Assembly: GCA_016186795.1 (NCBI GenBank)
Contig: JACPKY010000002.1
Location: 861,892-925,891 of the forward strand
From: Candidatus Gottesmanbacteria bacterium
GTDB taxonomy: Bacteria > Patescibacteriota > Microgenomatia > 2-02-FULL-39-11
Direction of reading: 5' to 3'
DNA length: 64,000 nucleotides
A program made the translations under genes and the position numbers. The notes beneath the pieces were generated by a model, which saw only the letters and a list, made by a program, of their open reading frames with translations, was not told the DNA's origin and ran no database searches. Positions 1-64,000 of the stretch are shown piece by piece. How positions within the stretch are numbered: the stretch's first letter is position 1; each line of letters begins with the position of its first letter.

Positions 1-899
1 ATAAGCGCAAGATTGAATTTCTTAAGACCTTCCATTGTTTCGGAGATTATCCTTTCGTTGTTTCCTGCCAGGTGCAACCCTCCGCATATTCCGTATATTG
101 GGATTTCGGGGAAAAGATCACGCGCATGCGTGAGAACATTTACGACGCCTGCGTGGGAGCATCCGGAAAAAACAAAAATCCCTTTATCTTTTATATTCAC
201 TGCCACAAACCGCTCATCCATAATGAGCGGATCCGGCTGCCACGAATCTGTACCAGGCTCTCGTCTCATGTGGCCAGGGAATCCCGTTTCGTATTTGGTC
301 ACGCGGGGGATCTCTCCGCTGATATAAAACATACTGTCAGAAGTCAGCTGCGGATCTCTGGAATTTATGACATTTGTTCCGGCCTTTGTAAGCGCGTTTG
401 GGCTAGGAACTGATTCAAACCTGTCTATCTTCCCATCCGGTTTCATCATCCCCCGTTCAGCAAACATATCAGGATGAACAAAACAATCTACTTGCTCATG
501 CCCACGCTCCTTGACACATGCCTCAATCGCAGGCACAAGGCCGGCACCATGATCCCAGTGACCGTGAGAGAAAACAATAGAGTTGATAGAAGCATGGTCT
601 ATTCCGAGTATCTCGGCATTTCTCAAGTACGTTGATGCATCAGGACCAGTATCAAAAAGCAAAGAATGACCGACGTCACCCTGATGAGTGGTAATCAGTA
701 GAGAAAGCCCATGATGAGCGCAGCATGTGGCTTTACCAGACAGCTCTGTCAATCGGCCTTTCTGTTTAAGATATTTCCATTCAGATGATACGTTGTCTGG
801 ATTTGAGGACAAGCTATCAGTGGTATTGTCTACTAACACTAACACCTCAAGGCGGTCTATCTGTTTGAGATTATGTTTCTTCATGTTCATTTGCTTCAT
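1..899 (-). CDS. MBL-fold metallo-hydrolase, 3' partial (C-terminus runs off window start); not in ORF track because the reading frame has no stop inside the window
   Basis: Hand translation of minus strand from ATG at 899..897 gives MKQMNMKKHN...FSHGHWDHGAGLVPAIE (HxHxDH metallo-beta-lactamase motif) ...HPD...SGCSHAG; open to position 1. Confidence 0.75.
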   Translation of the reverse strand, partial: MKQMNMKKHNLKQIDRLEVLVLVDNTTDSLSSNPDNVSSEWKYLKQKGRLTELSGKATCCAHHGLSLLITTHQGDVGHSLLFDTGPDASTYLRNAEILGIDHASINSIVFSHGHWDHGAGLVPAIEACVKERGHEQVDCFVHPDMFAERGMMKPDGKIDRFESVPSPNALTKAGTNVINSRDPQLTSDSMFYISGEIPRVTKYETGFPGHMRREPGTDSWQPDPLIMDERFVAVNIKDKGIFVFSGCSHAGVVNVLTHARDLFPEIPIYGICGGLHLAGNNERIISETMEGLKKFNLAL

Positions 900-908
900 T
901 TCCCAACT

Positions 909-940
909 GGCGGGAGACCATATACAAAGTTAGAACCTAT
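909..940. repeat. 32-bp intergenic motif copy 1 (ggcgggagaccatatacaaagttagaacctat) upstream of MBL hydrolase gene
   Basis: 31/32 identical to copy at 9110..9141, both just upstream of minus-strand gene starts. Confidence 0.6.
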
Positions 941-971
941 TTTGCCTCCCTTAACTGCAATAACTAAGCCT

Positions 972-1412
972 TTATCCAATATCAAATCTAAAAAACCTTT
1001 CTGTAGTTTTTCCACCACTCTTCTCATAAAAATGATGAGCCCTTACTAGATCATTTCCACTATGTAATTTTATTACCTTAATGTTATTTTTACGGCAATA
1101 ATCTTTTATTGAGGAAAATAAAAATGTTCCAATCCCTTTACCACGAGCTTTTCCTGTAATGAAAAAATCTTCGATATGTCCTCTTTTGAGACCATGTCTT
1201 ATATTTGGTAAAAGATAAAAAGTTGCCAATCCTAACAATTGGCCCTTTTCTTCGACAATAAATATCTTTGTGTCAGTTCTACTGATTATTTCATCAAACA
1301 TATAACTGCCAACTTTTGAAGGTATATCTTTGGCTTTTATCATTAAACTAAATTCATCAAATAATTTAAGAACTTGAGTCTTATCATTCGATGTTGCAAC
1401 TCGAACATTCAT
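972..1412 (-). CDS. GNAT family N-acetyltransferase
   Basis: 146 aa; acetyl-CoA binding motif A-like GKARGKGIG and overall GNAT fold pattern. Confidence 0.8.
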   Translation of the reverse strand: MNVRVATSNDKTQVLKLFDEFSLMIKAKDIPSKVGSYMFDEIISRTDTKIFIVEEKGQLLGLATFYLLPNIRHGLKRGHIEDFFITGKARGKGIGTFLFSSIKDYCRKNNIKVIKLHSGNDLVRAHHFYEKSGGKTTERFFRFDIG

Positions 1413-1449
1413 AGAAGATTTTATTAAAGGTTATAACTTGATATATTTT

Positions 1450-1531
1450 GCGGAGGGTACAGGACTCGAACCTGTAAGGGATTTCTCCCGCTAGTTTTCA
1501 AGACTAGTGCCATACCATTAGGCGAACCCTC
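1450..1531 (-). tRNA. tRNA-Ser (anticodon UGA), type II with long variable arm
   Basis: Minus-strand read GGAGGGT..GCC-TAATGGTAT-GGC..CTAGT-CTTGAAA-ACTAG (loop CUUGAAA, anticodon TGA) long variable arm, T-arm ACAGG-TTCGAGT-CCTGT, acceptor ACCCTCC+G. Confidence 0.75.
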
Positions 1532-1579
1532 CGGAGCCCAATTATAGCAAGTTTGAAGGGAAAAAAATAGAAAAAAGGA

Positions 1580-2203
1580 TTACTTTGTTATTTCGTTTTC
1601 GACTAGACTTTTTAACTCCTCTGGTCCGGCAAGATTGAGTTTCTTGCCATTTAAAAAAAATGTGGGAGTGGCGTTTACTCCAAATCTCCCACCGTCTAAC
1701 ATATCCTGAGAGATTAACTCTTGTGTTTCATTACTTTCGAAATCTTTCGTAAATTGCTCTTTTCCCAAACCAAGGATTTGAATCGCGTCATTGAGAAGAT
1801 CATCAGATAAACCGTCCTGATTGTCAAAAAGGAAGTCATGCATTTCCCAGAATTTCCCTTGTTTGGAAGCTGCTATTGCTGCTTGGGCAGCTTTTTTCCC
1901 AAATGGATGTTGAAGGAGCGGAAAATGACGGTAGACAAAATATATTTTGTCCTGATTTGTTTTGACAATCCTATCTACAATTGGGGAAAATGCTCGACAT
2001 GCAGGACATTGGAAGTCCGAAAATTCAACAAGGTACGTTGTTGCAGTGGCTGAACCTGTTGCAGAGAGAGTAGCTTTTGGAATGAGTTCATCTTTTGAAA
2101 CCGTCGGCTCGGGTAGAGAAGAAAGAAAAAAAGCAACCCCAAAGATTGCCAGAATTGAAATAAAAATACCAATAAATAACTTTGTTTCTGCGGTGATTTT
2201 CAT
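1580..2203 (-). CDS. DsbA-like thioredoxin-fold thiol:disulfide oxidoreductase with N-terminal membrane anchor
   Basis: 207 aa; N-terminal TM; CPAC active site in FSDFQCPACRAF context. Confidence 0.8.
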   Translation of the reverse strand: MKITAETKLFIGIFISILAIFGVAFFLSSLPEPTVSKDELIPKATLSATGSATATTYLVEFSDFQCPACRAFSPIVDRIVKTNQDKIYFVYRHFPLLQHPFGKKAAQAAIAASKQGKFWEMHDFLFDNQDGLSDDLLNDAIQILGLGKEQFTKDFESNETQELISQDMLDGGRFGVNATPTFFLNGKKLNLAGPEELKSLVENEITK

Positions 2204-2637
2204 AGGAGTTTACCTATCGTATTTATGTAGCTTTTGAGGGTAAAGGAAAATATAACCATCATATTTAGAGCAGAAACTGCACACCACGTGCAGATAGCGC
2301 CAATAATGAAAATTTCTGTAAGTGTAAACCAAGAAACAAACAATATACCAAAAGTCGAAACCGCCAGTATTCCCAAAAGGAGTTTTTTATTGGAAGACAT
2401 TGTACGAAGAAACGCTAATAGCGCAATGATTGAATAGCCTACTAGTCCGAATGTCGGCACAGGGATTCCGAAGATATAACTCGATGGACTTTTCCGTACA
2501 ACCTCACATCCCGTATTAATACAAACAATTGACGTTTGCCGAAGAAAACTTTGCAAGACATAAATTGCAATAAGTACTCCAATGACAGAGAGGACAAAAA
2601 TAATTCGATTATCCCTATCGCTTGACGATTTCCTCAT
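2200..2637 (-). CDS. Vitamin K epoxide reductase (VKOR) family membrane protein
   Basis: 145 aa, 4 TM; loop Cys pair CINTGC and TM CxxC (CTWC); 4-bp overlap with adjacent DsbA-like gene (DsbA-VKOR pairing). Confidence 0.7.
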   Translation of the reverse strand: MRKSSSDRDNRIIFVLSVIGVLIAIYVLQSFLRQTSIVCINTGCEVVRKSPSSYIFGIPVPTFGLVGYSIIALLAFLRTMSSNKKLLLGILAVSTFGILFVSWFTLTEIFIIGAICTWCAVSALNMMVIFSFTLKSYINTIGKLL

Positions 2638-2731
2638 AGTATTTTTCTTTGACGCTTATTATAATCGAAGCAGAGCCATATTCTGTGATATACATCACTG
2701 TAGTATATTCATCGTACGCTACAATACCACT

Positions 2732-3163
2732 ATGCCTATACCACTAAATATCCTTGAATATCTCAAAAATAAGAAACAGAAATTTTGTACCCTTGCAACA
2801 GCAACCGCAGATGGAAGACCGCACGCGAGTATGTTGAAATACGCCATCATGGAAGATGGAACTCTTATCCTTGCCACGCACAAAAATACGAAGAAATGGT
2901 ATGACCTAACGGAAAACGGCCATGTAGCACTCGTTATAGGAACATCTTTTGAAGAATTAAACGTCCAAATACATGGCAATGCTACTATTGCAGATGAAAA
3001 TGGCAAGAAACAGATCGAGGCATATACTGCTACCCATCCATATCTTGGGGAAATTAAAGATAATCCAGATGTCGTGTTTATTATTATTCAACCAACATGG
3101 ATACGAACAACTGATTTTTCCAAGCAACCACCGGAGAAAACGGAGGCAACAATTCCTGTCTAA
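2732..3163 (+). CDS. Pyridoxamine 5'-phosphate oxidase family (FMN-binding split barrel) protein
   Basis: ORF 2582..3163; likely start at MPIPLNILEYL (2732); pattern ...ATATADGRPHASMLKY...DGTLILATHKNTKKW... typical of PNPOx-like/general stress protein 26 family. Confidence 0.6.
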   Translation: MPIPLNILEYLKNKKQKFCTLATATADGRPHASMLKYAIMEDGTLILATHKNTKKWYDLTENGHVALVIGTSFEELNVQIHGNATIADENGKKQIEAYTATHPYLGEIKDNPDVVFIIIQPTWIRTTDFSKQPPEKTEATIPV

Positions 3164-3168
3164 ATCGT

Positions 3169-3372
3169 ATGTGCTTTACCATACCGGCACGAGTCCTAAA
3201 ATCGTCTCATAACTTGGTAACTGTTGAAGGAGGAAAAACAGTTCTATTAGGAAATGACCTCACCGTTAAAAAAGGTGAGTATGTCCAAGTTGTAGGCAAT
3301 ATGGCGGTTGGAAAACTCTCGTCACACGAAGGACTACGCATAAGAAAACTTATTCGGTCTCTAAACCAATAA
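3169..3372 (+). CDS. hypC: [NiFe]-hydrogenase maturation chaperone HypC/HybG/HupF family
   Basis: 67 aa beginning MCFTIPARV (MC[LIF]xIP signature with Cys2), OB-fold size. Confidence 0.85.
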   Translation: MCFTIPARVLKSSHNLVTVEGGKTVLLGNDLTVKKGEYVQVVGNMAVGKLSSHEGLRIRKLIRSLNQ

Positions 3373-3373
3373 A

Positions 3374-4291
3374 ATGACAGATACGATAAAGCGGGGTTTA
3401 GTTTTTGCACTTTTTGCGGCGTTCATCTCCGGATTTTCCATTTTTTACAACAAGCTTATTATTGTCAAAGGTATTGATCCACAGATATTCAATATTCTCA
3501 AAAATGGCGGGGCTGCAGTGGTTCTTTTTTCTTATCTTTTGGCGAGTAAAAAAATAATCTCTCTCACCAAACTTTCAACATCCTCTTTCGGGAAACTTCT
3601 TTTTATTGCATTTATCGGCGGAAGTATTCCCTTTATTCTCTACTTTGAGGGACTGAAAACAACTCCGGCGCTGACTGCAAACATTATCCAAAAAAGTATG
3701 TTTCTGTGGGTTGCAATTTTTGCAATTCCAATCTTGAAAGAAACAATCAACCGGTGGCAACTGATTGGATATTTTCTTGTTTTGGGAAGTAATTTTGTAA
3801 TCGGTGGATTCCAAGGATTTGCAGGAAATGTTGGTGAACTTCTTATTTTTGCTGCTACTCTTTTCTGGTCTTTGGAAAATATTATTGCAAAAGATGTACT
3901 GAAAAATGTCGATGCAACTGTCGGAGCGTGGTCGCGAATGTTTCTGGGGGCTCTTATTATTGGAGGATTTGTGGCGTTTCAGGGAAAACTTGGGCTGCTC
4001 TTTTCTCTAACACTATCTCAAATTCTGCCGATTTTCGTAAGTATTATACTCCTCACTTTGTATGTCACAACCTGGTATAAGGCTCTGAAACTTGCTCCAG
4101 CAACAGCTGTAACCGCTATCCTTATCCTTGCAACCCCCATTACGAATATCCTCACAATGATCTTTATCACCCACACACTCAGCGGTGAACAGATGATCCA
4201 AGCAGGAGTCGCTTTCCTTGGAGTTATTTGTATAGCACTTCTTTCATCTCGTGTGATAATACCGATCCCGACTCGTCTTGGACACACATGA
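3374..4291 (+). CDS. EamA/DMT superfamily transporter (10 TM)
   Basis: 305 aa, two repeated 5-TM halves, no soluble domain. Confidence 0.65.
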   Translation: MTDTIKRGLVFALFAAFISGFSIFYNKLIIVKGIDPQIFNILKNGGAAVVLFSYLLASKKIISLTKLSTSSFGKLLFIAFIGGSIPFILYFEGLKTTPALTANIIQKSMFLWVAIFAIPILKETINRWQLIGYFLVLGSNFVIGGFQGFAGNVGELLIFAATLFWSLENIIAKDVLKNVDATVGAWSRMFLGALIIGGFVAFQGKLGLLFSLTLSQILPIFVSIILLTLYVTTWYKALKLAPATAVTAILILATPITNILTMIFITHTLSGEQMIQAGVAFLGVICIALLSSRVIIPIPTRLGHT

Positions 4292-5013
4292 ACTACCAGG
4301 GACTGAAACTTTGTAGCAAATATGCATTCCCCCCTAACTCTCTTTCTCTTTGCGGACCCCAAAAACAATCTGAACTTTCTTGGTATACAAAAATAGGAAA
4401 AGTAGATAGAGGTGTAAAAGAAATTCTAACTCAATTTTCTACTCTCTATCCGTATCTTTGTCTCATCGCCCGCGAAAACAAAATCAAAGACCCTTTTGAC
4501 TCACGTGTCGTTGAAGCGTATTGGCTTGGAAATACACTCCTCCATTCTATTCCAATCTCACATTTTTCAAATCATATAAAAGAAACGCTTGGTCTAAAGA
4601 AAAGGATAAAAAGGGCTGAATTAGAAAAAACGCTGCAAAAACTTCCGCTTGGTGCACTTCCCCACCATGCATTTCACGTCATGAATATTTATATCCGCAC
4701 CGGACATCTGGGTATACCACACACTATTGAGACAATGGATGCATGCCTTATCAACTGGGGGAAAGTTGTCGATGTTCATCCGACCTTTGTAATTGTTAAT
4801 ACACAAGCACTTATTGAATCTCGTGGTAAATTACATTTCCAGAATGGGAAAAGAAGAAAGATCCAAACATATTCCCGTTCTTTTGTAGTTGGTGATTTTA
4901 TCTCGTATCACTGGGGGTGGGCATGCGAAAGACTAACTGCTGCAAAACTTCGTAACCTTATTTTCTACACGAATCGTTCTTTTGGACTAGCCAATATACC
5001 GTCCCTCCAATGA
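4288..5013 (+). CDS. Hypothetical protein embedded in hydrogenase maturation operon (ATGA overlaps on both sides)
   Basis: ORF 4228..5013; likely start MNYQGLKL at 4288 overlapping DMT stop (ATGA); no recognisable motifs; translationally coupled to protease gene at 5010. Confidence 0.5.
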   Translation: MNYQGLKLCSKYAFPPNSLSLCGPQKQSELSWYTKIGKVDRGVKEILTQFSTLYPYLCLIARENKIKDPFDSRVVEAYWLGNTLLHSIPISHFSNHIKETLGLKKRIKRAELEKTLQKLPLGALPHHAFHVMNIYIRTGHLGIPHTIETMDACLINWGKVVDVHPTFVIVNTQALIESRGKLHFQNGKRRKIQTYSRSFVVGDFISYHWGWACERLTAAKLRNLIFYTNRSFGLANIPSLQ

Positions 5014-5399
5014 AAAGAATCATCCTTGTTGTAGGCAACGAATTTCTGCCAATGGATAATAAACCGATAAAACTTTTGCCCTTTTTGGGGAAATTATTTC
5101 CCGAATTTCATTTCCTCCACTTCGATCCTACAGAGGAGCTGCCGGAAAATATCGGAGATTCTCTTGTTTGTATTGATACGGTCTCTGGAACTACAAATGT
5201 GAAATGTATTACTTCGCTTCAAAGTTTTTCTCAACCCCCTCGAAACTCTGTTCACGATTTTGACCTCTATACCCAACTATCACTTTTACAAAAAATGGGG
5301 AAACTAAAAAAACTGTTTATCATTGGAGTTCCTCAAAAGGGAAATTTTGCTCGTATCAAAAAAGAGATAAAAGAAATTTTTACTTCCAGTGGATTTTAA
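5010..5399 (+). CDS. Putative hydrogenase maturation endopeptidase (HycI/HyaD/FrhD-like)
   Basis: 129 aa; N-terminal MKRIILVVGNEFLPMDN (cf. ILVLGxGNxLxxDDG), SVHDF and IIGVPQ blocks matching protease family; sits opposite hydrogenase large subunit. Confidence 0.55.
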   Translation: MKRIILVVGNEFLPMDNKPIKLLPFLGKLFPEFHFLHFDPTEELPENIGDSLVCIDTVSGTTNVKCITSLQSFSQPPRNSVHDFDLYTQLSLLQKMGKLKKLFIIGVPQKGNFARIKKEIKEIFTSSGF

Positions 5400-6672
5400 G
5401 GAAATGAGAGGCGCAACTCATACAAGGATCGTAGGCTCGAACGATACGTTCTACTTCGTATTCTATCTTCTCTTTTGAATCAATATTTGCAATATTTTTT
5501 TCCAGGAACTTTCGAATACTTCCCTCGATGCTTATTTGGTTTTGTCCGGTGGGCACAACAATTCTCCCAGTTTTTATTTTCCCGGATGCATCCACTTCAA
5601 GTTTATAATAGAGTGCACCACGGGGTGCCTCAATAACTCCTATGCCAGTTCCTTCTTGTCGTTTAATTGGAAGTGGTTTTTCGGGTAGTACCCTCAAATT
5701 TTTTAAAATATCAATCGATGAATCAACCGCATGGAGAATCTCAATTGCCTGAGCAAGATTGTTATGAAAGATATTCTTTGACGGAAAAACCTCGAGGTAT
5801 TTCTTTGTGCTCTCCTTCGTTTTCGGATGTAAGTATTGTTTTGCCAGATTGAGCCGTGCCAGGGCACCAACCATATAGACGTTCCCATCGAATCGGTACC
5901 CTGATGCATGCGAGTAAGGAATAACAACGTGTTCAAGATATTCTCCATATTTTTCTGAATCGACACTTTCTCCATCGCTTCGAATAAGATTTCCGTAAAG
6001 GAATGAATACTCACTATCTACAACTGCGGCAAAATCCAGATCGTCAATAATAAGTGTTGTATCTTTTTCAAAAAAAAGTTTAATTAGATCAAGAATACGC
6101 GGACGAGTGGCTTGAAGCTCTGCCAACGACTTTTGCAGTTCTTCATGAAGAGGAAGTCTCGTAAATCCTCCTACTGTAGCAAAAGGAGCATGAACAGATC
6201 TCCCTCCTACAACAATACTTAGGTTATTTCCCGCAGCCTTTACCGCAAATGTATCATCAAGATACTTATGTTCCAGGCTGTTTTGCACGTCAAAATCTAA
6301 GATTGAATCCTTTCCGAAAATATCAGGCAGAACAAACACATACAGGTGAAGCCCATGATCTCGAATGATGAGTCCGAAATTGAGAAGTTTCCGTAGAAGT
6401 ATTGTTTGCAAAGTGGGTTGCAACTTTAACGCATTTTCAACTGCTTTTATCGCACAGAGAAGATGTGCGTTGGAGCACGTACCACAGATTCGTGCAGTAA
6501 GTTGGGGAAGAGCAACAACATCTTTCCCTCGGATCGCCTGGGTATAGAACCGTTTATACTCGGCAATGGTAAACTTCACTTCTTCAACGTTTCCTTCTCG
6601 AACTTTGATATCGCACGATGCTTTCCCCTCTATTTTGGAAATATCAGCAATCGTTAGATCAAGTGTATGCAT
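5380..6672 (-). CDS. [NiFe]-hydrogenase large subunit, group 3 (cytoplasmic, likely 3b-like)
   Basis: N-terminal L1 motif RICGTCSNAH and C-terminal L2 motif DPCMSCASH followed by short tail (protease cleavage site); ORF track start 6714 is TTG, ATG at 6672 (MHTLDL) preferred. Confidence 0.85.
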   Translation of the reverse strand: MHTLDLTIADISKIEGKASCDIKVREGNVEEVKFTIAEYKRFYTQAIRGKDVVALPQLTARICGTCSNAHLLCAIKAVENALKLQPTLQTILLRKLLNFGLIIRDHGLHLYVFVLPDIFGKDSILDFDVQNSLEHKYLDDTFAVKAAGNNLSIVVGGRSVHAPFATVGGFTRLPLHEELQKSLAELQATRPRILDLIKLFFEKDTTLIIDDLDFAAVVDSEYSFLYGNLIRSDGESVDSEKYGEYLEHVVIPYSHASGYRFDGNVYMVGALARLNLAKQYLHPKTKESTKKYLEVFPSKNIFHNNLAQAIEILHAVDSSIDILKNLRVLPEKPLPIKRQEGTGIGVIEAPRGALYYKLEVDASGKIKTGRIVVPTGQNQISIEGSIRKFLEKNIANIDSKEKIEYEVERIVRAYDPCMSCASHFLKIHWK

Positions 6673-6697
6673 AGAGAAAATCCCAAACGAAAAATCT

Positions 6698-7192
6698 TCA
6701 ACCCACAATACCAAATTCTTTTAGATACGTATCCAAAACCGAAACAAAAACTTTCTCATCCATCGGACATCCAGGAACATTCGCATCGACAGGAACAACA
6801 TCACTCACTTTCTTTACTCTTTCAGCATACTGGAAACGAATAATTAACTCTTCTATTTCTTTTTTTAACTCTTCAGGAAAGAGATTTCTCTGCATCGATG
6901 GCATCCCGACACATGCACACGCACCAATAGCGACAAGTTTTTTTGCTTCTTTTCTGATCAAAAGAAGCTGCTCTTCTTGTTTTTTTGATGTTATTGCTCC
7001 TTCGATAAAAGCAACATCGAGATTTTTTATTTCACTTTTTTTCTGCAAAACTATGGCTGAGCAAAATTCTATCCTGGGTAACCACTCTTTGTAATGCTCG
7101 TTGAGAAGTTCTGTAAAGAGAATCGTTGAGTCCTCACAGCATGAAAAGGAAAACCATCCAACTCGGAGTTTCTTTTGAATACTATCCCTCAT
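6698..7192 (-). CDS. [NiFe]-hydrogenase small subunit (short group 3 delta-type, single proximal cluster)
   Basis: 164 aa; SCCEDS, GACACVG, VPGCP cysteine blocks typical of small subunit proximal [4Fe-4S] ligands; immediately upstream of large subunit. Confidence 0.75.
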   Translation of the reverse strand: MRDSIQKKLRVGWFSFSCCEDSTILFTELLNEHYKEWLPRIEFCSAIVLQKKSEIKNLDVAFIEGAITSKKQEEQLLLIRKEAKKLVAIGACACVGMPSMQRNLFPEELKKEIEELIIRFQYAERVKKVSDVVPVDANVPGCPMDEKVFVSVLDTYLKEFGIVG

Positions 7193-7227
7193 ACGTCACA
7201 TTATAGTACAGTATTTCTTTCGGTTTT

Positions 7228-7917
7228 TTGGTGATTTCTCTCACGTTTGCTATACTCTCACCATCTATGGAACAACCTGTTTCAAAAAAGTCACACGATT
7301 TTTTCTCATCATTTCCACAACTTAGTATCAAACGGGGAAGGATACTCATTCATCCATACGACATTTCTAATATCATCTATTTTGTCGAAACTGGATTTAT
7401 ACGCCAGTATATTATCTCAGAATCGGATACGGAAGTAACTGTTAATATCTTTAAACCGTTCTCCTTTTTTCCCATGATGGGAATCATTACCGATTTAAAA
7501 AATAAATACTATTTTGTTGCAGCTTCTGACTGTCGAGTACGACGTGCTCCGGGTAGTCAGGTTCTAGAATTTGTCAAAAAAAATCCGGATGTTTTATTCG
7601 ATCTTTTGAAACGCGTGTATATCGGAGTGGATGGGCTCTTAACACAACTGGAACAGCTTATGTCAGCCGATGCCGAAAAACGCATTACCACGCTTCTTAC
7701 ACTTTTGGGAAAACGCTTTGGAGAAAAGGAAGAAAAAGTTGCTGGAAGACTCAAAATCCGCTTCACACATCAGCAACTTGCATCTCTTACGGGACTTTCT
7801 AGAGAAACAGTTTCCCGACAGATGAAAAAGTTAGAACGCGAAAACTTTTTTAAGATTTCTTCAGGGTATATTTGTCTTCTTCCTCCATCATTTCGGAAGA
7901 AACGTATTCTCTCGTAA
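7228..7917 (+). CDS. Crp/Fnr family transcriptional regulator
   Basis: cNMP-binding beta-roll pattern plus C-terminal HTH QQLASLTGLSRETVSRQMKKLE; start may be 7265 (MEQPV). Confidence 0.75.
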   Translation: MVISLTFAILSPSMEQPVSKKSHDFFSSFPQLSIKRGRILIHPYDISNIIYFVETGFIRQYIISESDTEVTVNIFKPFSFFPMMGIITDLKNKYYFVAASDCRVRRAPGSQVLEFVKKNPDVLFDLLKRVYIGVDGLLTQLEQLMSADAEKRITTLLTLLGKRFGEKEEKVAGRLKIRFTHQQLASLTGLSRETVSRQMKKLERENFFKISSGYICLLPPSFRKKRILS

Positions 7918-9063
7918 GAATTTCGCAACAGACTCTGCAACAATCCTCGTACCCTCCGCATTGAAGTGTGCGTCAATGGGAAAAAAGGAGTAACCATTGT
8001 CTCGATTTTTATCAAACTCGGGAAAAAGATCAAACACCGAGATACCTTCCTGCAAGAGAGTTTCCTTAATCCGCTTTTGGATAAAATCTTCATTTCCTTT
8101 TTGCGGGTACCACTTCATCCCAAACCGTGAATATTTCTGGCCTGACTCTGGATAGAGTTGCACATCAACCGGCATCAAAACAACAATAAACTTGCTGTTA
8201 TGTTGCTCTACTAATTGCTTCATGGCTGTAATAAGCGTATACAACTTCTGTTCTTCAGGGCCGAAGAGATGAATACAGTCTGGGTGCAATACACATCCCA
8301 TCATTAATTCCCCTTTTGTCGACAACTGTTCAGACCGTCTGAAAAAAGGGAAATATTTTCCCAATGTATCAGAGAGAAGAATAAAAAAATGCGATTCCCG
8401 TAAAAGCGGGTACCGGTATTTAAAATCAATGACTTTATTTCGGAAAATCCGCTCGTCAACGACATGGCAACAGGACTCGATGCGTTCCGGAAGACCGGAG
8501 GTATCTACTTTTTCCCAACTATTTTCGGCAATGTCAGATATATCGTTCCAGACGAACAGATTTAGAATTACAATATCCGGCTTCAGCTGGATTCCGCTAT
8601 TTTTAAGATACACATAGAATGTGTCAGGACTAAGTCCTCCGACGTATCCCCCATTTATCACCTCAACATTGGAGTTTCCAGTGCTTTGTAAGAATTTCTC
8701 AAGTAAGTATGGATATGTCTCTTCATCACTTACTCCCCACCCGAATGTCATAGAGTCTCCGATTATTAAAATCCGTGTCGACCCTTCCCTTTTTTCTTTC
8801 GTAAACTCGCTATTACGGTACCCAAGACTATTTAGGGTAGCGTACGTATCGAATTCTCCTTGCGAATTTGTCATGTGACAGTTATAGCTTTTCCCGAGAG
8901 TAAACGGAATATTTGGATCTTCTGCGTAACAGTCGATAGAAAGTTTTACCGCCTGAGAATATGTTATTTGCGGAGAGAACGTGTGAATCAAAAGTTCTAG
9001 AACAAAAAAAGTAAAAAAACAAGTAAAAATCGAGAAGAGGAAAATTTTAAGAGTTTTTTGCAT
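7888..9063 (-). CDS. SGNH/GDSL hydrolase family protein with N-terminal membrane anchor
   Basis: 391 aa; block I ILIIGDSMTFGWG and block V DAHFNAEG (DxxH). Confidence 0.7.
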   Translation of the reverse strand: MQKTLKIFLFSIFTCFFTFFVLELLIHTFSPQITYSQAVKLSIDCYAEDPNIPFTLGKSYNCHMTNSQGEFDTYATLNSLGYRNSEFTKEKREGSTRILIIGDSMTFGWGVSDEETYPYLLEKFLQSTGNSNVEVINGGYVGGLSPDTFYVYLKNSGIQLKPDIVILNLFVWNDISDIAENSWEKVDTSGLPERIESCCHVVDERIFRNKVIDFKYRYPLLRESHFFILLSDTLGKYFPFFRRSEQLSTKGELMMGCVLHPDCIHLFGPEEQKLYTLITAMKQLVEQHNSKFIVVLMPVDVQLYPESGQKYSRFGMKWYPQKGNEDFIQKRIKETLLQEGISVFDLFPEFDKNRDNGYSFFPIDAHFNAEGTRIVAESVAKFLRENTFLPK

Positions 9064-9109
9064 ACTGGCCTTTGCTATTTCTATTATCGATCATAACAGT
9101 ATGCAAAAA

Positions 9110-9141
9110 GGCAGGAGACCATATACAAAGTTAGAACCTAT
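9110..9141. repeat. 32-bp intergenic motif copy 2 (ggcaggagaccatatacaaagttagaacctat) upstream of SGNH hydrolase gene
   Basis: Direct comparison with 909..940. Confidence 0.6.
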
Positions 9142-9238
9142 ATATCCTATTCAATTTCCCCTCAATATATCATCTCATGTTAATCCCGGCGAAGAAATTT
9201 TTTTAAATTTTGTCCCCAGCTGCGAGAGCGTATCCGAG

Positions 9239-9550
9239 CTATTTGCTAGTTAAAGCTTCAATAATCATTTCTTTTGGTGGATAATCATATGTTTTTCCAT
9301 GATAGAAATATGGTCTACAGGAACTGACCGAATACGATTTCACATTTCTTGCCATCGGATCAACATCTATCCCATCAATAAGAATCGATGGAGAACCGTT
9401 GAACTTATACGCTTTTGCCTGGCCTTCTGTATCTATCAATATAACCTCGTACTTAGCCGCCAGTCCCTTCGTTTTCAACGCCTCTTCCAGAATAGAGAGA
9501 CTTTCTTTCCAAGCATGACAATCTGCCGTATGAAGAAGTTGTATTTTCAT
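9239..9550 (-). CDS. DUF2703 family thioredoxin-like small protein
   Basis: 103 aa; pattern MKIxxLxxxDC...FNGSPSILIDGIDVDP...SCRPY matches DUF2703 consensus (FxGSPxIxIxGxDxDP...CRxY). Confidence 0.55.
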   Translation of the reverse strand: MKIQLLHTADCHAWKESLSILEEALKTKGLAAKYEVILIDTEGQAKAYKFNGSPSILIDGIDVDPMARNVKSYSVSSCRPYFYHGKTYDYPPKEMIIEALTSK

Positions 9551-9559
9551 ATGTCTATA

Positions 9560-9811
9560 TTACTTCAATCCTAAAGCCTGATCAATTTTCTCTTTATCAA
9601 ATCCAAGTATTTTTACCTCTACACCATCATCTTTTGTAATATGGGTACAAGGCACACCCATTGAACCGCATGTATCAATAAAAGTCTGCATCTGGTCAGG
9701 ATTTTGATCAATGAGTACATCTTCAAACGGGATGTTTTTTTCCGTAAGATATGACTTAAGCATTTTGCAATACGGACATGTTGTAGTCGAATAGATCTTT
9801 ATTTTTGCCAT
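9560..9811 (-). CDS. Glutaredoxin/NrdH-like redoxin
   Basis: 83 aa; CPYC active site in YSTTTCPYCKMLK. Confidence 0.8.
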   Translation of the reverse strand: MAKIKIYSTTTCPYCKMLKSYLTEKNIPFEDVLIDQNPDQMQTFIDTCGSMGVPCTHITKDDGVEVKILGFDKEKIDQALGLK

Positions 9812-9838
9812 AATATCACCTCCTATCTTAATTTATCA

Positions 9839-11497
9839 TTAATAAATCTCTGTATCCGGATGAAATGCCGCCCAAGCAAACCAGAATAGACGAATAGGAA
9901 TAATCTCCTCTCCTGTTGCTGTGTTGGTCACTGCAATTTCGCCATTTGTTTGTTTTTCCAGCGTGACTGGAGTACCTCTAATCGTGTCAGAGATCCTGTG
10001 ATTTTTTTCAAAAACATCTTCAGGATAAGCCTTGGATGCGTCTCCAAGCTCAACTCCGTAAACCACTGACTTTATATGTAAACTTCTGTTTAAATCTTTG
10101 ACGCCGAAAAGGAGCTTTTCATCCTCTTCATACGCACCATAGGGATACTGGTCGTAATTTCTGGAAAAGCCGGTGTTTCGGGAGAGTACTTGAGTATCAG
10201 GGTATTCTTCCTTCCACTGGCTCCAATCAACGGTAATGATAGGAACTTTGACTAGTTTCTCATTACGCCGTGCCGCAGGTCCCACAATTGCTTCTCCTGT
10301 AATTTGTTGCCAAAGATTTCCTTCATACCGGTCATACATCACTAAATCACTATTATGCAGTTTTCCTGACACACCAAACTCCGTAATGATACCGTCTACT
10401 TTTCGTTCAAAAGCAAGAGCTGACCCGCATAGAGGACAGAAAGTAATCGCTACTGGATTACCATTTATATTGTCATTTACAATTTCGTGCCAATTTAAGA
10501 TTTTTTGAGGATAGGCTCTGATGATTGATTGAAAATTTAAGGCAAAAACCCGATCATCCGGCGCAAGCCACGTATCAGCATCCTGAGCAGTTTCAAATTT
10601 GGGATTGTTTATTGAAGGAATGCAGTCTTTGCCGAAACAACCCTGCAGTAAATCTTCTTTTGCTACTTTGGCTCCGGAAAAATCATCCTGTAAAATGACA
10701 TCTTTGACAACTGTTTGCCCGGGACTTGCTTTTTGCATACTGTTTTTTCCTCTCAATTGCGAAAGCTGTGAGTCGACATTGACAATTTTTTCGAATGTTG
10801 TGGCAATTTGAGTCCAAGACTGCGGCAGATTTGAAAGTGTCCATGCTTGCAAGCTTCGGTCAGCTCCTGTCCAGATAAACAGAGCGGTAGCCATAATCAC
10901 CAGTCCGAAGACTTGACGGATTTTCAGGTTTTCTTTTTTGAAAAAGGTCAATCTCTGCGAAACAGAACTTCCCCCTTTGGCAATAAAATAGAGGGGTACA
11001 CCTGTTCCTAAAGCATAAGCCAGGGTAATAAATACAGTTGATAGTGAAAAGGAACTCACAGCAGCCAACGTTGCCACTGCCGCTACAACCGGTCCAATAC
11101 ACGGAGTCCAGACGATTCCGAGACTTGCTCCGGTAATAACTCCTCCTGCAAATCCATTATTTTTGCCTTGGGAGGGTTGAAAATGCCAGTGTGTTTCTAT
11201 AAAATACTGTATTTTTTCCCAAACTGCCGGGAATACCAGGCTTGCGCCAAATATGATAAGAAGGGCAACAGCAAGAAGTCTCACTGCATCAGCAGACATA
11301 CCCAATACCCGAACAAGAGTAGCAAGCAAAAGTGAGGCTATCGTAAAACTAAGAACCAGTCCTGCGATAAGCCCTTTGATTCTTTTGCCGTTTCCATCGA
11401 TACCGCTTGCTAAAACTATAGGCAAAATAGGCAAAACACAGGGTGAAAAGACGGTCAAAACACCTGATATGAAAGCAATGGGAATAAGCAGTAACAT
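9839..11497 (-). CDS. Fusion protein: CcdA/DsbD-type transmembrane thiol-disulfide transporter domain + C-terminal DUF3179 domain
   Basis: N-terminal 6-TM region with conserved Cys in TM1 (FSPCVLPILP) and TM4 (WTPCIGPV); C-terminal 300 aa with RAYP...HEIVNDNINGNPVAITFCPLCGS...GVSGKLHNSDLVMYDR pattern of DUF3179. Confidence 0.6.
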   Translation of the reverse strand: MLLLIPIAFISGVLTVFSPCVLPILPIVLASGIDGNGKRIKGLIAGLVLSFTIASLLLATLVRVLGMSADAVRLLAVALLIIFGASLVFPAVWEKIQYFIETHWHFQPSQGKNNGFAGGVITGASLGIVWTPCIGPVVAAVATLAAVSSFSLSTVFITLAYALGTGVPLYFIAKGGSSVSQRLTFFKKENLKIRQVFGLVIMATALFIWTGADRSLQAWTLSNLPQSWTQIATTFEKIVNVDSQLSQLRGKNSMQKASPGQTVVKDVILQDDFSGAKVAKEDLLQGCFGKDCIPSINNPKFETAQDADTWLAPDDRVFALNFQSIIRAYPQKILNWHEIVNDNINGNPVAITFCPLCGSALAFERKVDGIITEFGVSGKLHNSDLVMYDRYEGNLWQQITGEAIVGPAARRNEKLVKVPIITVDWSQWKEEYPDTQVLSRNTGFSRNYDQYPYGAYEEDEKLLFGVKDLNRSLHIKSVVYGVELGDASKAYPEDVFEKNHRISDTIRGTPVTLEKQTNGEIAVTNTATGEEIIPIRLFWFAWAAFHPDTEIY

Positions 11498-11500
11498 ATA

Positions 11501-11947
11501 TTATGTTGCCTCCACTTCCTGAAAAAGCAAATCAAGATTACCTCCGATCCACCTTTTTATCTCATTTCCCTTTTTATCCAAAACAATCAGAGTATGTTGC
11601 TGAGTTACTCTATAATTCGACTTCATTTCGCTATCATTGTCATAGTCAACTTTCAAAATAGTCAAATCTGCCGGGATTTCTCCAATACGCTGGCGTATCT
11701 CTTTGTCCAGCTCCGAACAGGTTTGGCACCACGTTGTTGCTGCAAAGAATAAAACAGTTTTTCCGAATTTTTGGGAATGCACTTTGTTTGTGTCTGAATA
11801 ATCCAAATAAGCTATCCTATTTATCAGTTGTTGTCGATCAGACCAAGTCAGGCTGGGATCCGCATTTTTAAGTGCGTCTTTAAGGAAAATAAAGCCAGCA
11901 GATATACCAAGTACTGATAAAATAATAAATATATTGAACGGTTTCAT
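11501..11947 (-). CDS. Membrane-anchored thioredoxin-like protein (WCxxC)
   Basis: 148 aa; N-terminal TM; TWCQTC active site. Confidence 0.7.
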   Translation of the reverse strand: MKPFNIFIILSVLGISAGFIFLKDALKNADPSLTWSDRQQLINRIAYLDYSDTNKVHSQKFGKTVLFFAATTWCQTCSELDKEIRQRIGEIPADLTILKVDYDNDSEMKSNYRVTQQHTLIVLDKKGNEIKRWIGGNLDLLFQEVEAT

Positions 11948-12020
11948 AAATATTATCCGATGCTTACCTCATATTAGGAGCACGAGTTTACTATACCTTG
12001 CTCCTAATAATAGACGAGCA

Positions 12021-12497
12021 TCACTTTAGATTGGCAAGGAGTGTCTTTATACCCTCGCCACCACTATTCCATCTGGTTATTTCTTTTCCATCACTATCAA
12101 CTTGAACAAACGTATCCTGCATAGTGATGGCATACTTTTGTTTTAAGTCTTTTGCAGTATCGTAATCTACCTTAAGTATTGTTGCATCGCTTGGGACTTT
12201 CTCAAAGTTGGCTTGAAAATCTTTATCGGCTTGCTGGCAGGACGGACACCATTTGAGAGCAGCAAAAAAAAGAACTGCTCGACCGTTATTTGCCGTTGCT
12301 TTTGCCAGATTATCAGATGAGTAATCTAGATACCGTGATAAAATATTAGTCGCTTTTGAATCCTTTGTATCGACATTTGTGATACTAACTTCAGATGGTT
12401 GTTGTGAGGTGGATGCAGATTGATTTTTGATATAGAAAAATCCTCCTCCCACAACTAGTACTATGAAAGCACCCAAAATGACGTGTTGAGACTTCAT
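12021..12497 (-). CDS. Membrane-anchored thioredoxin-like protein (paralog of 11501..11947)
   Basis: ORF 12021..12578; preferred start MKSQHV at 12497 preceded by AGGAGGTGAT SD; KWCPSC active site; shared C-terminal ILKVDYD block with neighbour. Confidence 0.7.
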   Translation of the reverse strand: MKSQHVILGAFIVLVVGGGFFYIKNQSASTSQQPSEVSITNVDTKDSKATNILSRYLDYSSDNLAKATANNGRAVLFFAALKWCPSCQQADKDFQANFEKVPSDATILKVDYDTAKDLKQKYAITMQDTFVQVDSDGKEITRWNSGGEGIKTLLANLK

Positions 12498-12611
12498 ATG
12501 ATCACCTCCTTTCAAAGAAGATAAATCAAGACAATCGTTACAAACCCGGATCCCTTTCATAACGCGATAATAGATCAATTAAGAATGTAATTCTGTCGTG
12601 AAGGTGACAAA

Positions 12612-13274
12612 TCAAGAAGTCAAAGATTCAAGTTTTGAGGAAGTAAACTGAAGCGACTTTTGTATCCGGGTGATAAGCCCTTTTTTCTCAAGCTGGTTAA
12701 TAATAGTTGTTACCGTCTGGCGGGATATTCCAAGCATTTGTGCAAGCTCCTCATGGGTAAATTTTTCTGATACTTCCATAGAATCATCTGCTTTCTTTTT
12801 CCCCAAACTTAAGAGCAGTTTTACAAGCCTCTGGAATGCACTATCTGTGGCAACAGATGACATACGCTTTTCTACTTTCAAGAGACGGTAAAACAGTTGT
12901 TTCATAAGTTTCTCTGATAGTTCCGGATACTGACTTATCATCGTAAAAAACCTGTCCTTTTGAAGTGAGCAGACATATGAATTCGTTGTTGCTTCAACAA
13001 ATGTTTCACCTTCACCTTCTGTTCCCAGATCGCCGAATATACTTCCGGGAAGGAGTCGTTCAATGATAACTTTTTTGCCAGAAGGACTCAGCTGATAGAG
13101 CTCCACCTGTCCTGTTTTTACAATAAAAACCTTATCTTTATCTCCTGGTTCAAATATAACCTCACGTCTCCCATATTCTTTCATAAAAATGAGAGATTCT
13201 ATTTGTACTAGTTTCTCTTTTGTAAGTTCCTTGAATAAATCAAGTTGCTGGATATACCAGAGTTTTTTAGTCAT
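12612..13274 (-). CDS. Crp/Fnr family transcriptional regulator
   Basis: 220 aa; cNMP-binding domain and HTH ELAQMLGISRQTVTTIINQLEKKG. Confidence 0.75.
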   Translation of the reverse strand: MTKKLWYIQQLDLFKELTKEKLVQIESLIFMKEYGRREVIFEPGDKDKVFIVKTGQVELYQLSPSGKKVIIERLLPGSIFGDLGTEGEGETFVEATTNSYVCSLQKDRFFTMISQYPELSEKLMKQLFYRLLKVEKRMSSVATDSAFQRLVKLLLSLGKKKADDSMEVSEKFTHEELAQMLGISRQTVTTIINQLEKKGLITRIQKSLQFTSSKLESLTS

Positions 13275-13372
13275 TGGACAATTGTATCATCCAGCTATTA
13301 GTGAAGTTAAGGGTTCTTAAAGTGGTAAAAAGACTTAACAGTCGTGCATTGTTTTTCAACTATAGTATATTT

Positions 13373-13461
13373 GCGGAAGGGGAGGGATTCGAACCCTCGA
13401 GGACGTTTCCGCCCTACTGACTTTCCAGGTCAGCGCCATAAACCAGCTAGGCGACCCTTCC
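13373..13461 (-). tRNA. tRNA-Ser (anticodon GGA), type II
   Basis: Minus read GGAAGGG..anticodon stem CTGAC-CTGGAAA-GTCAG, long variable arm, T-arm GAGGG-TTCGAAT-CCCTC, acceptor CCCTTCC+G. Confidence 0.75.
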
Positions 13462-13462
13462 A

Positions 13463-14053
13463 TCACTCGTTTTTATATTTTCTATGAATTTTCTCCCGCT
13501 CCCTTTTCCACCAATCTTGACTTGAAGTCGTCATTATATCACGATAGAACTTCTTTGAGCTGGCAAGACGCAGTCTTTCACTATTCCCATCCAACCACTC
13601 CTTTGCATGTGTATTTCCTTTTTCCACCAGTGTCTTAAGATACAAACAAAGAGCCAAAACGTCAGCATCGTGGACGACCTTTGATTCAATACTTCCCTTT
13701 TTTTCAAAATCTTTCAAAAGGGTCACTATTGTCTGACGAAACGAAATATTTCCTACTGCATCGGTAAGAGCTTTTTTTGAGTCTGCATGAATATAGAGAT
13801 CTGAAAGTTTATATACATCTCCAATCCTTGTTTCTGAAAAATCATGGAAAAGAGCCAAAAGGAGTACCTTTTCTCTATTAGCACGCTCTTTATCAGCAAG
13901 GACAAGACTTATCATACAGACCATAAATGTATGATCTGCAAGCGATTCTTTCCCGTCTCCGAGAATTTGCCAGCCTGTTCGTTGAAGACGCGTAAGTGAT
14001 AGGGCTTCGAAAAGAAAATTGACATTTTCCTTTATTGACTGTGATTTCTTCAT
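13463..14053 (-). CDS. HD-domain hydrolase, YfbR-like 5'-deoxynucleotidase family
   Basis: 196 aa; H..HD motif (LALFHDFSETRIGD) and upstream His (LADHTFMV) matching YfbR pattern. Confidence 0.65.
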   Translation of the reverse strand: MKKSQSIKENVNFLFEALSLTRLQRTGWQILGDGKESLADHTFMVCMISLVLADKERANREKVLLLALFHDFSETRIGDVYKLSDLYIHADSKKALTDAVGNISFRQTIVTLLKDFEKKGSIESKVVHDADVLALCLYLKTLVEKGNTHAKEWLDGNSERLRLASSKKFYRDIMTTSSQDWWKREREKIHRKYKNE

Positions 14054-14139
14054 AATAAGGTTCTCGAGAGGTATTCCCGCCTTTGGCGGGGAAGCGATTA
14101 AGCGACCTGTAAATTTTCCTCTGAGAAAAATTTATGACT

Positions 14140-14216
14140 GCGGGACGTAAAAAAATTCTGAAGGAATTTTAACGTCCCAGCAACGTTGAAATCGCAAAGC
14201 GATTTCTTACGTTGCG
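14140..14216. repeat. tRNA-trailing hairpin element copy A (gcgggacgtaa...aacgtcccagcaacgttgaaat...atttcttacgttgcg)
   Basis: About 80% identical to 19331..19408; nested inverted repeats gggacgt/acgtccc and gcaacgt/acgttgc; abuts 3' end of tRNA-Arg(CCG). Confidence 0.6.
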
Positions 14217-14288
14217 CGCCCGAGAGGACTTGAACCTCCAACCGCAAGATCCGGAATCTTGTGCTCTATCCAGTTAAGCTACGGGCGC
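14215..14288 (-). tRNA. tRNA-Arg (anticodon CCG)
   Basis: Minus read GCGCCCGTAGCTTAACGGATAGAGCA-CAAGA-TTCCGGA-TCTTG..T-arm GGAGG-TTCAAGT-CCTCT, acceptor CGGGCGC+G. Confidence 0.75.
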
Positions 14289-14716
14289 AAACTGTTAAAT
14301 ATTTTCAGCGCTTCCTTAAAGGCATTTTTGTCTGATTTATACGATAACCTCTTCTCTACCTCCTCTGTAGGTATCCACGACACAGCTGACATCTCATGAT
14401 CATGATCTTTGATATCTCCCGAAACATATTCCATCAGAAAATAATAAACAGTCTTAAATCTTTTATCTCCTTTCCAGACATACCAATAGGTAGCTGGATT
14501 CCCCAATTTGATGATAATTTGCCCTTCAACCCCAGTTTCCTCTTTCACTTCCCGCACTGCTGTCTCCTCACTTTTTTCTCCCTTAATATTGTCGCCTATT
14601 AAACCTTTGGGAAAGACCCAACCTTTGTGCTGAGAATGCTGACAGACGAGCCAAAAAACGTTTTTTGTTTTCTGTTTTTTAAAAACAATTCCACCTGCTG
14701 AAAATTCTCTGGTCAT
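14279..14716 (-). CDS. NUDIX hydrolase
   Basis: 145 aa; Nudix box GWVFPKGLIGDNIKGEKSEETAVREVKEETGVEG (GX5EX7REUXEEXGU). Confidence 0.8.
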   Translation of the reverse strand: MTREFSAGGIVFKKQKTKNVFWLVCQHSQHKGWVFPKGLIGDNIKGEKSEETAVREVKEETGVEGQIIIKLGNPATYWYVWKGDKRFKTVYYFLMEYVSGDIKDHDHEMSAVSWIPTEEVEKRLSYKSDKNAFKEALKIFNSLRP

Positions 14717-14719
14717 ACT

Positions 14720-15763
14720 TTAATGTATGTTCACAATTTCTTTTACATCTTTAATGAATTCTGAAATATCCAGAAAAAAATTTGGATACGCGCGTCTCAA
14801 TATAGCTAGTGGCCCGGCAGATACTAAAACTGGTTCAATTTTTTTACCTTTCACTGCTTCAGCTTCTACATCGCCATAATCTTGGATTGCTTTTTCAAGC
14901 TTCTCTCGATTATATGGTATGATTTGAACCGTTTTCTCAAAGGAATTCAGTATAATTAGATGGTATGACCACCCTTCGCCTTTTTTATTAATTTCTTTTA
15001 CGGCAGTATAGAAACCACCCATTTTTTCCAAAGCACCAATTTTTTTTTCTATTTGAGTTACCAATTGGAAAATTTCATCTTTCTTTTTGCCCTGATGACG
15101 TGGTAAAACATTAGTTTTTTCAATACTTGCAAATGCAGAAGAAACAGTAGCAAAAAAATCCAACCATTCTTTATCTCCCTGGCGCGACTTTAATGCTTGC
15201 CCAAGGAAAGTACCCATTGTTTCAACAGCTGTTGCCCATGTATGTTGTAATTTAGTCCTTACTTGTAGTTCTATCCTTAACCCGTTGTACTCGGGTGCAT
15301 TACGATTGCTATATTTGTACATTAGATGGATACTTCTATACCCATCTATATCTCTTGGTTCTTTAATATAGTCCTTTTGGTTATATAATTCATGTGGAAG
15401 GCGCTTATTATTTTTATAATCCGTGACTAGTTTATAAACATCATCTATTGTTCCTAATACTGCACGGACACCACCTATATCTTGCATCGTTGTTAGTTGC
15501 ATACTAGGTTCTCGCCCCAATTTATCAATTATAGTTGGCATACGTTTGAGTCGTTGCGCAACGATTGGATCATTAGGATACGAACGAACTTTTGTTCTGA
15601 GTGTGGCCTGAAATGTATTAATTGGATAAGAATGACATGCACGCCATTTTTCAGCTATTTTCAGAGCGTTCGCAAATTCGGAAAAATTGGGACCTTTTCG
15701 AAGAACTAGTCCAGCTTTATTGATTTGTGCCTTTGAAATATCAGGTACTTGTGCAAAAGCCAT
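14720..15763 (-). CDS. RelA/SpoT-domain small alarmone synthetase-like nucleotidyl(pyrophospho)transferase with ~150-aa C-terminal extension
   Basis: 347 aa; synthetase blocks MQDIGGVRAV, KDYIKEPRDIDGYRSIHLMY, ELQVRTKLQHTWATAVE align with RelQ/RelP MQDIAGLRI, RDYIAEHKESGYRSYHLVV, EIQIRTLAMNFWATIEH; no hydrolase (HD) domain. Confidence 0.7.
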   Translation of the reverse strand: MAFAQVPDISKAQINKAGLVLRKGPNFSEFANALKIAEKWRACHSYPINTFQATLRTKVRSYPNDPIVAQRLKRMPTIIDKLGREPSMQLTTMQDIGGVRAVLGTIDDVYKLVTDYKNNKRLPHELYNQKDYIKEPRDIDGYRSIHLMYKYSNRNAPEYNGLRIELQVRTKLQHTWATAVETMGTFLGQALKSRQGDKEWLDFFATVSSAFASIEKTNVLPRHQGKKKDEIFQLVTQIEKKIGALEKMGGFYTAVKEINKKGEGWSYHLIILNSFEKTVQIIPYNREKLEKAIQDYGDVEAEAVKGKKIEPVLVSAGPLAILRRAYPNFFLDISEFIKDVKEIVNIH

Positions 15764-15811
15764 ATTAAAGTTTCTATGAAAAAATAAAACACATTAAATA
15801 TTGTTTAAGTG

Positions 15812-15899
15812 CGGAGGGGGCGAGATTCGAACTCGCGTGAGTCTTGCGACTCCCAAGGTTTTCGAGACCTGGCTGATCAACCTCTCCAAGCACCCCTCC
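15812..15899 (-). tRNA. tRNA-Ser (anticodon CGA), type II
   Basis: Minus read GGAGGGG..anticodon stem AGGT-CTCGAAA-ACCT, long variable arm, T-arm GCGAG-TTCGAAT-CTCGC, acceptor CCCCTCC+G. Confidence 0.7.
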
Positions 15900-15905
15900 A
15901 ATTTG

Positions 15906-15977
15906 CGCGCCCACCCAGAATCGAACTGGGATCAGTTGCTCCGCAAGCAACTACTCTATCCGTTAAGCTATGGGCGC
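15906..15977 (-). tRNA. tRNA-Arg (anticodon GCG)
   Basis: Minus read GCGCCCA-TAGCTTAACGGATAGAGTA-GTTGC-TTGCGGA-GCAAC..T-arm CCCAG-TTCGATT-CTGGG, acceptor TGGGCGC+G. Confidence 0.75.
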
Positions 15978-16042
15978 AACGGAATAAATGTCGTAGCTTC
16001 GTATTATAGTATGGAAAATGGGATTTCTCCACTTGGCAGACA

Positions 16043-16576
16043 TTACACTGTTGTCTCAAGAGGGAATTTTTTCGAAAGCCAGTGGGAAAACGAATCTGTC
16101 CAGCTTTTGGGGGGCTTTTCCATATAGAGAAGGTATTTCCCAATCACATCTTTTATTTTCTGTTCGGATACATCACCTAGTACAGCTCTCACTTGTGCAG
16201 GGAAAGCTAACCGAGTCTGGATGACAAGCATCTTCGATCCCCATTTTTCCTCAAACCAGAAAGCATAACATTGACCCCAGTGGATAAGTTTCTCTGCTTG
16301 CTCAAATCCAAGAGGAGTCACCTTATGACTGACCTCAATCGGTTCAACCGTTGATGTAACATAGACAACAAACGCAATCGAGAGAATAACTCCGATAAGC
16401 ATAAACTCATGGAGGAAAAAGACAATAACAACAAGAAGGAATGTAATTGCGGCAACCGTTTGATAAAATACTTTGTTCCTCTTTTTAAACGGATGTGATG
16501 GACTTTTCCAGGAAAGTAGAATCTCGTTAAGATTCTCCGTAGGGATAGGAGATGAAGATTTTGTAGGTGTGGCCAT
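16043..16576 (-). CDS. Hypothetical membrane protein (2 TM)
   Basis: 177 aa ORF with two adjacent hydrophobic helices; no motif recognised. Confidence 0.45.
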   Translation of the reverse strand: MATPTKSSSPIPTENLNEILLSWKSPSHPFKKRNKVFYQTVAAITFLLVVIVFFLHEFMLIGVILSIAFVVYVTSTVEPIEVSHKVTPLGFEQAEKLIHWGQCYAFWFEEKWGSKMLVIQTRLAFPAQVRAVLGDVSEQKIKDVIGKYLLYMEKPPKSWTDSFSHWLSKKFPLETTV

Positions 16577-16733
16577 AGGCAGCTGATACTTCCATTATAT
16601 GAAACAATGAAACGAAAATAAAGAACCGGACTTCTCAAAAAACTCCCTCGAGATTCAACCTTATATTATCACCATGATACAGCCACGTATGCAAGACACC
16701 AAGAAATAAATTCTGTGATGTATACTAAGAAAC

Positions 16734-17720
16734 ATGAACGCCTCTATTATTACAGAACTTGGAAATGCTGCAGCATTTCAATCTCGTTCGGTTGAGACTC
16801 CACAACCGAAAAAAGATGACGTTTTGATAAAAGTTCTCTTCTGCGGAGTGAATCACTTAGACGTCTTAATCCGCCAGGGAAAACGCCCAGGGCCAAAAAT
16901 CTTTCCTCATGTTTTGGGTTCAGAAATTGTAGGAAAAATAGATGGCGAAACTGTCTGTGTATACCCATGGACCTTTTGTGGAAAATGTAAGCAATGTAGA
17001 GAGGGTAATGAAAATATTTGTGACCATGGTGGAACTCTTGGAAGAACTCAATGGGGTGGATACGCAGAATATGTGGCCGTACCTGCAAAAAATATTGTAA
17101 AACTGCCAAAAGGAATTGATCCAATAGAAGCAGCATCGATACTTCTTGCCGGAACAACAGCATATCATCTTATCAAGCGTGCCGGTGTCAAACCAAAAAG
17201 TACCGTCCTTGTAACAGGTGCTACCGGTGGCGTCGGAACAGTCGTTTTGCAACTTTTAAAAAACTTCAAATGCCGTATTATCTGTGCAACATCCCACCCA
17301 GAGAAAAAAGTAAAATTACAATCGATGGGAATAGAAAATGTTGTTTCTACAAAGAGTTTGGTTGAAGACGTTCACTCTCTCTTTCCCCAAGGGATTGAAT
17401 ATGCAATCGATATTGTCGGAGGCACAATATGGTCGAAAGCGCTTGAAGCTCTTGCGAAAAAAGGTACGCTTGTCTTTTGCTCAACATCACGTGATGAACC
17501 GGGGATTGTTCCCATTGCAAAAGCATTCAATAGAGAACTTACTATCTTGGGTTCATACGGCGGAACAATAAAAGACATGGAGTCAATTCTTACGCTTGTA
17601 TCTCAAAAAGTGATCGTGCCAATCGTTGATTCTGTATTCCCATTATCAGAAGCACAAAAAGCACACGAACGAATTGAAAACCAAGCTGTTTTTGGGAAAA
17701 TCCTGTTACAAACTACGTAA
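16734..17720 (+). CDS. Zinc-binding alcohol dehydrogenase / quinone oxidoreductase family (MDR superfamily)
   Basis: 328 aa; GVNHLDV N-terminal motif, GATGGVG Rossmann motif. Confidence 0.75.
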   Translation: MNASIITELGNAAAFQSRSVETPQPKKDDVLIKVLFCGVNHLDVLIRQGKRPGPKIFPHVLGSEIVGKIDGETVCVYPWTFCGKCKQCREGNENICDHGGTLGRTQWGGYAEYVAVPAKNIVKLPKGIDPIEAASILLAGTTAYHLIKRAGVKPKSTVLVTGATGGVGTVVLQLLKNFKCRIICATSHPEKKVKLQSMGIENVVSTKSLVEDVHSLFPQGIEYAIDIVGGTIWSKALEALAKKGTLVFCSTSRDEPGIVPIAKAFNRELTILGSYGGTIKDMESILTLVSQKVIVPIVDSVFPLSEAQKAHERIENQAVFGKILLQTT

Positions 17721-17723
17721 ACA

Positions 17724-18374
17724 TTAACATCCGAGTTCTCCAACACGACACGGGGTCAATGTATCTTTTATTTTCGGCTTACCGGGATCTTTACCAGAAA
17801 CAATGTAATCCTTTCCCTCGGTTAGCGTCTCACTATCATGGTTCCAAAGATTCCAGAAGTAACGCCATTCGTTCCACCCTATATTAAGATGTTTCACAAA
17901 TATTCCGTTTTCGGCAAGAAGCTTTCCAATTTTTCTGCCGGTCATACACGGCATACTATAGCAGTAAACGATAATATCTTTCTCTTTGGAGAGTGCACGA
18001 AACTGTTGGATAATTCGATCCTTCTCTTCACGCTCTGTATCAACAGAAATAGAAGTATTCGGATCTTTGTAAGTTGGAATATTTATTGCGCCGATGACGT
18101 GCTCTTTCTCGTACTCTAGACTACTTCGAAGATCAACAAGAATAAAATCACTCACTCCTTGATCCATCTTCTTACGAACCGTATGGGGGCTTACATGGAC
18201 TGCGTTTTCCGTAAGATAATAATCTCTGATGAGATCTTCCTTTGATGGATTTTGGGATCGCATAAGACTATATGTTGTAACGCTTCCAACAAGCGCGCCG
18301 ATAATTGAACAAAGGATGATTATTACCAGACTACGTGATACAGCTATCTTTAGTATTTTATTAGGTTTTTTCAT
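17724..18374 (-). CDS. Rhodanese-domain sulfurtransferase with N-terminal TM
   Basis: 216 aa; rhodanese pattern ILVDLRSSLEYEKEHVIGAINIP and active-site Cys loop IIVYCYSMPCMTGR. Confidence 0.65.
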   Translation of the reverse strand: MKKPNKILKIAVSRSLVIIILCSIIGALVGSVTTYSLMRSQNPSKEDLIRDYYLTENAVHVSPHTVRKKMDQGVSDFILVDLRSSLEYEKEHVIGAINIPTYKDPNTSISVDTEREEKDRIIQQFRALSKEKDIIVYCYSMPCMTGRKIGKLLAENGIFVKHLNIGWNEWRYFWNLWNHDSETLTEGKDYIVSGKDPGKPKIKDTLTPCRVGELGC

Positions 18375-18449
18375 ATTAGTCTAATACGTAGTGGATGATT
18401 CTACCAGTTATTCCCTGTTATTACAAAATAATACGGGTTATAAGCTGAA

Positions 18450-19016
18450 CTAAATTCTCAACTCTCTCCGTAATACGTCAAGAATAATTACTGCATCTTC
18501 TGGTGCGCTGAAGTGATCTTTCCCGTTATAGGTTATTAACTCCGCACTCAAATCTTTCGCAATTGAGACTCCTTGAGAAAAAGGAATTGAACTATCATCT
18601 TTGGAATGGATAACAATAAACTTTCCACCCAACTGTTTAATTTTTTTCATATCAATACGATGGGTAAAGAAATCGGGATATGCCTCTCCATTATGCCTCT
18701 GGGTGTTTTCAACTGCGTTGGCAAATGCAGCGATGAGAAATACTTTTTCAACGCGTTTTTTATATTTCTCTAGATACAAAAGAGCGGCCCGAGTTCCTAA
18801 ACTATGCCCGACAATAATTAATGGCTTCTTTGTATTATTTATTACAGAATGTAAAACACGCAGCCACTGAGACGCTTTTGGAGATTGTCTTCCAGGAAGA
18901 TCAGGAATTGCAAAATCTACATGTAATTTTTTCAGTTCCTTTGCAATAGCTGGATACCAATCCGATAGTGATGATGCGGTATATCCATGGATGAAAACGA
19001 TTGAGAAGTTTATCAT
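18450..19016 (-). CDS. Alpha/beta hydrolase, RBBP9/YdeN-like serine hydrolase family
   Basis: 188 aa; FIHGY N-terminus, nucleophile elbow GHSLG, C-terminal D..H. Confidence 0.65.
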   Translation of the reverse strand: MINFSIVFIHGYTASSLSDWYPAIAKELKKLHVDFAIPDLPGRQSPKASQWLRVLHSVINNTKKPLIIVGHSLGTRAALLYLEKYKKRVEKVFLIAAFANAVENTQRHNGEAYPDFFTHRIDMKKIKQLGGKFIVIHSKDDSSIPFSQGVSIAKDLSAELITYNGKDHFSAPEDAVIILDVLRRELRI

Positions 19017-19067
19017 TGTATTGTAATAATTTGGTGTCTCCTCATAAATGCTCTCCCTGAACCGGAT

Positions 19068-19328
19068 TTAGGTATTATTCAGAAATTTACTAAGTAGTGT
19101 TTTAATCGTTTTTCTTCCATAACCTCCCTTTAAATACTCTTCCCTGTTTTTCGCATCAATCCTATTTTGGAAGGCTTCGTAAAAGATAAGTTTATAGGGA
19201 ATATATGGTTTTGTGGCGAGATTATTTCCTGAGTTATGTTTTTTAAGTCTTTTTCGAAGATCTGAAGTGTAGCCGATATAGAAACTTTTATCTTTGATAC
19301 TTTGGAGAATATAAACGTAGTAGAACAT
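19068..19328 (-). CDS. GIY-YIG nuclease superfamily small protein
   Basis: 86 aa; YYVYILQS...FYIGYTSDLRKRLKKHN GIY-YIG motif. Confidence 0.8.
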   Translation of the reverse strand: MFYYVYILQSIKDKSFYIGYTSDLRKRLKKHNSGNNLATKPYIPYKLIFYEAFQNRIDAKNREEYLKGGYGRKTIKTLLSKFLNNT

Positions 19329-19330
19329 TG

Positions 19331-19408
19331 GCGGGACGTAAGAAATTTATGAAATAAATTTCAACGTCCCAGCAACGTTGAAATTGCTATGCAATTTCTT
19401 ACGTTGCG
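19331..19408. repeat. tRNA-trailing hairpin element copy B
   Basis: Paralog of 14140..14216; abuts 3' end of Ser-type tRNA at 19407. Confidence 0.6.
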
Positions 19409-19493
19409 GAGAGGGTGGGATTTGAACCCACGGCCCGGTTTCCCGGACGGCGGTTTAGTAAACCGCTGCACTAGGCCACTATGCGACCTCTCC
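19407..19493 (-). tRNA. Type II (Ser-like) tRNA with apparent anticodon ACU (A34), divergent paralog of tRNA-Ser(GCU) at 24107..24197
   Basis: Minus read GGAGAGGTCGCATAGTGGCCTAGTGC-A-GCGGT-TTACTAA-ACCGC-long variable arm-GTGGGTTCAAATCCCAC-CCTCTCC-G; acceptor, D and T arms identical to the GCU tRNA, anticodon stem-loop differs. Confidence 0.55.
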
Positions 19494-19521
19494 TGTTTTT
19501 TGGATTATATCATTTGGAGGA

Positions 19522-21225
19522 CTATTCCAGTACTTTGTACACTTCTACTTCGCTATTTTTAAAAATACTTTTGAGGTATGGATTATTACTGCCGGTAAAA
19601 CCGAGATTTCGTTCTTCCCATCCCACGTATATATAGGAAATGTTATTTTTTGTCAGATACTCATGAGCTTTTTCAAAGGAGAGGTTGTTGGAGAAAAATT
19701 GATGTTTTTGGATATCTCCCTTATCAATAAAGTCTAACTTATTTGCGTTGCCGGATAACGCAGGAATATGAAACGATGCCTCCTTTCCGGCAAGGACAGT
19801 TGTTGCAAATGGCGTATTCCGCTCTAAAAATGCATATGCATTATACTGTTGTTTAGTCGGAAAGTAGAGCGATTGGAAATAGGATAGATTTGAATACGTG
19901 TATAAATTCTGGCCGTATGAAACATAGAGTGTAGGAAGTGTTACGAGGAAAGAAATACCGGTAATGATTCCTACCCAAATGTTTTGAGAGATACGAACAA
20001 AGAGTATCCGAGAAAGAATCTCTAGATGCTTCCCAGAGAAACGAATGCTCTCAACCGCCAAGACTCCCATCGGTATGTAATATAACCCTTGAAGAAACCG
20101 GTACTGTTCAATCCCTAACAAATTACCTCGAAGAAATAAGCCACTTTGAGCAATTACCCACGCAATACACACGATGTACCATTTTCGTTGGACGTCTGAA
20201 TGGATAACCTTCCAGAGACAGATAAAAATTCCAAAGAATGAGAAAAGCGCCAACGGGCCAAGAGCAAGAAAAAGATCAGAAAATGTAATAAGACTATTCC
20301 CGATGAAAAACTTAAAAACGTTCGATATCTCTCCCCAGGGGTATGCTGTAAGGAGTTTTTCATAGTACAAAAGAAGAGGAAGGTTACAAAGAAATAGAAT
20401 AAGAGTCAGAAAAACATCTTTTACAAAATCCATATGTGAAACGGCATAGACAAGTGAACGAAATGAGAATCTTTTCTGCTTAACAGTTTTATGAAGAACC
20501 ATAACTACAGGAGTAAGGAAAAGATAGAGAGAAAGCGTTGCGTAAAAAATGAGGCTGTTGACGGGATTGGCATAAATAAAAACAGACGTAAGGAAAACCA
20601 AATATATTATTTTTTTCATAAATGGCCCTCGAAAGGAAACAAATACCCATACGGCTGGAATGAAAAAGACGAAACTAAAAAGATAATGCGGTAACCCTGT
20701 CGCCCGGGTGAAGATATTGAGTTGTTGGATCCAACTTAAGTAGCGCGAAAAAGATGGACTATCCATCTGGTATGTCGTCGGAAAACCGGAAATCCAGAAA
20801 ACAAAAAGAAGGCCAAGAAATGTCCAAATCTTGCTTTTGAACACCGACTGGTAAAAAAACATCAGAAGAAAAGAAAAAAGTAACCCAAGAACAAACCGGT
20901 CAATATGGTAAATGACAATAGAATTTAATCCTCCAAGAAATCCTAAGATGTATCCAGAGATTGTATATATCCCATGAATCCACGCTGTATATGAGGTAAT
21001 CGAGTTCATCAAAAAGCGTTCATCAAGATGTCCACGCACACCATTTTCAACAAATGAGAGATAGACGAAATAGTCAGAATCCCACCAGTGGATTCCAGAA
21101 AAGATATGGTCGGGAGGAGTCTTAACAAGAAGTATTATCCACGGAGAAAAAGAAAAGAGAAATGTGGCAAGAACAAACAACGGAAGAGCTAAAGTTCTTA
21201 TGAAAATATTGAACTCATTTTTCAT
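19522..21225 (-). CDS. Polytopic membrane protein, GT-C-like (ArnT/PMT-type) putative glycosyltransferase with C-terminal soluble domain
   Basis: 567 aa, more than 10 TM then about 110-aa soluble tail; shares IPALS C-terminal block with 22102..24090. Confidence 0.4.
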   Translation of the reverse strand: MKNEFNIFIRTLALPLFVLATFLFSFSPWIILLVKTPPDHIFSGIHWWDSDYFVYLSFVENGVRGHLDERFLMNSITSYTAWIHGIYTISGYILGFLGGLNSIVIYHIDRFVLGLLFSFLLMFFYQSVFKSKIWTFLGLLFVFWISGFPTTYQMDSPSFSRYLSWIQQLNIFTRATGLPHYLFSFVFFIPAVWVFVSFRGPFMKKIIYLVFLTSVFIYANPVNSLIFYATLSLYLFLTPVVMVLHKTVKQKRFSFRSLVYAVSHMDFVKDVFLTLILFLCNLPLLLYYEKLLTAYPWGEISNVFKFFIGNSLITFSDLFLALGPLALFSFFGIFICLWKVIHSDVQRKWYIVCIAWVIAQSGLFLRGNLLGIEQYRFLQGLYYIPMGVLAVESIRFSGKHLEILSRILFVRISQNIWVGIITGISFLVTLPTLYVSYGQNLYTYSNLSYFQSLYFPTKQQYNAYAFLERNTPFATTVLAGKEASFHIPALSGNANKLDFIDKGDIQKHQFFSNNLSFEKAHEYLTKNNISYIYVGWEERNLGFTGSNNPYLKSIFKNSEVEVYKVLE

Positions 21226-21287
21226 CGTTAATGTTTAACTTAATCATATCATTGAGAAAATGTGGGTAAAATCTCTATAATGGAAAG

Positions 21288-22070
21288 ATGATTTATCCAC
21301 TGTATGTTCTCCTTCTCGGGATGCTTGCCGGTCTACACGCAGCTTGTTACGGCGCATATAAAGATAGCCCATACGAACGCTTTAAATTGAATCGATTCGT
21401 CCGGGAAATAAGTATTGGAGCAATTTCCGCTCTTTTTATTTTCTTCAGTACAGAAACCAGAAATGTACACCCGGCAATTCTTTTTCTTTCATTTGTCGCC
21501 TGTTCACGGATTTTTACAGAATCATACAAATTATTTATTCGTGAAGAATCCCAAAAAAAATATAAAATCCCCTCCATGCTCCATATCTTCAAAAACGTCC
21601 TAACATCCCGACTCCAAAGAATTCTTATTGGTGTTGTTGCGTATGTTATTTTTGCAGGATTTTTCGTGCTTGCATTCAAGATCTCCAGTATTTTCTCCAT
21701 CCCTATAAGCGGCGTACTGATTGGACTCATTACTGGATTAATAACAGGTTTTGGAGGTGCATATAAAGATGGCTTTTTCGAGGGTTTTCAAATTCGAAAG
21801 TTCTTCAGAAGTCCGATTATCGGAGCTCTTTCAGGATATCTCCTATCGTATTTAACAGCAGAACCACTTTTCCTTCTTTTATCATCATGGGGGTTGGAAC
21901 GGATGATCGTAGAATTCTATAAAGGGTTTGTAAAAGCAAAATATGTACCAGGGAAATTTAATTTCATAAAAGCTCGGTACCCAGAGTATTTCCTCAAGCG
22001 AAAACGCATCATACCTGCTTATGTAGCAACATGGTTCACCCTCGTATTTCTCCTTCTTTATAGAATATAA
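21288..22070 (+). CDS. Hypothetical membrane protein (6-7 TM)
   Basis: 260 aa hydrophobic ORF. Confidence 0.45.
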   Translation: MIYPLYVLLLGMLAGLHAACYGAYKDSPYERFKLNRFVREISIGAISALFIFFSTETRNVHPAILFLSFVACSRIFTESYKLFIREESQKKYKIPSMLHIFKNVLTSRLQRILIGVVAYVIFAGFFVLAFKISSIFSIPISGVLIGLITGLITGFGGAYKDGFFEGFQIRKFFRSPIIGALSGYLLSYLTAEPLFLLLSSWGLERMIVEFYKGFVKAKYVPGKFNFIKARYPEYFLKRKRIIPAYVATWFTLVFLLLYRI

Positions 22071-22101
22071 TTTTTTTCCACTCCAATGCCGCCAGGAGAC
22101 T

Positions 22102-24090
22102 TCAGTCGTTTTCGTTCACGTCTTGCAAAATAATTACCGAATCATTTTCAAAAAGTGTCATAAATCCTTCACGCGCGGCCTTTTCCAAAAAATAGTGATT
22201 GTAGGGTTTATGGAGAAAAATAAGAGGTTTATCCCCAAGCGCTCGTCTGTCTTCAAATGCACCTGTTCGTTCATCGAAATACCGATACAGGGTATTAAGT
22301 TGGAATTGAGGGTCTTTGCCGGTTTGTCTGACATACCCAGGACTTGCGATATAGACATGTCTTTCAGATAACGCTGGAATATAAATCGGATCATGTCCGG
22401 ACCTTTGTGGATCAGTATACTGACGCGGATCGATAAGAATGACTGCATTTTTTGGTGTATTCTCTTTGAGAAAGTTAATTGCCTCCATTTCATTCATTCC
22501 AACAGAATCCACCGTTGACACTAATTTTTCATAGAGATACTTCATATTAGTCGGAATAGCCAGAAGAATACTTACAAAAATAATCGCCGGACCAAGAATA
22601 GAGCGGTTTATCCTCCTTGGGAAATAGTAAAACTTCTCAAGAGAGAAAGTGGTTAAAACTCCCAAAAGAACAAGAGCGTATGGAGTGAACTGGACAATAT
22701 TGTAGGATGTAATGTTGAGGTTAAATAAAAGTGGGATAGAAAAACTTACAAAGATACTCCATGCAATATACCAGATCGTCAGTTTCGACAGTCCAGTTTT
22801 TACTTTCCGGTTGACCAATAATAAAGCAAGTACGGCAACACCTGTTATTCTCACACCTAAGTTTCCTACGAGATAAATAGTAAACTCAATACCCTTCAGC
22901 TTTAAAAGTCCAAGGGTATTACCGATACTCTTGTAGTAGCTTTCGATCTCCCCGAACTTAACAAGATGAAGCCCGTCATTTTTCGTCATCATTTCTGTCA
23001 GAACCCACCCGGGGTAGAAGTTGAGCGTGGCCTTTTGGGGCTCGGTAATATAGAAGAAAATGGGGAGGAAAAGCATCCATATCATGGGTATAATCCATAA
23101 TAATTTCCATTTCCTCATACCGATGCCGAAAGAAAGAATACTGAAAGTCAGTGCAGAAACCATCGTAACGGCGGCAAAAGATTTGAACCCATAGGACGAG
23201 CCTGTAAGAAGAACAAGGAGAAGAACCCATCTCCATTGGATCTTTTTTTGTGCATCAATGACCATTGATAGGATATACGTGCTGAAAAGGAGAAAAGAAA
23301 ATGCAAGTACGGAATACGGATTCACAATTTGACTAAGAGGTTGATCTACAAGAAAGGTGTTTCCTTCCCAGTTAAAATTCCAGCCATACCAAAGTACAAG
23401 GAGGTATGATATGCTCCCGCAGAAAAATCCCATGAATATCGTCAACCCTTGGAAAAAATGACTTTTTGTGAAAAGAGTGCTCACTGCATACAAACTTAGT
23501 CCGAAAAGAAGTGATACTAGGATGGGCATGAAATGAAAATAAAGATCGATGAAATTGATATGGGTTATCCGATGAGCTGTTGCGACAAAAAGAGGATAAA
23601 AATAATGATTGTTTTTCAGGGGAAGACCAACCATGGCAGGGTTTTGTGGTGGAAATCTGTCTGATAACTCAACTGAAAGGGCAATTCCCCACATTGTATC
23701 GTGCATAAAAGGGAAGAAGTATCTATCCTTCCCTTTCATACCGCCTGGAAAAAGGATAATAGTCTGGGAAATAACTGCAAGTAAGAGCACCAAGAGAATG
23801 CCTTTATTCGTAATTCGTACTCGCGTAGGTATCTGCCATTTTCTTAAAACCTGAAAAAAGAGAAAGAAAATACTCACAACAGGTAAAATCCACAGAATCC
23901 AAAACTCAAATCCGAAAAATCGGATAAGAAATGTAACAAGCGTTAACTGAACAATACCGATAATAAGCAAAAGACCAGTACGTATGAGTTTATCTTCAGG
24001 AAGTTGTATCTTTACTAGCTTGAAAAGGAAAATCGATGGAAGGATAACAAAAAGAAGGAGGAAGAGAAGAAAAGTTACAATCATTTTCAA
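22102..24090 (-). CDS. Polytopic membrane protein, GT-C-like putative glycosyltransferase (paralog family of 19522..21225)
   Basis: 662 aa, about 13 TM, C-terminal soluble domain with YIPALSERHVY block. Confidence 0.4.
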   Translation of the reverse strand: MKMIVTFLLFLLLFVILPSIFLFKLVKIQLPEDKLIRTGLLLIIGIVQLTLVTFLIRFFGFEFWILWILPVVSIFFLFFQVLRKWQIPTRVRITNKGILLVLLLAVISQTIILFPGGMKGKDRYFFPFMHDTMWGIALSVELSDRFPPQNPAMVGLPLKNNHYFYPLFVATAHRITHINFIDLYFHFMPILVSLLFGLSLYAVSTLFTKSHFFQGLTIFMGFFCGSISYLLVLWYGWNFNWEGNTFLVDQPLSQIVNPYSVLAFSFLLFSTYILSMVIDAQKKIQWRWVLLLVLLTGSSYGFKSFAAVTMVSALTFSILSFGIGMRKWKLLWIIPMIWMLFLPIFFYITEPQKATLNFYPGWVLTEMMTKNDGLHLVKFGEIESYYKSIGNTLGLLKLKGIEFTIYLVGNLGVRITGVAVLALLLVNRKVKTGLSKLTIWYIAWSIFVSFSIPLLFNLNITSYNIVQFTPYALVLLGVLTTFSLEKFYYFPRRINRSILGPAIIFVSILLAIPTNMKYLYEKLVSTVDSVGMNEMEAINFLKENTPKNAVILIDPRQYTDPQRSGHDPIYIPALSERHVYIASPGYVRQTGKDPQFQLNTLYRYFDERTGAFEDRRALGDKPLIFLHKPYNHYFLEKAAREGFMTLFENDSVIILQDVNEND

Positions 24091-24106
24091 CGCAGTCGGG
24101 ACTACA

Positions 24107-24197
24107 TGGCGGAGAGGGTGGGATTTGAACCCACGGTCCCCTTACGAGGACAGCGCATTAGCACTGCGCCGCACTAGACCAACTATGCGACCTCTCC
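24107..24197 (-). tRNA. tRNA-Ser (anticodon GCU), type II, CCA encoded
   Basis: Minus read GGAGAGGTCGCATAGTTGGTCTAGTGC-G-GCGCA-GTGCTAA-TGCGC-long arm-GTGGGTTCAAATCCCAC-CCTCTCC-G-CCA. Confidence 0.75.
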
Positions 24198-24226
24198 AAA
24201 ATCAACATATTATATCAAAGAGCTTC

Positions 24227-24895
24227 TTATCCATGCGCGACAACAATTGCCCATACAATTTTTACACCATTTCTTTTCAACACTTTTGCGCATTCGGAAA
24301 GTGTTGCCCGGGTTGTACCGACATCATCCACTAATCCAAGACACTTTCCTGTCAGTTCCTTCTTAGATCCCACAATAAATGCATTTCTGGTATTTTTCTT
24401 CCTATCTTCAAGCGATAAATCTGCTTGAGATTTCGTATTTTCTACTCGCTCCAAAGAAGTTGGAATAACTGGAACATGAATCCTCTCCCCTAATCCTTGA
24501 GCAAGAAGAAGACTTTGATTGAACCCTCTTTCCTTTTCCCGAGATGGATGAAGCGGAACAGGGGTGAGAAAATCAAATGGAGGAAGAGATGAAAAGAAGG
24601 AAATATCAAACATTTCTATAATTGAGGGAACGATATCATACACATGTTGATACTTCAGAAGATGTATTGCTTTTTTTATAGGACCCCGGAAATACACTGC
24701 CGCATACATACCATCCAAACCATAAGAAGTGAGACATCGTATGTGTGTACGACCATCGAGTGCAGGGCGAGCGCACACGGGACAAATCTGCTGAGAAATA
24801 CGCTCAATATGTGCGACGCATGATTTGCAGAAATAATTCCCAATCTTCCCACATCCGACACATCGAGGAGGAAAGAGAAGATCAAGAATGTGCAT
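24227..24895 (-). CDS. comF: ComF/GntX family phosphoribosyltransferase-domain protein (competence protein F-like)
   Basis: Double zinc-ribbon LLFPPRCVGCG...CKSCV...CPVCARP plus C-terminal PRTase motif LVDDVGTTRATL; ORF track start 24982 overlaps tmRNA, ATG at 24895 (MHILDLLFPPRC) preferred. Confidence 0.7.
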   Translation of the reverse strand: MHILDLLFPPRCVGCGKIGNYFCKSCVAHIERISQQICPVCARPALDGRTHIRCLTSYGLDGMYAAVYFRGPIKKAIHLLKYQHVYDIVPSIIEMFDISFFSSLPPFDFLTPVPLHPSREKERGFNQSLLLAQGLGERIHVPVIPTSLERVENTKSQADLSLEDRKKNTRNAFIVGSKKELTGKCLGLVDDVGTTRATLSECAKVLKRNGVKIVWAIVVAHG

Positions 24896-24916
24896 AAAAT
24901 CCCGAGGGGCGAAGTG

Positions 24917-25311
24917 TGGAGATGTCCGGTATTGAGCCGGAGTCCGAAGTAACAATTCGAAAATGTCTACAAGCGTAGTCAATACTATAAAAGCGTGGTC
25001 TTTATTGACAAAGACGATTCACGACAGTGTTGGTCTAGAATCCTCCGAAATCAACCGACCAGTTGATTTCTGACGTCCTGACTGTGTTTACACCGATACC
25101 TCTCCATCAGGAGAGAGAACTACCGATGCATGCTGAGGCGTAAGATTTACGCGTAGGCATGAGCAAGTTGTCGTCCGCCGGTTAAGGCATCGAGAGCAAC
25201 AAGCTTTTCTGCTGATTCATTAGCAGGTATGTTTGGTAATGTTTTACGGCTTTCTTACCACCGCCGGCTTGCAATTTTCAAAGTGCTCGCTTCGTCGAAC
25301 GAAGCATCCCC
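24917..25311 (-). ncRNA. ssrA: tmRNA (SsrA), one-piece
   Basis: Minus read begins GGGGATGCTTCGTTCGACGAAGCG (cf. GGGGCUGAUUCUGGAUUCGACGGG) and ends ...TCCGG-CTCAATA-CCGGA-CATCTCC-A (T-arm plus acceptor with G3:U wobble typical of Ala identity); immediately downstream of smpB; CCA not encoded. Confidence 0.75.
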
Positions 25312-25315
25312 TATT

Positions 25316-25756
25316 CTAAATTTTCCCTTTTACAATTCTTTGAATATCTCTTTCCATATCCCGTTTTTTCAAGGCTTCCCGCTTTTCGTACTGCCTTTTC
25401 CCCTTCCCAAGACCAATTTTTAGCTTCACAAAGCCATGTTTAGTATAACATTCAAGAGGCACAAGTGTCAAACGACTTGATGCTAATTTTACCTTGAGAG
25501 ATAGGATTTCATTTTTATGCATCAGAAGTTTTCGAGTCCTTTTGGAGTCATACCCTTCGGGACGAGCGTAAGGATACGGAAAAATCTGCGCATTCACCAA
25601 ATATACCTCACTCCCGGTAATTTTTACAAACGATCCTTCAAGAGACATTCTCCCTCCTTTTATGGATTTTACTTCCGCACCCAATAGGTGAATACCTGCT
25701 TCAAACGTATCCAGAATAGTAAAATCGTGGTGAGCCTTTTTGTTTACAATTTTCAT
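25316..25756 (-). CDS. smpB: SsrA-binding protein SmpB
   Basis: 146 aa; KKAHHDFTILDTFEAGIHLLGAEVKSIKGG N-terminal signature of SmpB. Confidence 0.85.
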   Translation of the reverse strand: MKIVNKKAHHDFTILDTFEAGIHLLGAEVKSIKGGRMSLEGSFVKITGSEVYLVNAQIFPYPYARPEGYDSKRTRKLLMHKNEILSLKVKLASSRLTLVPLECYTKHGFVKLKIGLGKGKRQYEKREALKKRDMERDIQRIVKGKI

Positions 25757-25765
25757 GAAGAGAAA

Positions 25766-27535
25766 TTACTTCATATCTATCGCATATATTTTATTGCCGG
25801 AGAGGATGAACATCTTCTTCTCTTCCTCAGATGCGATAAAATCATCCGCACTTTTCAGCCCATCCCACTGATATTGCGAGTGATACAATCCATCTTTATC
25901 AAAGACAATAATTCTACTCGTTTGTTTGTCTAAGAAATAGACGTACGTATCTGTATCACTTGTGGAAATATCTTCAATTCCTGCCATACTCTCAGGAAAA
26001 TCTTTCGGCACAAATGGATTCCCATTTCCTTGAGTCAACCTCACGATATCTCCACCCGTTGAGAAAACCCAGACAGAGCCGTCAATAACCAGCTCTTTTG
26101 CTTGGGAAAAGTTGACTGAAACTCCGCGATTGACATAATTTTGTGCTGGTAAATATCCAACTTCCTGTGATATATATTTCCAAATGCTATTATTTGTCCT
26201 GTCAAGAAGATACAGATTCCCTCCAAATGCCGTAAGAGCTGTAATATCACCCCATTTCTCATCTCGCTTAATAACAATATCTGCTTTTTTTGTATCGATA
26301 TGGACTGAAGAAACCCCTTCATCACTCACTATGTACACGAATTTACCATGAATGGTAATGCCCTTGGCATTTTTTACTGTATCACCTCCTGCTATAACCG
26401 ATGCCTTTTTCGTTTTTGAATCGAAATAGTACACGGTATTATTTTTTGTATCGAGAATTGCTTTACTTGTCTCGAAACTCGCAATTTTATTACCCGTTCC
26501 TTCAGCTTTAATAAAACTTATATCAAAGTAGAGAGGCACTGAGGTAAATGTATAGATTTTATATGCAAGGAGTTCCTGTTCTGATACCTTAGTAAGCCAT
26601 TCGTTTGCTTCCCCGTATTCTTTTGAATCTTTGGGAAACTCTTTCAGAAGCGGTGTTAAAGCTACTTTACTATCGGAAAGAAGAGTTCTAGATCTTGCGG
26701 GATTGAGTTCCAAGAGGCTCACTGCTTCTTCGTATTGATGCGAAACAAGATCAAGCACTCCGGCCAGTTTTTCTCGACGCTTCGTTGATTGCGTTTGACT
26801 AATATTTAAAAAGATACTTGCGATAAGAAGACCGGTCAGTATAACAGCGATTGTCAAAAACATCTTTTTCTTGCGAATAGTCTCTGGATCAAGCTCTTCT
26901 TCTTCAACTTTTTTTAGACGCTTCCAAAACATACGTAATGATTCTTTCACTTTTGCCCTGTCAATCTTTCTTGGTTGTTTACTTTCTTCTCTTTTCACCA
27001 CAAGAAGAGAAAACCCATGAGGAGAAGGAGAGGAAAATTGAATTTCTTCTTCCAATTCTTCTTTTTGAGTCTTCGTTTTTGAAAAAATTTCATATCGCCT
27101 CTCTCTCGAGGTATGTTCAATTCCTGTTCTTCCCATAACAAAAACCCTATCATTTTCTAGCACACCCCCTGAAACGATATCCCCCGATGAGGCAATTTTT
27201 CCAATTTTTCCTTCTCTTTCCAGAAGGACTTCGCCGCCTCCAATATTTTTTACAGAAAGCGAATCTCTCGATAGAAGTCCAATTGTTACTGAAGAAAATT
27301 CCTTTCCGATGGTAATTTTCTTTAATTGGCTCATGTCCTTTTGAGACGCATTCTCTAATTCTGTGACTAATTTTTTGAAAATTTCCTCAAATTCGTTATC
27401 CGACACGTTTGGATCGACTAACTCCGCATAAAGAAACAAGTCCTCACGGATAATACTCTTCGCTTTGGCGGGGACGCTCTTTTTCAATGAGAAGGTGTGC
27501 GTCTCGATAAGGGCGAGCATAGGATAAACTGCCAA
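25766..27535 (-). CDS. Hypothetical bitopic protein: cytoplasmic N-domain, single TM, extracytoplasmic beta-propeller-like C-domain
   Basis: 589 aa; TM near residue 220 (MFLTIAVILTGLLIASIF); repetitive beta-strand-rich C-terminus. Confidence 0.45.
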   Translation of the reverse strand: MAVYPMLALIETHTFSLKKSVPAKAKSIIREDLFLYAELVDPNVSDNEFEEIFKKLVTELENASQKDMSQLKKITIGKEFSSVTIGLLSRDSLSVKNIGGGEVLLEREGKIGKIASSGDIVSGGVLENDRVFVMGRTGIEHTSRERRYEIFSKTKTQKEELEEEIQFSSPSPHGFSLLVVKREESKQPRKIDRAKVKESLRMFWKRLKKVEEEELDPETIRKKKMFLTIAVILTGLLIASIFLNISQTQSTKRREKLAGVLDLVSHQYEEAVSLLELNPARSRTLLSDSKVALTPLLKEFPKDSKEYGEANEWLTKVSEQELLAYKIYTFTSVPLYFDISFIKAEGTGNKIASFETSKAILDTKNNTVYYFDSKTKKASVIAGGDTVKNAKGITIHGKFVYIVSDEGVSSVHIDTKKADIVIKRDEKWGDITALTAFGGNLYLLDRTNNSIWKYISQEVGYLPAQNYVNRGVSVNFSQAKELVIDGSVWVFSTGGDIVRLTQGNGNPFVPKDFPESMAGIEDISTSDTDTYVYFLDKQTSRIIVFDKDGLYHSQYQWDGLKSADDFIASEEEKKMFILSGNKIYAIDMK

Positions 27536-27760
27536 TTAGAGAAAAAGAATAACCCAAGTGAATACAAGGATTGATGACAGAAGATGGATAAGTGAAAGAA
27601 TAATAATGATCGGAGAAATATTTGCGTGGACTACCCGTGTCATTACTTGTGTCTGACGTACGACAATAATGGAGAACAAAAGGTGAAGCACGAGGAAAGA
27701 GAGTGCGATAAACTTGATAAGAATCTGTGGGAAAAAAACCGCCAGATCAGTGAGGTTCAT
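27536..27760 (-). CDS. Small hypothetical membrane protein (2 TM)
   Basis: 74 aa hydrophobic ORF abutting upstream gene stop. Confidence 0.3.
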   Translation of the reverse strand: MNLTDLAVFFPQILIKFIALSFLVLHLLFSIIVVRQTQVMTRVVHANISPIIIILSLIHLLSSILVFTWVILFL

Positions 27761-28397
27761 TCTCTTCCTCCTCTTTCCCCATCAATTGATTAATGATTCG
27801 TACTACCCGATCTGGATGAGGAACAGCAAGAAACTCAAACTCCAACTCAGTCCCAGCTGTTTGTACATAGACATCGCCGTAGTCGAAAAACGAGCGAATA
27901 AATCCCTGCGTACTCATGGTGACATCTTCAATTTTGGCAATTCTTGTTTCTGAGAATCTCTTGTTTAAAAGATTCACAAAATCGATATCCACGACACGCT
28001 CTTCCGTAACAATCGACACAGTAAAATACCAGATTAAAAAATTTCCCAACATGTAACTAAACGTCAGTAAATACCAACTTAAAATGAGGAAAAAGAGAAA
28101 CTGCCCAGTGGTGCCTGTTGGAATTGATCCCGAAAAAAAGAGTGCCGGAAAAAGGATGGGCGGAAGAATGAGAAGAATAAAACTGATAACAATCCAATGG
28201 AGATTCGTAACCCAGTGTTTGCGTAAAAAAAGAATGATTGTTTCATCATCTGACTGTGTTTCAAATGTAATACCGGTGGGACGCACCATGTACGAAGACA
28301 AAACCTGCTTCATACCTTCCATAATTGGCTTCATCGGTGCGGTTGCAGACGGCTTTGGATTCTGGGGAGAAGCTGGTGAAACAAAAATATCCGGCAT
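27747..28397 (-). CDS. Membrane-flanked bacterial PH domain protein (bPH_2/DUF304/YdbT-like)
   Basis: 216 aa; cytoplasmic stretch then TM hairpin then PH-like domain, pattern typical of YdbS/YdbT family. Confidence 0.45.
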   Translation of the reverse strand: MPDIFVSPASPQNPKPSATAPMKPIMEGMKQVLSSYMVRPTGITFETQSDDETIILFLRKHWVTNLHWIVISFILLILPPILFPALFFSGSIPTGTTGQFLFFLILSWYLLTFSYMLGNFLIWYFTVSIVTEERVVDIDFVNLLNKRFSETRIAKIEDVTMSTQGFIRSFFDYGDVYVQTAGTELEFEFLAVPHPDRVVRIINQLMGKEEEENEPH

Positions 28398-30175
28398 TAT
28401 CTTTTCTCAATATTATATAACGGACCTACAATTTGGATGTTTGCTGGAGCACGAAGGTTGAAGAAATTACTAAACTCTGCTCCGTCAAAACTTACGCTTC
28501 CTCCGTCTCCGGAAATATTGACACGTGTCGTTTTCCCAACCCCTTTATCCCACTCGATTGAAACACTGGAAACACTTTGTAAGGGATTCTCACCACGGCT
28601 TTGAAGTTCTTGTCGAACTCGACCTGCATCCCATGTATCAACCCCGTCGGGATTTGGTTTATCTACTTGGGAAAGATGTTTTTGGGTCGATCCATCCTTC
28701 TTTGCAAGCCGTAGGACATTGACTATGTCAGCAAGTTCATCACTTTTAAGCCAGGCACTCTTTCCGTACTGACTTCGAAATCCCTGTGCTGCATAAAAAC
28801 AGGGAGATTCACGATCGTATGAACGATCGGCAAGGTCACCAAAACTCCCAATATCACCAGAAGTATCTCTCATCCGTTTTGTATATGAACGGTTACTTCC
28901 CCACACATCACCTGATGTAAAGGTGTACCCGCCAAAGGTCGATGCGTACCATGCCTTTATCGCCGCTCCATCTCGTACCATCACTTCTCCCTCTGTTTCT
29001 TTCACAGCTTTTTCCCAATTTCCACCTTTATTACCACCTTTGTAAACCTGACAGGCTTGGGTCGTGCAGATTTCACTTGCGCCATTATTGGTATACGCAA
29101 GCGCATATGATCTAGCAGCCACAACTTGTGCTTTCAAAGCTTCCAAAGGCCAACTTTCCGGCATTTCATAGATACCTAAGAGATAATCATCTAAGTCTTT
29201 TTCTCCATGACCCTGAACTTTAATTTTCATATGGGGATCCTTTTTCTCGTAGGAAATACCATCAAAGTATGCACCAAGTATATCTCGGTATGACTGTCCG
29301 GCTTTGGCCCTTCCATATGCTCCATACTGATTCAAACCAACGCGATGAGGAATACCATAAGTAAATGCTGCAAACGCTGGAGAAAATCCAGGGTCAATTT
29401 TCCGATCATCGGTACAATAGAGAGGACCTGCCCCAAGGCTCGTTGGAAGATTTAAACTTCCGAACTTTTCGGCGAGTAACTGCTGTTGTTTGGCAGAAAG
29501 CTGGGCAATTTGTGTCGATAAAGCAGTCTGATACTTCTTTGCTCCGGAAATTTCTTTTTCCAAAAATCCGGCTTGCTTATCCGTTTCCTCTCTAATTTTT
29601 GCAAGTCTTGCCTTCTCATTTTCTAACTGCTGTTTTTTTTCTTCCAGACCTTTGACATACAAAACAATCTGGACAATGGTATCCCGGTCGTTTTGTACCA
29701 CTTTTTTCTGGTATCCTAACACCCGGATAGTCTGTGGTAAATTTTGGCTCATAAGAAGGAAGATGCCCGGAGAGGAAAACGAAGTTTTTGATTTATACAT
29801 TTCCCGTACTTTTTGCCCCAAAAGCTCAGAGGCGGTTACGAGAAGTTGTTCTCCTTCTGCAACGAGTGCTTCTTTCCGCTTCACTTCCTTTTCTATTCCA
29901 TCAGTCCGGCGTTTGATATCCGCAAGAGTATCTTTCAGCTTAGAAAGACTGCCTTCAAGTGGAGTTGTTGCAGCAACAGAAAGTTCAAGAGCATGCTTGA
30001 GATCCGAAAGTTGCTTTTCCACATCGGCGAGTTCATCAGCGTATACCCGGGTCTTGGGTGAAAAGATAGAAGCAATGAAGATGCTTATTAAAACAAAGAA
30101 AATAAAAAGTTTTTTTGCGGACAGTTGGAAATGCATACTGCGACCTAAAAATGGTAATACTTTGAGTCTTTCCAT
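28397..30175 (-). CDS. SpoIID/LytB-domain protein with N-terminal signal/TM and long coiled-coil
   Basis: 592 aa; coiled-coil residues about 40-230; C-terminal SpoIID block DYLLGIYEMPESWPLEALKAQVVAARSYA...ICTTQACQVY. Confidence 0.65.
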   Translation of the reverse strand: MERLKVLPFLGRSMHFQLSAKKLFIFFVLISIFIASIFSPKTRVYADELADVEKQLSDLKHALELSVAATTPLEGSLSKLKDTLADIKRRTDGIEKEVKRKEALVAEGEQLLVTASELLGQKVREMYKSKTSFSSPGIFLLMSQNLPQTIRVLGYQKKVVQNDRDTIVQIVLYVKGLEEKKQQLENEKARLAKIREETDKQAGFLEKEISGAKKYQTALSTQIAQLSAKQQQLLAEKFGSLNLPTSLGAGPLYCTDDRKIDPGFSPAFAAFTYGIPHRVGLNQYGAYGRAKAGQSYRDILGAYFDGISYEKKDPHMKIKVQGHGEKDLDDYLLGIYEMPESWPLEALKAQVVAARSYALAYTNNGASEICTTQACQVYKGGNKGGNWEKAVKETEGEVMVRDGAAIKAWYASTFGGYTFTSGDVWGSNRSYTKRMRDTSGDIGSFGDLADRSYDRESPCFYAAQGFRSQYGKSAWLKSDELADIVNVLRLAKKDGSTQKHLSQVDKPNPDGVDTWDAGRVRQELQSRGENPLQSVSSVSIEWDKGVGKTTRVNISGDGGSVSFDGAEFSNFFNLRAPANIQIVGPLYNIEKR

Positions 30176-30217
30176 TATACAATAGCGAATTGTTTTGATA
30201 CACTTAAAGTACTGCCC

Positions 30218-30694
30218 ATGAGAAAAGTACTCCTATTTGTTTTTTTACTTTCTTTTTTCCTCTCTCCACCTCCAATTTTTTCGGCAGTCACCCCAACAAC
30301 ATCGGCAATTAGCCCGCAGCCATCGTGTGATCTCTGCGGTTGGTGCAATCAAGCAGTAAACCCCAAACCTTCTAATTGGGATGCATGCCAGGCATGCATC
30401 GCACAACCCCGCGGATATTATACGGTTTTTGGCTGTTTCTCAACCGATCCGACAGGTGCTCCATTTGTCCAGGCAATTTTAACGCTTGTAGTGGGAGTTG
30501 CAGGAGGAATTGCTTTCTTGGCATTCTTAGCTGGCGCTGCAACGGTACTTACATCAACCGGAAACCCAGAGAAACTATCTTCGGGAAAAGAAACAATTAT
30601 TTCCTCTCTTATCGGGCTTCTTCTTATACTCTTTTCTATATTTTTACTTCGGGTCGTCGGAGTTGACGTATTACAAATTCCTGGATTTGGGTAA
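30218..30694 (+). CDS. TrbC/VirB2-like (T4SS-pilin-type) small protein with Cys-rich pre-domain
   Basis: 158 aa; signal peptide, CDLCGWC...ACQAC...GCFSTD module, then two hydrophobic helices separated by LTSTGNPEKLSSGKE loop. Confidence 0.55.
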   Translation: MRKVLLFVFLLSFFLSPPPIFSAVTPTTSAISPQPSCDLCGWCNQAVNPKPSNWDACQACIAQPRGYYTVFGCFSTDPTGAPFVQAILTLVVGVAGGIAFLAFLAGAATVLTSTGNPEKLSSGKETIISSLIGLLLILFSIFLLRVVGVDVLQIPGFG

Positions 30695-30699
30695 AAATA
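30663..30699. repeat. 38-bp direct repeat, left copy (3' end of pilin-like gene plus RBS region)
   Basis: gttgacgtattacaaattcctggatttgggtaaaaata vs 31288..31325 (35/38 identical). Confidence 0.7.
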
Positions 30700-30700
30700 C

Positions 30701-31222
30701 ATGAAAAAACCTATATATTATGCATTTATTGACAGTCAGAATTTAAATCTCGGTATTCATGATTGCGGCTGGAAACTCGATTTTGCCAGATTTTACGTTT
30801 ATTTAAAAGATAAATATAAAGTTGCAAAAGCATTTCTTTTCATCGGATACGTCGCTGGAAACGAAGTGTTATACACTTCTTTGCAAAAAGCAGGATATAT
30901 TGTTATCTTCAAACCTACTCTTGAATTTAAAAAAGAAGGAAAAACCTATACTAAAGGAAACGTAGATGCAGAATTGGTGCTGCATACGATGATAGAGTAT
31001 CCAAACTATAACAAGACAATCATCGTATCAGGAGATGGAGATTTCCATTGCCTTATTGAATATCTGGAGAAGAAAAATAAACTGTTTCACATTCTTATTC
31101 CGAACCCCCACAAATACTCAGCACTTCTTAGGAAATTTCATAAATATTTCATTTATATTTATTCGTTAAAAAGAAAACTAAGCATAAAAAAGAGAGGGAG
31201 TAACCTTCGGACGAAACCTTAG
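30701..31222 (+). CDS. NYN-domain (LabA/PIN-like) ribonuclease family protein
   Basis: 173 aa; YAFIDSQNL...GNVDAELVL...VSGDGDF acidic residue blocks typical of NYN domain. Confidence 0.65.
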   Translation: MKKPIYYAFIDSQNLNLGIHDCGWKLDFARFYVYLKDKYKVAKAFLFIGYVAGNEVLYTSLQKAGYIVIFKPTLEFKKEGKTYTKGNVDAELVLHTMIEYPNYNKTIIVSGDGDFHCLIEYLEKKNKLFHILIPNPHKYSALLRKFHKYFIYIYSLKRKLSIKKRGSNLRTKP

Positions 31223-31287
31223 GTGTGCCCTCTCATCGTGATTAAGTTGGTATTATAGTACATAATATGCAAAATATCAACTGCCAA

Positions 31288-31325
31288 GTAGACATATTAC
31301 AAATTCCTGGATTTGGGTAGAAATA
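31288..31325. repeat. 38-bp direct repeat, right copy (remnant pilin C-terminal codons VDILQIPGFG-stop)
   Basis: gtagacatattacaaattcctggatttgggtagaaata. Confidence 0.7.
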
Positions 31326-31330
31326 TTATT

Positions 31331-32896
31331 ATGAATGAGTTTAGGCTAAAATATCAGATAGTTTCTCACGCAGTGAATCTGTCATACCTCGTATGTGGAA
31401 GTCGCATTTTAATTCGCGCATATAAATCCTTTCTAGTCTTGTTGACCTCAGTCTTATTGTTTATTGTTTCCTCTTTTTCCCTCTCCCCTGTTTATGCAGC
31501 AGCAAATTGTGGAGGTTTTACTTTCAATGTAACACCTGCCGAATCTAAAATAGGAGATCATACTATTTATTCTAATACCACTAACATAGAAATTGGTTTT
31601 GGTCTCAATCATCCTCCTGATGCCCCTGATCCTGATCCTGCTAACAACGGATTTGTTGTAGCTGCTGATGGAGGCGGCCAAAACGATTACGTTTCCACAC
31701 CTCAGCTTATTACCGATACGCAACGTAGTGTGGGACATTGGGATATATACGTAAAGATTGACAATAACGATAAGTATTCTGCTCAATTTCAGACCCGTTC
31801 ACACGCTCTAAACCTTTATCGTGTTTCTGATTTGGTTCCATTTGATACTTCAAAGCGGCCTCCGCCGGATGTGCTTGCAGGCGCAATCCCTGTTTGCACA
31901 TATACTTATCAAGTCATCCCACTTCCAACACCTACTCTGGCATATGTTCCATGCAATTTAAATTTTCGTATGCAAGACTCTCGAGGAAACATTTTGGATA
32001 AACCGACACTAGATGCTGTTTATTGGGTAACGGGAACTATCTCAAATATGCCCGATAGTCCAATTACTTACGATTCCTCAGGTAATGCTTGGAGTAGACT
32101 CTATTTTGGAGACCTCACTGTAGGTAATCGATCTACAGAAGAATATACTCCTGCAGACAAACAGACGATTTTCAAGTATATTGGTACATTTCCTCAACCA
32201 GGTTCTTATAGAGTTACATACGACATCAAATCCCAGACAGTCCAATGTATCCCAACGGACGAGTATGGTGTCGGAGGAGGGGTAACCTGTCCCAGAGACA
32301 AAACTGGAAAAGTACCAACGGATATTAACGGGCATTGCGAGGCTACCATAAATGTTGATGAATCCGGAGGATCTATCGACATTCCAAAAGTTCCGCCGCA
32401 ATGCATACGACAGGGTGGTCCTGATACTGACCCAGAATGTACATATCCTTACTGTAATGACAAATGTTCTTCTTGTCCCTGGTGTACAAATGTTGCACCA
32501 GGCATAAAAATTCCTAATTTAAAACCTCTTTGTGACCAATTACCAAGATCACCAGTAGACTACCAATCTGCCTGCAACACTTGTGTAAACAATACAGATG
32601 AAACAAAAAAAGGGATCTGGACCGGAATAGGGTGTATTTCCACAAATATGAATACATTTCTTGAAGAGTATGTTTTTCGTTTCGGTCCGGGAATTGCAGG
32701 CGGAATTGCCTTTCTCTATTTCCTTTATGGCTGTTTCCTCATCCTGACCTCGGCAGGAGACCCGGAAAAAATTGCCCAAGGAAAAGAAATAATCGTCTCT
32801 GCCCTCTCAGGACTTCTCCTTGTCATCTTTTCTGTCTTTCTCCTTCGTACGATCGGTGTTGATATTCTCGGTCTTCCTGAATTTACTAAACCGTAA
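31331..32896 (+). CDS. Large (about 520 aa) secreted Cys-rich protein ending in a TrbC/VirB2-like pilin module (putative pilus tip/adhesin-like paralog)
   Basis: ORF track start 31313 is TTG; ATG at 31331 (MNEFRL); signal/TM, about 400-aa domain with more than 20 Cys incl. CPWC...ACNTC...GCISTN, then GIAGGIAFLYF...LTSAGDPEKIAQGKE...two-helix pilin module nearly identical in pattern to 30218 gene. Confidence 0.55.
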   Translation: MNEFRLKYQIVSHAVNLSYLVCGSRILIRAYKSFLVLLTSVLLFIVSSFSLSPVYAAANCGGFTFNVTPAESKIGDHTIYSNTTNIEIGFGLNHPPDAPDPDPANNGFVVAADGGGQNDYVSTPQLITDTQRSVGHWDIYVKIDNNDKYSAQFQTRSHALNLYRVSDLVPFDTSKRPPPDVLAGAIPVCTYTYQVIPLPTPTLAYVPCNLNFRMQDSRGNILDKPTLDAVYWVTGTISNMPDSPITYDSSGNAWSRLYFGDLTVGNRSTEEYTPADKQTIFKYIGTFPQPGSYRVTYDIKSQTVQCIPTDEYGVGGGVTCPRDKTGKVPTDINGHCEATINVDESGGSIDIPKVPPQCIRQGGPDTDPECTYPYCNDKCSSCPWCTNVAPGIKIPNLKPLCDQLPRSPVDYQSACNTCVNNTDETKKGIWTGIGCISTNMNTFLEEYVFRFGPGIAGGIAFLYFLYGCFLILTSAGDPEKIAQGKEIIVSALSGLLLVIFSVFLLRTIGVDILGLPEFTKP

Positions 32897-32934
32897 CTAT
32901 TCACAAGGAAACTATGGTACCATAAAGAAAATCT

Positions 32935-33261
32935 ATGGAACTTGCACAAATATTAAATATCCCGGGCGGAAAGGTTCAGGGCCCACTGCCTACTATTGAT
33001 GCTACGGGGAACACCCGTTTTACTGACCTTGCCTCTTTTGTCACCAACCTTCTCCCTTACATCTTTCCAATATCCGGAGTATTCTTACTTTTTTATCTTA
33101 TCTGGGGAGGTTTTAGCTACCTCACGTCAATGGGAGACCCGAAGAAAGCCGCAGCAGGACAAGCAAAAATCACTAACGCTATTTTGGGATTCCTCCTTAT
33201 TTTTGTCGCATTTCTCATTGTCCAAATTGTGGATTACCTGTTTGGACTAAACCTCTACTAA
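32935..33261 (+). CDS. TrbC/VirB2-like (T4SS-pilin-type) small protein
   Basis: 108 aa; two TM helices separated by LTSMGDPKKAAAGQAK loop. Confidence 0.5.
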   Translation: MELAQILNIPGGKVQGPLPTIDATGNTRFTDLASFVTNLLPYIFPISGVFLLFYLIWGGFSYLTSMGDPKKAAAGQAKITNAILGFLLIFVAFLIVQIVDYLFGLNLY

Positions 33262-33262
33262 G

Positions 33263-34594
33263 TCATTTCTCAAAAAACGCAGGGGATGATCCGCCGGGAA
33301 TGACGCGGACGACGTTTAACTTGGCATTATTTTCCAATGTATAAAGAGTCAACTGTTGTGTTCCGCTTTGGAGAGGATTTGGCCGAACTCCGAGAAGCCG
33401 AAAGTCGTCAACCATAAAATCATCTTTTTGCAATGCATTTGGACCAATGATCTGCACGGAGTTTTGACCAAGATCGTATATGCCAACGAGTGGAAGGTTC
33501 GCACTATATTGGTATGGGACAAGAAGTTTTTCCGCATTTAGAAACCAGATAGCAAAGGGTAGAAATCCTTTATCGAGCGTAGATTCAGGAAGATTTGTGG
33601 TACCCATATCAACCAGTGTCGGTTTGGAATTTAGTACTCGTTGCCCTGTTCCATCTATTCCCATAATGTAAAGGTCGTTTTTTTGACTCCCGGTAACACT
33701 ATAGAGAATCTTGGTCTTGTCAGGAGATACCGACATTGCCGAAATAGAAGAATTGGCAACAAGAAGTTTTGCTGATGGGCTTGCAGGATTGACACTGCTT
33801 ATCCCATCAGACCCCCGGAAAAGAACAGTTTTTTCATTCACCCACTCAACTTGAGAAATAGAGGGAGACCGCTTCAGAAGTGAAGTTGCAACTGCCGAAA
33901 CTGAAGAAACTTGGTAACTATCCAGATTATATGTGGCACCTTGCGTCAGAAAAACGAAAGAATCGAAGGAGGGAGACCAGGAATAGTCAGCAATTGCTGC
34001 AGAATTACTTTCTGGGTAGTAGTAAAACGTTTTTTTCTCCCGATCGTAGACTGTCAATTGGGTCAAATTCCCTACTTTGGGAAGCCAGGATAAGTATCTT
34101 CCTGAAAAAGACCAGGAAAGATTTCCTCCCGCTGGTGAAGTATTTTTGGCCAAAAGTGTAACAAATGAAAAATCACTATGGTAAATATCACCATCTTTAA
34201 TAAATGCTAACCGTCCTACCTCAACTGGCGTGATAGTTGCCGATACCGATGCAATAGGTGAAAGCGTTGGTTCAATTGTGGCAGTTGGAAGAAGAATTGG
34301 CGTTGCAGAAGGCCTCGGAGGAGGGGTTGGAGTCGCAGATTTTTTAGATGCCCCCCCTACAAAAAGGAGAAATCCTCCAAGAATAATGATAAGAAGAAGT
34401 AAACCCCCTATGATAAACGGAAGAAACTTTTTCAAAGGATTGACACTTTCTGGAAATTGAGGAGGTGGAGTCTCGGGGGGACCATCAGATGGAGGCGCCT
34501 CACCCTGGGGCACGTCTACCGATGGGGTTTCTACTGGAGTTTCGGAGGGTACATCTTGTGGAGGAGCCTCCTGGGATTGGGCAGTTTGATCCAT
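33263..34594 (-). CDS. TolB-like beta-propeller (PD40 repeat) protein with Pro-rich N-terminus and TM anchor
   Basis: 443 aa; Pro/Glu-rich N-term, TM FLPFIIGGLLLLIIILGGFLLF, Pro/Thr linker, C-terminal repeats like KTKILYSVTGSQKNDLYIMGIDG. Confidence 0.5.
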   Translation of the reverse strand: MDQTAQSQEAPPQDVPSETPVETPSVDVPQGEAPPSDGPPETPPPQFPESVNPLKKFLPFIIGGLLLLIIILGGFLLFVGGASKKSATPTPPPRPSATPILLPTATIEPTLSPIASVSATITPVEVGRLAFIKDGDIYHSDFSFVTLLAKNTSPAGGNLSWSFSGRYLSWLPKVGNLTQLTVYDREKKTFYYYPESNSAAIADYSWSPSFDSFVFLTQGATYNLDSYQVSSVSAVATSLLKRSPSISQVEWVNEKTVLFRGSDGISSVNPASPSAKLLVANSSISAMSVSPDKTKILYSVTGSQKNDLYIMGIDGTGQRVLNSKPTLVDMGTTNLPESTLDKGFLPFAIWFLNAEKLLVPYQYSANLPLVGIYDLGQNSVQIIGPNALQKDDFMVDDFRLLGVRPNPLQSGTQQLTLYTLENNAKLNVVRVIPGGSSPAFFEK

Positions 34595-34639
34595 ACATTT
34601 ATTCTACCAGATTAAACGCAGTCGTCTACTTGGCAAATC

Positions 34640-35476
34640 TCACTTTTCTCTCCATTGAGTAATTGCTTGCTCGTACGATTTGGGAGTTCCAATGTCAATC
34701 CACTTTCCCGCAAAGAGAAACCCGGTGAGTTTCCCTTCTTGAGCTAAGGTAGGGAAAATATCTTCAAGATGTGAAACGGTTCCATGTGGAATATGTTCAA
34801 AAATACTTTTTCTTAAAACATACAAACCGCTATTTACCAGTTGTGACGTCTGCTTTCCCTTCTGTGGCTTTTCCCGAAATTGGGTAATTTTTGTCCCGTG
34901 CAGGACGACTTCACCGAAATTTGATGTGTCAACAACAGAGGTGAGCGCAAGGGTGGCAACACTATCCTGTTCATTGTGAAAAGCAACAAGATCAGAAAGA
35001 TTTATATCCGTAAGAATATCTCCGTGAAGAGCCAAAAACGTATCACTGTGAATGTGTTTCTTGGCAAGGAGGAGTGCTCCACCTGTTCCCATTTCTTTTT
35101 CTTCCAGTACGTAGGTGATTTTCACACCAAACTTCTTGCCGTCTCCGAAATACTCACGGATTTTTTCTCCGAGGTGCCCTATGGAAAAAATAATATCGAC
35201 AATGCTATGGTTTCTTAATAGGTCAACAATGTGTTCAAGAATTGGTTTACCGGCAACTGGAAAAAGCCCTTTGGGCATTTCAAACGTGAAAGGCCGCATG
35301 TTAAGTCCTTTCCCACCGGCAAGTATGACGGCCTGACGAACTTGAGGAACAAGGCTCTGGGTTATAAGATATTCAATTGCGTGGGATCTGTTTCTTATAT
35401 TTACCCCATCAATGATACTGTCAATTTTGGAAAGTAAAGATTTTTTGCAGGTAATAGTAATTCGTTCCCGATCCAT
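34640..35476 (-). CDS. Sugar-phosphate nucleotidyltransferase (NTP_transferase family) with N-terminal ribbon-helix-helix-like extension
   Basis: 278 aa; AVILAGGKGLNMRPFTFEMPKGL G-rich motif; first about 45 aa RITITCKKSLLSKIDSIIDG... resembles RHH fold. Confidence 0.7.
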   Translation of the reverse strand: MDRERITITCKKSLLSKIDSIIDGVNIRNRSHAIEYLITQSLVPQVRQAVILAGGKGLNMRPFTFEMPKGLFPVAGKPILEHIVDLLRNHSIVDIIFSIGHLGEKIREYFGDGKKFGVKITYVLEEKEMGTGGALLLAKKHIHSDTFLALHGDILTDINLSDLVAFHNEQDSVATLALTSVVDTSNFGEVVLHGTKITQFREKPQKGKQTSQLVNSGLYVLRKSIFEHIPHGTVSHLEDIFPTLAQEGKLTGFLFAGKWIDIGTPKSYEQAITQWREK

Positions 35477-35515
35477 AGGCTGATTCTATCAGGAATACTC
35501 TGTGATGCAAGAAAC

Positions 35516-36235
35516 TTACGTTCCGAATCGTCTTTTCCGGGTGGAATAATCGGTAATTGCCTCAACGAAACGCTCAGGAGTAAAATCTGGCCAGTACGTT
35601 TTCGTAAAGTAAAGCTCAGTATACTCAAGTTGCCAGAGAAGAAATCCAGATAACCTCATCTCCCCTCCGGTCCGGATAAGAAGATCAGGGTCTGGCTGAC
35701 CTGCCGTATCTAAAAACTTCTGAAATTGTTCCATTGTTACATTGTCATATTGTTGCATTGCATGATTTATGGCTCGTACGATCTCATCACGCCCACCGTA
35801 ACTTAAAGCAAGATTTACCGTCATCCGGGTATTATCTTTTGTCTTTGCCATCCACTCTTGCGTCTTTTTTTGAATATCTTTAGGAAACAGTGAGATATTA
35901 CCCAGAATGTGAATCTTTACGTTCTTTTTATGGAACCTATCTATTTTTTTATCGAGATTTTCCCGATAAAGTTTCAGAAGAAATGAGACCTCGGTTTTGC
36001 TCCGTTTCCAATTCTCTGTAGAAAAAGCCCAAAAGGTCAGATAGGGAATACCAAGTTCCAACGCTTTATCGACAATCGGCTCAATCCTTTCTTCTCCTTT
36101 CTTATGCCCTTCAAACTCAAAGAGTCCTTTTGCTTTGGCCCATCGTCTATTTCCATCCATAATTATGGCTACATGTTTGGGTAGCGATAATTGATTTTTT
36201 TCCATATGAAATATTATGTCACGCACTATTGTCAA
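35516..36235 (-). CDS. uppS: Isoprenyl transferase (undecaprenyl diphosphate synthase, cis-prenyltransferase)
   Basis: 239 aa; HVAIIMDGNRRWAK and downstream RxG/ER motifs of UPPS family. Confidence 0.85.
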   Translation of the reverse strand: MTIVRDIIFHMEKNQLSLPKHVAIIMDGNRRWAKAKGLFEFEGHKKGEERIEPIVDKALELGIPYLTFWAFSTENWKRSKTEVSFLLKLYRENLDKKIDRFHKKNVKIHILGNISLFPKDIQKKTQEWMAKTKDNTRMTVNLALSYGGRDEIVRAINHAMQQYDNVTMEQFQKFLDTAGQPDPDLLIRTGGEMRLSGFLLWQLEYTELYFTKTYWPDFTPERFVEAITDYSTRKRRFGT

Positions 36236-37209
36236 AAAAGATGGTTGTTGGTAAGACGTGCTCCTTTTGCCGGATTATTGACAATTATCCTTTGTACCTC
36301 TTTTTCCGATTTCAAATTCGCAAGTAGCGTTTCTTGATTTTTTTTCTCACAAAAAAGATGAATATCTTGACCGGTATTGAGTGTAAAAAATACTGGCAGT
36401 CCTTCACTTCGCCATATTAATACCCTTTTTAAAAGAGTAATTGTTTCACTTGTAAAGTAAAGAAGTGGCGGTTTCGATGTAAGCATAACCGCATGAAGCT
36501 CGAGCGCCTCCTCTTCCAAAGTTTTCCCAAAGGCGAAAAAATCTTTTTGCTCTATATACGATTTCATCTCCCTAATCTTTTGTCCTATATGAGAAAGTCG
36601 AGTCGGATAAAATACACTCGTACGCGCATACTTCTGACCCTGCGTTGAAGAAACTTCTTTTTTTGTGGTACTGACAACTACCACAATATCGACGATATCC
36701 CAGTGGTCCGGTGGAAATACGGAATATGCATATGATGACTCATGTGAACTTCCGGCAGTCCACTCAACAAATCCGTCAGGAATTGAACGGCAGGCAGATC
36801 CTGACCCGAGTCTGGCAAGGATCGATAGCTCTTTTTCGGAAAGCTCAAGTCCTGCTGCGCTTGATGCAGCAAGCGTTAATGCAGCAAATCCAGATGAAGA
36901 AGAAGAAAGTCCTGTTGACGTTGGAAAAGAATTGTGACTTACAACTCTTGCTTTTGCTTTTATGTTGGCACGTTTTCTTATCCGATCGATTTGTTCAAGC
37001 ACACGACCCACAGCGTGTACATCTTCAATTTCAACAATTGTCACCTGATCTTTCTCGTAGCTATCATGAAATTCAACCGTTGTGGTTGTGGTAAGACTAC
37101 TTAGATTAACTGAAATACTACCATTTTCTGGAATACGAAGAGATTCATCAATTCTTCCCCAGTATTTGATGAGACCTACATTTGCTGGTGCAATTGCAGT
37201 TGCTTTCAT
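36232..37209 (-). CDS. mvaD: Diphosphomevalonate decarboxylase (GHMP family, MVD)
   Basis: 325 aa; N-terminal APANVGLIKYWGRIDESLRIPENGSISVNL matches MVD signature. Confidence 0.75.
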   Translation of the reverse strand: MKATAIAPANVGLIKYWGRIDESLRIPENGSISVNLSSLTTTTTVEFHDSYEKDQVTIVEIEDVHAVGRVLEQIDRIRKRANIKAKARVVSHNSFPTSTGLSSSSSGFAALTLAASSAAGLELSEKELSILARLGSGSACRSIPDGFVEWTAGSSHESSYAYSVFPPDHWDIVDIVVVVSTTKKEVSSTQGQKYARTSVFYPTRLSHIGQKIREMKSYIEQKDFFAFGKTLEEEALELHAVMLTSKPPLLYFTSETITLLKRVLIWRSEGLPVFFTLNTGQDIHLFCEKKNQETLLANLKSEKEVQRIIVNNPAKGARLTNNHLF

Positions 37210-38123
37210 AATTGCCTCACTCCTTTGGAAGAAAAGTTTAACGGTACCATTGGTATTCCCGCTTTTTTTAATGTTTCGTACATAATTTGTTTAGAGTTCT
37301 TCCAGCACAGAACAATTATACAATCTCCTCCACCTGCTCCTGATAACTTTGCACCCAACGCTCCATGATGTTTTGCAACAAAAATCATCTCGTCCAACCG
37401 ATTAGTGCTTACGCCAAGCATGGAAAGCATTCGTTGATTCTCATCCATAATGCCGCCTAAACGTTTCCAATCTCTGTTATTAAAAGCCTGAATCCCTTCC
37501 TTAACTAAATGACCAATCGAAGAAAAAATGGCGTCGATTCTTTGTGATTCTCTTTCTTTTTGCTCAGAAACCTGCTCCACTAATGTCGAAGTATCAGCTT
37601 TCACGGTACTAAACCCAACAAGGAAGGGGAAATCTTTGATATTGATTTTTTTTACTTGTTTTGTTTTCCCATCAAAAAGAATAACTCCACCATAAATCGT
37701 TGTTGCCACATCATATCCTGATGCTTTTGGTTGGATTTTCTTTACCGCCTCATATGAAAGGTCAAATACCTTTTGTTTCGAAAAAGAAATCGCATAAAAC
37801 TGCAAAAGAGCGGTAATTGTTGCTACTGCCACTGCACTTGATGAACCCAAACCATATCCTGAAATTTCACTTTTGATCGTAATGTGCATAGGTACTCTCC
37901 GAACGGCATTTTTTTGAAAAAATACATCCTTTGCTACGCGGATGAATCGATCGTCTGAAACACTAGATGTCACTTTGTCGGCTCTTAAACCTTCCGAAAG
38001 TTCAACGGTTACTCCCCTATCTATGGCAAATGAAATACATGGATACCCATATACCACAGCATGTTCCCCAAGAAGCATGAGTTTTCCTGGAGCAAAAACG
38101 CGTATACTGTTAGTCTTTTTCAT
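37206..38123 (-). CDS. GHMP kinase, putative phosphomevalonate kinase (second kinase of MVA pathway)
   Basis: 305 aa; APGKLMLLGEHAVVYG N-motif and GHMP ATP motif GYGLGSSSAVAVA; position between MVK and MVD. Confidence 0.5.
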   Translation of the reverse strand: MKKTNSIRVFAPGKLMLLGEHAVVYGYPCISFAIDRGVTVELSEGLRADKVTSSVSDDRFIRVAKDVFFQKNAVRRVPMHITIKSEISGYGLGSSSAVAVATITALLQFYAISFSKQKVFDLSYEAVKKIQPKASGYDVATTIYGGVILFDGKTKQVKKINIKDFPFLVGFSTVKADTSTLVEQVSEQKERESQRIDAIFSSIGHLVKEGIQAFNNRDWKRLGGIMDENQRMLSMLGVSTNRLDEMIFVAKHHGALGAKLSGAGGGDCIIVLCWKNSKQIMYETLKKAGIPMVPLNFSSKGVRQL

Positions 38124-39078
38124 CTATTCTTATTCCTTCTTGCCCCAAAACGACTGGATAAAAAGGAATGGAAAAACGCTTACTAATGGTCTCTATTCTA
38201 GAAGGTTTTTCATGAAAACAGAGAATCATTCCACTTCCTTTGGCAATCCCGCCTGCACCGGAAATTTTTCCTACTCCTCCACTCTTTTCAAGTTCCCGAA
38301 TTATGCTTTGGGCTTTTTTTCCTACCACTCCAATTTTTTCTAAATTTTTCTCCCCTGAAAAAAGTGCGCTTTTCATATCTACAATATTGCCTGTCTTCAA
38401 TGATAAAAGAAGCTTTTTCGTCTGATACTCCTGGTCTGCGAATATACTCTCGAACAATTCTTTCTTTTTTTTATAAGATAAAGCAACTTGTTCTACCATC
38501 TCTCGTGTTGGTTCCTTCGGTTTACCGCTGTGGAGAAGGAAAAATTTGGGAAATGTATATGAGGAAATCGGAAGAGACCAGATTGATTTAAGAAATTCAA
38601 ACTCTTTCCGAAACCAAACCAACCCTCCAAAAACAACCGTTGTATTATCAGCTCCTGACGGATTTCCATGGGTTATTTTCTCAATACTATAGGTAAATTC
38701 ATTTATTTTGTTTGGATTCCAGGTATTTTTAACGACGTTGAGATATGCACCGACAAGCGCTGCCGAAACTGCAGCAGATGACCCAAGTCCTGATCCAATT
38801 GGAAGATTTGAACGAACAGAAATATTCAATTCTGTTGCCTGGGGAAGAGGGAATTTCTCTTGAAGAAAAGAGGCTATTTTTTTTATAAATTGTCTATTGT
38901 GAGAGGCATCTATCTGAACAATGCTTTGTTTTTTGGGAGAAGTTTTTCTTTTCACTGTTACATACGTCCGAAGATTTATCGCGGATAACAATGCTGGTTT
39001 TCCATATACAACAGTATGTTCTCCTAAAAGGTGAACTTTCCCGGGAGCTGAAACAGTGATTGACATGCTATGAGTCAA
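38110..39078 (-). CDS. mvk: Mevalonate kinase (GHMP family)
   Basis: 322 aa; SAPGKVHLLGEHTVVYG and PIGSGLGSSAAVSAAL motifs. Confidence 0.65.
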   Translation of the reverse strand: MTHSMSITVSAPGKVHLLGEHTVVYGKPALLSAINLRTYVTVKRKTSPKKQSIVQIDASHNRQFIKKIASFLQEKFPLPQATELNISVRSNLPIGSGLGSSAAVSAALVGAYLNVVKNTWNPNKINEFTYSIEKITHGNPSGADNTTVVFGGLVWFRKEFEFLKSIWSLPISSYTFPKFFLLHSGKPKEPTREMVEQVALSYKKKKELFESIFADQEYQTKKLLLSLKTGNIVDMKSALFSGEKNLEKIGVVGKKAQSIIRELEKSGGVGKISGAGGIAKGSGMILCFHEKPSRIETISKRFSIPFYPVVLGQEGIRIDEKD

Positions 39079-39376
39079 GAGGCTTACATTTCACACCGTA
39101 TGGAATAACGCCTTCAAGTCCCGGATCCCTGGTCTTTCGTAACACTGTCACAACTTTTTGTCCAAGTCGCAGATGTCGTTCCTCCCAATCAACAAGTTGT
39201 GAAGTTAACCTTTTTTTATTTGAAAACTCGGCAATAACAACAATGTAGGGGGCATGGGATTTAAATCCGATTGGTGGAACGTGAATTTTCGTCCAAGAGG
39301 TAATAATTCCGGAAAGTCCCAGCATCGAACGGACATATTTCTGATTTCGCCAAATCTTTACGGGAGAGACGATCAT
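39068..39376 (-). CDS. DUF35 OB-fold protein (thiolase/HMG-CoA synthase complex scaffold type)
   Basis: 102 aa; OB-fold DUF35 pattern ...GIITSWTKIHVPPIGF...APYIVVIAEF...LGQKV; located immediately downstream of thiolase and HMGS as in archaeal complexes. Confidence 0.55.
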   Translation of the reverse strand: MIVSPVKIWRNQKYVRSMLGLSGIITSWTKIHVPPIGFKSHAPYIVVIAEFSNKKRLTSQLVDWEERHLRLGQKVVTVLRKTRDPGLEGVIPYGVKCKPLDS

Positions 39377-39387
39377 AAAGCCTTGTA

Positions 39388-40533
39388 TTACGACTGTAAC
39401 GCGAGAATATGAATAACTGCCGTTGCTCCACTTCCCCCCACATTATGGGTTAATCCAACTCGTGCACCTTGGATCTGCTTTGGTCCGGCAATGCCCAAAA
39501 GCTGCTGATAGGTTTCAACAATCTGTTTCACTCCTGTTGCTCCAACTGGATGACCAGAGGCTTTCAGCCCCCCGGAAATATTCACAACCAGCTTTTTCCC
39601 AATTCGTGTTTCCCCTTCCAGAATGGATTTTCCGGCAATTCCCCGAGGGAAAAATCCTAAATCTTCCATGGCAATAATTTCTGCGATAGTAAAACAATCA
39701 TGAACCTCGGCAACATCAACATCTTTCGGACCAATTCCCGCTATTTCATACGCATTGGATGAGGCGCGGACTGCAGATTGTAATGTTGTCAAGTCATGTC
39801 TCTCAGAAAGACCGAGTGTATCTGTAGAAACAGATGATGCAACGATAGCGACATGTTTTTTTGATTTCGGCTTCACCGTACTTATAACGACAGCTGCCGC
39901 TCCGTCTGAAATTGGTGAACAATCAAGAAGCTTTAAAGGGGATGCAACAACAGGGCTTCGTAATACTTTTTTGATTGTTACCGGTGAGGTAAAATGGGCG
40001 TGCGAGTTTAGTGACGCATGATAATGGTTTTTTACTGATACAGCTGCCATTTCTTCTTCGGTTGTTCCATACTTTTCCATGTGAGCCCGGGCAATGAGTG
40101 CATAGAGAGCAGGAAACGTTGCACCAGCTTCTCGCTCTGCCTCAGATCCGGCACCCATAAGCAGGGACGCTACCTCTTCCGGTTGATAATCTGTCATTTT
40201 TTCAACGCCAACAACCAACACATTCTCATAGCTTCCAGACAATGCGGCAAGGACACCGGCATGCATTGCCAACCCTCCAGACGCACACGCACCTTCTACT
40301 CTCATAGCTGGAACGATCATACCTAATTCTTCAGCAAAAAATGCGCCTAAATGTTCCTGATTCCCAAGCGCTCCCGAGAGCATATTGCCAACAAAAATTG
40401 CTTGAATATCTTTACTATTTAACCCGGATTGTGTGAGCGCGTCATTCACCGCATTCCCTACAAGCGTTCGCGGGGAAATATTCCATAGTTCTCCAAATTT
40501 CGTTGTTGCAGCTCCCCGAAGGTATACCTTCAT
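39388..40533 (-). CDS. Acetyl-CoA acetyltransferase (thiolase, archaeal-type)
   Basis: 381 aa; thiolase fold blocks GACASGG (active Cys), NVGGSGATAV C-terminal motif. Confidence 0.75.
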   Translation of the reverse strand: MKVYLRGAATTKFGELWNISPRTLVGNAVNDALTQSGLNSKDIQAIFVGNMLSGALGNQEHLGAFFAEELGMIVPAMRVEGACASGGLAMHAGVLAALSGSYENVLVVGVEKMTDYQPEEVASLLMGAGSEAEREAGATFPALYALIARAHMEKYGTTEEEMAAVSVKNHYHASLNSHAHFTSPVTIKKVLRSPVVASPLKLLDCSPISDGAAAVVISTVKPKSKKHVAIVASSVSTDTLGLSERHDLTTLQSAVRASSNAYEIAGIGPKDVDVAEVHDCFTIAEIIAMEDLGFFPRGIAGKSILEGETRIGKKLVVNISGGLKASGHPVGATGVKQIVETYQQLLGIAGPKQIQGARVGLTHNVGGSGATAVIHILALQS

Positions 40534-41570
40534 ATTTTCCCTCCCATACGAAGATATTCAACGTACGATATATATCGTTTCTTTTTCATAAAATCAGATA
40601 CATGTGGAACTTTCCCTCTTTTTTTTGTAATTGCGGAAGTTGTCTCAAAAACGAAAGCGTCAGATCCGGCTCCAGATCCATATGACGCCATAAAAATCTT
40701 CTGTTTCGGTTTCGCAATATCCAAAACCGCAGATAAACCTATAAGGGATGATGCAGAATACGGATTTCCGATAAAATCAACTGTTAAAGATGGCGCAAGT
40801 TGCTTCTCACTAAATCCAAGGCGTCTTGCCACATCGCGAGGAAACTTCCCATTCGGCATATGGAATACACAATAATCAAAATCCGAAGCATCAGTTTTTG
40901 TTTTGGAAAAAAGCTGACGTGCTGCCCCTTCCACATGCGCATAATATGAAGGTGTTCCGGTAAATCTCCCTCCGTGCGTTGGGAACTTCACTCCATCTCG
41001 TCTCCAAAAATCTGGAGTATCTGAGGAGTATGAGGTCCAATCAAGAAGTGTGGCAATTGCCTCAGGTGAGTTTCTCCCAATTAGATATGAAGAAGCAGCT
41101 GATGCTGCGGTGTATTCCAAAATATCATGCGGTTTTGCCTGTGCAGTATCTGTACCGATACAAAGACCTACCTCTGCCTTTTTTGATTCAACGAGCGCCG
41201 AGATTGCGATTAACCCTGTTGTTGCTGCTTTACAGGCAAACTCAAGGTCGGAAGCCAAGTAGTTTTTCCCAATACCTAAAAATTCTGCAACAATTGTTGA
41301 AGTAGGATTAACTGCATAGGGATGACTTTCAGAACCTACAAAACATACATCGACCCGTGATGGATTGATATTCGCATATTCAAATGCATATTTTGACGCC
41401 TCGTAGGCAAGAGTAACCGCATCCTCATCATACCCGGCAACAGATTTTTCCCCAACAGAAAGTGAACTCACAAGTTCCCTCGGATTTTTTCCCCAGACTG
41501 AGGCGGTATCGGCCGTTTTCACCCGATACAATGGAATATAGACACCGTAGCCTAAAATACCAACATTCAT
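40530..41570 (-). CDS. mvaS: Hydroxymethylglutaryl-CoA synthase
   Basis: 346 aa; N-terminal MNVGILGYGVYIP, active-site region CFVGSESHPYAVNPTS typical of HMGS. Confidence 0.75.
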   Translation of the reverse strand: MNVGILGYGVYIPLYRVKTADTASVWGKNPRELVSSLSVGEKSVAGYDEDAVTLAYEASKYAFEYANINPSRVDVCFVGSESHPYAVNPTSTIVAEFLGIGKNYLASDLEFACKAATTGLIAISALVESKKAEVGLCIGTDTAQAKPHDILEYTAASAASSYLIGRNSPEAIATLLDWTSYSSDTPDFWRRDGVKFPTHGGRFTGTPSYYAHVEGAARQLFSKTKTDASDFDYCVFHMPNGKFPRDVARRLGFSEKQLAPSLTVDFIGNPYSASSLIGLSAVLDIAKPKQKIFMASYGSGAGSDAFVFETTSAITKKRGKVPHVSDFMKKKRYISYVEYLRMGGKI

Positions 41571-41573
41571 ACC

Positions 41574-42722
41574 TTATTTTCCGCGAGCAAATTTTTGGTG
41601 GGAAGAGGCTAGACTACCAACAGAGAGAGAGGCAAGAAGAGATATTTCTCCTGCCAAAACTGCCCCGCCGACAATTTCAGCAAGGGTAGCTGCGTTTTTT
41701 CCGTTTTTCCCTCCCGCAACTCCTAAGATATCTAACGCTTCATTTTGTGCAGGAAGGGATGTTCCTCCTCCAACAGTTCCAATAACCAGGCTTGGCAAAT
41801 AGACAGATAGATATAATCCTTGTTTCGTCATTTGAGTCGTAGTAATTCCTAAACTTCCTTCAACAACATGAGCTACATCTTGACCTGTTGCAATAAACAG
41901 CGCCGCGACAACATTGGCAAAGTGCGCATTAAAACCCAATGACCCACTCATCATGGATCCATAGACGCATTTGGCTAACCAAGTTTCATAGAGTTTTTGG
42001 GCTGTCGTTTTCAGTACGGAGGAAAGTACCTTCTCGGAAAGAATGACTTCTGCCCAAACTTTCCATCCACGATTCTCGATAAAATTAAGCCATGCCGCTT
42101 TTTTATCTATATCGAAATTGCCTGCAAGCGATAGGCATTTAAATCCTGTTTCGTGTTCAAGAAACTCAGCCATTTTTTGTGTGGCAATCGTGGCCATATT
42201 CATTCCCATCGCATCCTGAGTATCGAAGGAAAAGCGGACAAAAACGTGTTGGCTAAGGGTGTTCACTTTTATTTTGTCCAATTTCAGATGATTCGACGTC
42301 TCTTGAGCTTCCTTTCGTAATCTATCCCCATGAGTTTTAATCCAGCGATAGAGCTTCTCACTATTTTCTATTGAACCGGTATAGAAAACTGGGCCACGAG
42401 TTATTCCAACACGGTGACAATTAACAATTCCTCCTCCGCTTTGAGAAATCGCTTTGCAACCACGGTTTATCGAAGCAACAAGGGCTCCCTCTGTCGTTGC
42501 CAATGGGAGATAAAACGTTCCTTTGGCAACAGATCCTCTAATGTGAATCGGTCCGGCAATACCCAGAGGAATTGATGTTGCACCCACCATGTTTTCACAG
42601 TTATGGGACGACGCCACTTCTAAACTCTCTGGGTAGGTTGAGACAGAAGAAAAACTCTTTTTTGTTATCGTCTCCAACAGCTTCCGACGTACTCTCACAG
42701 TCTTTGCATCTTGCAGTTTCAT
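41574..42722 (-). CDS. mvaA: 3-hydroxy-3-methylglutaryl-CoA reductase
   Basis: 382 aa; ENMVGATSIPLGIAGP, DAMGMNMAT and GTVGGGT motifs of HMGR catalytic domain. Confidence 0.8.
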   Translation of the reverse strand: MKLQDAKTVRVRRKLLETITKKSFSSVSTYPESLEVASSHNCENMVGATSIPLGIAGPIHIRGSVAKGTFYLPLATTEGALVASINRGCKAISQSGGGIVNCHRVGITRGPVFYTGSIENSEKLYRWIKTHGDRLRKEAQETSNHLKLDKIKVNTLSQHVFVRFSFDTQDAMGMNMATIATQKMAEFLEHETGFKCLSLAGNFDIDKKAAWLNFIENRGWKVWAEVILSEKVLSSVLKTTAQKLYETWLAKCVYGSMMSGSLGFNAHFANVVAALFIATGQDVAHVVEGSLGITTTQMTKQGLYLSVYLPSLVIGTVGGGTSLPAQNEALDILGVAGGKNGKNAATLAEIVGGAVLAGEISLLASLSVGSLASSHQKFARGK

Positions 42723-42725
42723 ACG

Positions 42726-43469
42726 TTAAAGAAACGGTACACGAAAGATTCGCAGCATATAAAATACTGTCGATAATCCAACAATGAGAGGAACAACAAG
42801 AAGCGTAATGAGTCCGATTTTTAACAGATCCAAGCGGAGAGCAAATCTGAGAGTCAAATAATACAAAATTATTTTCCAAAAGAAAAGGGAGAGGGTGAGA
42901 GTGAGAAAAATAACACTAAAAAGTTTCCCTAAAAACGCTTCGGTTCTTGGGGGTGGAAGAAAAATATAAAGAAGCGAGGTAAGAAAAAACCAGATCGTTG
43001 TAGGAAGAAGGCTATATGTCCAAAGAATTGTTAACGTTTTTACTGATCCTTTCCCTCCTAAGAGTTTTCCAAGTGTTATAAAAAAAACGATCATGGTAGT
43101 AAATCCAAAAATAAACGCCGCAAAAAGGACGTTGAAATGAACTGAAAGCAAGAATGGGTACGACTTCCCGATACGAATAAAACTAGCAAAGATAAAATAG
43201 GCAATAACAAGAAGGAATACGAAAAGAAAATGACGGTGATCAGTTTTTTCAACAGAAAGCCTCCGATAGGTAACATACGGGTTATGGAATGTTCCAACAG
43301 CATTTGTTACAAAAAGGAGAGAAAGTTTCACGAGGGTGGTTACACGTATCATGGAATTTTCCCTTAGAACCCAAACTGTAGAAGAGATGCAATTTTCACG
43401 ACCGTTGAACCAAGGAGGAAATATAAAAATACACTCAAGAGAAAAGAGAAGGTTACAGTACTTCTCCAC
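42726..43469 (-). CDS. Hypothetical membrane protein (5-6 TM)
   Basis: 247 aa hydrophobic ORF following HMGR (3-nt gap). Confidence 0.45.
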   Translation of the reverse strand: MEKYCNLLFSLECIFIFPPWFNGRENCISSTVWVLRENSMIRVTTLVKLSLLFVTNAVGTFHNPYVTYRRLSVEKTDHRHFLFVFLLVIAYFIFASFIRIGKSYPFLLSVHFNVLFAAFIFGFTTMIVFFITLGKLLGGKGSVKTLTILWTYSLLPTTIWFFLTSLLYIFLPPPRTEAFLGKLFSVIFLTLTLSLFFWKIILYYLTLRFALRLDLLKIGLITLLVVPLIVGLSTVFYMLRIFRVPFL

Positions 43470-43593
43470 GGGGCAAATTTCAAATACGGAACTATCCGTT
43501 TGTACGCAAACGTCAACGGCCCTAGTGTCTGAGGGGGAACAACTGTCATCTCCTGCATCTTGGCAACTAAAAGCTCATACACTCTATCGTTTT

Positions 43594-44217
43594 TCATACA
43601 GAATATGCAAGAACGAATGCTCTCCGTGCCCGGAAAAGCAAACTTTCCGCACTTTTAAATGAAATAGCTAACTTTTTAGCAATTTCTTCAACAGAGTAGC
43701 CGTAAATATACTTCAACCGGAGTATCTTACTCTGGTTTGGTGCAAGCTTTCCGAAGGTTTTTCGAATTTTCTCCCGAAGCAACACTTCATCAAGAGTACT
43801 TTCGGGTCCAAGAAGCGTTGAGAGAATCGGTTCGATCTCGACAAACTTGGAAAATACTACCTGTTTGATCTTTTTTTTCCTGTAATAATCAATGATTTTA
43901 TGGACTGCAATACTACATATAAATGTATAGAGAGAACTCCGAAACGAAAAATCACGAAGCGCTTCTAGCGTTGCCAGAAAAACATCCTGAAGAATTTCCT
44001 CAGCGTCATGCTCATTTCCAACTTTTGCTCGTATAAAGGAAAAAAGACGTGGCTGATATATATGGTAAAATTTCCGAAGAGAAGGCTCATCTCCTGAAAG
44101 GATGTGTGTTACGATCTGTTTTTCGTCCATATTTATACCTATCTTAGTCGAAAAATCCAGATCTTTCATGTAATTTAGAACTCGTTTCAAAACCTCATTT
44201 CTACTGCAAACGCCCAT
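43594..44217 (-). CDS. RNA polymerase sigma-70 family factor (ECF-like, regions 2 and 4)
   Basis: 207 aa; region 2 ILQDVFLATLEAL...YRKKK and region 4 HTH LRLKYIYGYSVEEIAKKLAISFKSAESLLFRARRA; start may be internal (MKDLDF or MDEKQ). Confidence 0.7.
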   Translation of the reverse strand: MGVCSRNEVLKRVLNYMKDLDFSTKIGINMDEKQIVTHILSGDEPSLRKFYHIYQPRLFSFIRAKVGNEHDAEEILQDVFLATLEALRDFSFRSSLYTFICSIAVHKIIDYYRKKKIKQVVFSKFVEIEPILSTLLGPESTLDEVLLREKIRKTFGKLAPNQSKILRLKYIYGYSVEEIAKKLAISFKSAESLLFRARRAFVLAYSV

Positions 44218-44367
44218 ATTCAGCTACACACGGTTCAAAGCTCCTAGAAGTATCACTTCGTGTATACTCCGTCGTCACTTTTCACCGTGTTCGCATGAAT
44301 ATGAACATTTTCGCGACGAAAGCAGGTTTTGAAATGAGTTCTAGTATTGTACCCCTCCTTCCCTCGT

Positions 44368-44397
44368 TTGACAAATACTCAAAAACTCCCCTACACT
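44368..44397 (+). promoter_or_regulatory. Candidate sigma-70-type promoter (TTGACA-18 nt-TACACT) for pilin-like gene array; near-leaderless
   Basis: TTGACA at 44368..44373, TACACT at 44392..44397, ATG of first pilin-like gene at 44407. Confidence 0.4.
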
Positions 44398-44406
44398 ACA
44401 AGTAGT

Positions 44407-44730
44407 ATGTTTGCAAAACCAGTGTATGCGGTGAATGTCTGCGATGTTTGGACCTTTTGTAATAATAAGAATTTTGCTTCGCTTGGAAGCATTGTCTCGT
44501 TCTTCCTTCCCAAACTTATCCTGGCTGGGGCTGTCATCTTTTTTATCCTGATTATCGTTGCCGGAGTTGGAGTTATTTCCGGAGCAGGTGGTGATGATGC
44601 CAACGCCAAAGAACAATCCAAGATGTTTTTGACATACGCTGTCATTGGACTTCTTCTTATTTTTGGGGCATACTGGATACTGCAGATTCTCAATTTTATC
44701 TTAGGTGGATCGCTTGGCGGATTATTATAG
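44407..44730 (+). CDS. TrbC/VirB2-like (T4SS-pilin-type) small protein, array member 1
   Basis: ORF 44347..44730; preferred start MFAKPV at 44407; two TM helices around ISGAGGDDANAKEQSK loop. Confidence 0.5.
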   Translation: MFAKPVYAVNVCDVWTFCNNKNFASLGSIVSFFLPKLILAGAVIFFILIIVAGVGVISGAGGDDANAKEQSKMFLTYAVIGLLLIFGAYWILQILNFILGGSLGGLL

Positions 44731-44735
44731 TACCA

Positions 44736-45164
44736 ATGAAAAACTTCAACTTTTTGTTAACTATGGCTTTCCTTTTGGCTTTTGGTGTTACTATCCTTTT
44801 ACCAGTTCAAGAAGTCTTTGCACAAACGAATCCTATTGGCGTCATTATTGCACCAACTGGAGGACTGCTTGCAACACCTGCAATTGATGCGTCAGGAAAG
44901 CTTACCGGGGTTATTGCTCTTTTAAATTCCATCCTGAGACTTATATTTATCACTGCAGGGCTCTGGGGATTTATTAATCTCCTTATTTCGGGATTTCAAT
45001 TTATGACTGCAGGAGGCGACCCAAAAGCAATTTCGAAAGCTTGGGAAAAAATTTGGCAATCATTCTTGGGGCTTCTGATTATTGTCACGTCATTTTTACT
45101 GGCAGCAATTATCGGTATCCTCTTATTTAGAGATCCTGTTGCCATTCTTCAGCCTTCACTATGA
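44736..45164 (+). CDS. TrbC/VirB2-like pilin-type small protein, array member 2
   Basis: 142 aa; signal peptide; FQFMTAGGDPKAISKAWEK loop between two TM helices. Confidence 0.55.
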   Translation: MKNFNFLLTMAFLLAFGVTILLPVQEVFAQTNPIGVIIAPTGGLLATPAIDASGKLTGVIALLNSILRLIFITAGLWGFINLLISGFQFMTAGGDPKAISKAWEKIWQSFLGLLIIVTSFLLAAIIGILLFRDPVAILQPSL

Positions 45165-45616
45165 TGAAACAATTGTTCATTATCCTAATTACTGGTATTT
45201 TTTTCTTTTCAACACCTGTGCTTTCCGTCGATTCTTCAACGGGATTAGGATGCAGCGGTACAGGGAACCCTTTTGGGCCGCTTGCGAGCTTCCTTTGTGA
45301 ATTTAGTCCTGGTGCTAGTGAAGAAAACACAGCAGCTGTGGGAAATAAATTAAATTTCACCTTAAGTAGAATCATAGGCTTTTTAACAATTGTTGCAGCA
45401 CTGTGGTTTATCATCCAAATTATCACCGGCGGCTACCAATGGATTTCATCAGGAGGAGATAAACATGGAGTGGAAACGGCACGCGATAAAATGACGTGGG
45501 CATTTATTGGCCTTCTTGTTGTCGTTTTGGGATGGGTCATTGCTGGAGTTGTAGGAAGAATGCTCGGACTTGATATACTAAATCCGGGAAGTCTCCTGCC
45601 AACACTTGGGCTGTAA
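45161..45616 (+). CDS. TrbC/VirB2-like pilin-type small protein, array member 3
   Basis: 151 aa; signal peptide; YQWISSGGDKHGVETARDK loop between TM helices; ATGA overlap with member 2. Confidence 0.55.
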   Translation: MMKQLFIILITGIFFFSTPVLSVDSSTGLGCSGTGNPFGPLASFLCEFSPGASEENTAAVGNKLNFTLSRIIGFLTIVAALWFIIQIITGGYQWISSGGDKHGVETARDKMTWAFIGLLVVVLGWVIAGVVGRMLGLDILNPGSLLPTLGL

Positions 45617-45622
45617 AAAACT

Positions 45623-45994
45623 ATGAATCACCCGATACTTCTTGCACAAATATCGCCAATAACAAATCCGGTTATAACCAACATTGCGCAACGAACTCCG
45701 GATGAGGCGCCTGTTGTCTTTGCGAAATTTTTTGCAGCTTTGGTTGGCCTTCTCCTTACCGGGGCAACGCTTTTTGCGTTGATACAACTTTTTATCGGAG
45801 CTCTCCAATGGATAGCATCCAGTGGAGATAAAACAGCACTAGAAAATGCCCGTGAACGGATTATCCAAGCAATTGTCGGTCTTGTCATTACTTTTGCCGT
45901 ATGGTCAATTTATCTTATTATCCTTCAATTTTTGGGGATATCACCGATTGGAACAGGAGGATCATTTAATATCGTCATTCCCTCTCTTTTATAA
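45623..45994 (+). CDS. TrbC/VirB2-like pilin-type small protein, array member 4
   Basis: 123 aa; LQWIASSGDKTALENARER loop between TM helices. Confidence 0.55.
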   Translation: MNHPILLAQISPITNPVITNIAQRTPDEAPVVFAKFFAALVGLLLTGATLFALIQLFIGALQWIASSGDKTALENARERIIQAIVGLVITFAVWSIYLIILQFLGISPIGTGGSFNIVIPSLL

Positions 45995-46000
45995 AGATAT

Positions 46001-46462
46001 TTGCTGTTTCCCGAATTCATGGATACTCTTGACAAGATGAAAAGTACATTCCATACTAGGAGTATGAAGAGACTTGTATCTTTTGGCGGCGGTGTAGCTA
46101 CGGTTCTTCTTGCCTCATCGTACACATTTGCAGCCGAGACAAAAATAGTCGTCTCGCAACCTCCAAATCTGAAGATTACTAATTTCGGCAAACTCATTGG
46201 AGCTGCGATTGGGGTTGCTCTCGTCCTTGCAACCCTTGCTGCATTCTTCTTCCTTCTCTGGGGTGGTATCCAATGGATCACCTCAGGAGGAGACAAAGCG
46301 GGGGTTGAATCGGCACAACATAGAATCCAGGCAGCACTTCTTGGTCTTCTTATCGTCTTTTCTAACATCTTCCAGTTTACGATACCCAGTGCTGCAACGA
46401 TTACTAATCCTGCTCCCTTTCTTCCTCCTGGTAACCCTGTTGACAACTATCCTAACGAGTAG
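46001..46462 (+). CDS. TrbC/VirB2-like pilin-type small protein, array member 5
   Basis: 153 aa (start may be MKRLVSF signal at about 46064); IQWITSGGDKAGVESAQHR loop. Confidence 0.55.
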   Translation: MLFPEFMDTLDKMKSTFHTRSMKRLVSFGGGVATVLLASSYTFAAETKIVVSQPPNLKITNFGKLIGAAIGVALVLATLAAFFFLLWGGIQWITSGGDKAGVESAQHRIQAALLGLLIVFSNIFQFTIPSAATITNPAPFLPPGNPVDNYPNE

Positions 46463-46548
46463 AAACAGGAATCTCGACGACTAGTGGAATAGAGGGTAAA
46501 AACTCTACCCTTGACAAGTGAAAAAGAACATACCATACTATCTATATT

Positions 46549-46899
46549 ATGAAAAAGTTATTTGCTACTTTAACCGGTTTCACCTCAGTTTTACTCGCAT
46601 CTTCTCCCGCATTTGCCCAAGATACAACAATTACTATTTCAAGACCCGCAAATTTAAACATTACTGAATTTGGCAAGCTCATCGGGGCAATTATCGGCGC
46701 TGCCCTTGTCCTTGCAACCCTTGCTGCATTCTTCTTCCTTCTCTGGGGTGGTATCCAATGGATCACCTCAGGAGGAGACAAAGCGGGGGTTGAATCGGCA
46801 CAACATAGAATCCAGGCAGCACTTCTTGGTCTTCTTATCGTCTTTTCTATTCCTTTCTATGGAAAATTGGCCAGGCACGAATATCCCCTGTATTCTTAA
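46549..46899 (+). CDS. TrbC/VirB2-like pilin-type small protein, array member 6 (carries 150-bp tract identical to member 5; divergent C-tail)
   Basis: 116 aa; identical LVLATLAAFFFLLWGGIQWITSGGDKAGVESAQHRIQAALLGLLIVFS segment; overlaps next gene start by 41 nt. Confidence 0.45.
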   Translation: MKKLFATLTGFTSVLLASSPAFAQDTTITISRPANLNITEFGKLIGAIIGAALVLATLAAFFFLLWGGIQWITSGGDKAGVESAQHRIQAALLGLLIVFSIPFYGKLARHEYPLYS

Positions 46900-47212
46900 G
46901 ATAGACGTAGGAGGAGGGAAAACCGTCGATGTCCCCACCTTTAAATGCTTAGAAGCAATATTTTCAAGAATTCTCCTCGTTGCCATGTCCCTTGCTCTTC
47001 TTGCTCTTTTTGTCATGCTCGTTATTGGAGGATTTAAATTCCTCACTTCGGGTGGCGACCCAAAAGCAACGGCATCTGCCCAGCAAACAATGACGTTTTC
47101 CTTTGCCGGTATTATTCTTATGGCCGTTGCCTACGTCATCTTTCTAATCATCAAAGCATTTACAGGGATTGATGTCCTTAATTTCACCGTACCAACAGTC
47201 ATCGGCCCCTAA
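46859..47212 (+). CDS. TrbC/VirB2-like pilin-type small protein, array member 7
   Basis: From ORF 46670..47212, start MENWPG at 46859; FKFLTSGGDPKATASAQQT loop between TM helices. Confidence 0.5.
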   Translation: MENWPGTNIPCILKIDVGGGKTVDVPTFKCLEAIFSRILLVAMSLALLALFVMLVIGGFKFLTSGGDPKATASAQQTMTFSFAGIILMAVAYVIFLIIKAFTGIDVLNFTVPTVIGP

Positions 47213-47258
47213 TCCAAAAGCTTGACTTTTCCTTTCCTGAAACGAATAATAAAAGAGT

Positions 47259-48827
47259 ATGCACTTTTCTGCCCGGCTATTTTGTTTCGTTTTTGTTTTT
47301 CTTGCTCTTACCCTCTTTTCCTTTTCCAAAGCCGTACCAATTCATGCTGGACTTTTCGGTGCATTTGAAACGAGCGCAACGGATTGTGATAAAAAGATTG
47401 GAGATGATTGGCAAGAAACTCAGACAAACCCGAGTGGACCAACTAAACTTTATGATTGCAAATCGGGCTATAAGGAAGTAAGTAATGCTCTCCAAGCATT
47501 CAACTGGCAAATTCTGGGATCGACAGATCAACGCTTGTACGAGGCCGGAGAAAAGGGAGCAGTTTTTGCATTTGCTCAACTTAACGACTCAATGATTGAT
47601 ACTCCTCCAGCAAGCGGTCTTGCATACACCGGATATGTCCTTGCAAATATAGGGATTTTCCCAAAAGCCTACGCTCAGGGTATTGGGTTTGTCGGGCTTC
47701 TTCCCCTTTTCCCTCTCTGGGCGGCATTTCGAAACATTGCCTACTCTATTCTTATTATCGTCATGGTCGTTATTGGCTTTATGGTAATCTTTCGTATGAA
47801 AATTGACCCAAAAACGGTTATCTCAATTCAAGCTGCGATACCAAAAATAATTGTTGCACTCCTTCTTATCACCTTCTCCTATCCAATTGCAGGATTTCTT
47901 ATTGACCTTATGTATCTTGCCATGGCTATTGCCATCAACATTATTGCAACATCTCTTCCTGAAGCGACATTTCCTGACTATATGAGAGACTCAGCAGATC
48001 TCCAAAATCTCTTTATAACAGGCGGCTGGGGAGCGCTCTGGGGTTCTGTCTTTAACTTTAGACTCATTGGAGATTTCTTTAAACAAATATTTCTCGGGTC
48101 CTCACTCAATACCGGAGTTGGGATAACAACTGAGCTCCTTAGCGCAATCATTTCAGTGGGATTCGGCGGCGTAGCAGGTGCTGCAGCTATTCCATGGGCT
48201 ATCGGAGGACTTATCGCACCAGTTGCTATCCTTCTTCTTATCATTGGACTCGGACTCCTTTTTACCGTTATCCGCATCACCTTCTTACTTTTGAATGCCT
48301 ATATTCAAATTATTCTTGCGCTTATTTTTAGCCCTATTCTTCTTCTTCAGGAAGCAATTCCCGGACGTTCTGCATTTGGTCAATGGATACAGAATTTAAT
48401 TGCCAACCTTATTGTCTTTCCGGCAACTGTTCTTGTCATCTATGGAAGTTGGATTCTGACAACATTTGCATGGAAATCAAACCTGTGGTCTCCGCCTCTC
48501 ACCCCCGTCGGCGGTGGAGGAGACCTTGGCGGGTCTGGAAATCCAATTGCTGTACTTTTAGGGCTTGGAATGATTTTTATGACGCCAAATCTTATCGCAT
48601 CCATCAAAAAAGCTTTCCACCCAACATCTCCATTGCCTATTTCTGCCGGATCTGCCTTCTCGCCTTTGACCGGTGGAATTTCAACAGGGATGGGGGCAAT
48701 GAGCCAGTTCTACTATATGCAACAACTATGGGGAGCACATGGCCAACCAGGACCGTTACAGGCACTTGTTGGGAAAGTTGCTCCATTCTTACGAGGAGGT
48801 CGTGGGGACCATAACAACCCAAGTTAA
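47259..48827 (+). CDS. Polytopic membrane protein, possibly VirB6/TrbL-like (follows pilin array)
   Basis: 522 aa; signal peptide, about 170-aa extracytoplasmic domain, then 6 or more TM helices and Gly-rich C-tail; placement after VirB2-like genes. Confidence 0.35.
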   Translation: MHFSARLFCFVFVFLALTLFSFSKAVPIHAGLFGAFETSATDCDKKIGDDWQETQTNPSGPTKLYDCKSGYKEVSNALQAFNWQILGSTDQRLYEAGEKGAVFAFAQLNDSMIDTPPASGLAYTGYVLANIGIFPKAYAQGIGFVGLLPLFPLWAAFRNIAYSILIIVMVVIGFMVIFRMKIDPKTVISIQAAIPKIIVALLLITFSYPIAGFLIDLMYLAMAIAINIIATSLPEATFPDYMRDSADLQNLFITGGWGALWGSVFNFRLIGDFFKQIFLGSSLNTGVGITTELLSAIISVGFGGVAGAAAIPWAIGGLIAPVAILLLIIGLGLLFTVIRITFLLLNAYIQIILALIFSPILLLQEAIPGRSAFGQWIQNLIANLIVFPATVLVIYGSWILTTFAWKSNLWSPPLTPVGGGGDLGGSGNPIAVLLGLGMIFMTPNLIASIKKAFHPTSPLPISAGSAFSPLTGGISTGMGAMSQFYYMQQLWGAHGQPGPLQALVGKVAPFLRGGRGDHNNPS

Positions 48828-48850
48828 TTTACTCTTTCACATCCCTCTTA

Positions 48851-49807
48851 TTGACAGACTACTCCTATTTCCCTACTATTACCCCTATGACAGATATTGT
48901 TGTGGGGGTAGATAGCGGAGGGAGTAAAACCGTGGCAATTGCAGGAACTAAAGATGGAAAAATTCTTGGCCGGGGAACAGCAGGCGCAGCCAACCCGCTC
49001 TCGGTGGGAATTGAAAGAGCTCTTGAAAATATTGTCACGGCAATAAAAAACGCCACATCAGATATTTCCGCCCCAACAATTGTCAGTCTATACGTAGGAA
49101 CAGCGGGAGGAAAACCGAAAGCCCTCAAAGACATGCACAAAGCAATACGGCTCACCTCTCTTCTGAAAATCACAGGAACTATTACGGTTGATCATGACCT
49201 TCGTACAGCGCTTTACTCAGGACTTCCCAATGGTGATGGTATTGTTCTTATTGTTGGAACTGGATCTGCTGCCTTTGGAATTGACAGGAATAAGAATGAA
49301 GTGATTGTTAGCGGCTGGAACCACTGGTTGGGAGAAACGGGTGGGTACGAACTTGGGATAAAAGCAATTATTGCTGCAACAAGAAGCTATGATGGCCGAG
49401 GACCTAAAACTATCCTTGAAAAAGTCGTCGCGGAAAAATTTGCCCTGAAACAGTTTGAGGATATTTCATCACTTATCAAAGCGCCCTTTGTTGATAGCCC
49501 AAAAATTGCATCACTTGCGCCTTTTGTTGCGGATGCTGCAAGAAATGGTGACAAAATCGCCATGAAAATTATCGATGAGATGGTAGAAGAGATGAACTGC
49601 ACAATTTCCGCCGCCGCAAAAAGAGTAGGTATCAAAAAGAATCTCAAAGTGGTACTGGTAGGAGGAATGTTTCGGATGAAAATAAATATTGTGGAAAAAC
49701 TCAAGATGAAACTCTCAAAATGGGCAAAAAATGCCAAGCTTATCTTTCCCAAGGAGGAACCTGGAATAACCGCTTTCAAATTTGCCCTGAAAAATATTAG
49801 TGGGTAA
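48851..49807 (+). CDS. BadF/BadG/BcrA/BcrD-type ATPase (N-acetylglucosamine kinase-like, ASKHA superfamily)
   Basis: 318 aa; phosphate-1 motif DIVVGVDSGGSKT (likely true start MTDIVV at 48887), LIVGTGSAAFG phosphate-2-like motif. Confidence 0.65.
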   Translation: MTDYSYFPTITPMTDIVVGVDSGGSKTVAIAGTKDGKILGRGTAGAANPLSVGIERALENIVTAIKNATSDISAPTIVSLYVGTAGGKPKALKDMHKAIRLTSLLKITGTITVDHDLRTALYSGLPNGDGIVLIVGTGSAAFGIDRNKNEVIVSGWNHWLGETGGYELGIKAIIAATRSYDGRGPKTILEKVVAEKFALKQFEDISSLIKAPFVDSPKIASLAPFVADAARNGDKIAMKIIDEMVEEMNCTISAAAKRVGIKKNLKVVLVGGMFRMKINIVEKLKMKLSKWAKNAKLIFPKEEPGITAFKFALKNISG

Positions 49808-51197
49808 ATAAAAGTTTTGCTGAAGTTTTTCTACCATCCATCTCAACTGCATATTTCCCTTTGTTATTCAGCCATTCCTGCATATGAGTTGCCGCCTCGT
49901 TTAGAGAGACTCTCTTGTATGGATAAGTAATAAGCGCTTCAAGTCTTTTGGAAGATGTTTGTGCAAGCCCGTCACATAAAAGGAGTGCTGATATTTCCAT
50001 TTTATTTTTTCCTCCGTATGAATGATGTAATTTCTTTTCATTCCCTACCCCTTTGAATGGATCTTTCTGTCCTACTTGCCCTGCTGCCCAAACAATTACT
50101 CTACCACTCTTTTCCACAACGTCACCATAATCTCGAAGTGTTGGAACTTCAAATGTAGGAATAAGAATGTCAAATTTCTTCATCCTAGTAATTACTTTTC
50201 TCAAAAGCTCATGTCCGTTTTGATCGTCTCGTTTCCCCTCCTTCAGACAGATTATTTTTCCTGGGTTAAGCGCATGAATTGCTGTTAGTTTCTTGTCGGT
50301 TCTGCCAAGAATAACAATTGTAGCATTGGGGAAAGCAGTGGTGGAAGTCAAGGCAAGAAGCGCCGCATTTGGACCATCTCCAAGGATTGCAATTCGATCC
50401 ACTCTCTCTCTACTCATAAATACCGGATGAAATGCCTCAATACAGCAACTGAGTGGCTCCATCGCCACAAGAAGTGATTCTCGCTTTTTTGGGTCTTTAG
50501 CAATCCAGGTATTTAATGTTTTGGGGACAGGTGAGAGCATATGGTTGGGATATGGAAGACCAAAAGGAGCATGATAAGAAAATCCTGGTAATTCCATGTG
50601 TCCTGGTACTCTTTTGCGTGTATGACGTCCGGCAATATCTCGGTGGCACTCAAGTGCAAAGCCGTTTTTGGAAATTTGCCAATGGTTGTCACAGCGAAGC
50701 GAAGCGTCAATAACGACTCGATCTCCTTTTTTTATCTTCTGAAAATCAATCTCTAAAACGTCATACTTTAGTCCGGTAATACTTTTTTTATCTTTCGAAA
50801 AAACGGGAACAAAGGCAGCAATTTTTCGGGGTTTATCTGAAGAATTCGGAGTTACCGAAACAATAACTCCGCTCCCTTCATGGTTTGGTATCTGTAAAAT
50901 TTTCAGTAACGTTTTTTTATCTCCCCCTATACCATGCGTTTGCAAAAGAGCGAGATTTTCCTCCAATTTTTGTTTTTCCTCAAAGAGATCTTTGTGAAAT
51001 CTTCCCCCCCAATAATATCCATGAGGGCCACCATCACTTCCACAGGGAGCAGAGTACGTGATTTTAATATTGGCAAAGCCGGAATGCGGGATATTTGCCA
51101 TATTCAGAGACGACTTAACGTATTTAACCGCAAAACCATCCTGAGGAAGGATTCCTTTCGGAGAAACAGAAAGATGAGAAATTATTTGTTTTTCCAC
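49797..51197 (-). CDS. Atypically long zinc-dependent dehydrogenase-like protein (MDR superfamily), paralog B
   Basis: 466 aa; CGSDGG and NHEGSGVI catalytic-zinc region blocks, Rossmann IAILGDGPNAALLALTSTTAFPNATIVILG; large insertions relative to canonical about 340-aa MDRs. Confidence 0.55.
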   Translation of the reverse strand: MEKQIISHLSVSPKGILPQDGFAVKYVKSSLNMANIPHSGFANIKITYSAPCGSDGGPHGYYWGGRFHKDLFEEKQKLEENLALLQTHGIGGDKKTLLKILQIPNHEGSGVIVSVTPNSSDKPRKIAAFVPVFSKDKKSITGLKYDVLEIDFQKIKKGDRVVIDASLRCDNHWQISKNGFALECHRDIAGRHTRKRVPGHMELPGFSYHAPFGLPYPNHMLSPVPKTLNTWIAKDPKKRESLLVAMEPLSCCIEAFHPVFMSRERVDRIAILGDGPNAALLALTSTTAFPNATIVILGRTDKKLTAIHALNPGKIICLKEGKRDDQNGHELLRKVITRMKKFDILIPTFEVPTLRDYGDVVEKSGRVIVWAAGQVGQKDPFKGVGNEKKLHHSYGGKNKMEISALLLCDGLAQTSSKRLEALITYPYKRVSLNEAATHMQEWLNNKGKYAVEMDGRKTSAKLLFTH

Positions 51198-51217
51198 TAT
51201 TCGTTCTATTGAGATAC

Positions 51218-52795
51218 CTATTGTTGGGTCGCCAACGCCTGCGAGGAACCTGTATGTGAAAATAGTACACCTCTATTACCGTGGTCAATAATGATCTTTC
51301 CTGATGTTGACCTATCCATTTCTACCGGATAGCTTCCCCGTCTATCTATCCATTGCTGCATTGCAGCAGCTCCTCCTTCCATACTCATATAAAAATAGGG
51401 GTAGTTCAAAACCGCCTCCAATCGTTTTGGATGTAATTGCGAAAGAGTCTTCATAAATTCAAGCGCTGTCCATTCTGCCTGATTCCATCCTCCATATGAA
51501 TGGTGAATTTTATCTGGATCACCCACACCTTCAAAAGGATCTTCCTTCCCTACCTGGTCAGCATTCCAAACAATGACCCGACCTTTTTTTTTGACAAGCT
51601 CTCTATAGTTCTTCAGAGAACCGACATGAAAGGTTGGAATAAGAACATCAAGTTTCCTCCCATCAAGCCTTTCCCGTATCTCTGAATGTGCATGGCGTCC
51701 TCCTTCCTTGTCCACATAAACTCCATGGATCTTCTTGGGATTTATAGCCTCAATTGCATTCACTTTCCTTCGCGTATGTCCGGTGACATAAATCTCTGCT
51801 TTGGGGAAAACAGTTGTGGAAGTCAAGGCAAGAAGCGCAGCATTTGGACCATCTCCCAAAATTGCAATTCGTTTCGGAATAGATTCAGTTTTCATTTCAC
51901 CCTGAATACCCATCAGAATCGGTTGAAGCGCTTCAAAACAACAGCTGAACGGTTCTGTGGATATAAGAATAGGAAGCCGTCTCTCGGGGTCTTCCTCAAT
52001 CCATTTCCGCAACTCAACTGGAACTTTGGTTAACATATGACTCTTGTACGGAAGTCCGTACTCTGCAACACTTGAATCTCCAATCATTTCGCTATGCCCT
52101 GGTACCCGTTTCCTATCATGGCCATCATCAGTTTTTCGATCGCATTTATCCGGAAATCCTGTTTTGGGATTGATTTGCCAGTGCTGATCACACCGAAGAG
52201 CAGCATTAGTAACAACCAAGTCTCCGGGCTGGAAATCCTGAAAATCTACATAAACCACCTCATACCTTGCGCCGATAACCCTTTTTTTATCACCAGAAAG
52301 TACAGGAAGAAAAGCGGCAACCGGACGCAGTCCATCTTCTTTATTTGCCTTTGTTGCCATCACAACTCCAAATCCTTCATGATTTGGAGTATTGAGTAAT
52401 GCTAATGCCTGAGCTTCCTCTACTCTCAACCCTTCCTCTTCCATAATAAAGGTATTTACCATCCGCTTTACCATTCCCTCTGCAGCTGCGACTAATGCTT
52501 GATATTCTTCTGCTTGATATTCTTCCTTATCAGAGGGTGTATCCGATGGGAAAACCGGATGTCCCAAATCTGCATGAGCCCGCCCTCCAAGATAATATCC
52601 ACCTCTTCCCCCATCACTCCCACATGGAGATGACATTAAATTTTGAACGTAAGAAATCCCTGGAGGAGGAACACGCAACATTTCAACAGAAGTATGTGCT
52701 AAAGATACCTTAAATCCCTGTTCAGGAGAAGGTCCATTTGGAACAACCTGTAAGTGGTCAACCGTTTGCTGAATATACTGTTCAGATTCAACCAT
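51218..52795 (-). CDS. Atypically long zinc-dependent dehydrogenase-like protein (MDR superfamily), paralog A
   Basis: 525 aa; shares CGSDGGRGGYY, NHEGFGVV, IAILGDGPNAALLALTSTT, RVIVWNADQVG, HHSYGG blocks with 49797..51197. Confidence 0.55.
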   Translation of the reverse strand: MVESEQYIQQTVDHLQVVPNGPSPEQGFKVSLAHTSVEMLRVPPPGISYVQNLMSSPCGSDGGRGGYYLGGRAHADLGHPVFPSDTPSDKEEYQAEEYQALVAAAEGMVKRMVNTFIMEEEGLRVEEAQALALLNTPNHEGFGVVMATKANKEDGLRPVAAFLPVLSGDKKRVIGARYEVVYVDFQDFQPGDLVVTNAALRCDQHWQINPKTGFPDKCDRKTDDGHDRKRVPGHSEMIGDSSVAEYGLPYKSHMLTKVPVELRKWIEEDPERRLPILISTEPFSCCFEALQPILMGIQGEMKTESIPKRIAILGDGPNAALLALTSTTVFPKAEIYVTGHTRRKVNAIEAINPKKIHGVYVDKEGGRHAHSEIRERLDGRKLDVLIPTFHVGSLKNYRELVKKKGRVIVWNADQVGKEDPFEGVGDPDKIHHSYGGWNQAEWTALEFMKTLSQLHPKRLEAVLNYPYFYMSMEGGAAAMQQWIDRRGSYPVEMDRSTSGKIIIDHGNRGVLFSHTGSSQALATQQ

Positions 52796-52867
52796 AAGCG
52801 ATTATTTTTCTTCAAATGATAGTTTCCAGTAGTTTTTCGGATTTACCAGGCAATCTATTTGAACCAT

Positions 52868-53641
52868 TTACATTCTCTCTAATCCACCGTGCTGTAGGGA
52901 CGGTAAAAATCCATACTGGGTAAGAGGTACCCCTTCAGGATGGAGGCCGTTATTAAAAGGGTAGCCATCAAACGTACCTCCGGAATGAGGATCTATCTCA
53001 AGTAAATTTCCAACCACAAGATGAGCCCCTGCATTATAAAGTTCTTCTCGTGAAGCATGACCCGTCTCCAAACCTATTGTCCAAAATCCCGCATTTCTTC
53101 CTCCTTGAATATCCGATCTAGGAGAATCACCTACCATTACAACTTGGCTCGGTTGTAACCCAGGGATATCTCCTCTTACCATGTTGTATGCAAAATCAAA
53201 AGGCGCACGATCCGGCTTGGATCTCTCTGTTAAACCGGCTGTCACAACATAATCAACGAGAGGTCTCAGATCAAAACGGTTTACCAATGCAGCTATATAG
53301 CCAAGATGGCCGGAGGTAAGTAAAATTGTTCGCATGCCCTCTTCTCGAGCTCCTTCCAACAATTCCCGTGCGCCAGGATTTAAATTTAAATTTGAATTAG
53401 GACTTCGCACGATTCCTTCTACAATCTCTCGACGTTGCCTTTCGAGGGTATAAATATCTTCGGGCAACCCTAAATAATCTTTTGCCAGCTGAATAACATC
53501 TAATGGTCTTAATCCGACACGAACATCAGGAATTTCAGTAACTGGAGTGCCGAACAGCTGTTGCCACGTCGGTCGATGGACCGTTTCTTCTGAATCTCTC
53601 ACTAGCAAATCATCAACGTCTTTTATGAGAACTCGTATCAT
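52868..53641 (-). CDS. HAD superfamily hydrolase (phosphatase)
   Basis: 257 aa; motif I VLIKDVDDLLV (DxD), motif II LLTSG, motif IV VMVGDSPRSD. Confidence 0.65.
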   Translation of the reverse strand: MIRVLIKDVDDLLVRDSEETVHRPTWQQLFGTPVTEIPDVRVGLRPLDVIQLAKDYLGLPEDIYTLERQRREIVEGIVRSPNSNLNLNPGARELLEGAREEGMRTILLTSGHLGYIAALVNRFDLRPLVDYVVTAGLTERSKPDRAPFDFAYNMVRGDIPGLQPSQVVMVGDSPRSDIQGGRNAGFWTIGLETGHASREELYNAGAHLVVGNLLEIDPHSGGTFDGYPFNNGLHPEGVPLTQYGFLPSLQHGGLERM

Positions 53642-53812
53642 AATACCGATAAAAAACCACGGATGCTACCGTGGTGTATTTTGTAAAAATCTTCTCATGG
53701 AAGCTTACGTTTATGGATAAAAGCCATATAGATCAGCCTCATATTCATACTTTATCATACTATTAGGATAAAAATCAAGTCGGGGATAATTATAGGAAGC
53801 TTTTAAAGCAAC

Positions 53813-54364
53813 TTATAGTGATTGAGGCTCATTCGTTCCAACAATACTCTGAAATTGGGCATACTGAGGCTCTAAATCTTTTGATGTATCAATCGAAAAA
53901 CTCACATTGGGGTATTCCTCAAAAATCTTCTCCTTCACCTCAACATGGTGTTTATAATCGACAATGCTATCAGATTTTCGAAGCCGAACTCGTTCGTCCA
54001 TACGCTTTTTACATTCGTCTTCATCGCACACTACCTTCACAACGTAAACCGGGACTCCCATCTTTTGAGCAACTTCTTTTGCCATTTCAATATATTGAAT
54101 CTTCTGAAATGTCGCATCCAAAATCACATTTTTTCCCTGCTGGAGCATCAGTTCAGCGCAATAGAGCATAATCCTATAGGAAAGGAGAATTTCGTCTTTT
54201 GAAAACGGCATGAGAGGAACATTAGCACACTGATACGCATTGCATCCTAGAATATTTCGTCGGATATGGTTTGTCCCCAACACAAGTGCACCGGTTATTT
54301 CTGAAAGCTTCTGTGCCAATGTCGATTTTCCTACTCCTGGAAGACCATGAAGAATAATAAGCAT
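53813..54364 (-). CDS. Small P-loop kinase (AAA_33/gluconokinase-like NMP-kinase fold)
   Basis: 183 aa; Walker A ILHGLPGVGKSTLA at N-terminus, size and lid region typical of small-molecule P-loop kinases. Confidence 0.55.
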   Translation of the reverse strand: MLIILHGLPGVGKSTLAQKLSEITGALVLGTNHIRRNILGCNAYQCANVPLMPFSKDEILLSYRIMLYCAELMLQQGKNVILDATFQKIQYIEMAKEVAQKMGVPVYVVKVVCDEDECKKRMDERVRLRKSDSIVDYKHHVEVKEKIFEEYPNVSFSIDTSKDLEPQYAQFQSIVGTNEPQSL

Positions 54365-54370
54365 AATAAA

Positions 54371-55759
54371 TTAGTATACTATTTTTGGTTCCATCCCCCA
54401 AAGTTGAATTGCTGCGGCAAGCGCACTCTTTGGGTTTTTCTCTGCATACTCTTTCACGGTCATACCCGAAGATACTGCTTTTCGAGCCTCAATTGCCGCC
54501 TCCACTCCCCGCTCCACTCCCTGTGGATGACCCAAAACTCCCCCTCCCATTTGGATATAACAGTCTTTTCCAAGAGTTGCCACCACTTGGTCAAGAACTC
54601 CTGGATGAAGACCACCTGAGGCAACCGGCCAAACCGTTTTCATCCCAAACCAATTCTGACCTAAAGTGCTGAATTTTTCATTCGGAGGTGTTTGATCTGT
54701 TGTTAAAACCCGCATCACCTCTGCACTTTCCCCATAATCCTCCATTTTTGCTTTCGGTGATCCTGAGTGAATACTATCAACTCCCAAAAGTCGAAAAATT
54801 TTAGCAAGAGCAACCATAGAAATACTAAATCCTTGTATTTCACCAACTCCTTCAATTCCATCTCCACTTTCTCTTGTTATAAATGCATGCATCGCCCGAT
54901 GCGCATGAATAACAAGGCCCGGATTTTTGAGACGCATGGTGTGCACTGCGGCAAATCCGGTCGTCACAACATCAATCATCATACACCGACCACCTGTCTC
55001 TTTGATCCAATTTGCTCTATCGATCATTGTATCAATATTTGAATGGGTAAGATTGCACAGGTAAAGTTTCTTTTTTCCTGTTTTTGTTTCCACTTCTTTT
55101 TGAACCTCATGAACCAGTTTTGCCCGTTCCTTAAAATCGTTGAAAAAAAGGCTTGTCAGATTCTCGTCATCCTTGAGAAAATCATATGTTCCATCTCCTG
55201 CTGTCCAAAGTCTTCTTGCAAGGATTGCCTGTTCCTTTGCAGTTCGTCCAACCTTCGGTTTTGGTACCGTTCCAATAATTGGCATCGTGCGTTGGCTTTC
55301 GTCTTGATCCAAAAGGTCCCGTACACCTTCAATTCCGTATCTGGGACCGGGGAAACTTTCTACCATTTTACGGGGAAATCGCATATCAAAAACACGAACT
55401 CCGCAAACCATCTTCATGCCACCGATATTTCCAACAGGACCTGCTAAAAATCCTGACATATTATCCACTTCAAACAAGTCTGTTTTATACGCAACCTTAA
55501 ACATCCGGTTTTCCTCATCGAGATCATAGGCCATTGCTTTGTAGTCATCGGCCATTTTAATCCCTGAGTCTTGTCCTTCATCAACCTTTGTCCACGTTCC
55601 AGTTGATGATTCAGCAGCAACGGAAGCAGCTGCCTCAGGAAATACACTTTTATCTATACCACCTGCTAGCTCTATCTTAAATTGCAACAGTACATAATTT
55701 TCGTCGGGATTTTCTGGTTTCCAAGAAGGAGGCGCAATGTAGTTAAGTTGTACTGCCAT
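54371..55759 (-). CDS. rbcL: Ribulose-1,5-bisphosphate carboxylase/oxygenase large subunit, form II/III-like
   Basis: 462 aa; GTYDFLKDDENL (carbamylated Lys block GxDFxKDDE), HAHRAMHAFITR, GGGVLGHPQG blocks. Confidence 0.8.
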   Translation of the reverse strand: MAVQLNYIAPPSWKPENPDENYVLLQFKIELAGGIDKSVFPEAAASVAAESSTGTWTKVDEGQDSGIKMADDYKAMAYDLDEENRMFKVAYKTDLFEVDNMSGFLAGPVGNIGGMKMVCGVRVFDMRFPRKMVESFPGPRYGIEGVRDLLDQDESQRTMPIIGTVPKPKVGRTAKEQAILARRLWTAGDGTYDFLKDDENLTSLFFNDFKERAKLVHEVQKEVETKTGKKKLYLCNLTHSNIDTMIDRANWIKETGGRCMMIDVVTTGFAAVHTMRLKNPGLVIHAHRAMHAFITRESGDGIEGVGEIQGFSISMVALAKIFRLLGVDSIHSGSPKAKMEDYGESAEVMRVLTTDQTPPNEKFSTLGQNWFGMKTVWPVASGGLHPGVLDQVVATLGKDCYIQMGGGVLGHPQGVERGVEAAIEARKAVSSGMTVKEYAEKNPKSALAAAIQLWGMEPKIVY

Positions 55760-55855
55760 ATCGTATGTGGAATCTAAAAAGAGGGACTAATCACTTGTGA
55801 TATATATTAGTTGTATATAACACCATAAATCCTTCAATCTGTCAATAAACCATTT

Positions 55856-58800
55856 TTAATGGTGACCCCCTCCCCCACCACCTTCTTCCTCTTCATCTTT
55901 TGCTGTCAATGCCTGATACATCATCAGAACCCATGCCATCATAATTCCAAGCGTTATCGCCTCATAAAGAGCATGGAATTTGGTTCCTCCTATCTCTTCC
56001 TCAAGCTGATGAACTGAGTAAGCTAGTTCCGCACCCCCAATATAATCCGCATGCTTCCAGGGAAGAAGATTTTCTGCTCCAAGTCGGTGTGCAAATTCAT
56101 ATAATTTATTTGCATCCCAAGCAGCCCCTGCTTGACGACTGCTTACTTTCTGGGCAATTGAGCTATCGACACCCAAAGCCACAAGTTTACCAAATATGCC
56201 AGTTTTACTCGCCCACCAAGCTTGTTTAAAAAACTTAGCTGTTGCCTCTGCATGGAGGGCAATTTTTTTCTCGGAAAACCATTTATCATCTTCCTCATAT
56301 GCTTCAGACATCTCATGGAAACTTTCAAAAATGGCTTTCATATCTCCACTCGTACTTAAATTTCTTGTTACATACTTCATCTCTGCTTTAAGTCCCTTTG
56401 CGTGTCCTTCAAAATCACCACCACGCCTTGCCCATTGTCTATACCCGAGATTAATAAGTTCCATTTTGTCCCATACGACGTCTTCGGTACTAAGAAGATA
56501 CGGGTTCTTTTTATGTAATAGTTCTTCTGTGAGTTGAAAATAGGGGGCAGAAGTGGGATCTCGTCTGGCAGCCTCATGAGCCCGCTCCAAGATGGCATTT
56601 ATATGCTTTTTCGGATGTCGATGATGTGCATCCCACACATTGTCCCAATTTAATATAAGGTTTTTTCCTTGACCATTCTCGCTATAATGAAGTCCTAATG
56701 CTTCCATCCATTCCCGTTCTGACCATGTACCTAAAATTGCCTTTTTTGATTTCCGAAAATATTCCCGTGCACGAGTTTGTCGAAGAATTGTCTCAGCCCG
56801 ATCCTCCACCCAATTCCCTTGGGCATCTTGCCGGACTGCCTTAATTTTGTCAAAGTCACTCTCATACCAAACGCCATTTACTTGTTCACGAACTTCACGA
56901 ATCGCTCTTGGACCCTTTTCATCGTACAACGAGGCATGGGCAACAATATCAATGTCTCCTTCTAACACTCCGATCTGCTCTCGAAGCCACCTTTTGTGCG
57001 TATTGGTAATGTTACCACCAACATCAAAAATATGCTCGAAATCAAGCCCTGGGAACATTTCCTCAATAATCTTATCTCGAAGTGATTTTTTCCGCAGTTT
57101 CCCGTGATACTGTTCCATAACGTATGTGTTCCTCGCCACAATATGCGGACTTCGAGTGGCCATCTGCACCCAGGTAAACGTATTATAGATATCATTTACT
57201 TCTTGAGTCAGTTCTTCAATGGCATGAACCATGGGTTTCCCGTGCTCTGTAAGTTCTTTCCACTCTCTACGTACATCTGCGGTATAAATTCCAAGAAGCG
57301 GCTCCTCGTTTTTCCCAGCTTTCCGCCACTCTCTTTCAAACCACTCCATATCAACTGCCTGACCATTTGGTAATAAATAATCTCCTTCCCGTACGTCTCC
57401 CATTCTCCGAAGCTTTATTTTCCCGGTTGAAATAAGTTCATATAAAAATCTCTCTTTGAAATGTCTCTCGACTAAAAATTCTTTCACGTCTTCAGTTGCC
57501 CATTTCTTGTTCATAAAAGATAGCCGTATCGAACCGCCAAGGTACTCTCTCTCACGATCAAGCATGCCTATTATCGCATCGTGCACTCCCCATGTACTCC
57601 ATGGACCAAATCTGCCGGAAAACATCCCGTAGGCATACTTTTGCATGAAAGACTCAGCCTTATCACCGAATTCTTCTTCAAAAGTACCATTCACTATCGC
57701 ATCAAATACTCTCTGCGGTTCATTAATATCAAACACTTTTCCTTTCTCGCCTTCTCCTGCACCAATAATAATATTCCAGTACGCTCTAAATTTATCATCG
57801 GCAACACGCCATTTCATAAATAAGTGAAGGGGGTTTATAAAGCGGGACATTCCTTCATAGGGAACGCTGGAAAATACTTTATCCTTATCACTCCAATCAG
57901 GCATATCCTGAGGTATCCATGCAGGAACTCGCTGGAGTGCAAATATCTCAAGAAGTCGGGCGCTTAATAGTCCAAACCCTTTTGCCTGCTGGAGAGCGGC
58001 GTTTAGTCGCCACTTCCCTTCTCCGTCAAACTGGGAACGGCGGACAGGATTTTCTCTATCCCAAATAACTCGTCTTCCATCTCTATCTTTCATCACTGTC
58101 CCATCGGGATTTCGCATTGCATCATGAATAACTCCTGCGTCAACCATCTGCATAAATCTGTCATAAACCATCTCATCCCAGAGCGAATCTCCGGCAAACC
58201 GACCGTCAGCCGTTGGCTCAACAAACTGGGGAGGAATTCTCCCGTTGAAGGTTTTTAATACGTCCCACAAGACTCTTTCGTATAAATTGATGAGCTGCTC
58301 AACAATTGGATCTTCCATCATATCCATGGTGAAAGAGTTGCGTGAGAATGTTGTTAGAACCTTCCAACTCTCTTCATTTCCTTCGGGGTGAAGAGCAATA
58401 ACAACCGCATCGTGTGCCGCAAAGATTCCATACATTCTATTCGTTAACCTGCTTGAGAGTTTGTATCCCCCTTCATACTCTTGAATCATCTCCATCAGTT
58501 CATTCATTGCTTCGGCTTCGTACAAACCCCAAGCGTCACGATGTTGTTCTGTGGCTTTGGCAAGAACACGCCTGAGAATTTTATAAAACGTTTGCTCAAA
58601 GATGACTGCTCGTTTTTTCCCTTCATCAACTTGACCGGTAACCGAATCAAGAAGTGACCGTAACTGGACCTCATCAATATCAAACATTGCAAGCGTTCGG
58701 GATTCCTGATACCGCTCACCTCTTTCCTGAGCAGCTCTTGCTTGCATTTTCCGTTTGTGCTTCAAGATATGCTGAGTGAACTGCCACGAGTTTTCCATTG

Positions 58801-59677
58801 TTAAACGATCTCTTTCTGGTAATGCCGCTGTATCTCTCATAACATCAAGTATTTTCCGATTAAATTCTTCAAGAGCTACTTCGTACTTTTTCTTGTAAAC
58901 GATATGCCCTAGCCTTGATAGATTTGTGTCTTCTTCAGCAGAATCAGACGTATCTGTAAACTCATTGGGGTTTGCAGCTATTCGTTCTTTGAGATACTGG
59001 TAGACTCGCTTTTCTCCAACTGATGCATTTGGATCAATTGATCCATACCGGCCGGTAAAATCAAGCGGAGTCACTGGCGTTCTTGGCCTTCCGATTTCTG
59101 CTCCTCCTCTTTCTGGTGGAACGTTTGCCTCATACGCAGTCCGTGCATTTGTCAAATCCGCATTGTAGTCGGCATTTCGGATGTCCGGTAAACTCAAATT
59201 ATGAATTTGCTGCAATCGAAACTCGATCCGCTGTCCAAGTTGTTCTAAACTTCGTAAATCCCTGTCGTTTTGAGGAAGCGGTGCAATCTCCTGCTGCAAG
59301 AAACTGACATCTCTTAACTTCTTAAGAAGAATATCGTATGTTGCCGCATCTTGAGCAAGGTGAGGAGTCACACTTCTAAGTTCAACGATGAGATTGACAA
59401 CACCCGGATTATTCGATAATGTCTGCGGGGTAAAGGCAAGACCTTGGAGAAGATGCCCAGCTGGAAGATTTCTGAGCATTTCCAAAACTTCTTGTGCCCG
59501 CGCTTCGCTATATTTCGGATAATGCTTCTTTGATTTGAGTCTTCCCTCAACCTCTGCACGCTGTAGAATTCTTTCTGCTGCTAGTCGTGCTTCCAAAACC
59601 GGATCACGAACTTCGGGAGTTCCCCCTCGTCCCAATGCTCCTTGAACAAGTCTCGTCAAGGTCTCTAAAAACGCCAT
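55856..59677 (-). CDS. Giant (1273 aa) hypothetical protein, soluble with single C-terminal TM and Glu/Gly/His tail
   Basis: Uninterrupted ORF; no signal peptide; C-terminal LYEAITLGIMMAWVLMMYQAL TM then KDEEEEGGGGGGHH; Trp/Arg/Glu-rich; no recognised catalytic motif. Confidence 0.6.
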   Translation of the reverse strand: MAFLETLTRLVQGALGRGGTPEVRDPVLEARLAAERILQRAEVEGRLKSKKHYPKYSEARAQEVLEMLRNLPAGHLLQGLAFTPQTLSNNPGVVNLIVELRSVTPHLAQDAATYDILLKKLRDVSFLQQEIAPLPQNDRDLRSLEQLGQRIEFRLQQIHNLSLPDIRNADYNADLTNARTAYEANVPPERGGAEIGRPRTPVTPLDFTGRYGSIDPNASVGEKRVYQYLKERIAANPNEFTDTSDSAEEDTNLSRLGHIVYKKKYEVALEEFNRKILDVMRDTAALPERDRLTMENSWQFTQHILKHKRKMQARAAQERGERYQESRTLAMFDIDEVQLRSLLDSVTGQVDEGKKRAVIFEQTFYKILRRVLAKATEQHRDAWGLYEAEAMNELMEMIQEYEGGYKLSSRLTNRMYGIFAAHDAVVIALHPEGNEESWKVLTTFSRNSFTMDMMEDPIVEQLINLYERVLWDVLKTFNGRIPPQFVEPTADGRFAGDSLWDEMVYDRFMQMVDAGVIHDAMRNPDGTVMKDRDGRRVIWDRENPVRRSQFDGEGKWRLNAALQQAKGFGLLSARLLEIFALQRVPAWIPQDMPDWSDKDKVFSSVPYEGMSRFINPLHLFMKWRVADDKFRAYWNIIIGAGEGEKGKVFDINEPQRVFDAIVNGTFEEEFGDKAESFMQKYAYGMFSGRFGPWSTWGVHDAIIGMLDREREYLGGSIRLSFMNKKWATEDVKEFLVERHFKERFLYELISTGKIKLRRMGDVREGDYLLPNGQAVDMEWFEREWRKAGKNEEPLLGIYTADVRREWKELTEHGKPMVHAIEELTQEVNDIYNTFTWVQMATRSPHIVARNTYVMEQYHGKLRKKSLRDKIIEEMFPGLDFEHIFDVGGNITNTHKRWLREQIGVLEGDIDIVAHASLYDEKGPRAIREVREQVNGVWYESDFDKIKAVRQDAQGNWVEDRAETILRQTRAREYFRKSKKAILGTWSEREWMEALGLHYSENGQGKNLILNWDNVWDAHHRHPKKHINAILERAHEAARRDPTSAPYFQLTEELLHKKNPYLLSTEDVVWDKMELINLGYRQWARRGGDFEGHAKGLKAEMKYVTRNLSTSGDMKAIFESFHEMSEAYEEDDKWFSEKKIALHAEATAKFFKQAWWASKTGIFGKLVALGVDSSIAQKVSSRQAGAAWDANKLYEFAHRLGAENLLPWKHADYIGGAELAYSVHQLEEEIGGTKFHALYEAITLGIMMAWVLMMYQALTAKDEEEEGGGGGGHH

Positions 59678-59752
59678 ACTTTTACTATCTCATACCCTCT
59701 TTTGAGACGCAATAAAAATGCACGAAAAAAGAATCGTCGACAAAAGAATAAC

Positions 59753-60541
59753 TTAAGAGGAGGGAACAAATGTATAAGGAGTCAGATGTTTGAATTGATT
59801 CGCTTTATAGCGAAGAAGAACTTTTTTGACAATATCAGGAGAAAACCCGCTTGGAATAATTTCTTTCTCTGTTTTCTTCTTATCATGGAGTTGGAATAAA
59901 ATTCTATCAGCATCTTCATACGAAAAACCAAATTCGGTCTCGTCAGTTTGCCCCTCCCAAAGACCCGCGGTTGGATGGATTGCAATAATTGCAGAGGGAA
60001 TACCTAAATACTGGGCAAGTTTTTGTATCTGCGTCTTGTAAAAGTTCAAAAGCAACTCTACATCCGACGCTTCATCTCCAAACCTTGTAAAGTATCCAAG
60101 AAGATGTTCTGTTTTATTTTCTGTCCCTAAAACAAGTGCATTACGCATCTTTGCTTGATCAAAAAGACACATCATACGAACTCTCGCCATCACGTTTCCT
60201 TTCCGTACACGATCTACCGAGGGATCAGTTGAAACGTACTCATCGACGATTGGCTGAATATCGATGCGACAGACATTTTCGTAGGGAATGTGCAACCAAG
60301 AAATTACTTCGCTTGCGTATTTTTCCCCGGACTGATTAAACGCACCATAAGGTAAAAGGTGTGGAAAAACATTTTTCTCTCCAATTGCCTGGACTGCAAG
60401 GGTAGCGGCTACTGTCGAGTCAACTCCCCCTGATAAACCGATAACAAATCTGGGTCTATCAGTCTCTTGAACTATTTTCTTTATAAAAAGTTTGATTTCT
60501 TCAAGAGTTTTTCCCCAATCGAGTGGTCCCAAATCATTCAT
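59753..60541 (-). CDS. nadE: NH3-dependent NAD+ synthetase
   Basis: 262 aa; PP-loop VIGLSGGVDSTVAATLA. Confidence 0.8.
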   Translation of the reverse strand: MNDLGPLDWGKTLEEIKLFIKKIVQETDRPRFVIGLSGGVDSTVAATLAVQAIGEKNVFPHLLPYGAFNQSGEKYASEVISWLHIPYENVCRIDIQPIVDEYVSTDPSVDRVRKGNVMARVRMMCLFDQAKMRNALVLGTENKTEHLLGYFTRFGDEASDVELLLNFYKTQIQKLAQYLGIPSAIIAIHPTAGLWEGQTDETEFGFSYEDADRILFQLHDKKKTEKEIIPSGFSPDIVKKVLLRYKANQFKHLTPYTFVPSS

Positions 60542-60547
60542 AAGGTA

Positions 60548-61108
60548 TTAGCGGTAAAGGTTGCGCATTCTGATGTAATTTTCCACCTCCGGGAAAACTA
60601 ATCCAGAAATTGTTCTTGCGGTGCCAACTCGTTCTCTTATCATCGAAGAAGAAATATTACTCAAAAGAAGACTTCCTTCTATCCGATGAAAGCCTTGCGG
60701 AAGCGATTTAATGGGATAATCTTTCCTGGGGAAAACAAGAAACTCAATCATTCGTGAAAGTTTTTTATAGTCTCGCCAGCGGGAAAATTCACCCATCACA
60801 TCAGATCCCACAATCCAGAAATATCTATTTGAAGCATCTCTAACTAATTCTTTCACCACATCAATTGTGTAGGTTATAGATTCTCGACTTATGGCAATTG
60901 TTGAAAGTTTAATTCTTCCAGTTTCAAGATAATGGAGCATCTCGATTCTGTCAGAAGGAGAAGCAACAATTGATTTAAAAGCATTGGAATAATCCGGAAG
61001 AAGCCACACTTGATCAAGTCCTTTCACATTTTCCAGTACCTGCTGAGACGTCCAGAAATGCCAGATGTGGGGAGGATCAAATCTCCCTCCTAAGATTGCT
61101 ACATTCAT
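60548..61108 (-). CDS. nadD: Nicotinate-nucleotide adenylyltransferase
   Basis: 186 aa; ILGGRFDPPHIWH (GGxFDPxHxxH) motif. Confidence 0.75.
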   Translation of the reverse strand: MNVAILGGRFDPPHIWHFWTSQQVLENVKGLDQVWLLPDYSNAFKSIVASPSDRIEMLHYLETGRIKLSTIAISRESITYTIDVVKELVRDASNRYFWIVGSDVMGEFSRWRDYKKLSRMIEFLVFPRKDYPIKSLPQGFHRIEGSLLLSNISSSMIRERVGTARTISGLVFPEVENYIRMRNLYR

Positions 61109-61320
61109 GTCTTTCTATCCTTGTGAAATTGTGCAATTGACACTTCAACAAACTTTGTAAAACCTAGAATTGCCGGAAATGAAAATGCTCCCTCGGTTTT
61201 TATCCACTGACTAAAACTTGCACATGATGGACAACTATGGAAAGCTGCGTAGAGAATTAAATCGAGAAGAAGTGTCAATGGTAATAGTAGCAAGGCAAAC
61301 GTAAGATTTCTTTTATTCAT
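61105..61320 (-). CDS. Small hypothetical membrane protein (CPSC motif)
   Basis: 71 aa; one TM; 4-bp overlap with nadD. Confidence 0.35.
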   Translation of the reverse strand: MNKRNLTFALLLLPLTLLLDLILYAAFHSCPSCASFSQWIKTEGAFSFPAILGFTKFVEVSIAQFHKDRKT

Positions 61321-61365
61321 CGTATTTAGAATTTTACCACGATTGACGTACTTTTGGGGAAATAC

Positions 61366-62655
61366 TTACGTTTTTTTGATGTAGGTAAGTGAGGCAATCA
61401 GAACAAAAAGGAGTTGTCCCTGTTGAAGAGTGATAAGATAATGATCAAAAAGTCCTAGAAAAAGAAGAAGGAACAAAAGGAGTGGACCAAAAATAGATCG
61501 ATTACTTTTTTGGTATAAACCGTAAAGTGCAATAAGGAAAAAACAAAACCCAATAAACCCAGTCTCAGAAAGAATGAGCATGTAAATATTATGAACTGGC
61601 TGAAAAATAGAATAGGAGGAAATATTTGTAAGAAGTGATGGTAAATTCACTAGGAAGTTATTGAGTCCTACACCAATAAATGGAGAGAGTGATACCATCT
61701 GCGTTGCTGCCCAAAGTAGTGTTCCTCGCTCCATCCAATGATTACCTCCCATGGTTAAAAGTTGGGGGAAAAAAAGAGGAATCAGAATTGAGGAAAGAAA
61801 AGACATTCCCAGAATCCAGAGAGAAACTGAAATAAATACTGGCGGCAGACGCCTTTTCATGCTCTCGACTCCCAAAAGAAAAATGCCCAGAATAAATACA
61901 ATCCATGCGGCACGGCTTACTGTAAGAAGAAGTGCAACCATTCCGATAACGCACGAAAGCGTGAGAAATATCTGTTCGTTTTTTTCAAATAATTTCTTAA
62001 GGTAAGTAAGTCCCCACAGAAGCGCTACAATTGAAAGAGCCAAAAAACCACCAAGCACATTTGGGTGGGGGAACGTCGCGTAAGGCCGAAGATATAATGC
62101 TCCATCGTATGAAAATGTTGTGATCCCTGGAGTAGAAGCATAGAATGATCTTTCTCCCAACCACCAAAGACCAAATCCAATTGAACGACCAAGATAAAAC
62201 TGGCCAAAGGCGATGAGTGACTCAAAAAATACCCCTACTCCCAAAAGGAGAAGAACAGTTTTTATATTCGGTCGAATCTGTACGATTGCCCATCCCAGTA
62301 ACAAAAATTCAATAATTTTCACCCATTTATACACTGCGGCGCCAACATTAACAGACATAAGACTCGTTGCCAGAACGTACGTAACTCCTACTAAGAGAAA
62401 TACAAAACTTTTTGACTGTATAAAGCTCGTAAGGAATTTTTTTTGCGTACAAAATTTGTGGTATAAAACTCCCACAACAATACAAATAACAAGTAAATCG
62501 GTAAAATAAAGCGTTGGAATAAGATAATCAATTGGAACTCCCTCGATCTGAGAAAAAGGGAGGAAAAAATGTAACCCTAACTGTGTTGGGAGGAAAAGGA
62601 CCAACAGATAAAAAAGAGAGGCAGCCATCCTCATGACAACTCCATTGTATACCAT
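61366..62655 (-). CDS. O-antigen ligase/polymerase (Wzy_C)-like polytopic membrane protein
   Basis: 429 aa; about 12 TM with one larger extracytoplasmic loop, typical architecture. Confidence 0.5.
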   Translation of the reverse strand: MVYNGVVMRMAASLFYLLVLFLPTQLGLHFFLPFSQIEGVPIDYLIPTLYFTDLLVICIVVGVLYHKFCTQKKFLTSFIQSKSFVFLLVGVTYVLATSLMSVNVGAAVYKWVKIIEFLLLGWAIVQIRPNIKTVLLLLGVGVFFESLIAFGQFYLGRSIGFGLWWLGERSFYASTPGITTFSYDGALYLRPYATFPHPNVLGGFLALSIVALLWGLTYLKKLFEKNEQIFLTLSCVIGMVALLLTVSRAAWIVFILGIFLLGVESMKRRLPPVFISVSLWILGMSFLSSILIPLFFPQLLTMGGNHWMERGTLLWAATQMVSLSPFIGVGLNNFLVNLPSLLTNISSYSIFQPVHNIYMLILSETGFIGFCFFLIALYGLYQKSNRSIFGPLLLFLLLFLGLFDHYLITLQQGQLLFVLIASLTYIKKT

Positions 62656-62681
62656 ACCAAGGAAAGAAGAAAAGAGGGTAT

Positions 62682-63152
62682 TTACCGAGGCTTAATGGTA
62701 ACTCGCCGTTCTTTCCCTTCACCTGTAGATTCGGACGTCACTTTGGCGTTTTCTGTAAGAAGAAGGTGAACAAAACGCCGTTCAAGCGGCGAAAGATATG
62801 GAAGCACAACCGGTACACCCGTTCCCTCCACTTCTCCTGCAATCCGCTCCACCATCTCTTTCAAACTATCCTCTCGCATTTTTCGATAATCACCAACATC
62901 CAATATAACTCGAACCCATTTCCCGAATTTTTTATACAACATTACACCCAGAAGCAACTGGAGACTATTAATACATTCCCCATGTCTCCCTATAAGTAAC
63001 CCTGTTTCCTCCGTTTCAATTCGCACTGCAAACTGATCTTCCTCCTGTTTTTCAATAGTTGTTGCTGCTTTAATCTCTAGAAGAGTAAATATCTGACTTA
63101 AAAGAGAGGAAATTTCTTTCTCAACATTCTTTTTTTCTTCTTTTTTTTTCAT
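62682..63152 (-). CDS. jag: Jag-like KH/R3H RNA-binding protein
   Basis: 156 aa; KH-like LLIGRHGECINSLQ and R3H SPLERRFVHLLL; immediately downstream of yidC. Confidence 0.75.
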   Translation of the reverse strand: MKKKEEKKNVEKEISSLLSQIFTLLEIKAATTIEKQEEDQFAVRIETEETGLLIGRHGECINSLQLLLGVMLYKKFGKWVRVILDVGDYRKMREDSLKEMVERIAGEVEGTGVPVVLPYLSPLERRFVHLLLTENAKVTSESTGEGKERRVTIKPR

Positions 63153-63155
63153 ACA

Positions 63156-63959
63156 TTACTTTAATTTGTTGGCTATTTGACGCTGTTGGATTATACCAAA
63201 GACCGTAAACGTATTCCAGTAAAGTGAAAGGCCAATCGGGAACGTGTAGGCAAAAAATCCGATCATGAGAGGCATCATAATTGACATTTGTTTCTGCATG
63301 GTGGTACTCATATCCTCTTCTTTTTTTTCACCTGTCTTCTCAAGAGATTTTCCCTCCATAGGTGGAGAAACGGTTGGTGTCATTGTTTTTGTCTGCCAGT
63401 ACTGCAAAAGTGCAGTCAAAAGAGGAATCGTGAGAAGAAAGATACCAGCAGTTTGCCAATCGGAAGGCTTTTGCGCAAGATTAACTCCAAAAAACGAGAG
63501 ATCAAGAGATTGAATGGTAAGAAACGGTGCATAAACAACCCTATTTATTCCGTCAACGACAGAAGAAATATCAGCACCGTTTAAAAGTTTGAAAAACAAG
63601 TTATAGAGGCCAAGAAGAATTGGCATTTGCAATAAAAGAGGCAAGCATCCTGCTGCAGGATTAACACCTGCCTCTTGATAAAGCCTGAGTTGTTCTTGGC
63701 TCAGGCGCTTTTTATCATCTTTGTGCTCACGACTTAGCCTATCAAGTTCTGGTTTCAGCTTTGCTAGTTTATGGGTATTTTTAAGTTGTGTTGCCATGAG
63801 AGGATTGAGAAGAATACGAATCACGATTGTAAGGAGAATAAGAGAAAAACCAAAAGCGCCAGGCAAATGCAAGAAAAGAAGCGCTTTATAGATCCCGATA
63901 AGAAGATTCAAAATTGGGATAAGAAGAAGAGTGTCAAAAATTGATTGAGTTTCAAACAT
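63156..63959 (-). CDS. yidC: Membrane protein insertase YidC (short form)
   Basis: 267 aa; 5 TM, conserved TM blocks and the yidD-yidC-jag gene order. Confidence 0.75.
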   Translation of the reverse strand: MFETQSIFDTLLLIPILNLLIGIYKALLFLHLPGAFGFSLILLTIVIRILLNPLMATQLKNTHKLAKLKPELDRLSREHKDDKKRLSQEQLRLYQEAGVNPAAGCLPLLLQMPILLGLYNLFFKLLNGADISSVVDGINRVVYAPFLTIQSLDLSFFGVNLAQKPSDWQTAGIFLLTIPLLTALLQYWQTKTMTPTVSPPMEGKSLEKTGEKKEEDMSTTMQKQMSIMMPLMIGFFAYTFPIGLSLYWNTFTVFGIIQQRQIANKLK

Positions 63960-63962
63960 AGA

Positions 63963-64000
63963 TTACGTCACCGGATCATACCCTTTTCCACCCCAGGGAT
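63963..64000 (-). CDS. yidD: Membrane protein insertion efficiency factor YidD, 5' partial (only C-terminal 11 codons in window)
   Basis: Minus frame reads ...PWGGKGYDPVT-stop, the conserved YidD C-terminus (GGYDPVP). Confidence 0.5.
   Translation of the reverse strand, partial: PWGGKGYDPVT

Follow-up and report, generated by a model that had tools for sequence, protein, structure and literature searches.

Probable pilin-plus-platform module of an origin-proximal type IV secretion system in Candidatus Gottesmanbacteria

We analysed a 64,000-nucleotide stretch (the window) that lies near oriC on the chromosome of a Candidatus Gottesmanbacteria (Microgenomatia, CPR) and in which seven small ORFs encoding two-helix paralogs (44407-47212, one orientation) are followed by the gene of a 522-aa polytopic protein (NCBI HYW55_05895, Candidatus Gottesmanbacteria). 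This locus is very probably the pilin-plus-platform module of a chromosomal, origin-proximal type IV secretion system (T4SS) typical of Patescibacteria (CPR). Since the VirB4 motor is encoded about 20 kb away, it illustrates a known system well and does not represent a new one. What is added here is a protein that may be the 'missing' Microgenomatia VirB6, a split architecture around oriC and a probable misassembly in the pil5/pil6 duplicate.

Results

The VirB4 module lies just beyond the window

The initial annotation had described the array as lacking VirB4, VirD4, VirB11 and relaxase genes nearby. This is true inside the window: none of the four was found by a Pfam scan of about 60 ORFs (nearly all those of at least 100 aa outside longer ORFs), and a Walker A motif is absent from the window's large unannotated ORFs. 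However, no ATPase was in sight because the window ends short of the VirB4 module. Two read-level contigs (L011 and L013) match the right end of the window with 100% identity and run on past it into rnpA, dnaA, dnaN, a 485-aa ORF, VirB4, a TrsD-like ORF and PrgI. The idea of an array working without a T4SS ATPase is therefore not supported: a PrgI(VirB3-like)-TrsD-VirB4 module is located about 20 kb downstream, beyond dnaA/dnaN and just outside the window. VirB4 was recognized by NCBIfam conju_CD1110 (405 bits, cutoff 325) as well as by P-loop_TraG, AAA_10 and CagE_TrbE_VirB, and PrgI scored 41.8 bits (cutoff 27).

In six fully covered loci of distant Microgenomatia (L039, L043, L044, L046, L047 and L048), the pilin array, the 522-aa homologue, PrgI, TrsD and VirB4 follow one another on one strand; a seventh locus (L049) shows the same order, its contig ending inside TrsD. 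This comes close to the complete, directly adjacent T4SS that had been named as evidence against an unusual array: the cluster is contiguous in related lineages, and its parts lie about 20 kb apart here. From this synteny in other lineages, we infer that the array and the VirB4 module would be functionally coupled in spite of the 20 kb between them.

Table 1. Coordinates and properties of the features discussed.
Feature	Position	Strand	Description
pilA	30218..30694	+	158 aa; Cys-rich N-terminal ectodomain; PF18895 30.1 bits
pilB	31313..32896	+	527 aa; large Cys-rich ectodomain and C-terminal pilin hairpin
pilC	32935..33261	+	108 aa; PF18895 40.1 bits, strongest Pfam match among the ten paralogs
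Single-pass membrane protein	43364..43597	-	77 aa; downstream of sigma gene
ECF-type sigma factor	43594..44217	-	Sigma70_r2, Sigma70_r4_2, Sigma70_ECF
pil1 promoter-like site	44368..44397	+	TTGACA-N18-TACACT; ends 9 nt before ATG
pil1	44407..44730	+	107 aa; no signal peptide; N-terminal tail with two Cys; two hydrophobic helices; PF18895 20 bits, sub-threshold
pil2	44736..45164	+	142 aa; signal-peptide-like N-terminus; PF18895 21.6 bits; second position conserved
pil3	45161..45616	+	151 aa; signal peptide; ATGA overlap with pil2; PF18895 30.2 bits (above gathering score); NCBIfam Mbov_0395 pilin-like family E 1.3e-6
pil4	45623..45994	+	123 aa; no signal peptide; PF18895 27.8 bits
pil5	46064..46462	+	132 aa; signal peptide; own promoter-like site 46029-46057
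pil6	46549..46899	+	Partial pil5 duplicate; 3' end overruns into pil7
pil7	46859..47212	+	117 aa; no signal peptide; PF18895 24.3 bits
522-aa gene promoter-like site	47222..47250	+	TTGACT-N17-AATAAT; ends 8 nt before ATG
Polytopic membrane protein	47259..48827	+	522 aa; follows pilin array
Conserved neighbour	55856..59677	-	1273 aa; hydrophilic; C-terminal TM helix

The small proteins are related to T4SS pilins

All array ORFs initially described are present in the ORF list on the + strand, and their shared architecture was confirmed: each protein comprises two long hydrophobic helices separated by a loop of the form (S/T)(G/S)GD(K/P). The genes are tightly packed, as reported: pil2 and pil3 overlap by 4 nt (ATGA), and gaps elsewhere in pil1-pil4 measure 5-6 nt. 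Later starts are likely for pil1 (ATG 44407), pil5 (ATG 46064) and pil7 (ATG 46859; independent assemblies likewise annotate a 117-aa gene here), which changes the size range from 108-153 to 107-151 aa. A signal peptide, initially attributed to every member, was recognized by eye in pil2, pil3, pil5 and pil6 only, and not in pil1, pil4 or pil7; the N-terminal hydrophobic segments of pil2 and pil3 were confirmed, the other calls being made by inspection.

The proposed membership of the T4SS_pilin (VirB2-like) family is borne out by PF18895 matches on all ten paralogs in the window. PF18895 is the top Pfam match for six of the seven array ORFs, TrbC scoring slightly higher for pil5. Its gathering score (26.6 bits) is passed by half of the ten paralogs, within the array only by pil3 (30.2) and pil4 (27.8), the remaining array members scoring 12.7-24.3 bits; matches to the NCBIfam Mbov_0395 pilin-like conjugal transfer family are sub-threshold. 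By contrast, PF04956 (TrbC/VirB2), the other family suggested, is not matched above threshold (best 22.5 bits, cutoff 27.9). The AlphaFold model of pil4 is a helical hairpin (H28-65 / H70-103, core pLDDT about 90), a fold search with a pilin model returned only generic helical hairpins, and an hhalign comparison of the pilins with TrwL was negative. The link to VirB2/TrbC proper is weak. To our knowledge, no filament has ever been observed for these proteins.

An HMM trained on the seven array ORFs retrieved three further paralogs left out of its building, namely 32935-33261 (E 1.8e-20), 30218-30694 (E 1.8e-9) and the C-terminus of 31313-32896 (E 8e-8). They form the pilA-pilB-pilC locus (30.2-33.3 kb), about 11 kb upstream of the array. 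All three pass the Pfam threshold (pilB with 27.2 bits over residues 460-512), so that the initial figure of ten paralogs per 64 kb holds; pilC also matches the Mbov_0395 family (E 1.7e-8). The number is less striking than had been thought: VirB2 arrays of 2-11 genes are reported from 383 Patescibacteria assemblies and are common in Microgenomatia especially (Quinonero-Coronel et al. 2025, PMC12102498). pilB may be an adhesin-bearing minor pilin; in distant lineages, pilB-like genes stand at the head of contiguous arrays.

The 522-aa protein is a candidate VirB6-type platform

The view that the 522-aa protein is VirB6-like agrees with both its fold and its gene position. Foldseek with its model returned TrwI chains at ranks 1-5 and DotA at rank 6, and the VirB4 module has no other polytopic protein. 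At the sequence level, Pfam TrbL/VirB6 matched none of 62 members of the family, two divergent members gave faint Pfam matches (TrbL, E 0.072; TraG_N, E 0.17), hhalign of the family against TrwI and a 35-sequence TrwI-family profile yielded a probability of 0.1-0.3%, and a PDB profile search with the 522-aa protein returned nothing. The family is unannotated and very large (3428 clusters at 50% identity), and appears restricted to Microgenomatia-type CPR. We consider the protein a candidate for the VirB6-type assembly platform of the Microgenomatia T4SS; VirB6 is reported to be scarce in this group (PMC12102498).

In about 21 Gottesmanbacteria-type loci, the gene of a 1273-aa protein is directly convergent on the polytopic gene; the window differs, a 7-kb block separating the two. 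The 1273-aa protein matched no family and no PDB entry, and is a possible component of the system.

The small proteins could be membrane components of a short, envelope-spanning monoderm T4SS channel devoid of filament, comparable to the small membrane proteins found in the conjugation systems of Gram-positives and Mycoplasma ICEs, with the 522-aa protein an unrelated polytopic partner and merely VirB6-analogous: pili are lacking in Gram-positive T4SSs (PMC12102498), the NCBIfam entry matched best is a 'pilin-like conjugal transfer protein' of a Mycoplasma ICE, the 522-aa family has no sequence homology to VirB6, a VirB5-like tip protein was not identified, and no Patescibacterium pilus has been observed, PMC12857230 mentioning only the 'potential to elaborate conjugative pili'. 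We nevertheless deem this unlikely, since at least six distinct two-helix subunits and large-ectodomain fusions (pilB) are ill-suited to mere channel lining and the polytopic protein has as its top structural matches precisely VirB6 and DotA, both stalk/protochannel proteins.

The paralogs are ancient, apart from one recent duplicate

About 16 species share the collinear order pil1-2-3-4-5-7 (some ten further loci, outside this set, are incomplete or different). Orthologues are mostly 40-65% identical (range 33-65%; 38-62% for the first-position orthologue of pil1 in about 16 species, 46-64% for pil7, always the final pilin ahead of the polytopic gene), compared to 19-39% for paralogs, and no segment is more conserved over 167 family members than the inter-helix loop (motif ITSGGD). 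Judged from these alignments, the array encodes six VirB2-like subunits that diverged long ago and keep their positions, together with one recent duplicate.

The duplicate is the pil5/pil6 pair, whose members share 78% identity and an identical 142-nt tract (46223-46364 = 46708-46849), the duplicated part in pil6 being the promoter and first 100 or so codons of pil5. Helix 2 of both is about 15 residues shorter than in every other paralog, and shorter by the same amount than in independent assemblies of the same population. Indeed, five single-run assemblies contain, ahead of 46849, 52-89 nt that are missing from the window and that code for the remainder of helix 2 and a stop codon. pil6 is probably damaged by a local misassembly at the duplicate. 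Only at the pil5 position does copy number vary (1-3 between species).

It had been suggested that such paralogs are T4SS-independent variable surface proteins, duplicating and diversifying for antigenic or host-range variation. The lack of an ATPase within 15 kb either side of the array, the duplicate with its identical tract (suggestive of gene conversion), the species-dependent copy number at the pil5 position, N-terminal extracytoplasmic segments differing in length and sequence, and the host-range versatility raised by the 2025 paper itself (PMC12102498) are in keeping with this idea. However, orthologues are much closer than paralogs, showing that the set is old, fixed and not turning over; the six collinear positions together with the conserved loop point to specialised subunits and speak against antigenic variation and against a loop under diversifying selection; and VirB4, TrsD and PrgI, 20 kb off here, form one contiguous cluster with the array in related lineages. 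We hold variable surface proteins to be quite unlikely.

That the locus is a decaying, non-functional remnant, as its break-up into three loci, the shortened helix 2 of pil5 and pil6 and the 7-kb block might suggest, is highly improbable, as the same split with intact ORFs is kept in about 16 Gottesmanbacteria species (orthologues 40-64% identical), which indicates purifying selection, independent assemblies of the same population do not show the shortening, and every unit retains a promoter-like site.

Promoters and a divergent sigma factor gene

Promoter-like TTGACA-N17/18-TAnAnT sites end 6-9 nt before the ATG of pil1, pil5, pil6 and the 522-aa gene, the first being the sigma-70-like promoter already noted near the array start. 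The divergent ECF sigma gene beside the array was confirmed by its Pfam domains. The sigma factor is a possible regulator of the array; their adjacency is kept only in Gottesmanbacteria loci. The 77-aa protein, whose gene occupies an equivalent place in L005, L007, L009 and L014, is a possible anti-sigma factor.

Discussion

The T4SS would thus be spread over three loci: the array with its platform, PrgI-TrsD-VirB4 across dnaA/dnaN, and pilA-pilB-pilC upstream, the array operon ending in a putative, highly divergent VirB6-type polytopic membrane protein. In such a system, Sec or YidC would insert the pilins into the cytoplasmic membrane, the polytopic protein would form a membrane platform, by analogy with the VirB6 pentamer of R388, and VirB4 would pull the pilins from the membrane into a polymer, giving a filament or conduit through the envelope toward a host cell; the paralogs would divide into major and minor subunits.

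The initial view that this locus is unlikely to be a standard conjugation module is supported: neither a relaxase nor a coupling protein turned up in the approximately 73 kb examined. Because these are absent nearby, the probable role of the machine is in host interaction or macromolecule exchange rather than conjugation, as proposed for Saccharibacteria. Ca. Southlakia epibionticum cannot grow as an epibiont without its pilin array and T4SS (PMC10633639, PMC12857230).

Comparison with known systems

The closest references are the Patescibacteria T4SS (PMC12102498), often near dnaA and with pilin genes near virB4 in only 1135 of 1948 assemblies, and SEML1_0006-0019 of Ca. Southlakia epibionticum (Wang et al. 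2023, PMC10633639). Shared features are a chromosomal, origin-proximal location, VirB4, TrsD and PrgI/VirB3, tandem divergent PF18895 pilins (Southlakia has six, the present array six conserved positions), a monoderm host-dependent lineage and the absence of a relaxase or coupling protein nearby. Unlike the systems described, the present one occupies three loci over about 43 kb around oriC, an ECF sigma gene stands divergently beside its pilin-plus-platform operon, and sequence profiles of VirB6, TrbL and PrgH fail to detect its VirB6 component.

The best structural matches of the 522-aa model are VirB6/TrbL (PF04610; R388 TrwI, PDB 7O3V) and Legionella DotA (PDB 9NGY), likewise polytopic inner-membrane proteins with an N-terminal extracytoplasmic helical domain. 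As for VirB6/TrbL, the gene sits between the pilins and VirB3/VirB4, but identity is about 13%, profile-level similarity is lacking and TrwI has only 342 aa.

Gram-negative VirB2/TrbC pilins (PF04956; R388 TrwL, Agrobacterium VirB2) are also small, with two hydrophobic helices and a short loop, a signal peptide on some, and genes grouped with VirB6 and VirB4 homologues. By contrast, the pilins here fall below the PF04956 threshold, give no hhalign signal to TrwL, include several members without a signal peptide and belong to a monoderm envelope; Gram-negative systems have one major pilin, compared to six to ten distinct paralogs here, some with large N-terminal ectodomains.

Finally, the tandem VirB2 and Trw amplifications of Bartonella and Anaplasma also place several pilin paralogs in a T4SS locus. 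Those are recent, lineage-specific and tied to host-cell adhesion or immune evasion, whereas the paralogs described here are ancient and positionally orthologous, with recent duplication confined to the pil5 position.

A T4SS_pilin-type array and a second pilin locus

An ORF scan of the plus strand at 44.3–48.8 kb delineates seven small ORFs, pil1 to pil7, followed by a 522-aa ORF encoding a polytopic protein (see the table of features). PF18895 (T4SS_pilin; gathering threshold 26.6 bits) is the top Pfam match for six of the seven, the exception being pil5, for which TrbC scores slightly higher. pil3 and pil4 exceed the threshold (30.2 and 27.8 bits), and pil1, pil2, pil5, pil6 and pil7, at 12.7–24.3 bits, still align with the other paralogs. 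An HMM built from the seven ORFs recovered three extra paralogs, namely pilA, the C-terminus of pilB and pilC, which form a second locus and all score above the PF18895 threshold (30.1, 27.2 and 40.1 bits); the ten paralogs in 64 kb counted in the initial annotation are thus all accounted for. Of the two pilin families it had invoked, T4SS_pilin holds, with five of the ten paralogs above threshold, but TrbC/VirB2 (PF04956, 27.9 bits) does not: its threshold was reached by none of the array ORFs (pil6, 22.5 bits, E 1.3e-4, was the best, with pil5 at 14.6 and pil1 at 11.6). An hhalign comparison of the paralog alignment with TrwL, the VirB2 of R388, gave no signal either (probability 0.1%).

All ten paralogs display the same architecture by hydropathy and alignment: helix 1, a (S/T)(G/S)GD(K/P) loop and helix 2. 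The AlphaFold model of pil4 is a helical hairpin (core pLDDT ~90), for which a fold search returned generic helical hairpins and nothing else. The proposed topology of two hydrophobic helices and a conserved loop is therefore borne out by three approaches. A signal peptide had been ascribed to each array ORF; a signal-peptide-like N-terminus was recognized by eye in four of the seven (pil2, pil3, pil5 and pil6, with hydrophobic segments confirmed for pil2 and pil3), whereas pil1, pil4 and pil7 start with a short hydrophilic N-tail. PHROGs revealed no phage kinship for the pilins, the 522-aa protein or the 1273-aa hydrophilic protein encoded further downstream.

Features of the window and of its 10-kb extension (kb values are window-equivalent and approximate)
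Feature	Position	Strand	Remarks
Thiol-redox genes (dense)	1580–2637, 9839–12578		extracytoplasmic; DsbA-like, VKOR, DsbD_TM-DUF3179 fusion, two thioredoxin-like
pilA	30218–30694	+	Cys-rich N-terminus
NYN-domain (RNase-like) gene	30701–31222		between pilA and pilB
pilB	31313–32896	+	527 aa; Cys-rich ectodomain fused to pilin hairpin
pilC	32935–33261	+	third gene of the second pilin locus
ECF sigma factor gene	43594–44217	−	divergent from array
26-nt inverted repeat	44176–44201 / 44318–44343		88% complementary, 116 nt apart; ECF sigma gene 5' end and stretch just upstream of pil1 promoter
pil1–pil7	44407–47212	+	seven tandem paralogs
Five sigma-70-like -35/-10 pairs near ATGs	44368–44407, 46029–46064, 46511–46549, 47222–47259, 48851–48887		
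142-nt identical tract	46223–46364 = 46708–46849		shared by pil5 and pil6
522-aa polytopic protein gene	47259–48827	+	directly after pil7
~7-kb block	48851–55759		between polytopic gene and 1273-aa gene
1273-aa hydrophilic protein gene	55856–59677	−	C-terminal TM helix, Gly/His tail
rnpA	past right end		on L011/L013
dnaA	64.9–66.2 kb		
dnaN	66.4–67.5 kb		
485-aa unannotated ORF	67.5–68.9 kb		
VirB4-type ATPase gene	~69.0–71.1 kb		688 aa; NCBIfam conju_CD1110 405 bits (cutoff 325); Pfam P-loop_TraG, AAA_10, CagE_TrbE_VirB
TrsD-like ORF	~71.1–71.7 kb		TrsD 28.8 bits, sub-threshold; VirB4 N-terminal region also matched
PrgI/VirB3-domain protein gene	~71.8–73.1 kb		41.8 bits (cutoff 27)

The motor genes lie across the replication origin

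A Pfam scan of ~60 window ORFs (nearly all those of at least 100 aa outside any longer ORF) revealed no VirB4, VirD4, VirB11 or relaxase, and the large unannotated window ORFs lack a Walker A motif. A look-up of the YidC protein led to two read-level contigs that match the window at 100% identity, L011 over 9.5 kb and L013 over 2.7 kb, and reach 10 kb past its right end. These contigs encode VirB4 and PrgI, together with a TrsD-like ORF recognized only below threshold. The dnaA gene starts ~0.9 kb past the window end, ~16 kb from the array, and VirB4 is ~3 kb beyond dnaA/dnaN: the T4SS motor is thus encoded ~20 kb from the end of the 522-aa gene, on the other side of the origin. The claim that no ATPase lies within 15 kb of the array is literally true, but reading it as a sign of a T4SS-independent array fails; absence of an ATPase from a fixed window does not amount to independence from a T4SS.

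Both pilin loci are on the plus strand and most other window genes on the minus strand, with the origin just past the right end. GC skew is negative throughout nearly all of the window. Judged solely by this skew and the orientation of the genes, the pilin operons and the VirB4 module beyond oriC would be transcribed head-on to replication, unlike most of their neighbours.

The array and the polytopic gene are linked to virB4 in distant relatives

Three long contigs reached via 522-aa homologues and 30 species-representative loci obtained via the family alignment were screened by HMMs or phmmer for pilins, the polytopic protein, VirB4, TrsD, PrgI, the sigma factor and other markers. The gene linkage is conserved. 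About 16 Gottesmanbacteria-type loci have the window layout: HMG-CoA reductase, Yip1 and ECF sigma genes on the minus strand, 6–8 pilin genes, the polytopic gene and a convergent gene for a ~1250-aa protein, with dnaA ~9 kb further on wherever the contig extends that far; ~10 more are truncated (last pilins only, or none) or different. A 522-aa homologue comes immediately after the pilins in L005, L007, L009 and ~25 of the 30 fetched loci, and is found 1–3 kb downstream of them in ~8 further loci.

In six distant relatives (L039, L043, L044, L046, L047 and L048; 28–31% identity), the T4SS genes form a single cluster on one strand: 6–8 pilins, one or two genes, the 522-aa homologue, a hydrophilic protein of 620–940 aa encoded convergently, and then PrgI, TrsD and VirB4, on the same strand as the 522-aa homologue. 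L049 has this order as far as TrsD, where the contig ends. By guilt by association, these contiguous clusters are strong evidence that array, polytopic protein and VirB4 are parts of one machine, and they suggest that an ancestrally contiguous cluster has been split in Gottesmanbacteria. The contiguous arrays are headed by pilC-like genes and by pilB-like ones that combine a large ectodomain with a pilin hairpin, which makes the window locus at 30.2–33.3 kb a third piece of this system. Several loci of this Gottesmanbacteria/Microgenomatia type come from ENA TPA MAG records titled 'uncultured Gammaproteobacteria bacterium' (L021, L024, L026, L029, L036–L038 and L043–L048), titles that appear to be placeholders or mislabels.

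In ~21 Gottesmanbacteria-type loci, the gene for the 1273-aa protein and the polytopic gene are immediate, convergent neighbours. The 1273-aa protein, which has no PDB, Pfam or NCBIfam match, is a possible component or substrate of the T4SS, as yet uncharacterised. In distant lineages its slot is occupied by the 620–940-aa hydrophilic protein, which is unrelated in sequence; the 1273-aa family HMM misses these large same-position proteins. The ~7-kb block that separates the two genes in the window is an insertion absent from this place in other Gottesmanbacteria; it encodes a BadF/BcrA-type ATPase, unannotated 466- and 525-aa paralogs, a HAD hydrolase, an AAA_33 kinase and a form II/III RuBisCO.

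The 522-aa protein as a candidate VirB6

The 522-aa protein, which is identical to HYW55_05895, encoded on a 1.118-Mb contig of a Candidatus Gottesmanbacteria MAG (class Microgenomatia, CPR), has no Pfam or NCBIfam match itself. None of 62 family members matched the TrbL/VirB6 Pfam profile, even at E up to 10; two divergent members gave faint matches, which did however fall on the two VirB6-type Pfam families, TrbL (E 0.072) and TraG_N (E 0.17). The family profile gave only chance matches against PDB sequences, and hhalign detected no signal (probability 0.1–0.3%) against either TrwI, the VirB6 of R388, or a 35-sequence TrwI-family alignment, a shallow profile in that all the TrwI homologues retrieved were at least 50% identical. 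Likewise, a bridging search towards annotated VirB6 proteins from the distant member L039 found no Pfam domain in any of the best 120 matches.

The family itself is very large: an exhaustive representative search yielded 3428 clusters (50% identity) at E ≤ 1e-3, of which the best 150 matches were all close relatives. The names of family members point only to Gottesmanbacteria, Shapirobacteria, Microgenomates or unclassified Patescibacteria/bacterium MAGs, and no listed member carries a Pfam domain. The VirB4 module encodes no other polytopic protein. In our reading, the 522-aa protein is probably the VirB6-type platform of Microgenomatia T4SSs, although its sequence does not identify it as a VirB6. 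Quinonero-Coronel et al. observed that Microgenomatia have few VirB6 homologues and suggested extreme divergence (PMC12102498). The 522-aa family is the obvious candidate for these scarce proteins. A bolder proposition, which we regard as possible but rather unlikely, combines two ideas: that the 522-aa protein founds an unannotated family of >3400 clusters corresponding to the missing, extremely divergent Microgenomatia VirB6, and that the six pilin orthologues of conserved position, together with pilB-like large-ectodomain fusions, assemble on it into a T4SS filament of several different subunits, each with a set role. To our knowledge, every characterised VirB2 pilus is essentially a homopolymer.

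The pilins are ancient positional orthologues

The array paralogs are only 19–39% identical to one another, except pil5 and pil6 (78%). In ~16 species, successive pilin genes best match window pil1, pil2, pil3, pil4, pil5 and pil7, in that order, with identities mostly of 40–65% (range 33–65%), and copy number varies at the pil5 position only (1–3); no position other than pil5 shows recent duplication or gene conversion. When 167 pilin domains are aligned, conservation is highest in the loop (ITSGGD), in the GG that precedes it and in a GL of helix 2, and the variable part consists of the N-terminal extracytoplasmic segments. Column conservation was used to test the loop, since synonymous sites would be saturated between orthologues 40–64% identical. 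Collinear orthology and the conserved loop indicate, at the sequence level, that the pilin set is old, ordered and under purifying selection, and it fits specialised major and minor subunits, with the pil5 type as the predicted major one. The antigenic variation, with diversifying selection in the loop, envisaged in the initial annotation is not supported: the loop is among the most conserved columns, and best matches across related genomes give positional orthologues, which do not fit a variable repertoire.

The window sequence probably misassembles pil5 and pil6

In the window, helix 2 of both pil5 and pil6 is ~15 residues shorter than in every other paralog, and the pil6 frame continues into pil7. 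A tract of 142 nt is identical in the two genes. Of the single-run assemblies that the same study produced, four upstream ones (L014, L015, L017 and L018) end 30 nt inside this repeat, which is what k=31 graphs would lead one to expect, and four downstream contigs open with 52 nt missing from the window. Five independent single-run assemblies (L001–L004 and L016), which disagree with the window at the duplicate (46223–46364 and 46708–46899), contain 52–89 extra nt before 46849, which complete helix 2 and supply a stop codon; an intact helix 2 would read …IWALFTVVGNFLGLPNIFQFTIPSAA…. In L016, which spans the repeat, there is just one gene, of 127 aa; it has a full helix 2 (…LIVFSIWALFTVVGNFLGLPNIFQFTIPSAAN, then stop) and leads straight into pil7. 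Exact-sequence look-ups found no record elsewhere of the window pil5 and pil6 products. The most economical reading is that the truncation probably reflects a local MAG misassembly at the repeat; real unequal-crossover variants are a less likely explanation.

Transcription signals and neighbouring genes

pil1, pil5, pil6 and the 522-aa gene are each preceded by a promoter-like site, with a TTGACA box that is perfect or nearly so and a -10 box whose end lies 6–9 nt before the ATG, which points to probable starts at 44407, 46064, 46549 and 47259, respectively; pil7 most likely starts at 46859, matching independent gene calls. The -10 boxes 6–9 nt before five ATGs suggest that transcripts with no leader, or hardly any, may be common in this organism. 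At pil5, the stretch from the -10 box to the ATG contains an AGGAG. The 26-nt inverted repeat was dropped as a regulatory candidate: it is unconserved in 8 related loci.

According to the Pfam scan, the window is ordinary chromosome. Just upstream of the array, the minus strand carries the mevalonate operon, then genes for Yip1, a 77-aa membrane protein and the ECF sigma factor, whose presence beside the array on the opposite strand had been correctly noted. The window also encodes SmpB, the form II/III RuBisCO and a NiFe hydrogenase and, at its right end, Wzy, Jag and YidC. Several pilins contain Cys in their N-terminal parts, and the extracytoplasmic thiol-redox set is consistent with disulfide formation there.

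A proposed assembly pathway and its relation to known systems

Patescibacteria, which are dependent on host cells, represent a large part of bacterial diversity; in their one genetically tractable member, a T4SS and a pilin array are essential for epibiotic growth. In the R388 model, VirB2 subunits are recruited to the base of the VirB6/VirB5 stalk and polymerised with energy from VirB4. Tn-seq in Ca. Southlakia showed that epibiotic growth requires the T4SS and its array of six pilins (PMC10633639, PMC12857230). By analogy with the R388 model and the Ca. Southlakia data, the pilins would be inserted into the membrane, where the polytopic protein would serve as assembly platform; the VirB4/TrsD/PrgI module encoded across the origin would then drive the steps in which pilins are extracted and polymerised to form a filament or conduit directed toward a host cell, and pilB-type fusions would present adhesive ectodomains.

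Tandem VirB2-like arrays of 2–11 genes have been described in Patescibacteria (441 arrays in 383 assemblies); they are enriched in Microgenomatia and Saccharimonadia and often do not adjoin virB4, and T4SS genes near dnaA, of an MPF_FATA-derived system, have already been reported (PMC12102498). The window genome resembles these systems in having VirB4, PrgI/VirB3 and a sub-threshold TrsD near dnaA/oriC, and no relaxase or coupling protein detectable by Pfam in the ~60 window ORFs or the 10-kb extension. The locus is a clear member of this described array-bearing kind of T4SS, and not a new kind of system. It adds a candidate divergent VirB6 family, that is, a candidate for the Microgenomatia component missed by profile searches; a six-pilin positional orthology, which gives evidence that multiple pilins are ancient specialised subunits rather than a variable repertoire; the pil5/pil6 assembly problem; and an example of a system split into three origin-proximal operons, one of which is paired with an ECF sigma factor.

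Follow-up and report, generated by a model that had tools for sequence, protein, structure and literature searches.

A RuBisCO–kinase gene pair beside a divergent dehydrogenase module in a Gottesmanbacterium, and a possible supply route for the RuBisCO substrate

In an uncultured Candidatus Gottesmanbacteria bacterium (CPR), the gene of a form III-like RuBisCO is directly followed by that of a small AAA_33 P-loop kinase, here termed KIN33, and this two-gene cassette (unit 1) lies next to a separately conserved module (unit 2) that encodes a HAD phosphatase, a pair of paralogous zinc MDR dehydrogenases, and, in convergent orientation, a hexokinase/MurK-like kinase. We tentatively favor the explanation, held with less than even confidence, that KIN33 supplies the pentose bisphosphate of RuBisCO and that the MDR module probably feeds KIN33. 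By phosphorylating a pentose monophosphate, KIN33 would make the RuBisCO substrate or its immediate precursor. The likeliest reaction would be the conversion of ribulose-5-phosphate to ribulose-1,5-bisphosphate (RuBP), with KIN33 as a non-homologous stand-in for phosphoribulokinase (PRK), and the alternative would be the conversion of ribose-1-phosphate (R1P) or ribose-5-phosphate (R5P) to ribose-1,5-bisphosphate. Unit 2 would most likely phosphorylate a sugar or polyol and oxidise the phosphorylated compound, probably with NADP, and thus would probably deliver a pentose-5-phosphate to KIN33. We infer these substrates, the flux direction, and a functional connection between unit 2 and RuBisCO from what is shown below: which genes these are, how their products fold, which ligands they keep, and how their neighbourhoods are conserved. 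The presence of KIN33 in the position of PRK, together with the rare MDR pair, points to a route of substrate supply to RuBisCO that has not been described before.

The window, i.e., the whole stretch of DNA that was analysed, comprises 64,000 nt of the forward strand of contig JACPKY010000002.1 (positions 861,892 to 925,891). The region of interest is a variable carbohydrate-metabolism stretch near the replication origin that holds the two linked units, and all six open reading frames described in an earlier note on this DNA are present in the ORF list, at the positions and on the strands given in the following.

The RuBisCO–KIN33 pair

The RuBisCO large subunit (54371..55759, (-) strand, 462 aa) matches the Pfam models RuBisCO_large (3e-62) and RuBisCO_large_N (1e-25) and is, judged from its sequence, a bona fide and catalytically complete enzyme, as the catalytic and substrate-binding motifs PKPK, KDDE, HR, SGG, and GGG and the equivalents of H327 and K334 are all kept in an alignment to 8dht and 3a13. 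The earlier note had assigned it to form II/III, and this assignment had to be revised to form III-like: form II/III is ruled out by the best score, which is obtained with the form IIIb enzyme 8dht (284 bits, versus 186 bits with the II/III enzyme 5mac), and by an 11-residue insertion that is typical of form III-like enzymes. The TIGR03326 rubisco_III model gives 394 bits, which is under the model cutoff, and the RuBisCO of locus L013, which shares 76% identity with that of the window, belongs to a 90% cluster that holds nr entries named 'Form III-like'. Upstream of RuBisCO, a protein of 1273 aa and of unknown function is encoded (55856..59677, (-) strand), whose sole Pfam match is a sub-threshold HTH_56. 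Its homologues are found upstream of RuBisCO in L001, and in L002 and L013 they lie beside hexokinase. The unnamed 1296-aa gene that comes after hexokinase in L133 gave no match to the 1273-aa protein in the locus comparison.

The KIN33 gene (53813..54364, (-) strand, 183 aa) starts 6 nt downstream of RuBisCO. The earlier note had described a Walker-A kinase and suggested a comparison of kinase profiles; in this comparison, AAA_33 was matched (Pfam, 3.8e-23), and neither PRK nor gluconokinase models were among the 25 best-scoring Pfam/NCBIfam families listed. By its sequence relationships, KIN33 is a clade-specific AAA_33 kinase, with a family of about 35 clusters at 51–88% identity and next relatives at no more than 40%. 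The structures nearest to its structural model are PSTK, APS kinase, PFK-2, and PNK, and two of these, PFK-2 and APS kinase, act on a sugar or nucleotide that already carries a phosphate, by phosphorylating one of its hydroxyls. KIN33 is no homologue of PRK, with which it has the P-loop alone in common (hhalign 59%, 41 columns).

The co-occurrence of kinase and RuBisCO in relatives proved to be tight, with KIN33 directly downstream of RuBisCO in 8/9 distinct kinase loci. The two genes adjoin, with gaps of 3–66 nt, in the window, L001, L003, L008, L009, L053, L133-136, and L137/138, and the pair is found in three unrelated flanking contexts, namely NadD-NadE, FtsA-FtsZ-sigma factor, or a TraG-like protein with an integrase. 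One of these contexts is mobile-element-like. As a control, loci with generic AAA_33 kinases (≤36% identity) were inspected, and RuBisCO was found at 0/79 of them.

[quoted passage not shown] In the sister Gottesmanbacteria loci L010-L012 and L014-L018, whose RuBisCOs are 72–79% identical to that of the window, PRK (PF00485) adjoins RuBisCO, and a HAD_2 gene is also beside the two in L010, L015, and L017. KIN33-linked and PRK-linked RuBisCOs interleave within one clade, and at the loci compared neither kinase was found within 10 kb of the other. The 64-kb window was also negative for PRK, and no sequence from the 1,118,283-bp contig of this genome ranked among the 120 best PRK relatives. The PRK-cluster accessions OGG22495 and OGG33719 are 256 and 499 numbers after the KIN33-cluster accessions OGG22239 and OGG33220, and this closeness of GenBank accessions of one PRK and one KIN33 cluster suggests that some genomes may hold both enzymes.

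The dehydrogenase module and its linkage to RuBisCO

In the 171-nt gap between KIN33 and the HAD gene, there is a terminator-like hairpin (53656..53675, (-) strand; consensus match) with a 7 bp stem, 5 G-C pairs, and a T-run, in a region that is as a whole no richer in such sites than shuffled sequence. Because of this hairpin, which splits RuBisCO and KIN33 from the HAD, MDR, and BadF genes, the six genes probably represent two transcription units, and the single operon of the earlier note has become uncertain.

Unit 2 begins with a HAD-superfamily phosphatase (52868..53641, (-) strand, 257 aa), recognised as such by Pfam (Hydrolase, Hydrolase_like, HAD_2). Its NCBIfam matches to phosphoglycolate phosphatase and nucleotidase models are weak and far below the family cutoffs, its weak PDB matches are beta-PGM-like proteins, NANP, and AtCbbY, and BLAST finds it unrelated to the HAD_2 gene at the PRK loci. 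In L002 and L003, its orthologues are beside the MDR genes.

The following two genes encode paralog A (51218..52795, (-) strand, 525 aa) and paralog B (49797..51197, (-) strand, 466 aa), which are 44% identical. Sequence searches of Pfam, NCBIfam, and the PDB gave nothing significant for them, and only structure and profile methods reveal that they belong to the threonine/polyol branch of the zinc MDR dehydrogenases, in agreement with the earlier reading as MDR enzymes. The AlphaFold model of paralog B (pLDDT 90.5, pTM 0.91) has an MDR fold, with L-arabinitol 4-dehydrogenase, threonine dehydrogenase, butanediol dehydrogenase, and sorbitol dehydrogenase as best Foldseek matches (E 6e-15 to ~1e-14), and hhalign relates the paralog family to ordinary MDRs with 98.6% probability (E 1e-15). 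The sole PDB match of the paralog B sequence profile is TarJ, an NADPH-dependent ribulose-5-phosphate reductase (E 0.005), a weak match that is confined to the Rossmann motif. Each of the 25 members retains the Cys/His/Glu/Glu catalytic ligands and the Rossmann GDG motif, and C52, H106, E107, E247, C169, H172, C184, H192, G273, and G275 (paralog B) are invariant among them; paralog A keeps every catalytic and second-site residue. The family further has a G-[R/K]-T motif after beta-2 and many invariant Arg and Lys residues. Large insertions between the CGSDGG and NHEG blocks, as noted before, are indeed present, as the spacing from the CGSDGG Cys to the NHEG His is 54 residues in paralog B and 81 in paralog A, compared with 22–26 in ordinary MDRs. 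The family is very rare, with only ~30 representatives found among 1.8 billion proteins.

From the other side, a BadF/BcrAD-family sugar kinase gene (48851..49807, (+) strand; Pfam BcrAD_BadFG 3.6e-33) converges on paralog B as described earlier, with 3' ends that overlap by 11 nt; its true start may be an internal ATG near 48887. Its best PDB matches are the MurNAc/GlcNAc kinase MurK (4e-30) and the Sulfolobus tokodaii hexokinase (5e-26), and its single NCBIfam match is the NagK equivalog, under cutoff. The kinase gene adjoins an MDR gene in L001, L002, L004, L006, L007, L052, and L140, always tail-to-tail and with overlapping 3' ends.

The MDR, HAD, and BadF genes are conserved together as one module, whether RuBisCO is present or not. 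In the window and at L001, L003, and L004, the module adjoins KIN33, and on an ENA contig its neighbour is classical PRK; this suggests that the two kinases are equivalent. Where the module is near RuBisCO, KIN33 or PRK always lies between them, and the two are never adjacent without such a kinase in between. This arrangement agrees with an alternative route for the supply of RuBP, as the earlier note had proposed; the BadF kinase, however, resembles hexose/amino-sugar kinases and not pentitol kinases. The co-occurrence with RuBisCO that the note had suggested testing holds for KIN33, but loci L002, L004, L006, and L007 have the module and no RuBisCO. In L002, L006, and L007, where neither RuBisCO nor one of the two kinases is present, its neighbours are PfkB, a DeoC/DUF2090 aldolase, and hexokinase, suggesting an independent hexose/inositol-type route. 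An inositol-monophosphatase-family gene and Leloir-pathway genes are further neighbours of the module. A single narrow clade accounts for all examples, most of them from one syntenic, origin-proximal region (NadD-NadE...), so that unit 2 may be linked to RuBisCO through inherited gene order.

Alternative explanations

The absence of AMP phosphorylase and R15P isomerase genes from the neighbourhood was borne out within the 64-kb window, where neither deoA nor e2b2 was found; neither was found within 10 kb of RuBisCO at any of 43 related RuBisCO loci, a sample of which was also scanned with Pfam. As Jaffe et al. (PMC6389311) report the complete set of three AMP-pathway genes in ~91% of the Gottesmanbacteria genomes that they examined, RuBP may already be supplied here by the standard AMP pathway. 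It is therefore conceivable, though we consider it somewhat unlikely, that RuBisCO acts in the standard nucleoside/AMP (pentose bisphosphate) pathway with deoA and e2b2 elsewhere, and that the module serves the unrelated catabolism of a sugar, an amino sugar, or inositol and merely shares the variable, origin-proximal stretch with RuBisCO. The hairpin between the units, the hexose/MurNAc kinase-like BadF protein, and the module loci without RuBisCO, including their sugar- and inositol-type neighbours, all agree with this. It leaves unexplained, however, why the tight RuBisCO–KIN33 pair recurs in three unrelated contexts, one of them mobile-element-like, and why a kinase (AAA_33 or PRK) is constantly found between RuBisCO and the module or beside the module. 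The same tight pairing would also be expected if KIN33 were an R1P (or R5P) kinase that makes ribose-1,5-bisphosphate like the archaeal ADP-dependent R1P kinase, feeding RuBisCO through an e2b2 isomerase encoded elsewhere, and were not a PRK analogue. Form III-type RuBisCOs normally serve the pentose bisphosphate pathway (PMC6389311, PMC5113843), and the accession proximity would permit a co-occurrence of KIN33 and PRK in some genomes. We nevertheless regard this as unlikely, as KIN33 alternates with PRK in the same position next to orthologous RuBisCOs, the module adjoins either kinase, and e2b2 was not found in the window or any related locus.

Along the lines of the earlier note, the six genes might form one operon for a pentitol/polyol shunt (polyol to polyol-phosphate, ribulose-5-phosphate, RuBP, and 3-PGA) that replaces the AMP pathway. 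The polyol/threonine branch of the MDR paralogs, the ribitol-5-phosphate-forming reductase TarJ as sole profile match, and the lack of deoA and e2b2 in the window speak for such a shunt, but we consider it improbable in view of the terminator-like hairpin between KIN33 and HAD, the hexokinase/MurK-like BadF kinase, the weakness of the TarJ match, and the literature, which makes an AMP-pathway replacement unlikely. Least probable is a role of KIN33 and HAD as housekeeping or regulatory partners of RuBisCO, which would, for example, clear inhibitory sugar bisphosphates or 2-phosphoglycolate like CbbY and CbbZ. HAD phosphatases do adjoin RuBisCO and PRK in three loci, and the window HAD weakly matches phosphoglycolate phosphatase models and AtCbbY, but these matches are far below cutoffs, the protein is unrelated to the HAD_2 of the PRK loci, it travels with MDR genes and not with RuBisCO, and none of the known repair roles calls for a P-loop kinase. 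The supply of the pentose bisphosphate by KIN33, with the module as its probable feeder, remains our preferred, tentative reading.

Comparison with known systems

Classical cbb operons have the arrangement cbbL-cbbP-cbbY/Z. In these operons as well as in the RuBisCO–PRK loci of Gottesmanbacteria, RuBisCO has a P-loop kinase as its neighbour and, in many cases, a HAD phosphatase as well, which resembles the arrangement in the window. Unlike in those systems, the window kinase is a 183-aa AAA_33 protein that has the P-loop alone in common with PRK, the HAD protein is of another subfamily, and no other CBB genes are nearby. With the archaeal/CPR AMP pathway (DeoA, E2b2, form III RuBisCO), the window has in common a form III-type RuBisCO in an organism of reduced metabolism, and KIN33 could take the part of an R1P kinase. 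In contrast to AMP pathway loci, the RuBisCO neighbours are a kinase, a phosphatase, and dehydrogenases, with no deoA or e2b2 within 64 kb.

The MDR paralogs share the GroES-like and Rossmann folds, the catalytic Cys/His/Glu, and the EPxS-type Glu with threonine/polyol MDRs (TDH, sorbitol dehydrogenase, L-arabinitol 4-dehydrogenase, the galactitol-1-phosphate 5-dehydrogenase GatD, the scyllo-inosose 3-dehydrogenase IolM, and TarJ), and the GDGP nucleotide-binding motif is common to them and their nearest relatives of ordinary size. Unlike ordinary MDRs, they are 120–180 residues longer, carry a 30–60-residue helical Cys-His insert and a further insert of ~34 residues, have a Cys-His-Cys-His set instead of the Cys4 structural-zinc lobe, and stay under every Pfam and NCBIfam threshold. 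The BadF kinase, which falls under the NagK equivalog cutoff and is encoded tail-to-tail with an MDR gene, is clearly similar to the BadF/ROK-like enzymes MurK and Sulfolobus tokodaii hexokinase (E 4e-30 and 5e-26).

RuBisCO and its adjoining kinase

The window RuBisCO (462 aa, 54371-55759, minus strand; ORF listing and Pfam) matches the catalytic and the N-terminal domain of the large subunit (PF00016, 3e-62; PF02788, 1e-25), and in the alignment with the form IIIb structures 8dht and 3a13, the motifs AESSTGTW, GN, PKPK, KDDE, HR, H..G, K.E, SGG and GGG are all kept. The residues checked were, in spinach numbering, K175, K177, K201, D203, E204, H294, R295, H327, K334, S379, G381, G403, G404, E60, T65, W66 and N123. 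As judged from its intact catalytic and RuBP-binding motifs, the protein is a genuine enzyme. The earlier note had labeled it form II/III, and this label had to be abandoned because the form IIIb structures 8dht and 1geh score 284 and 274 bits, versus 186 bits over a partial stretch only for the form II/III structure 5mac (the assignment of PDB entries to RuBisCO forms is backed by PMC13454268), because 11 residues, IEGVGEIQGFS, are inserted where 8dht and 3a13 both have gaps, and because of the cluster names of a relative. According to a passage in Jaffe et al. (PMC6389311, citing Wrighton 2016), form III-like enzymes typically have about 11 residues inserted in comparison with form IIIb. The relative is the RuBisCO of L013 (L numbers denote related loci from other genomes or metagenomes), which belongs to the same clade and is 76% identical to the window enzyme; its 90% cluster holds the nr records VDD88793.1 and VDD88896.1, which carry the name 'RuBisCO long chain, Form III-like'. 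By the insertion and by this depositor-labeled cluster, the window RuBisCO is form III-like.

Only 6 nt separate the RuBisCO gene from that of a 183-aa kinase (53813-54364, minus strand; ORF listing and Pfam), which matches the AAA_33 family PF13671 with 82.8 bits against a cutoff of 27, and whose Walker A motif GLPGVGKS is invariant in the alignment. The family comprises about 35 clusters with 51-88% identity, the named members of which are all from Gottesmanbacteria, and beyond these the identity is at most 40%. Co-occurrence of this kinase with RuBisCO across relatives, a point raised in the earlier note, was found: the kinase gene is located directly 3' of RuBisCO in eight of nine distinct kinase loci, the pair being present in the window, L001, L003, L008, L009, L053, L133-136 and L137/138. 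Its flanks differ. In L008, L009 and L133, NadD-NadE precedes the pair and an inositol-monophosphatase-family gene follows it; in L137, the pair stands between FtsA-FtsZ-sigma factor upstream and a 427-aa protein with a MacB-type ABC transporter on the downstream side. In L053, the flanks are a TraG/VirD4-like protein and a tyrosine recombinase (52-5157), and this coupling protein and recombinase suggest that the pair may sit on or beside a mobile element. A metagenome scan with patterns from the kinase alignment, which amounted to generic P-loop motifs, yielded a single orthologue (L053) besides 79 loci of unrelated AAA_33 kinases. The latter served as a negative control only: RuBisCO, PRK and the MDR family described below are absent from all 79. 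We found no description of the RuBisCO-AAA_33 pair in the searchable literature. Proteins of 375-427 aa without a Pfam match recur beside the AAA_33 kinase or within the MDR module (L137 10573-11856; L003 5782-6996; L007 3614-4741).

Among species-representative genomes with a RuBisCO 72-79% identical to the window enzyme, a classical phosphoribulokinase (PRK) adjoins RuBisCO in eight (L010-L012, L014-L018; in three of them, HAD_2 is there as well), the AAA_33 kinase does so in L008 and L009, and neither kinase type is found in L013, where Leloir-pathway genes (GalE-like, GalT) fill the slot. The PRK-linked and the AAA_33-linked RuBisCOs interleave within one clade. By profile and fold comparisons, the AAA_33 kinase is not a PRK homologue: PF00485 is missing from the top 25 of its 26 Pfam matches at E ≤ 0.1, hhalign against a profile of Gottesmanbacteria and cyanobacterial PRKs gave 59% over 41 columns that cover the P-loop alone, and no PRK is among the top 50 fold matches of its model (pLDDT 87), the nearest folds being PSTK, APS kinase, the PFK-2 kinase domain and polynucleotide kinase. 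Roles as gluconokinase, PhnN-like enzyme or polynucleotide kinase were considered as well, and no specific model for them is among the matches listed. It is suggestive that the 120 best-scoring relatives listed for a Gottesmanbacteria PRK include none from the 1,118,283-bp contig of the window, which belongs to a Candidatus Gottesmanbacteria genome (locus tags HYW55_05905 and HYW55_05910). Some MAGs may encode both PRK and the AAA_33 kinase, which is compatible with the order of GenBank accessions. The firm result is a two-gene RuBisCO-AAA_33 kinase cassette and its alternation with PRK.

The module of long MDR paralogs

Further downstream on the minus strand follow a HAD gene (257 aa, 52868-53641; ORF listing and Pfam) and the genes of the MDR paralogs A (525 aa, 51218-52795) and B (466 aa, 49797-51197; both by ORF listing), and a BadF-type kinase gene converges with paralog B from the plus strand (48851-49807; ORF listing and Pfam). 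The six ORFs named in the earlier note, a minus-strand run with a convergent BadF kinase gene, are all present in the ORF listing. The gaps are 171 nt between the AAA_33 kinase and HAD genes, with a terminator-like hairpin, 72 nt between HAD and paralog A, and 20 nt between the two paralogs. In several genomes, the last MDR gene and the convergent BadF gene share 11-35 nt at their 3' ends (window 49797-49807; L001 11376-11410; L052 2195-2220; L140 2740-2750), so that there is no space for a terminator between them. Rfam gave no match in the window from 44 to 64 kb. The HAD gene product scores above the cutoffs of PF00702, PF13242 and PF13419 and has, by sequence inspection, a DVDD motif near its N-terminus. 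The BadF kinase matches PF01869 with 115.7 bits, MurK at 4e-30 and the S. tokodaii hexokinase at 5e-26, and scores below the NagK equivalog cutoff of NCBIfam.

The two paralogs are 44% identical to one another, and searches of Pfam, NCBIfam and PDB sequences returned nothing significant for either; paralog A has no Pfam match to ADH_N or ADH_zinc_N, and paralog B reaches ADH_N with an E-value of 0.069 and 13.8 bits, under the cutoff of 23.5. Nevertheless, their assignment to the MDR dehydrogenases in the earlier note proved correct, on the basis of a GroES-like plus Rossmann fold recognized by AlphaFold/Foldseek and by hhalign instead of Pfam. The AlphaFold model of paralog B, made from a 10-sequence alignment, has a pLDDT of 90.5 and a pTM of 0.91, and its best Foldseek match is L-arabinitol 4-dehydrogenase (6e-15), followed by threonine, butanediol, sorbitol and glucose dehydrogenases, with TarJ at rank 39; matches to threonine and polyol dehydrogenases have a probability of 1.00 and target-normalized TM scores of 0.65-0.74. 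The profile of the long paralogs aligns with ordinary MDRs by hhalign with a probability of 98.6% (E 1e-15, 298 columns), the nearest ordinary-sized relatives being those of the TDH/SDH/IolM/GatD branch. The sole PDB match by sequence profile is the ribulose-5-phosphate reductase TarJ, a weak match (E 0.005) of the Rossmann motif only. As comparison sequence for the long paralogs served an ordinary zinc MDR dehydrogenase of the window (328 aa, ADH_N + ADH_zinc_N, 16734-17720, plus strand). The description of the paralogs as outsized is likewise appropriate, as the Cys-to-His spacing is 54 residues in B and 81 in A versus 22-26 in ordinary MDRs.

In 25 family members, some of which are only about 25% identical, the catalytic zinc ligands C52, H106, E107 and E247 are invariant (the Cys, the His-Glu pair and the Glu of the EPxx motif), as are the Rossmann glycines G273 and G275, and by these residues both paralogs look catalytically competent. 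Also invariant in the 25 members are C169, H172, C184 and H192, which appear to take the place of the usual Cys4 structural-zinc lobe, in a part of the paralog B model that has low confidence (pLDDT 55-72). That the long paralogs may use NADP and an anionic, phosphorylated substrate is suggested by a G-[R/K]-T motif following beta-2 and by numerous invariant basic residues, R66, R124, R168, R186 and K195 among them. The family is very rare: a set of 5.8 billion proteins yielded 10 clusters, and one of 1.84 billion yielded 31 representatives.

Eleven loci carry the long-MDR family, and in nearly all of them the HAD gene, one or two MDR genes and the BadF kinase gene recur, the latter usually tail-to-tail with the MDR gene; two SDR genes appear in the single-MDR loci L001 and L004. 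The MDR/HAD/BadF module is thus a real conserved unit. It adjoins RuBisCO and the AAA_33 kinase in the window, L001 and L003, and the AAA_33 kinase without RuBisCO in L004; an ENA contig has a classical PRK, then HAD, then MDR; and in L002, L006 and L007 the module occurs without RuBisCO or such a kinase, with PfkB, a DeoC/DUF2090 aldolase, hexokinase or NadE as neighbors.

Surroundings of the cluster

On the other side of RuBisCO, after a gap of 96 nt, there is a gene for a 1273-aa protein without family assignment (55856-59677, minus strand; ORF listing), whose end is EEEEGGGGGGHH. Homologues are encoded upstream of RuBisCO in L001 and beside a eukaryote-type hexokinase (PF00349 + PF03727) in L002 and L013. 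Such hexokinase genes were seen in the Gottesmanbacteria loci L002 (7982-9211), L013 (17550-18803) and L133 (18602-19831), the last being followed by an unnamed 1296-aa gene that was not matched to the 1273-aa protein. The next stretch (59753-63959, minus strand) begins with genes for NAD synthase (59753-60541) and a nicotinate-nucleotide adenylyltransferase-like protein (60548-61108), which were confirmed by similarity to Pfam-annotated genes of L133; a Wzy_C-like protein, Jag (KH/R3H) and YidC were identified in this stretch from gene order and BLAST clusters shared with L008, L009 and L013. In L133, the same gene order runs on into rnpA, dnaA and dnaN, and the RuBisCO cluster is therefore probably located about 10 kb from the replication origin.

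Beyond the BadF gene, at 44347-48827 (plus strand), about six small membrane proteins with a common C-terminal '...GGD(K/P)...' segment are encoded in tandem, including 275-nt copies at 46090-46364 and 46575-46849 that are 82% identical, and the array may represent a pilus or secretion apparatus. After the array comes a 522-aa polytopic membrane protein that has no Pfam match, and whose homologues stand beside RuBisCO in L003 and also occur in L002. A contiguous set of mevalonate-pathway genes (35516-42722, minus strand) encodes HMG-CoA reductase, an HMG-CoA synthase-like protein, thiolase, two GHMP kinases and diphosphomevalonate decarboxylase, together with a gene at 35516-36235 that by eye is undecaprenyl-diphosphate synthase-like. 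At 5380-7192 (minus strand), we noted a [NiFe]-hydrogenase large subunit (PF00374) and an Oxidored_q6-type small subunit, with a DUF6390 gene upstream.

Supply of RuBP and the proposed role of the kinase

The supply of RuBP to CPR form III-like RuBisCOs has so far been inferred only from distant deoA, e2b2 or PRK genes. All three AMP-pathway genes are present in about 91% of the Gottesmanbacteria genomes examined by Jaffe et al., and PRK in some (PMC6389311). The earlier note had seen no AMP phosphorylase or R15P isomerase beside RuBisCO, and for the 64-kb window this holds by all three approaches: a phmmer search with E. coli DeoA had no match in the six-frame ORFs of the window and 50 related loci, e2b2 motifs occur in none of these sequences, and IF-2B, Glycos_transf_3 and PRK are absent from Pfam scans of 27 window ORFs (most of the ORFs of at least 250 aa). 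Ten ORFs around RuBisCO in L010, L013 and L014 include neither deoA nor e2b2 and are DsbA-like, TnsA-like, glycosyltransferases, MFS transporter, GalE, GalT and ApbA. The same two genes were not found near RuBisCO in the loci of Dojkabacteria and relatives (L019-L044), in which the form III-like RuBisCO is located among the housekeeping genes ArgRS, ProRS, UvrA and TrpRS; two neighbor clusters considered there as deoA/e2b2 candidates (c1, c5) are ProRS and a radical-SAM protein by Pfam. A protein of the same BLAST cluster as the Dojkabacteria ProRS adjoins RuBisCO in all three Micrarchaeota loci (L046-L048).

We infer that the AAA_33 kinase supplies a pentose bisphosphate to RuBisCO. Its reaction is most likely Ru5P + ATP to RuBP, which we deduce only from the alternation with PRK beside orthologous RuBisCOs, and the main alternative would be the formation of R15P from R1P or R5P. 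The MDR module may be linked to RuBisCO, because an AAA_33 or PRK kinase always stands between the two, and this link is weakened by the narrow clade, the shared synteny, the hairpin in front of the HAD gene, and the hexokinase/MurK-like character of the BadF kinase. If the AAA_33 kinase as RuBP-forming enzyme and the module are nevertheless read jointly, the kinase would be a non-homologous PRK for the form III-like RuBisCO, and the MDR paralogs and the hexokinase-like kinase would make its Ru5P, a combination that we regard as unlikely. In such a shunt, a scavenged hexose or polyol would be converted to Ru5P by the hexokinase-like kinase and the MDR paralogs acting as NADP-dependent sugar-phosphate dehydrogenases, the AAA_33 kinase would form RuBP, and RuBisCO would convert this to two 3-PGA. 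In a CPR bacterium with a reduced genome, this would be a self-contained route that depends on neither the Calvin cycle nor the AMP pathway. All evidence is comparative and is drawn from a single narrow clade.

For the RuBP-supply step, the AAA_33 kinase offers a concrete candidate that would be cheap to test, as it travels with RuBisCO and swaps with PRK in sister lineages. Should it turn out to be analogous to PRK, one of the two reactions that mark the Calvin cycle would also be carried out by a non-homologous enzyme, and surveys that score carbon fixation by PRK (K00855) would overlook this kinase. The long paralogs show a zinc-dehydrogenase subfamily that is invisible to Pfam and NCBIfam despite intact catalytic ligands. 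The arrangement resembles the known RuBisCO-PRK loci in that RuBisCO is here, too, accompanied by a putative substrate-supplying kinase, but it differs from them in that the kinase of the window is non-homologous and that a previously unrecognizable MDR subfamily is found alongside.
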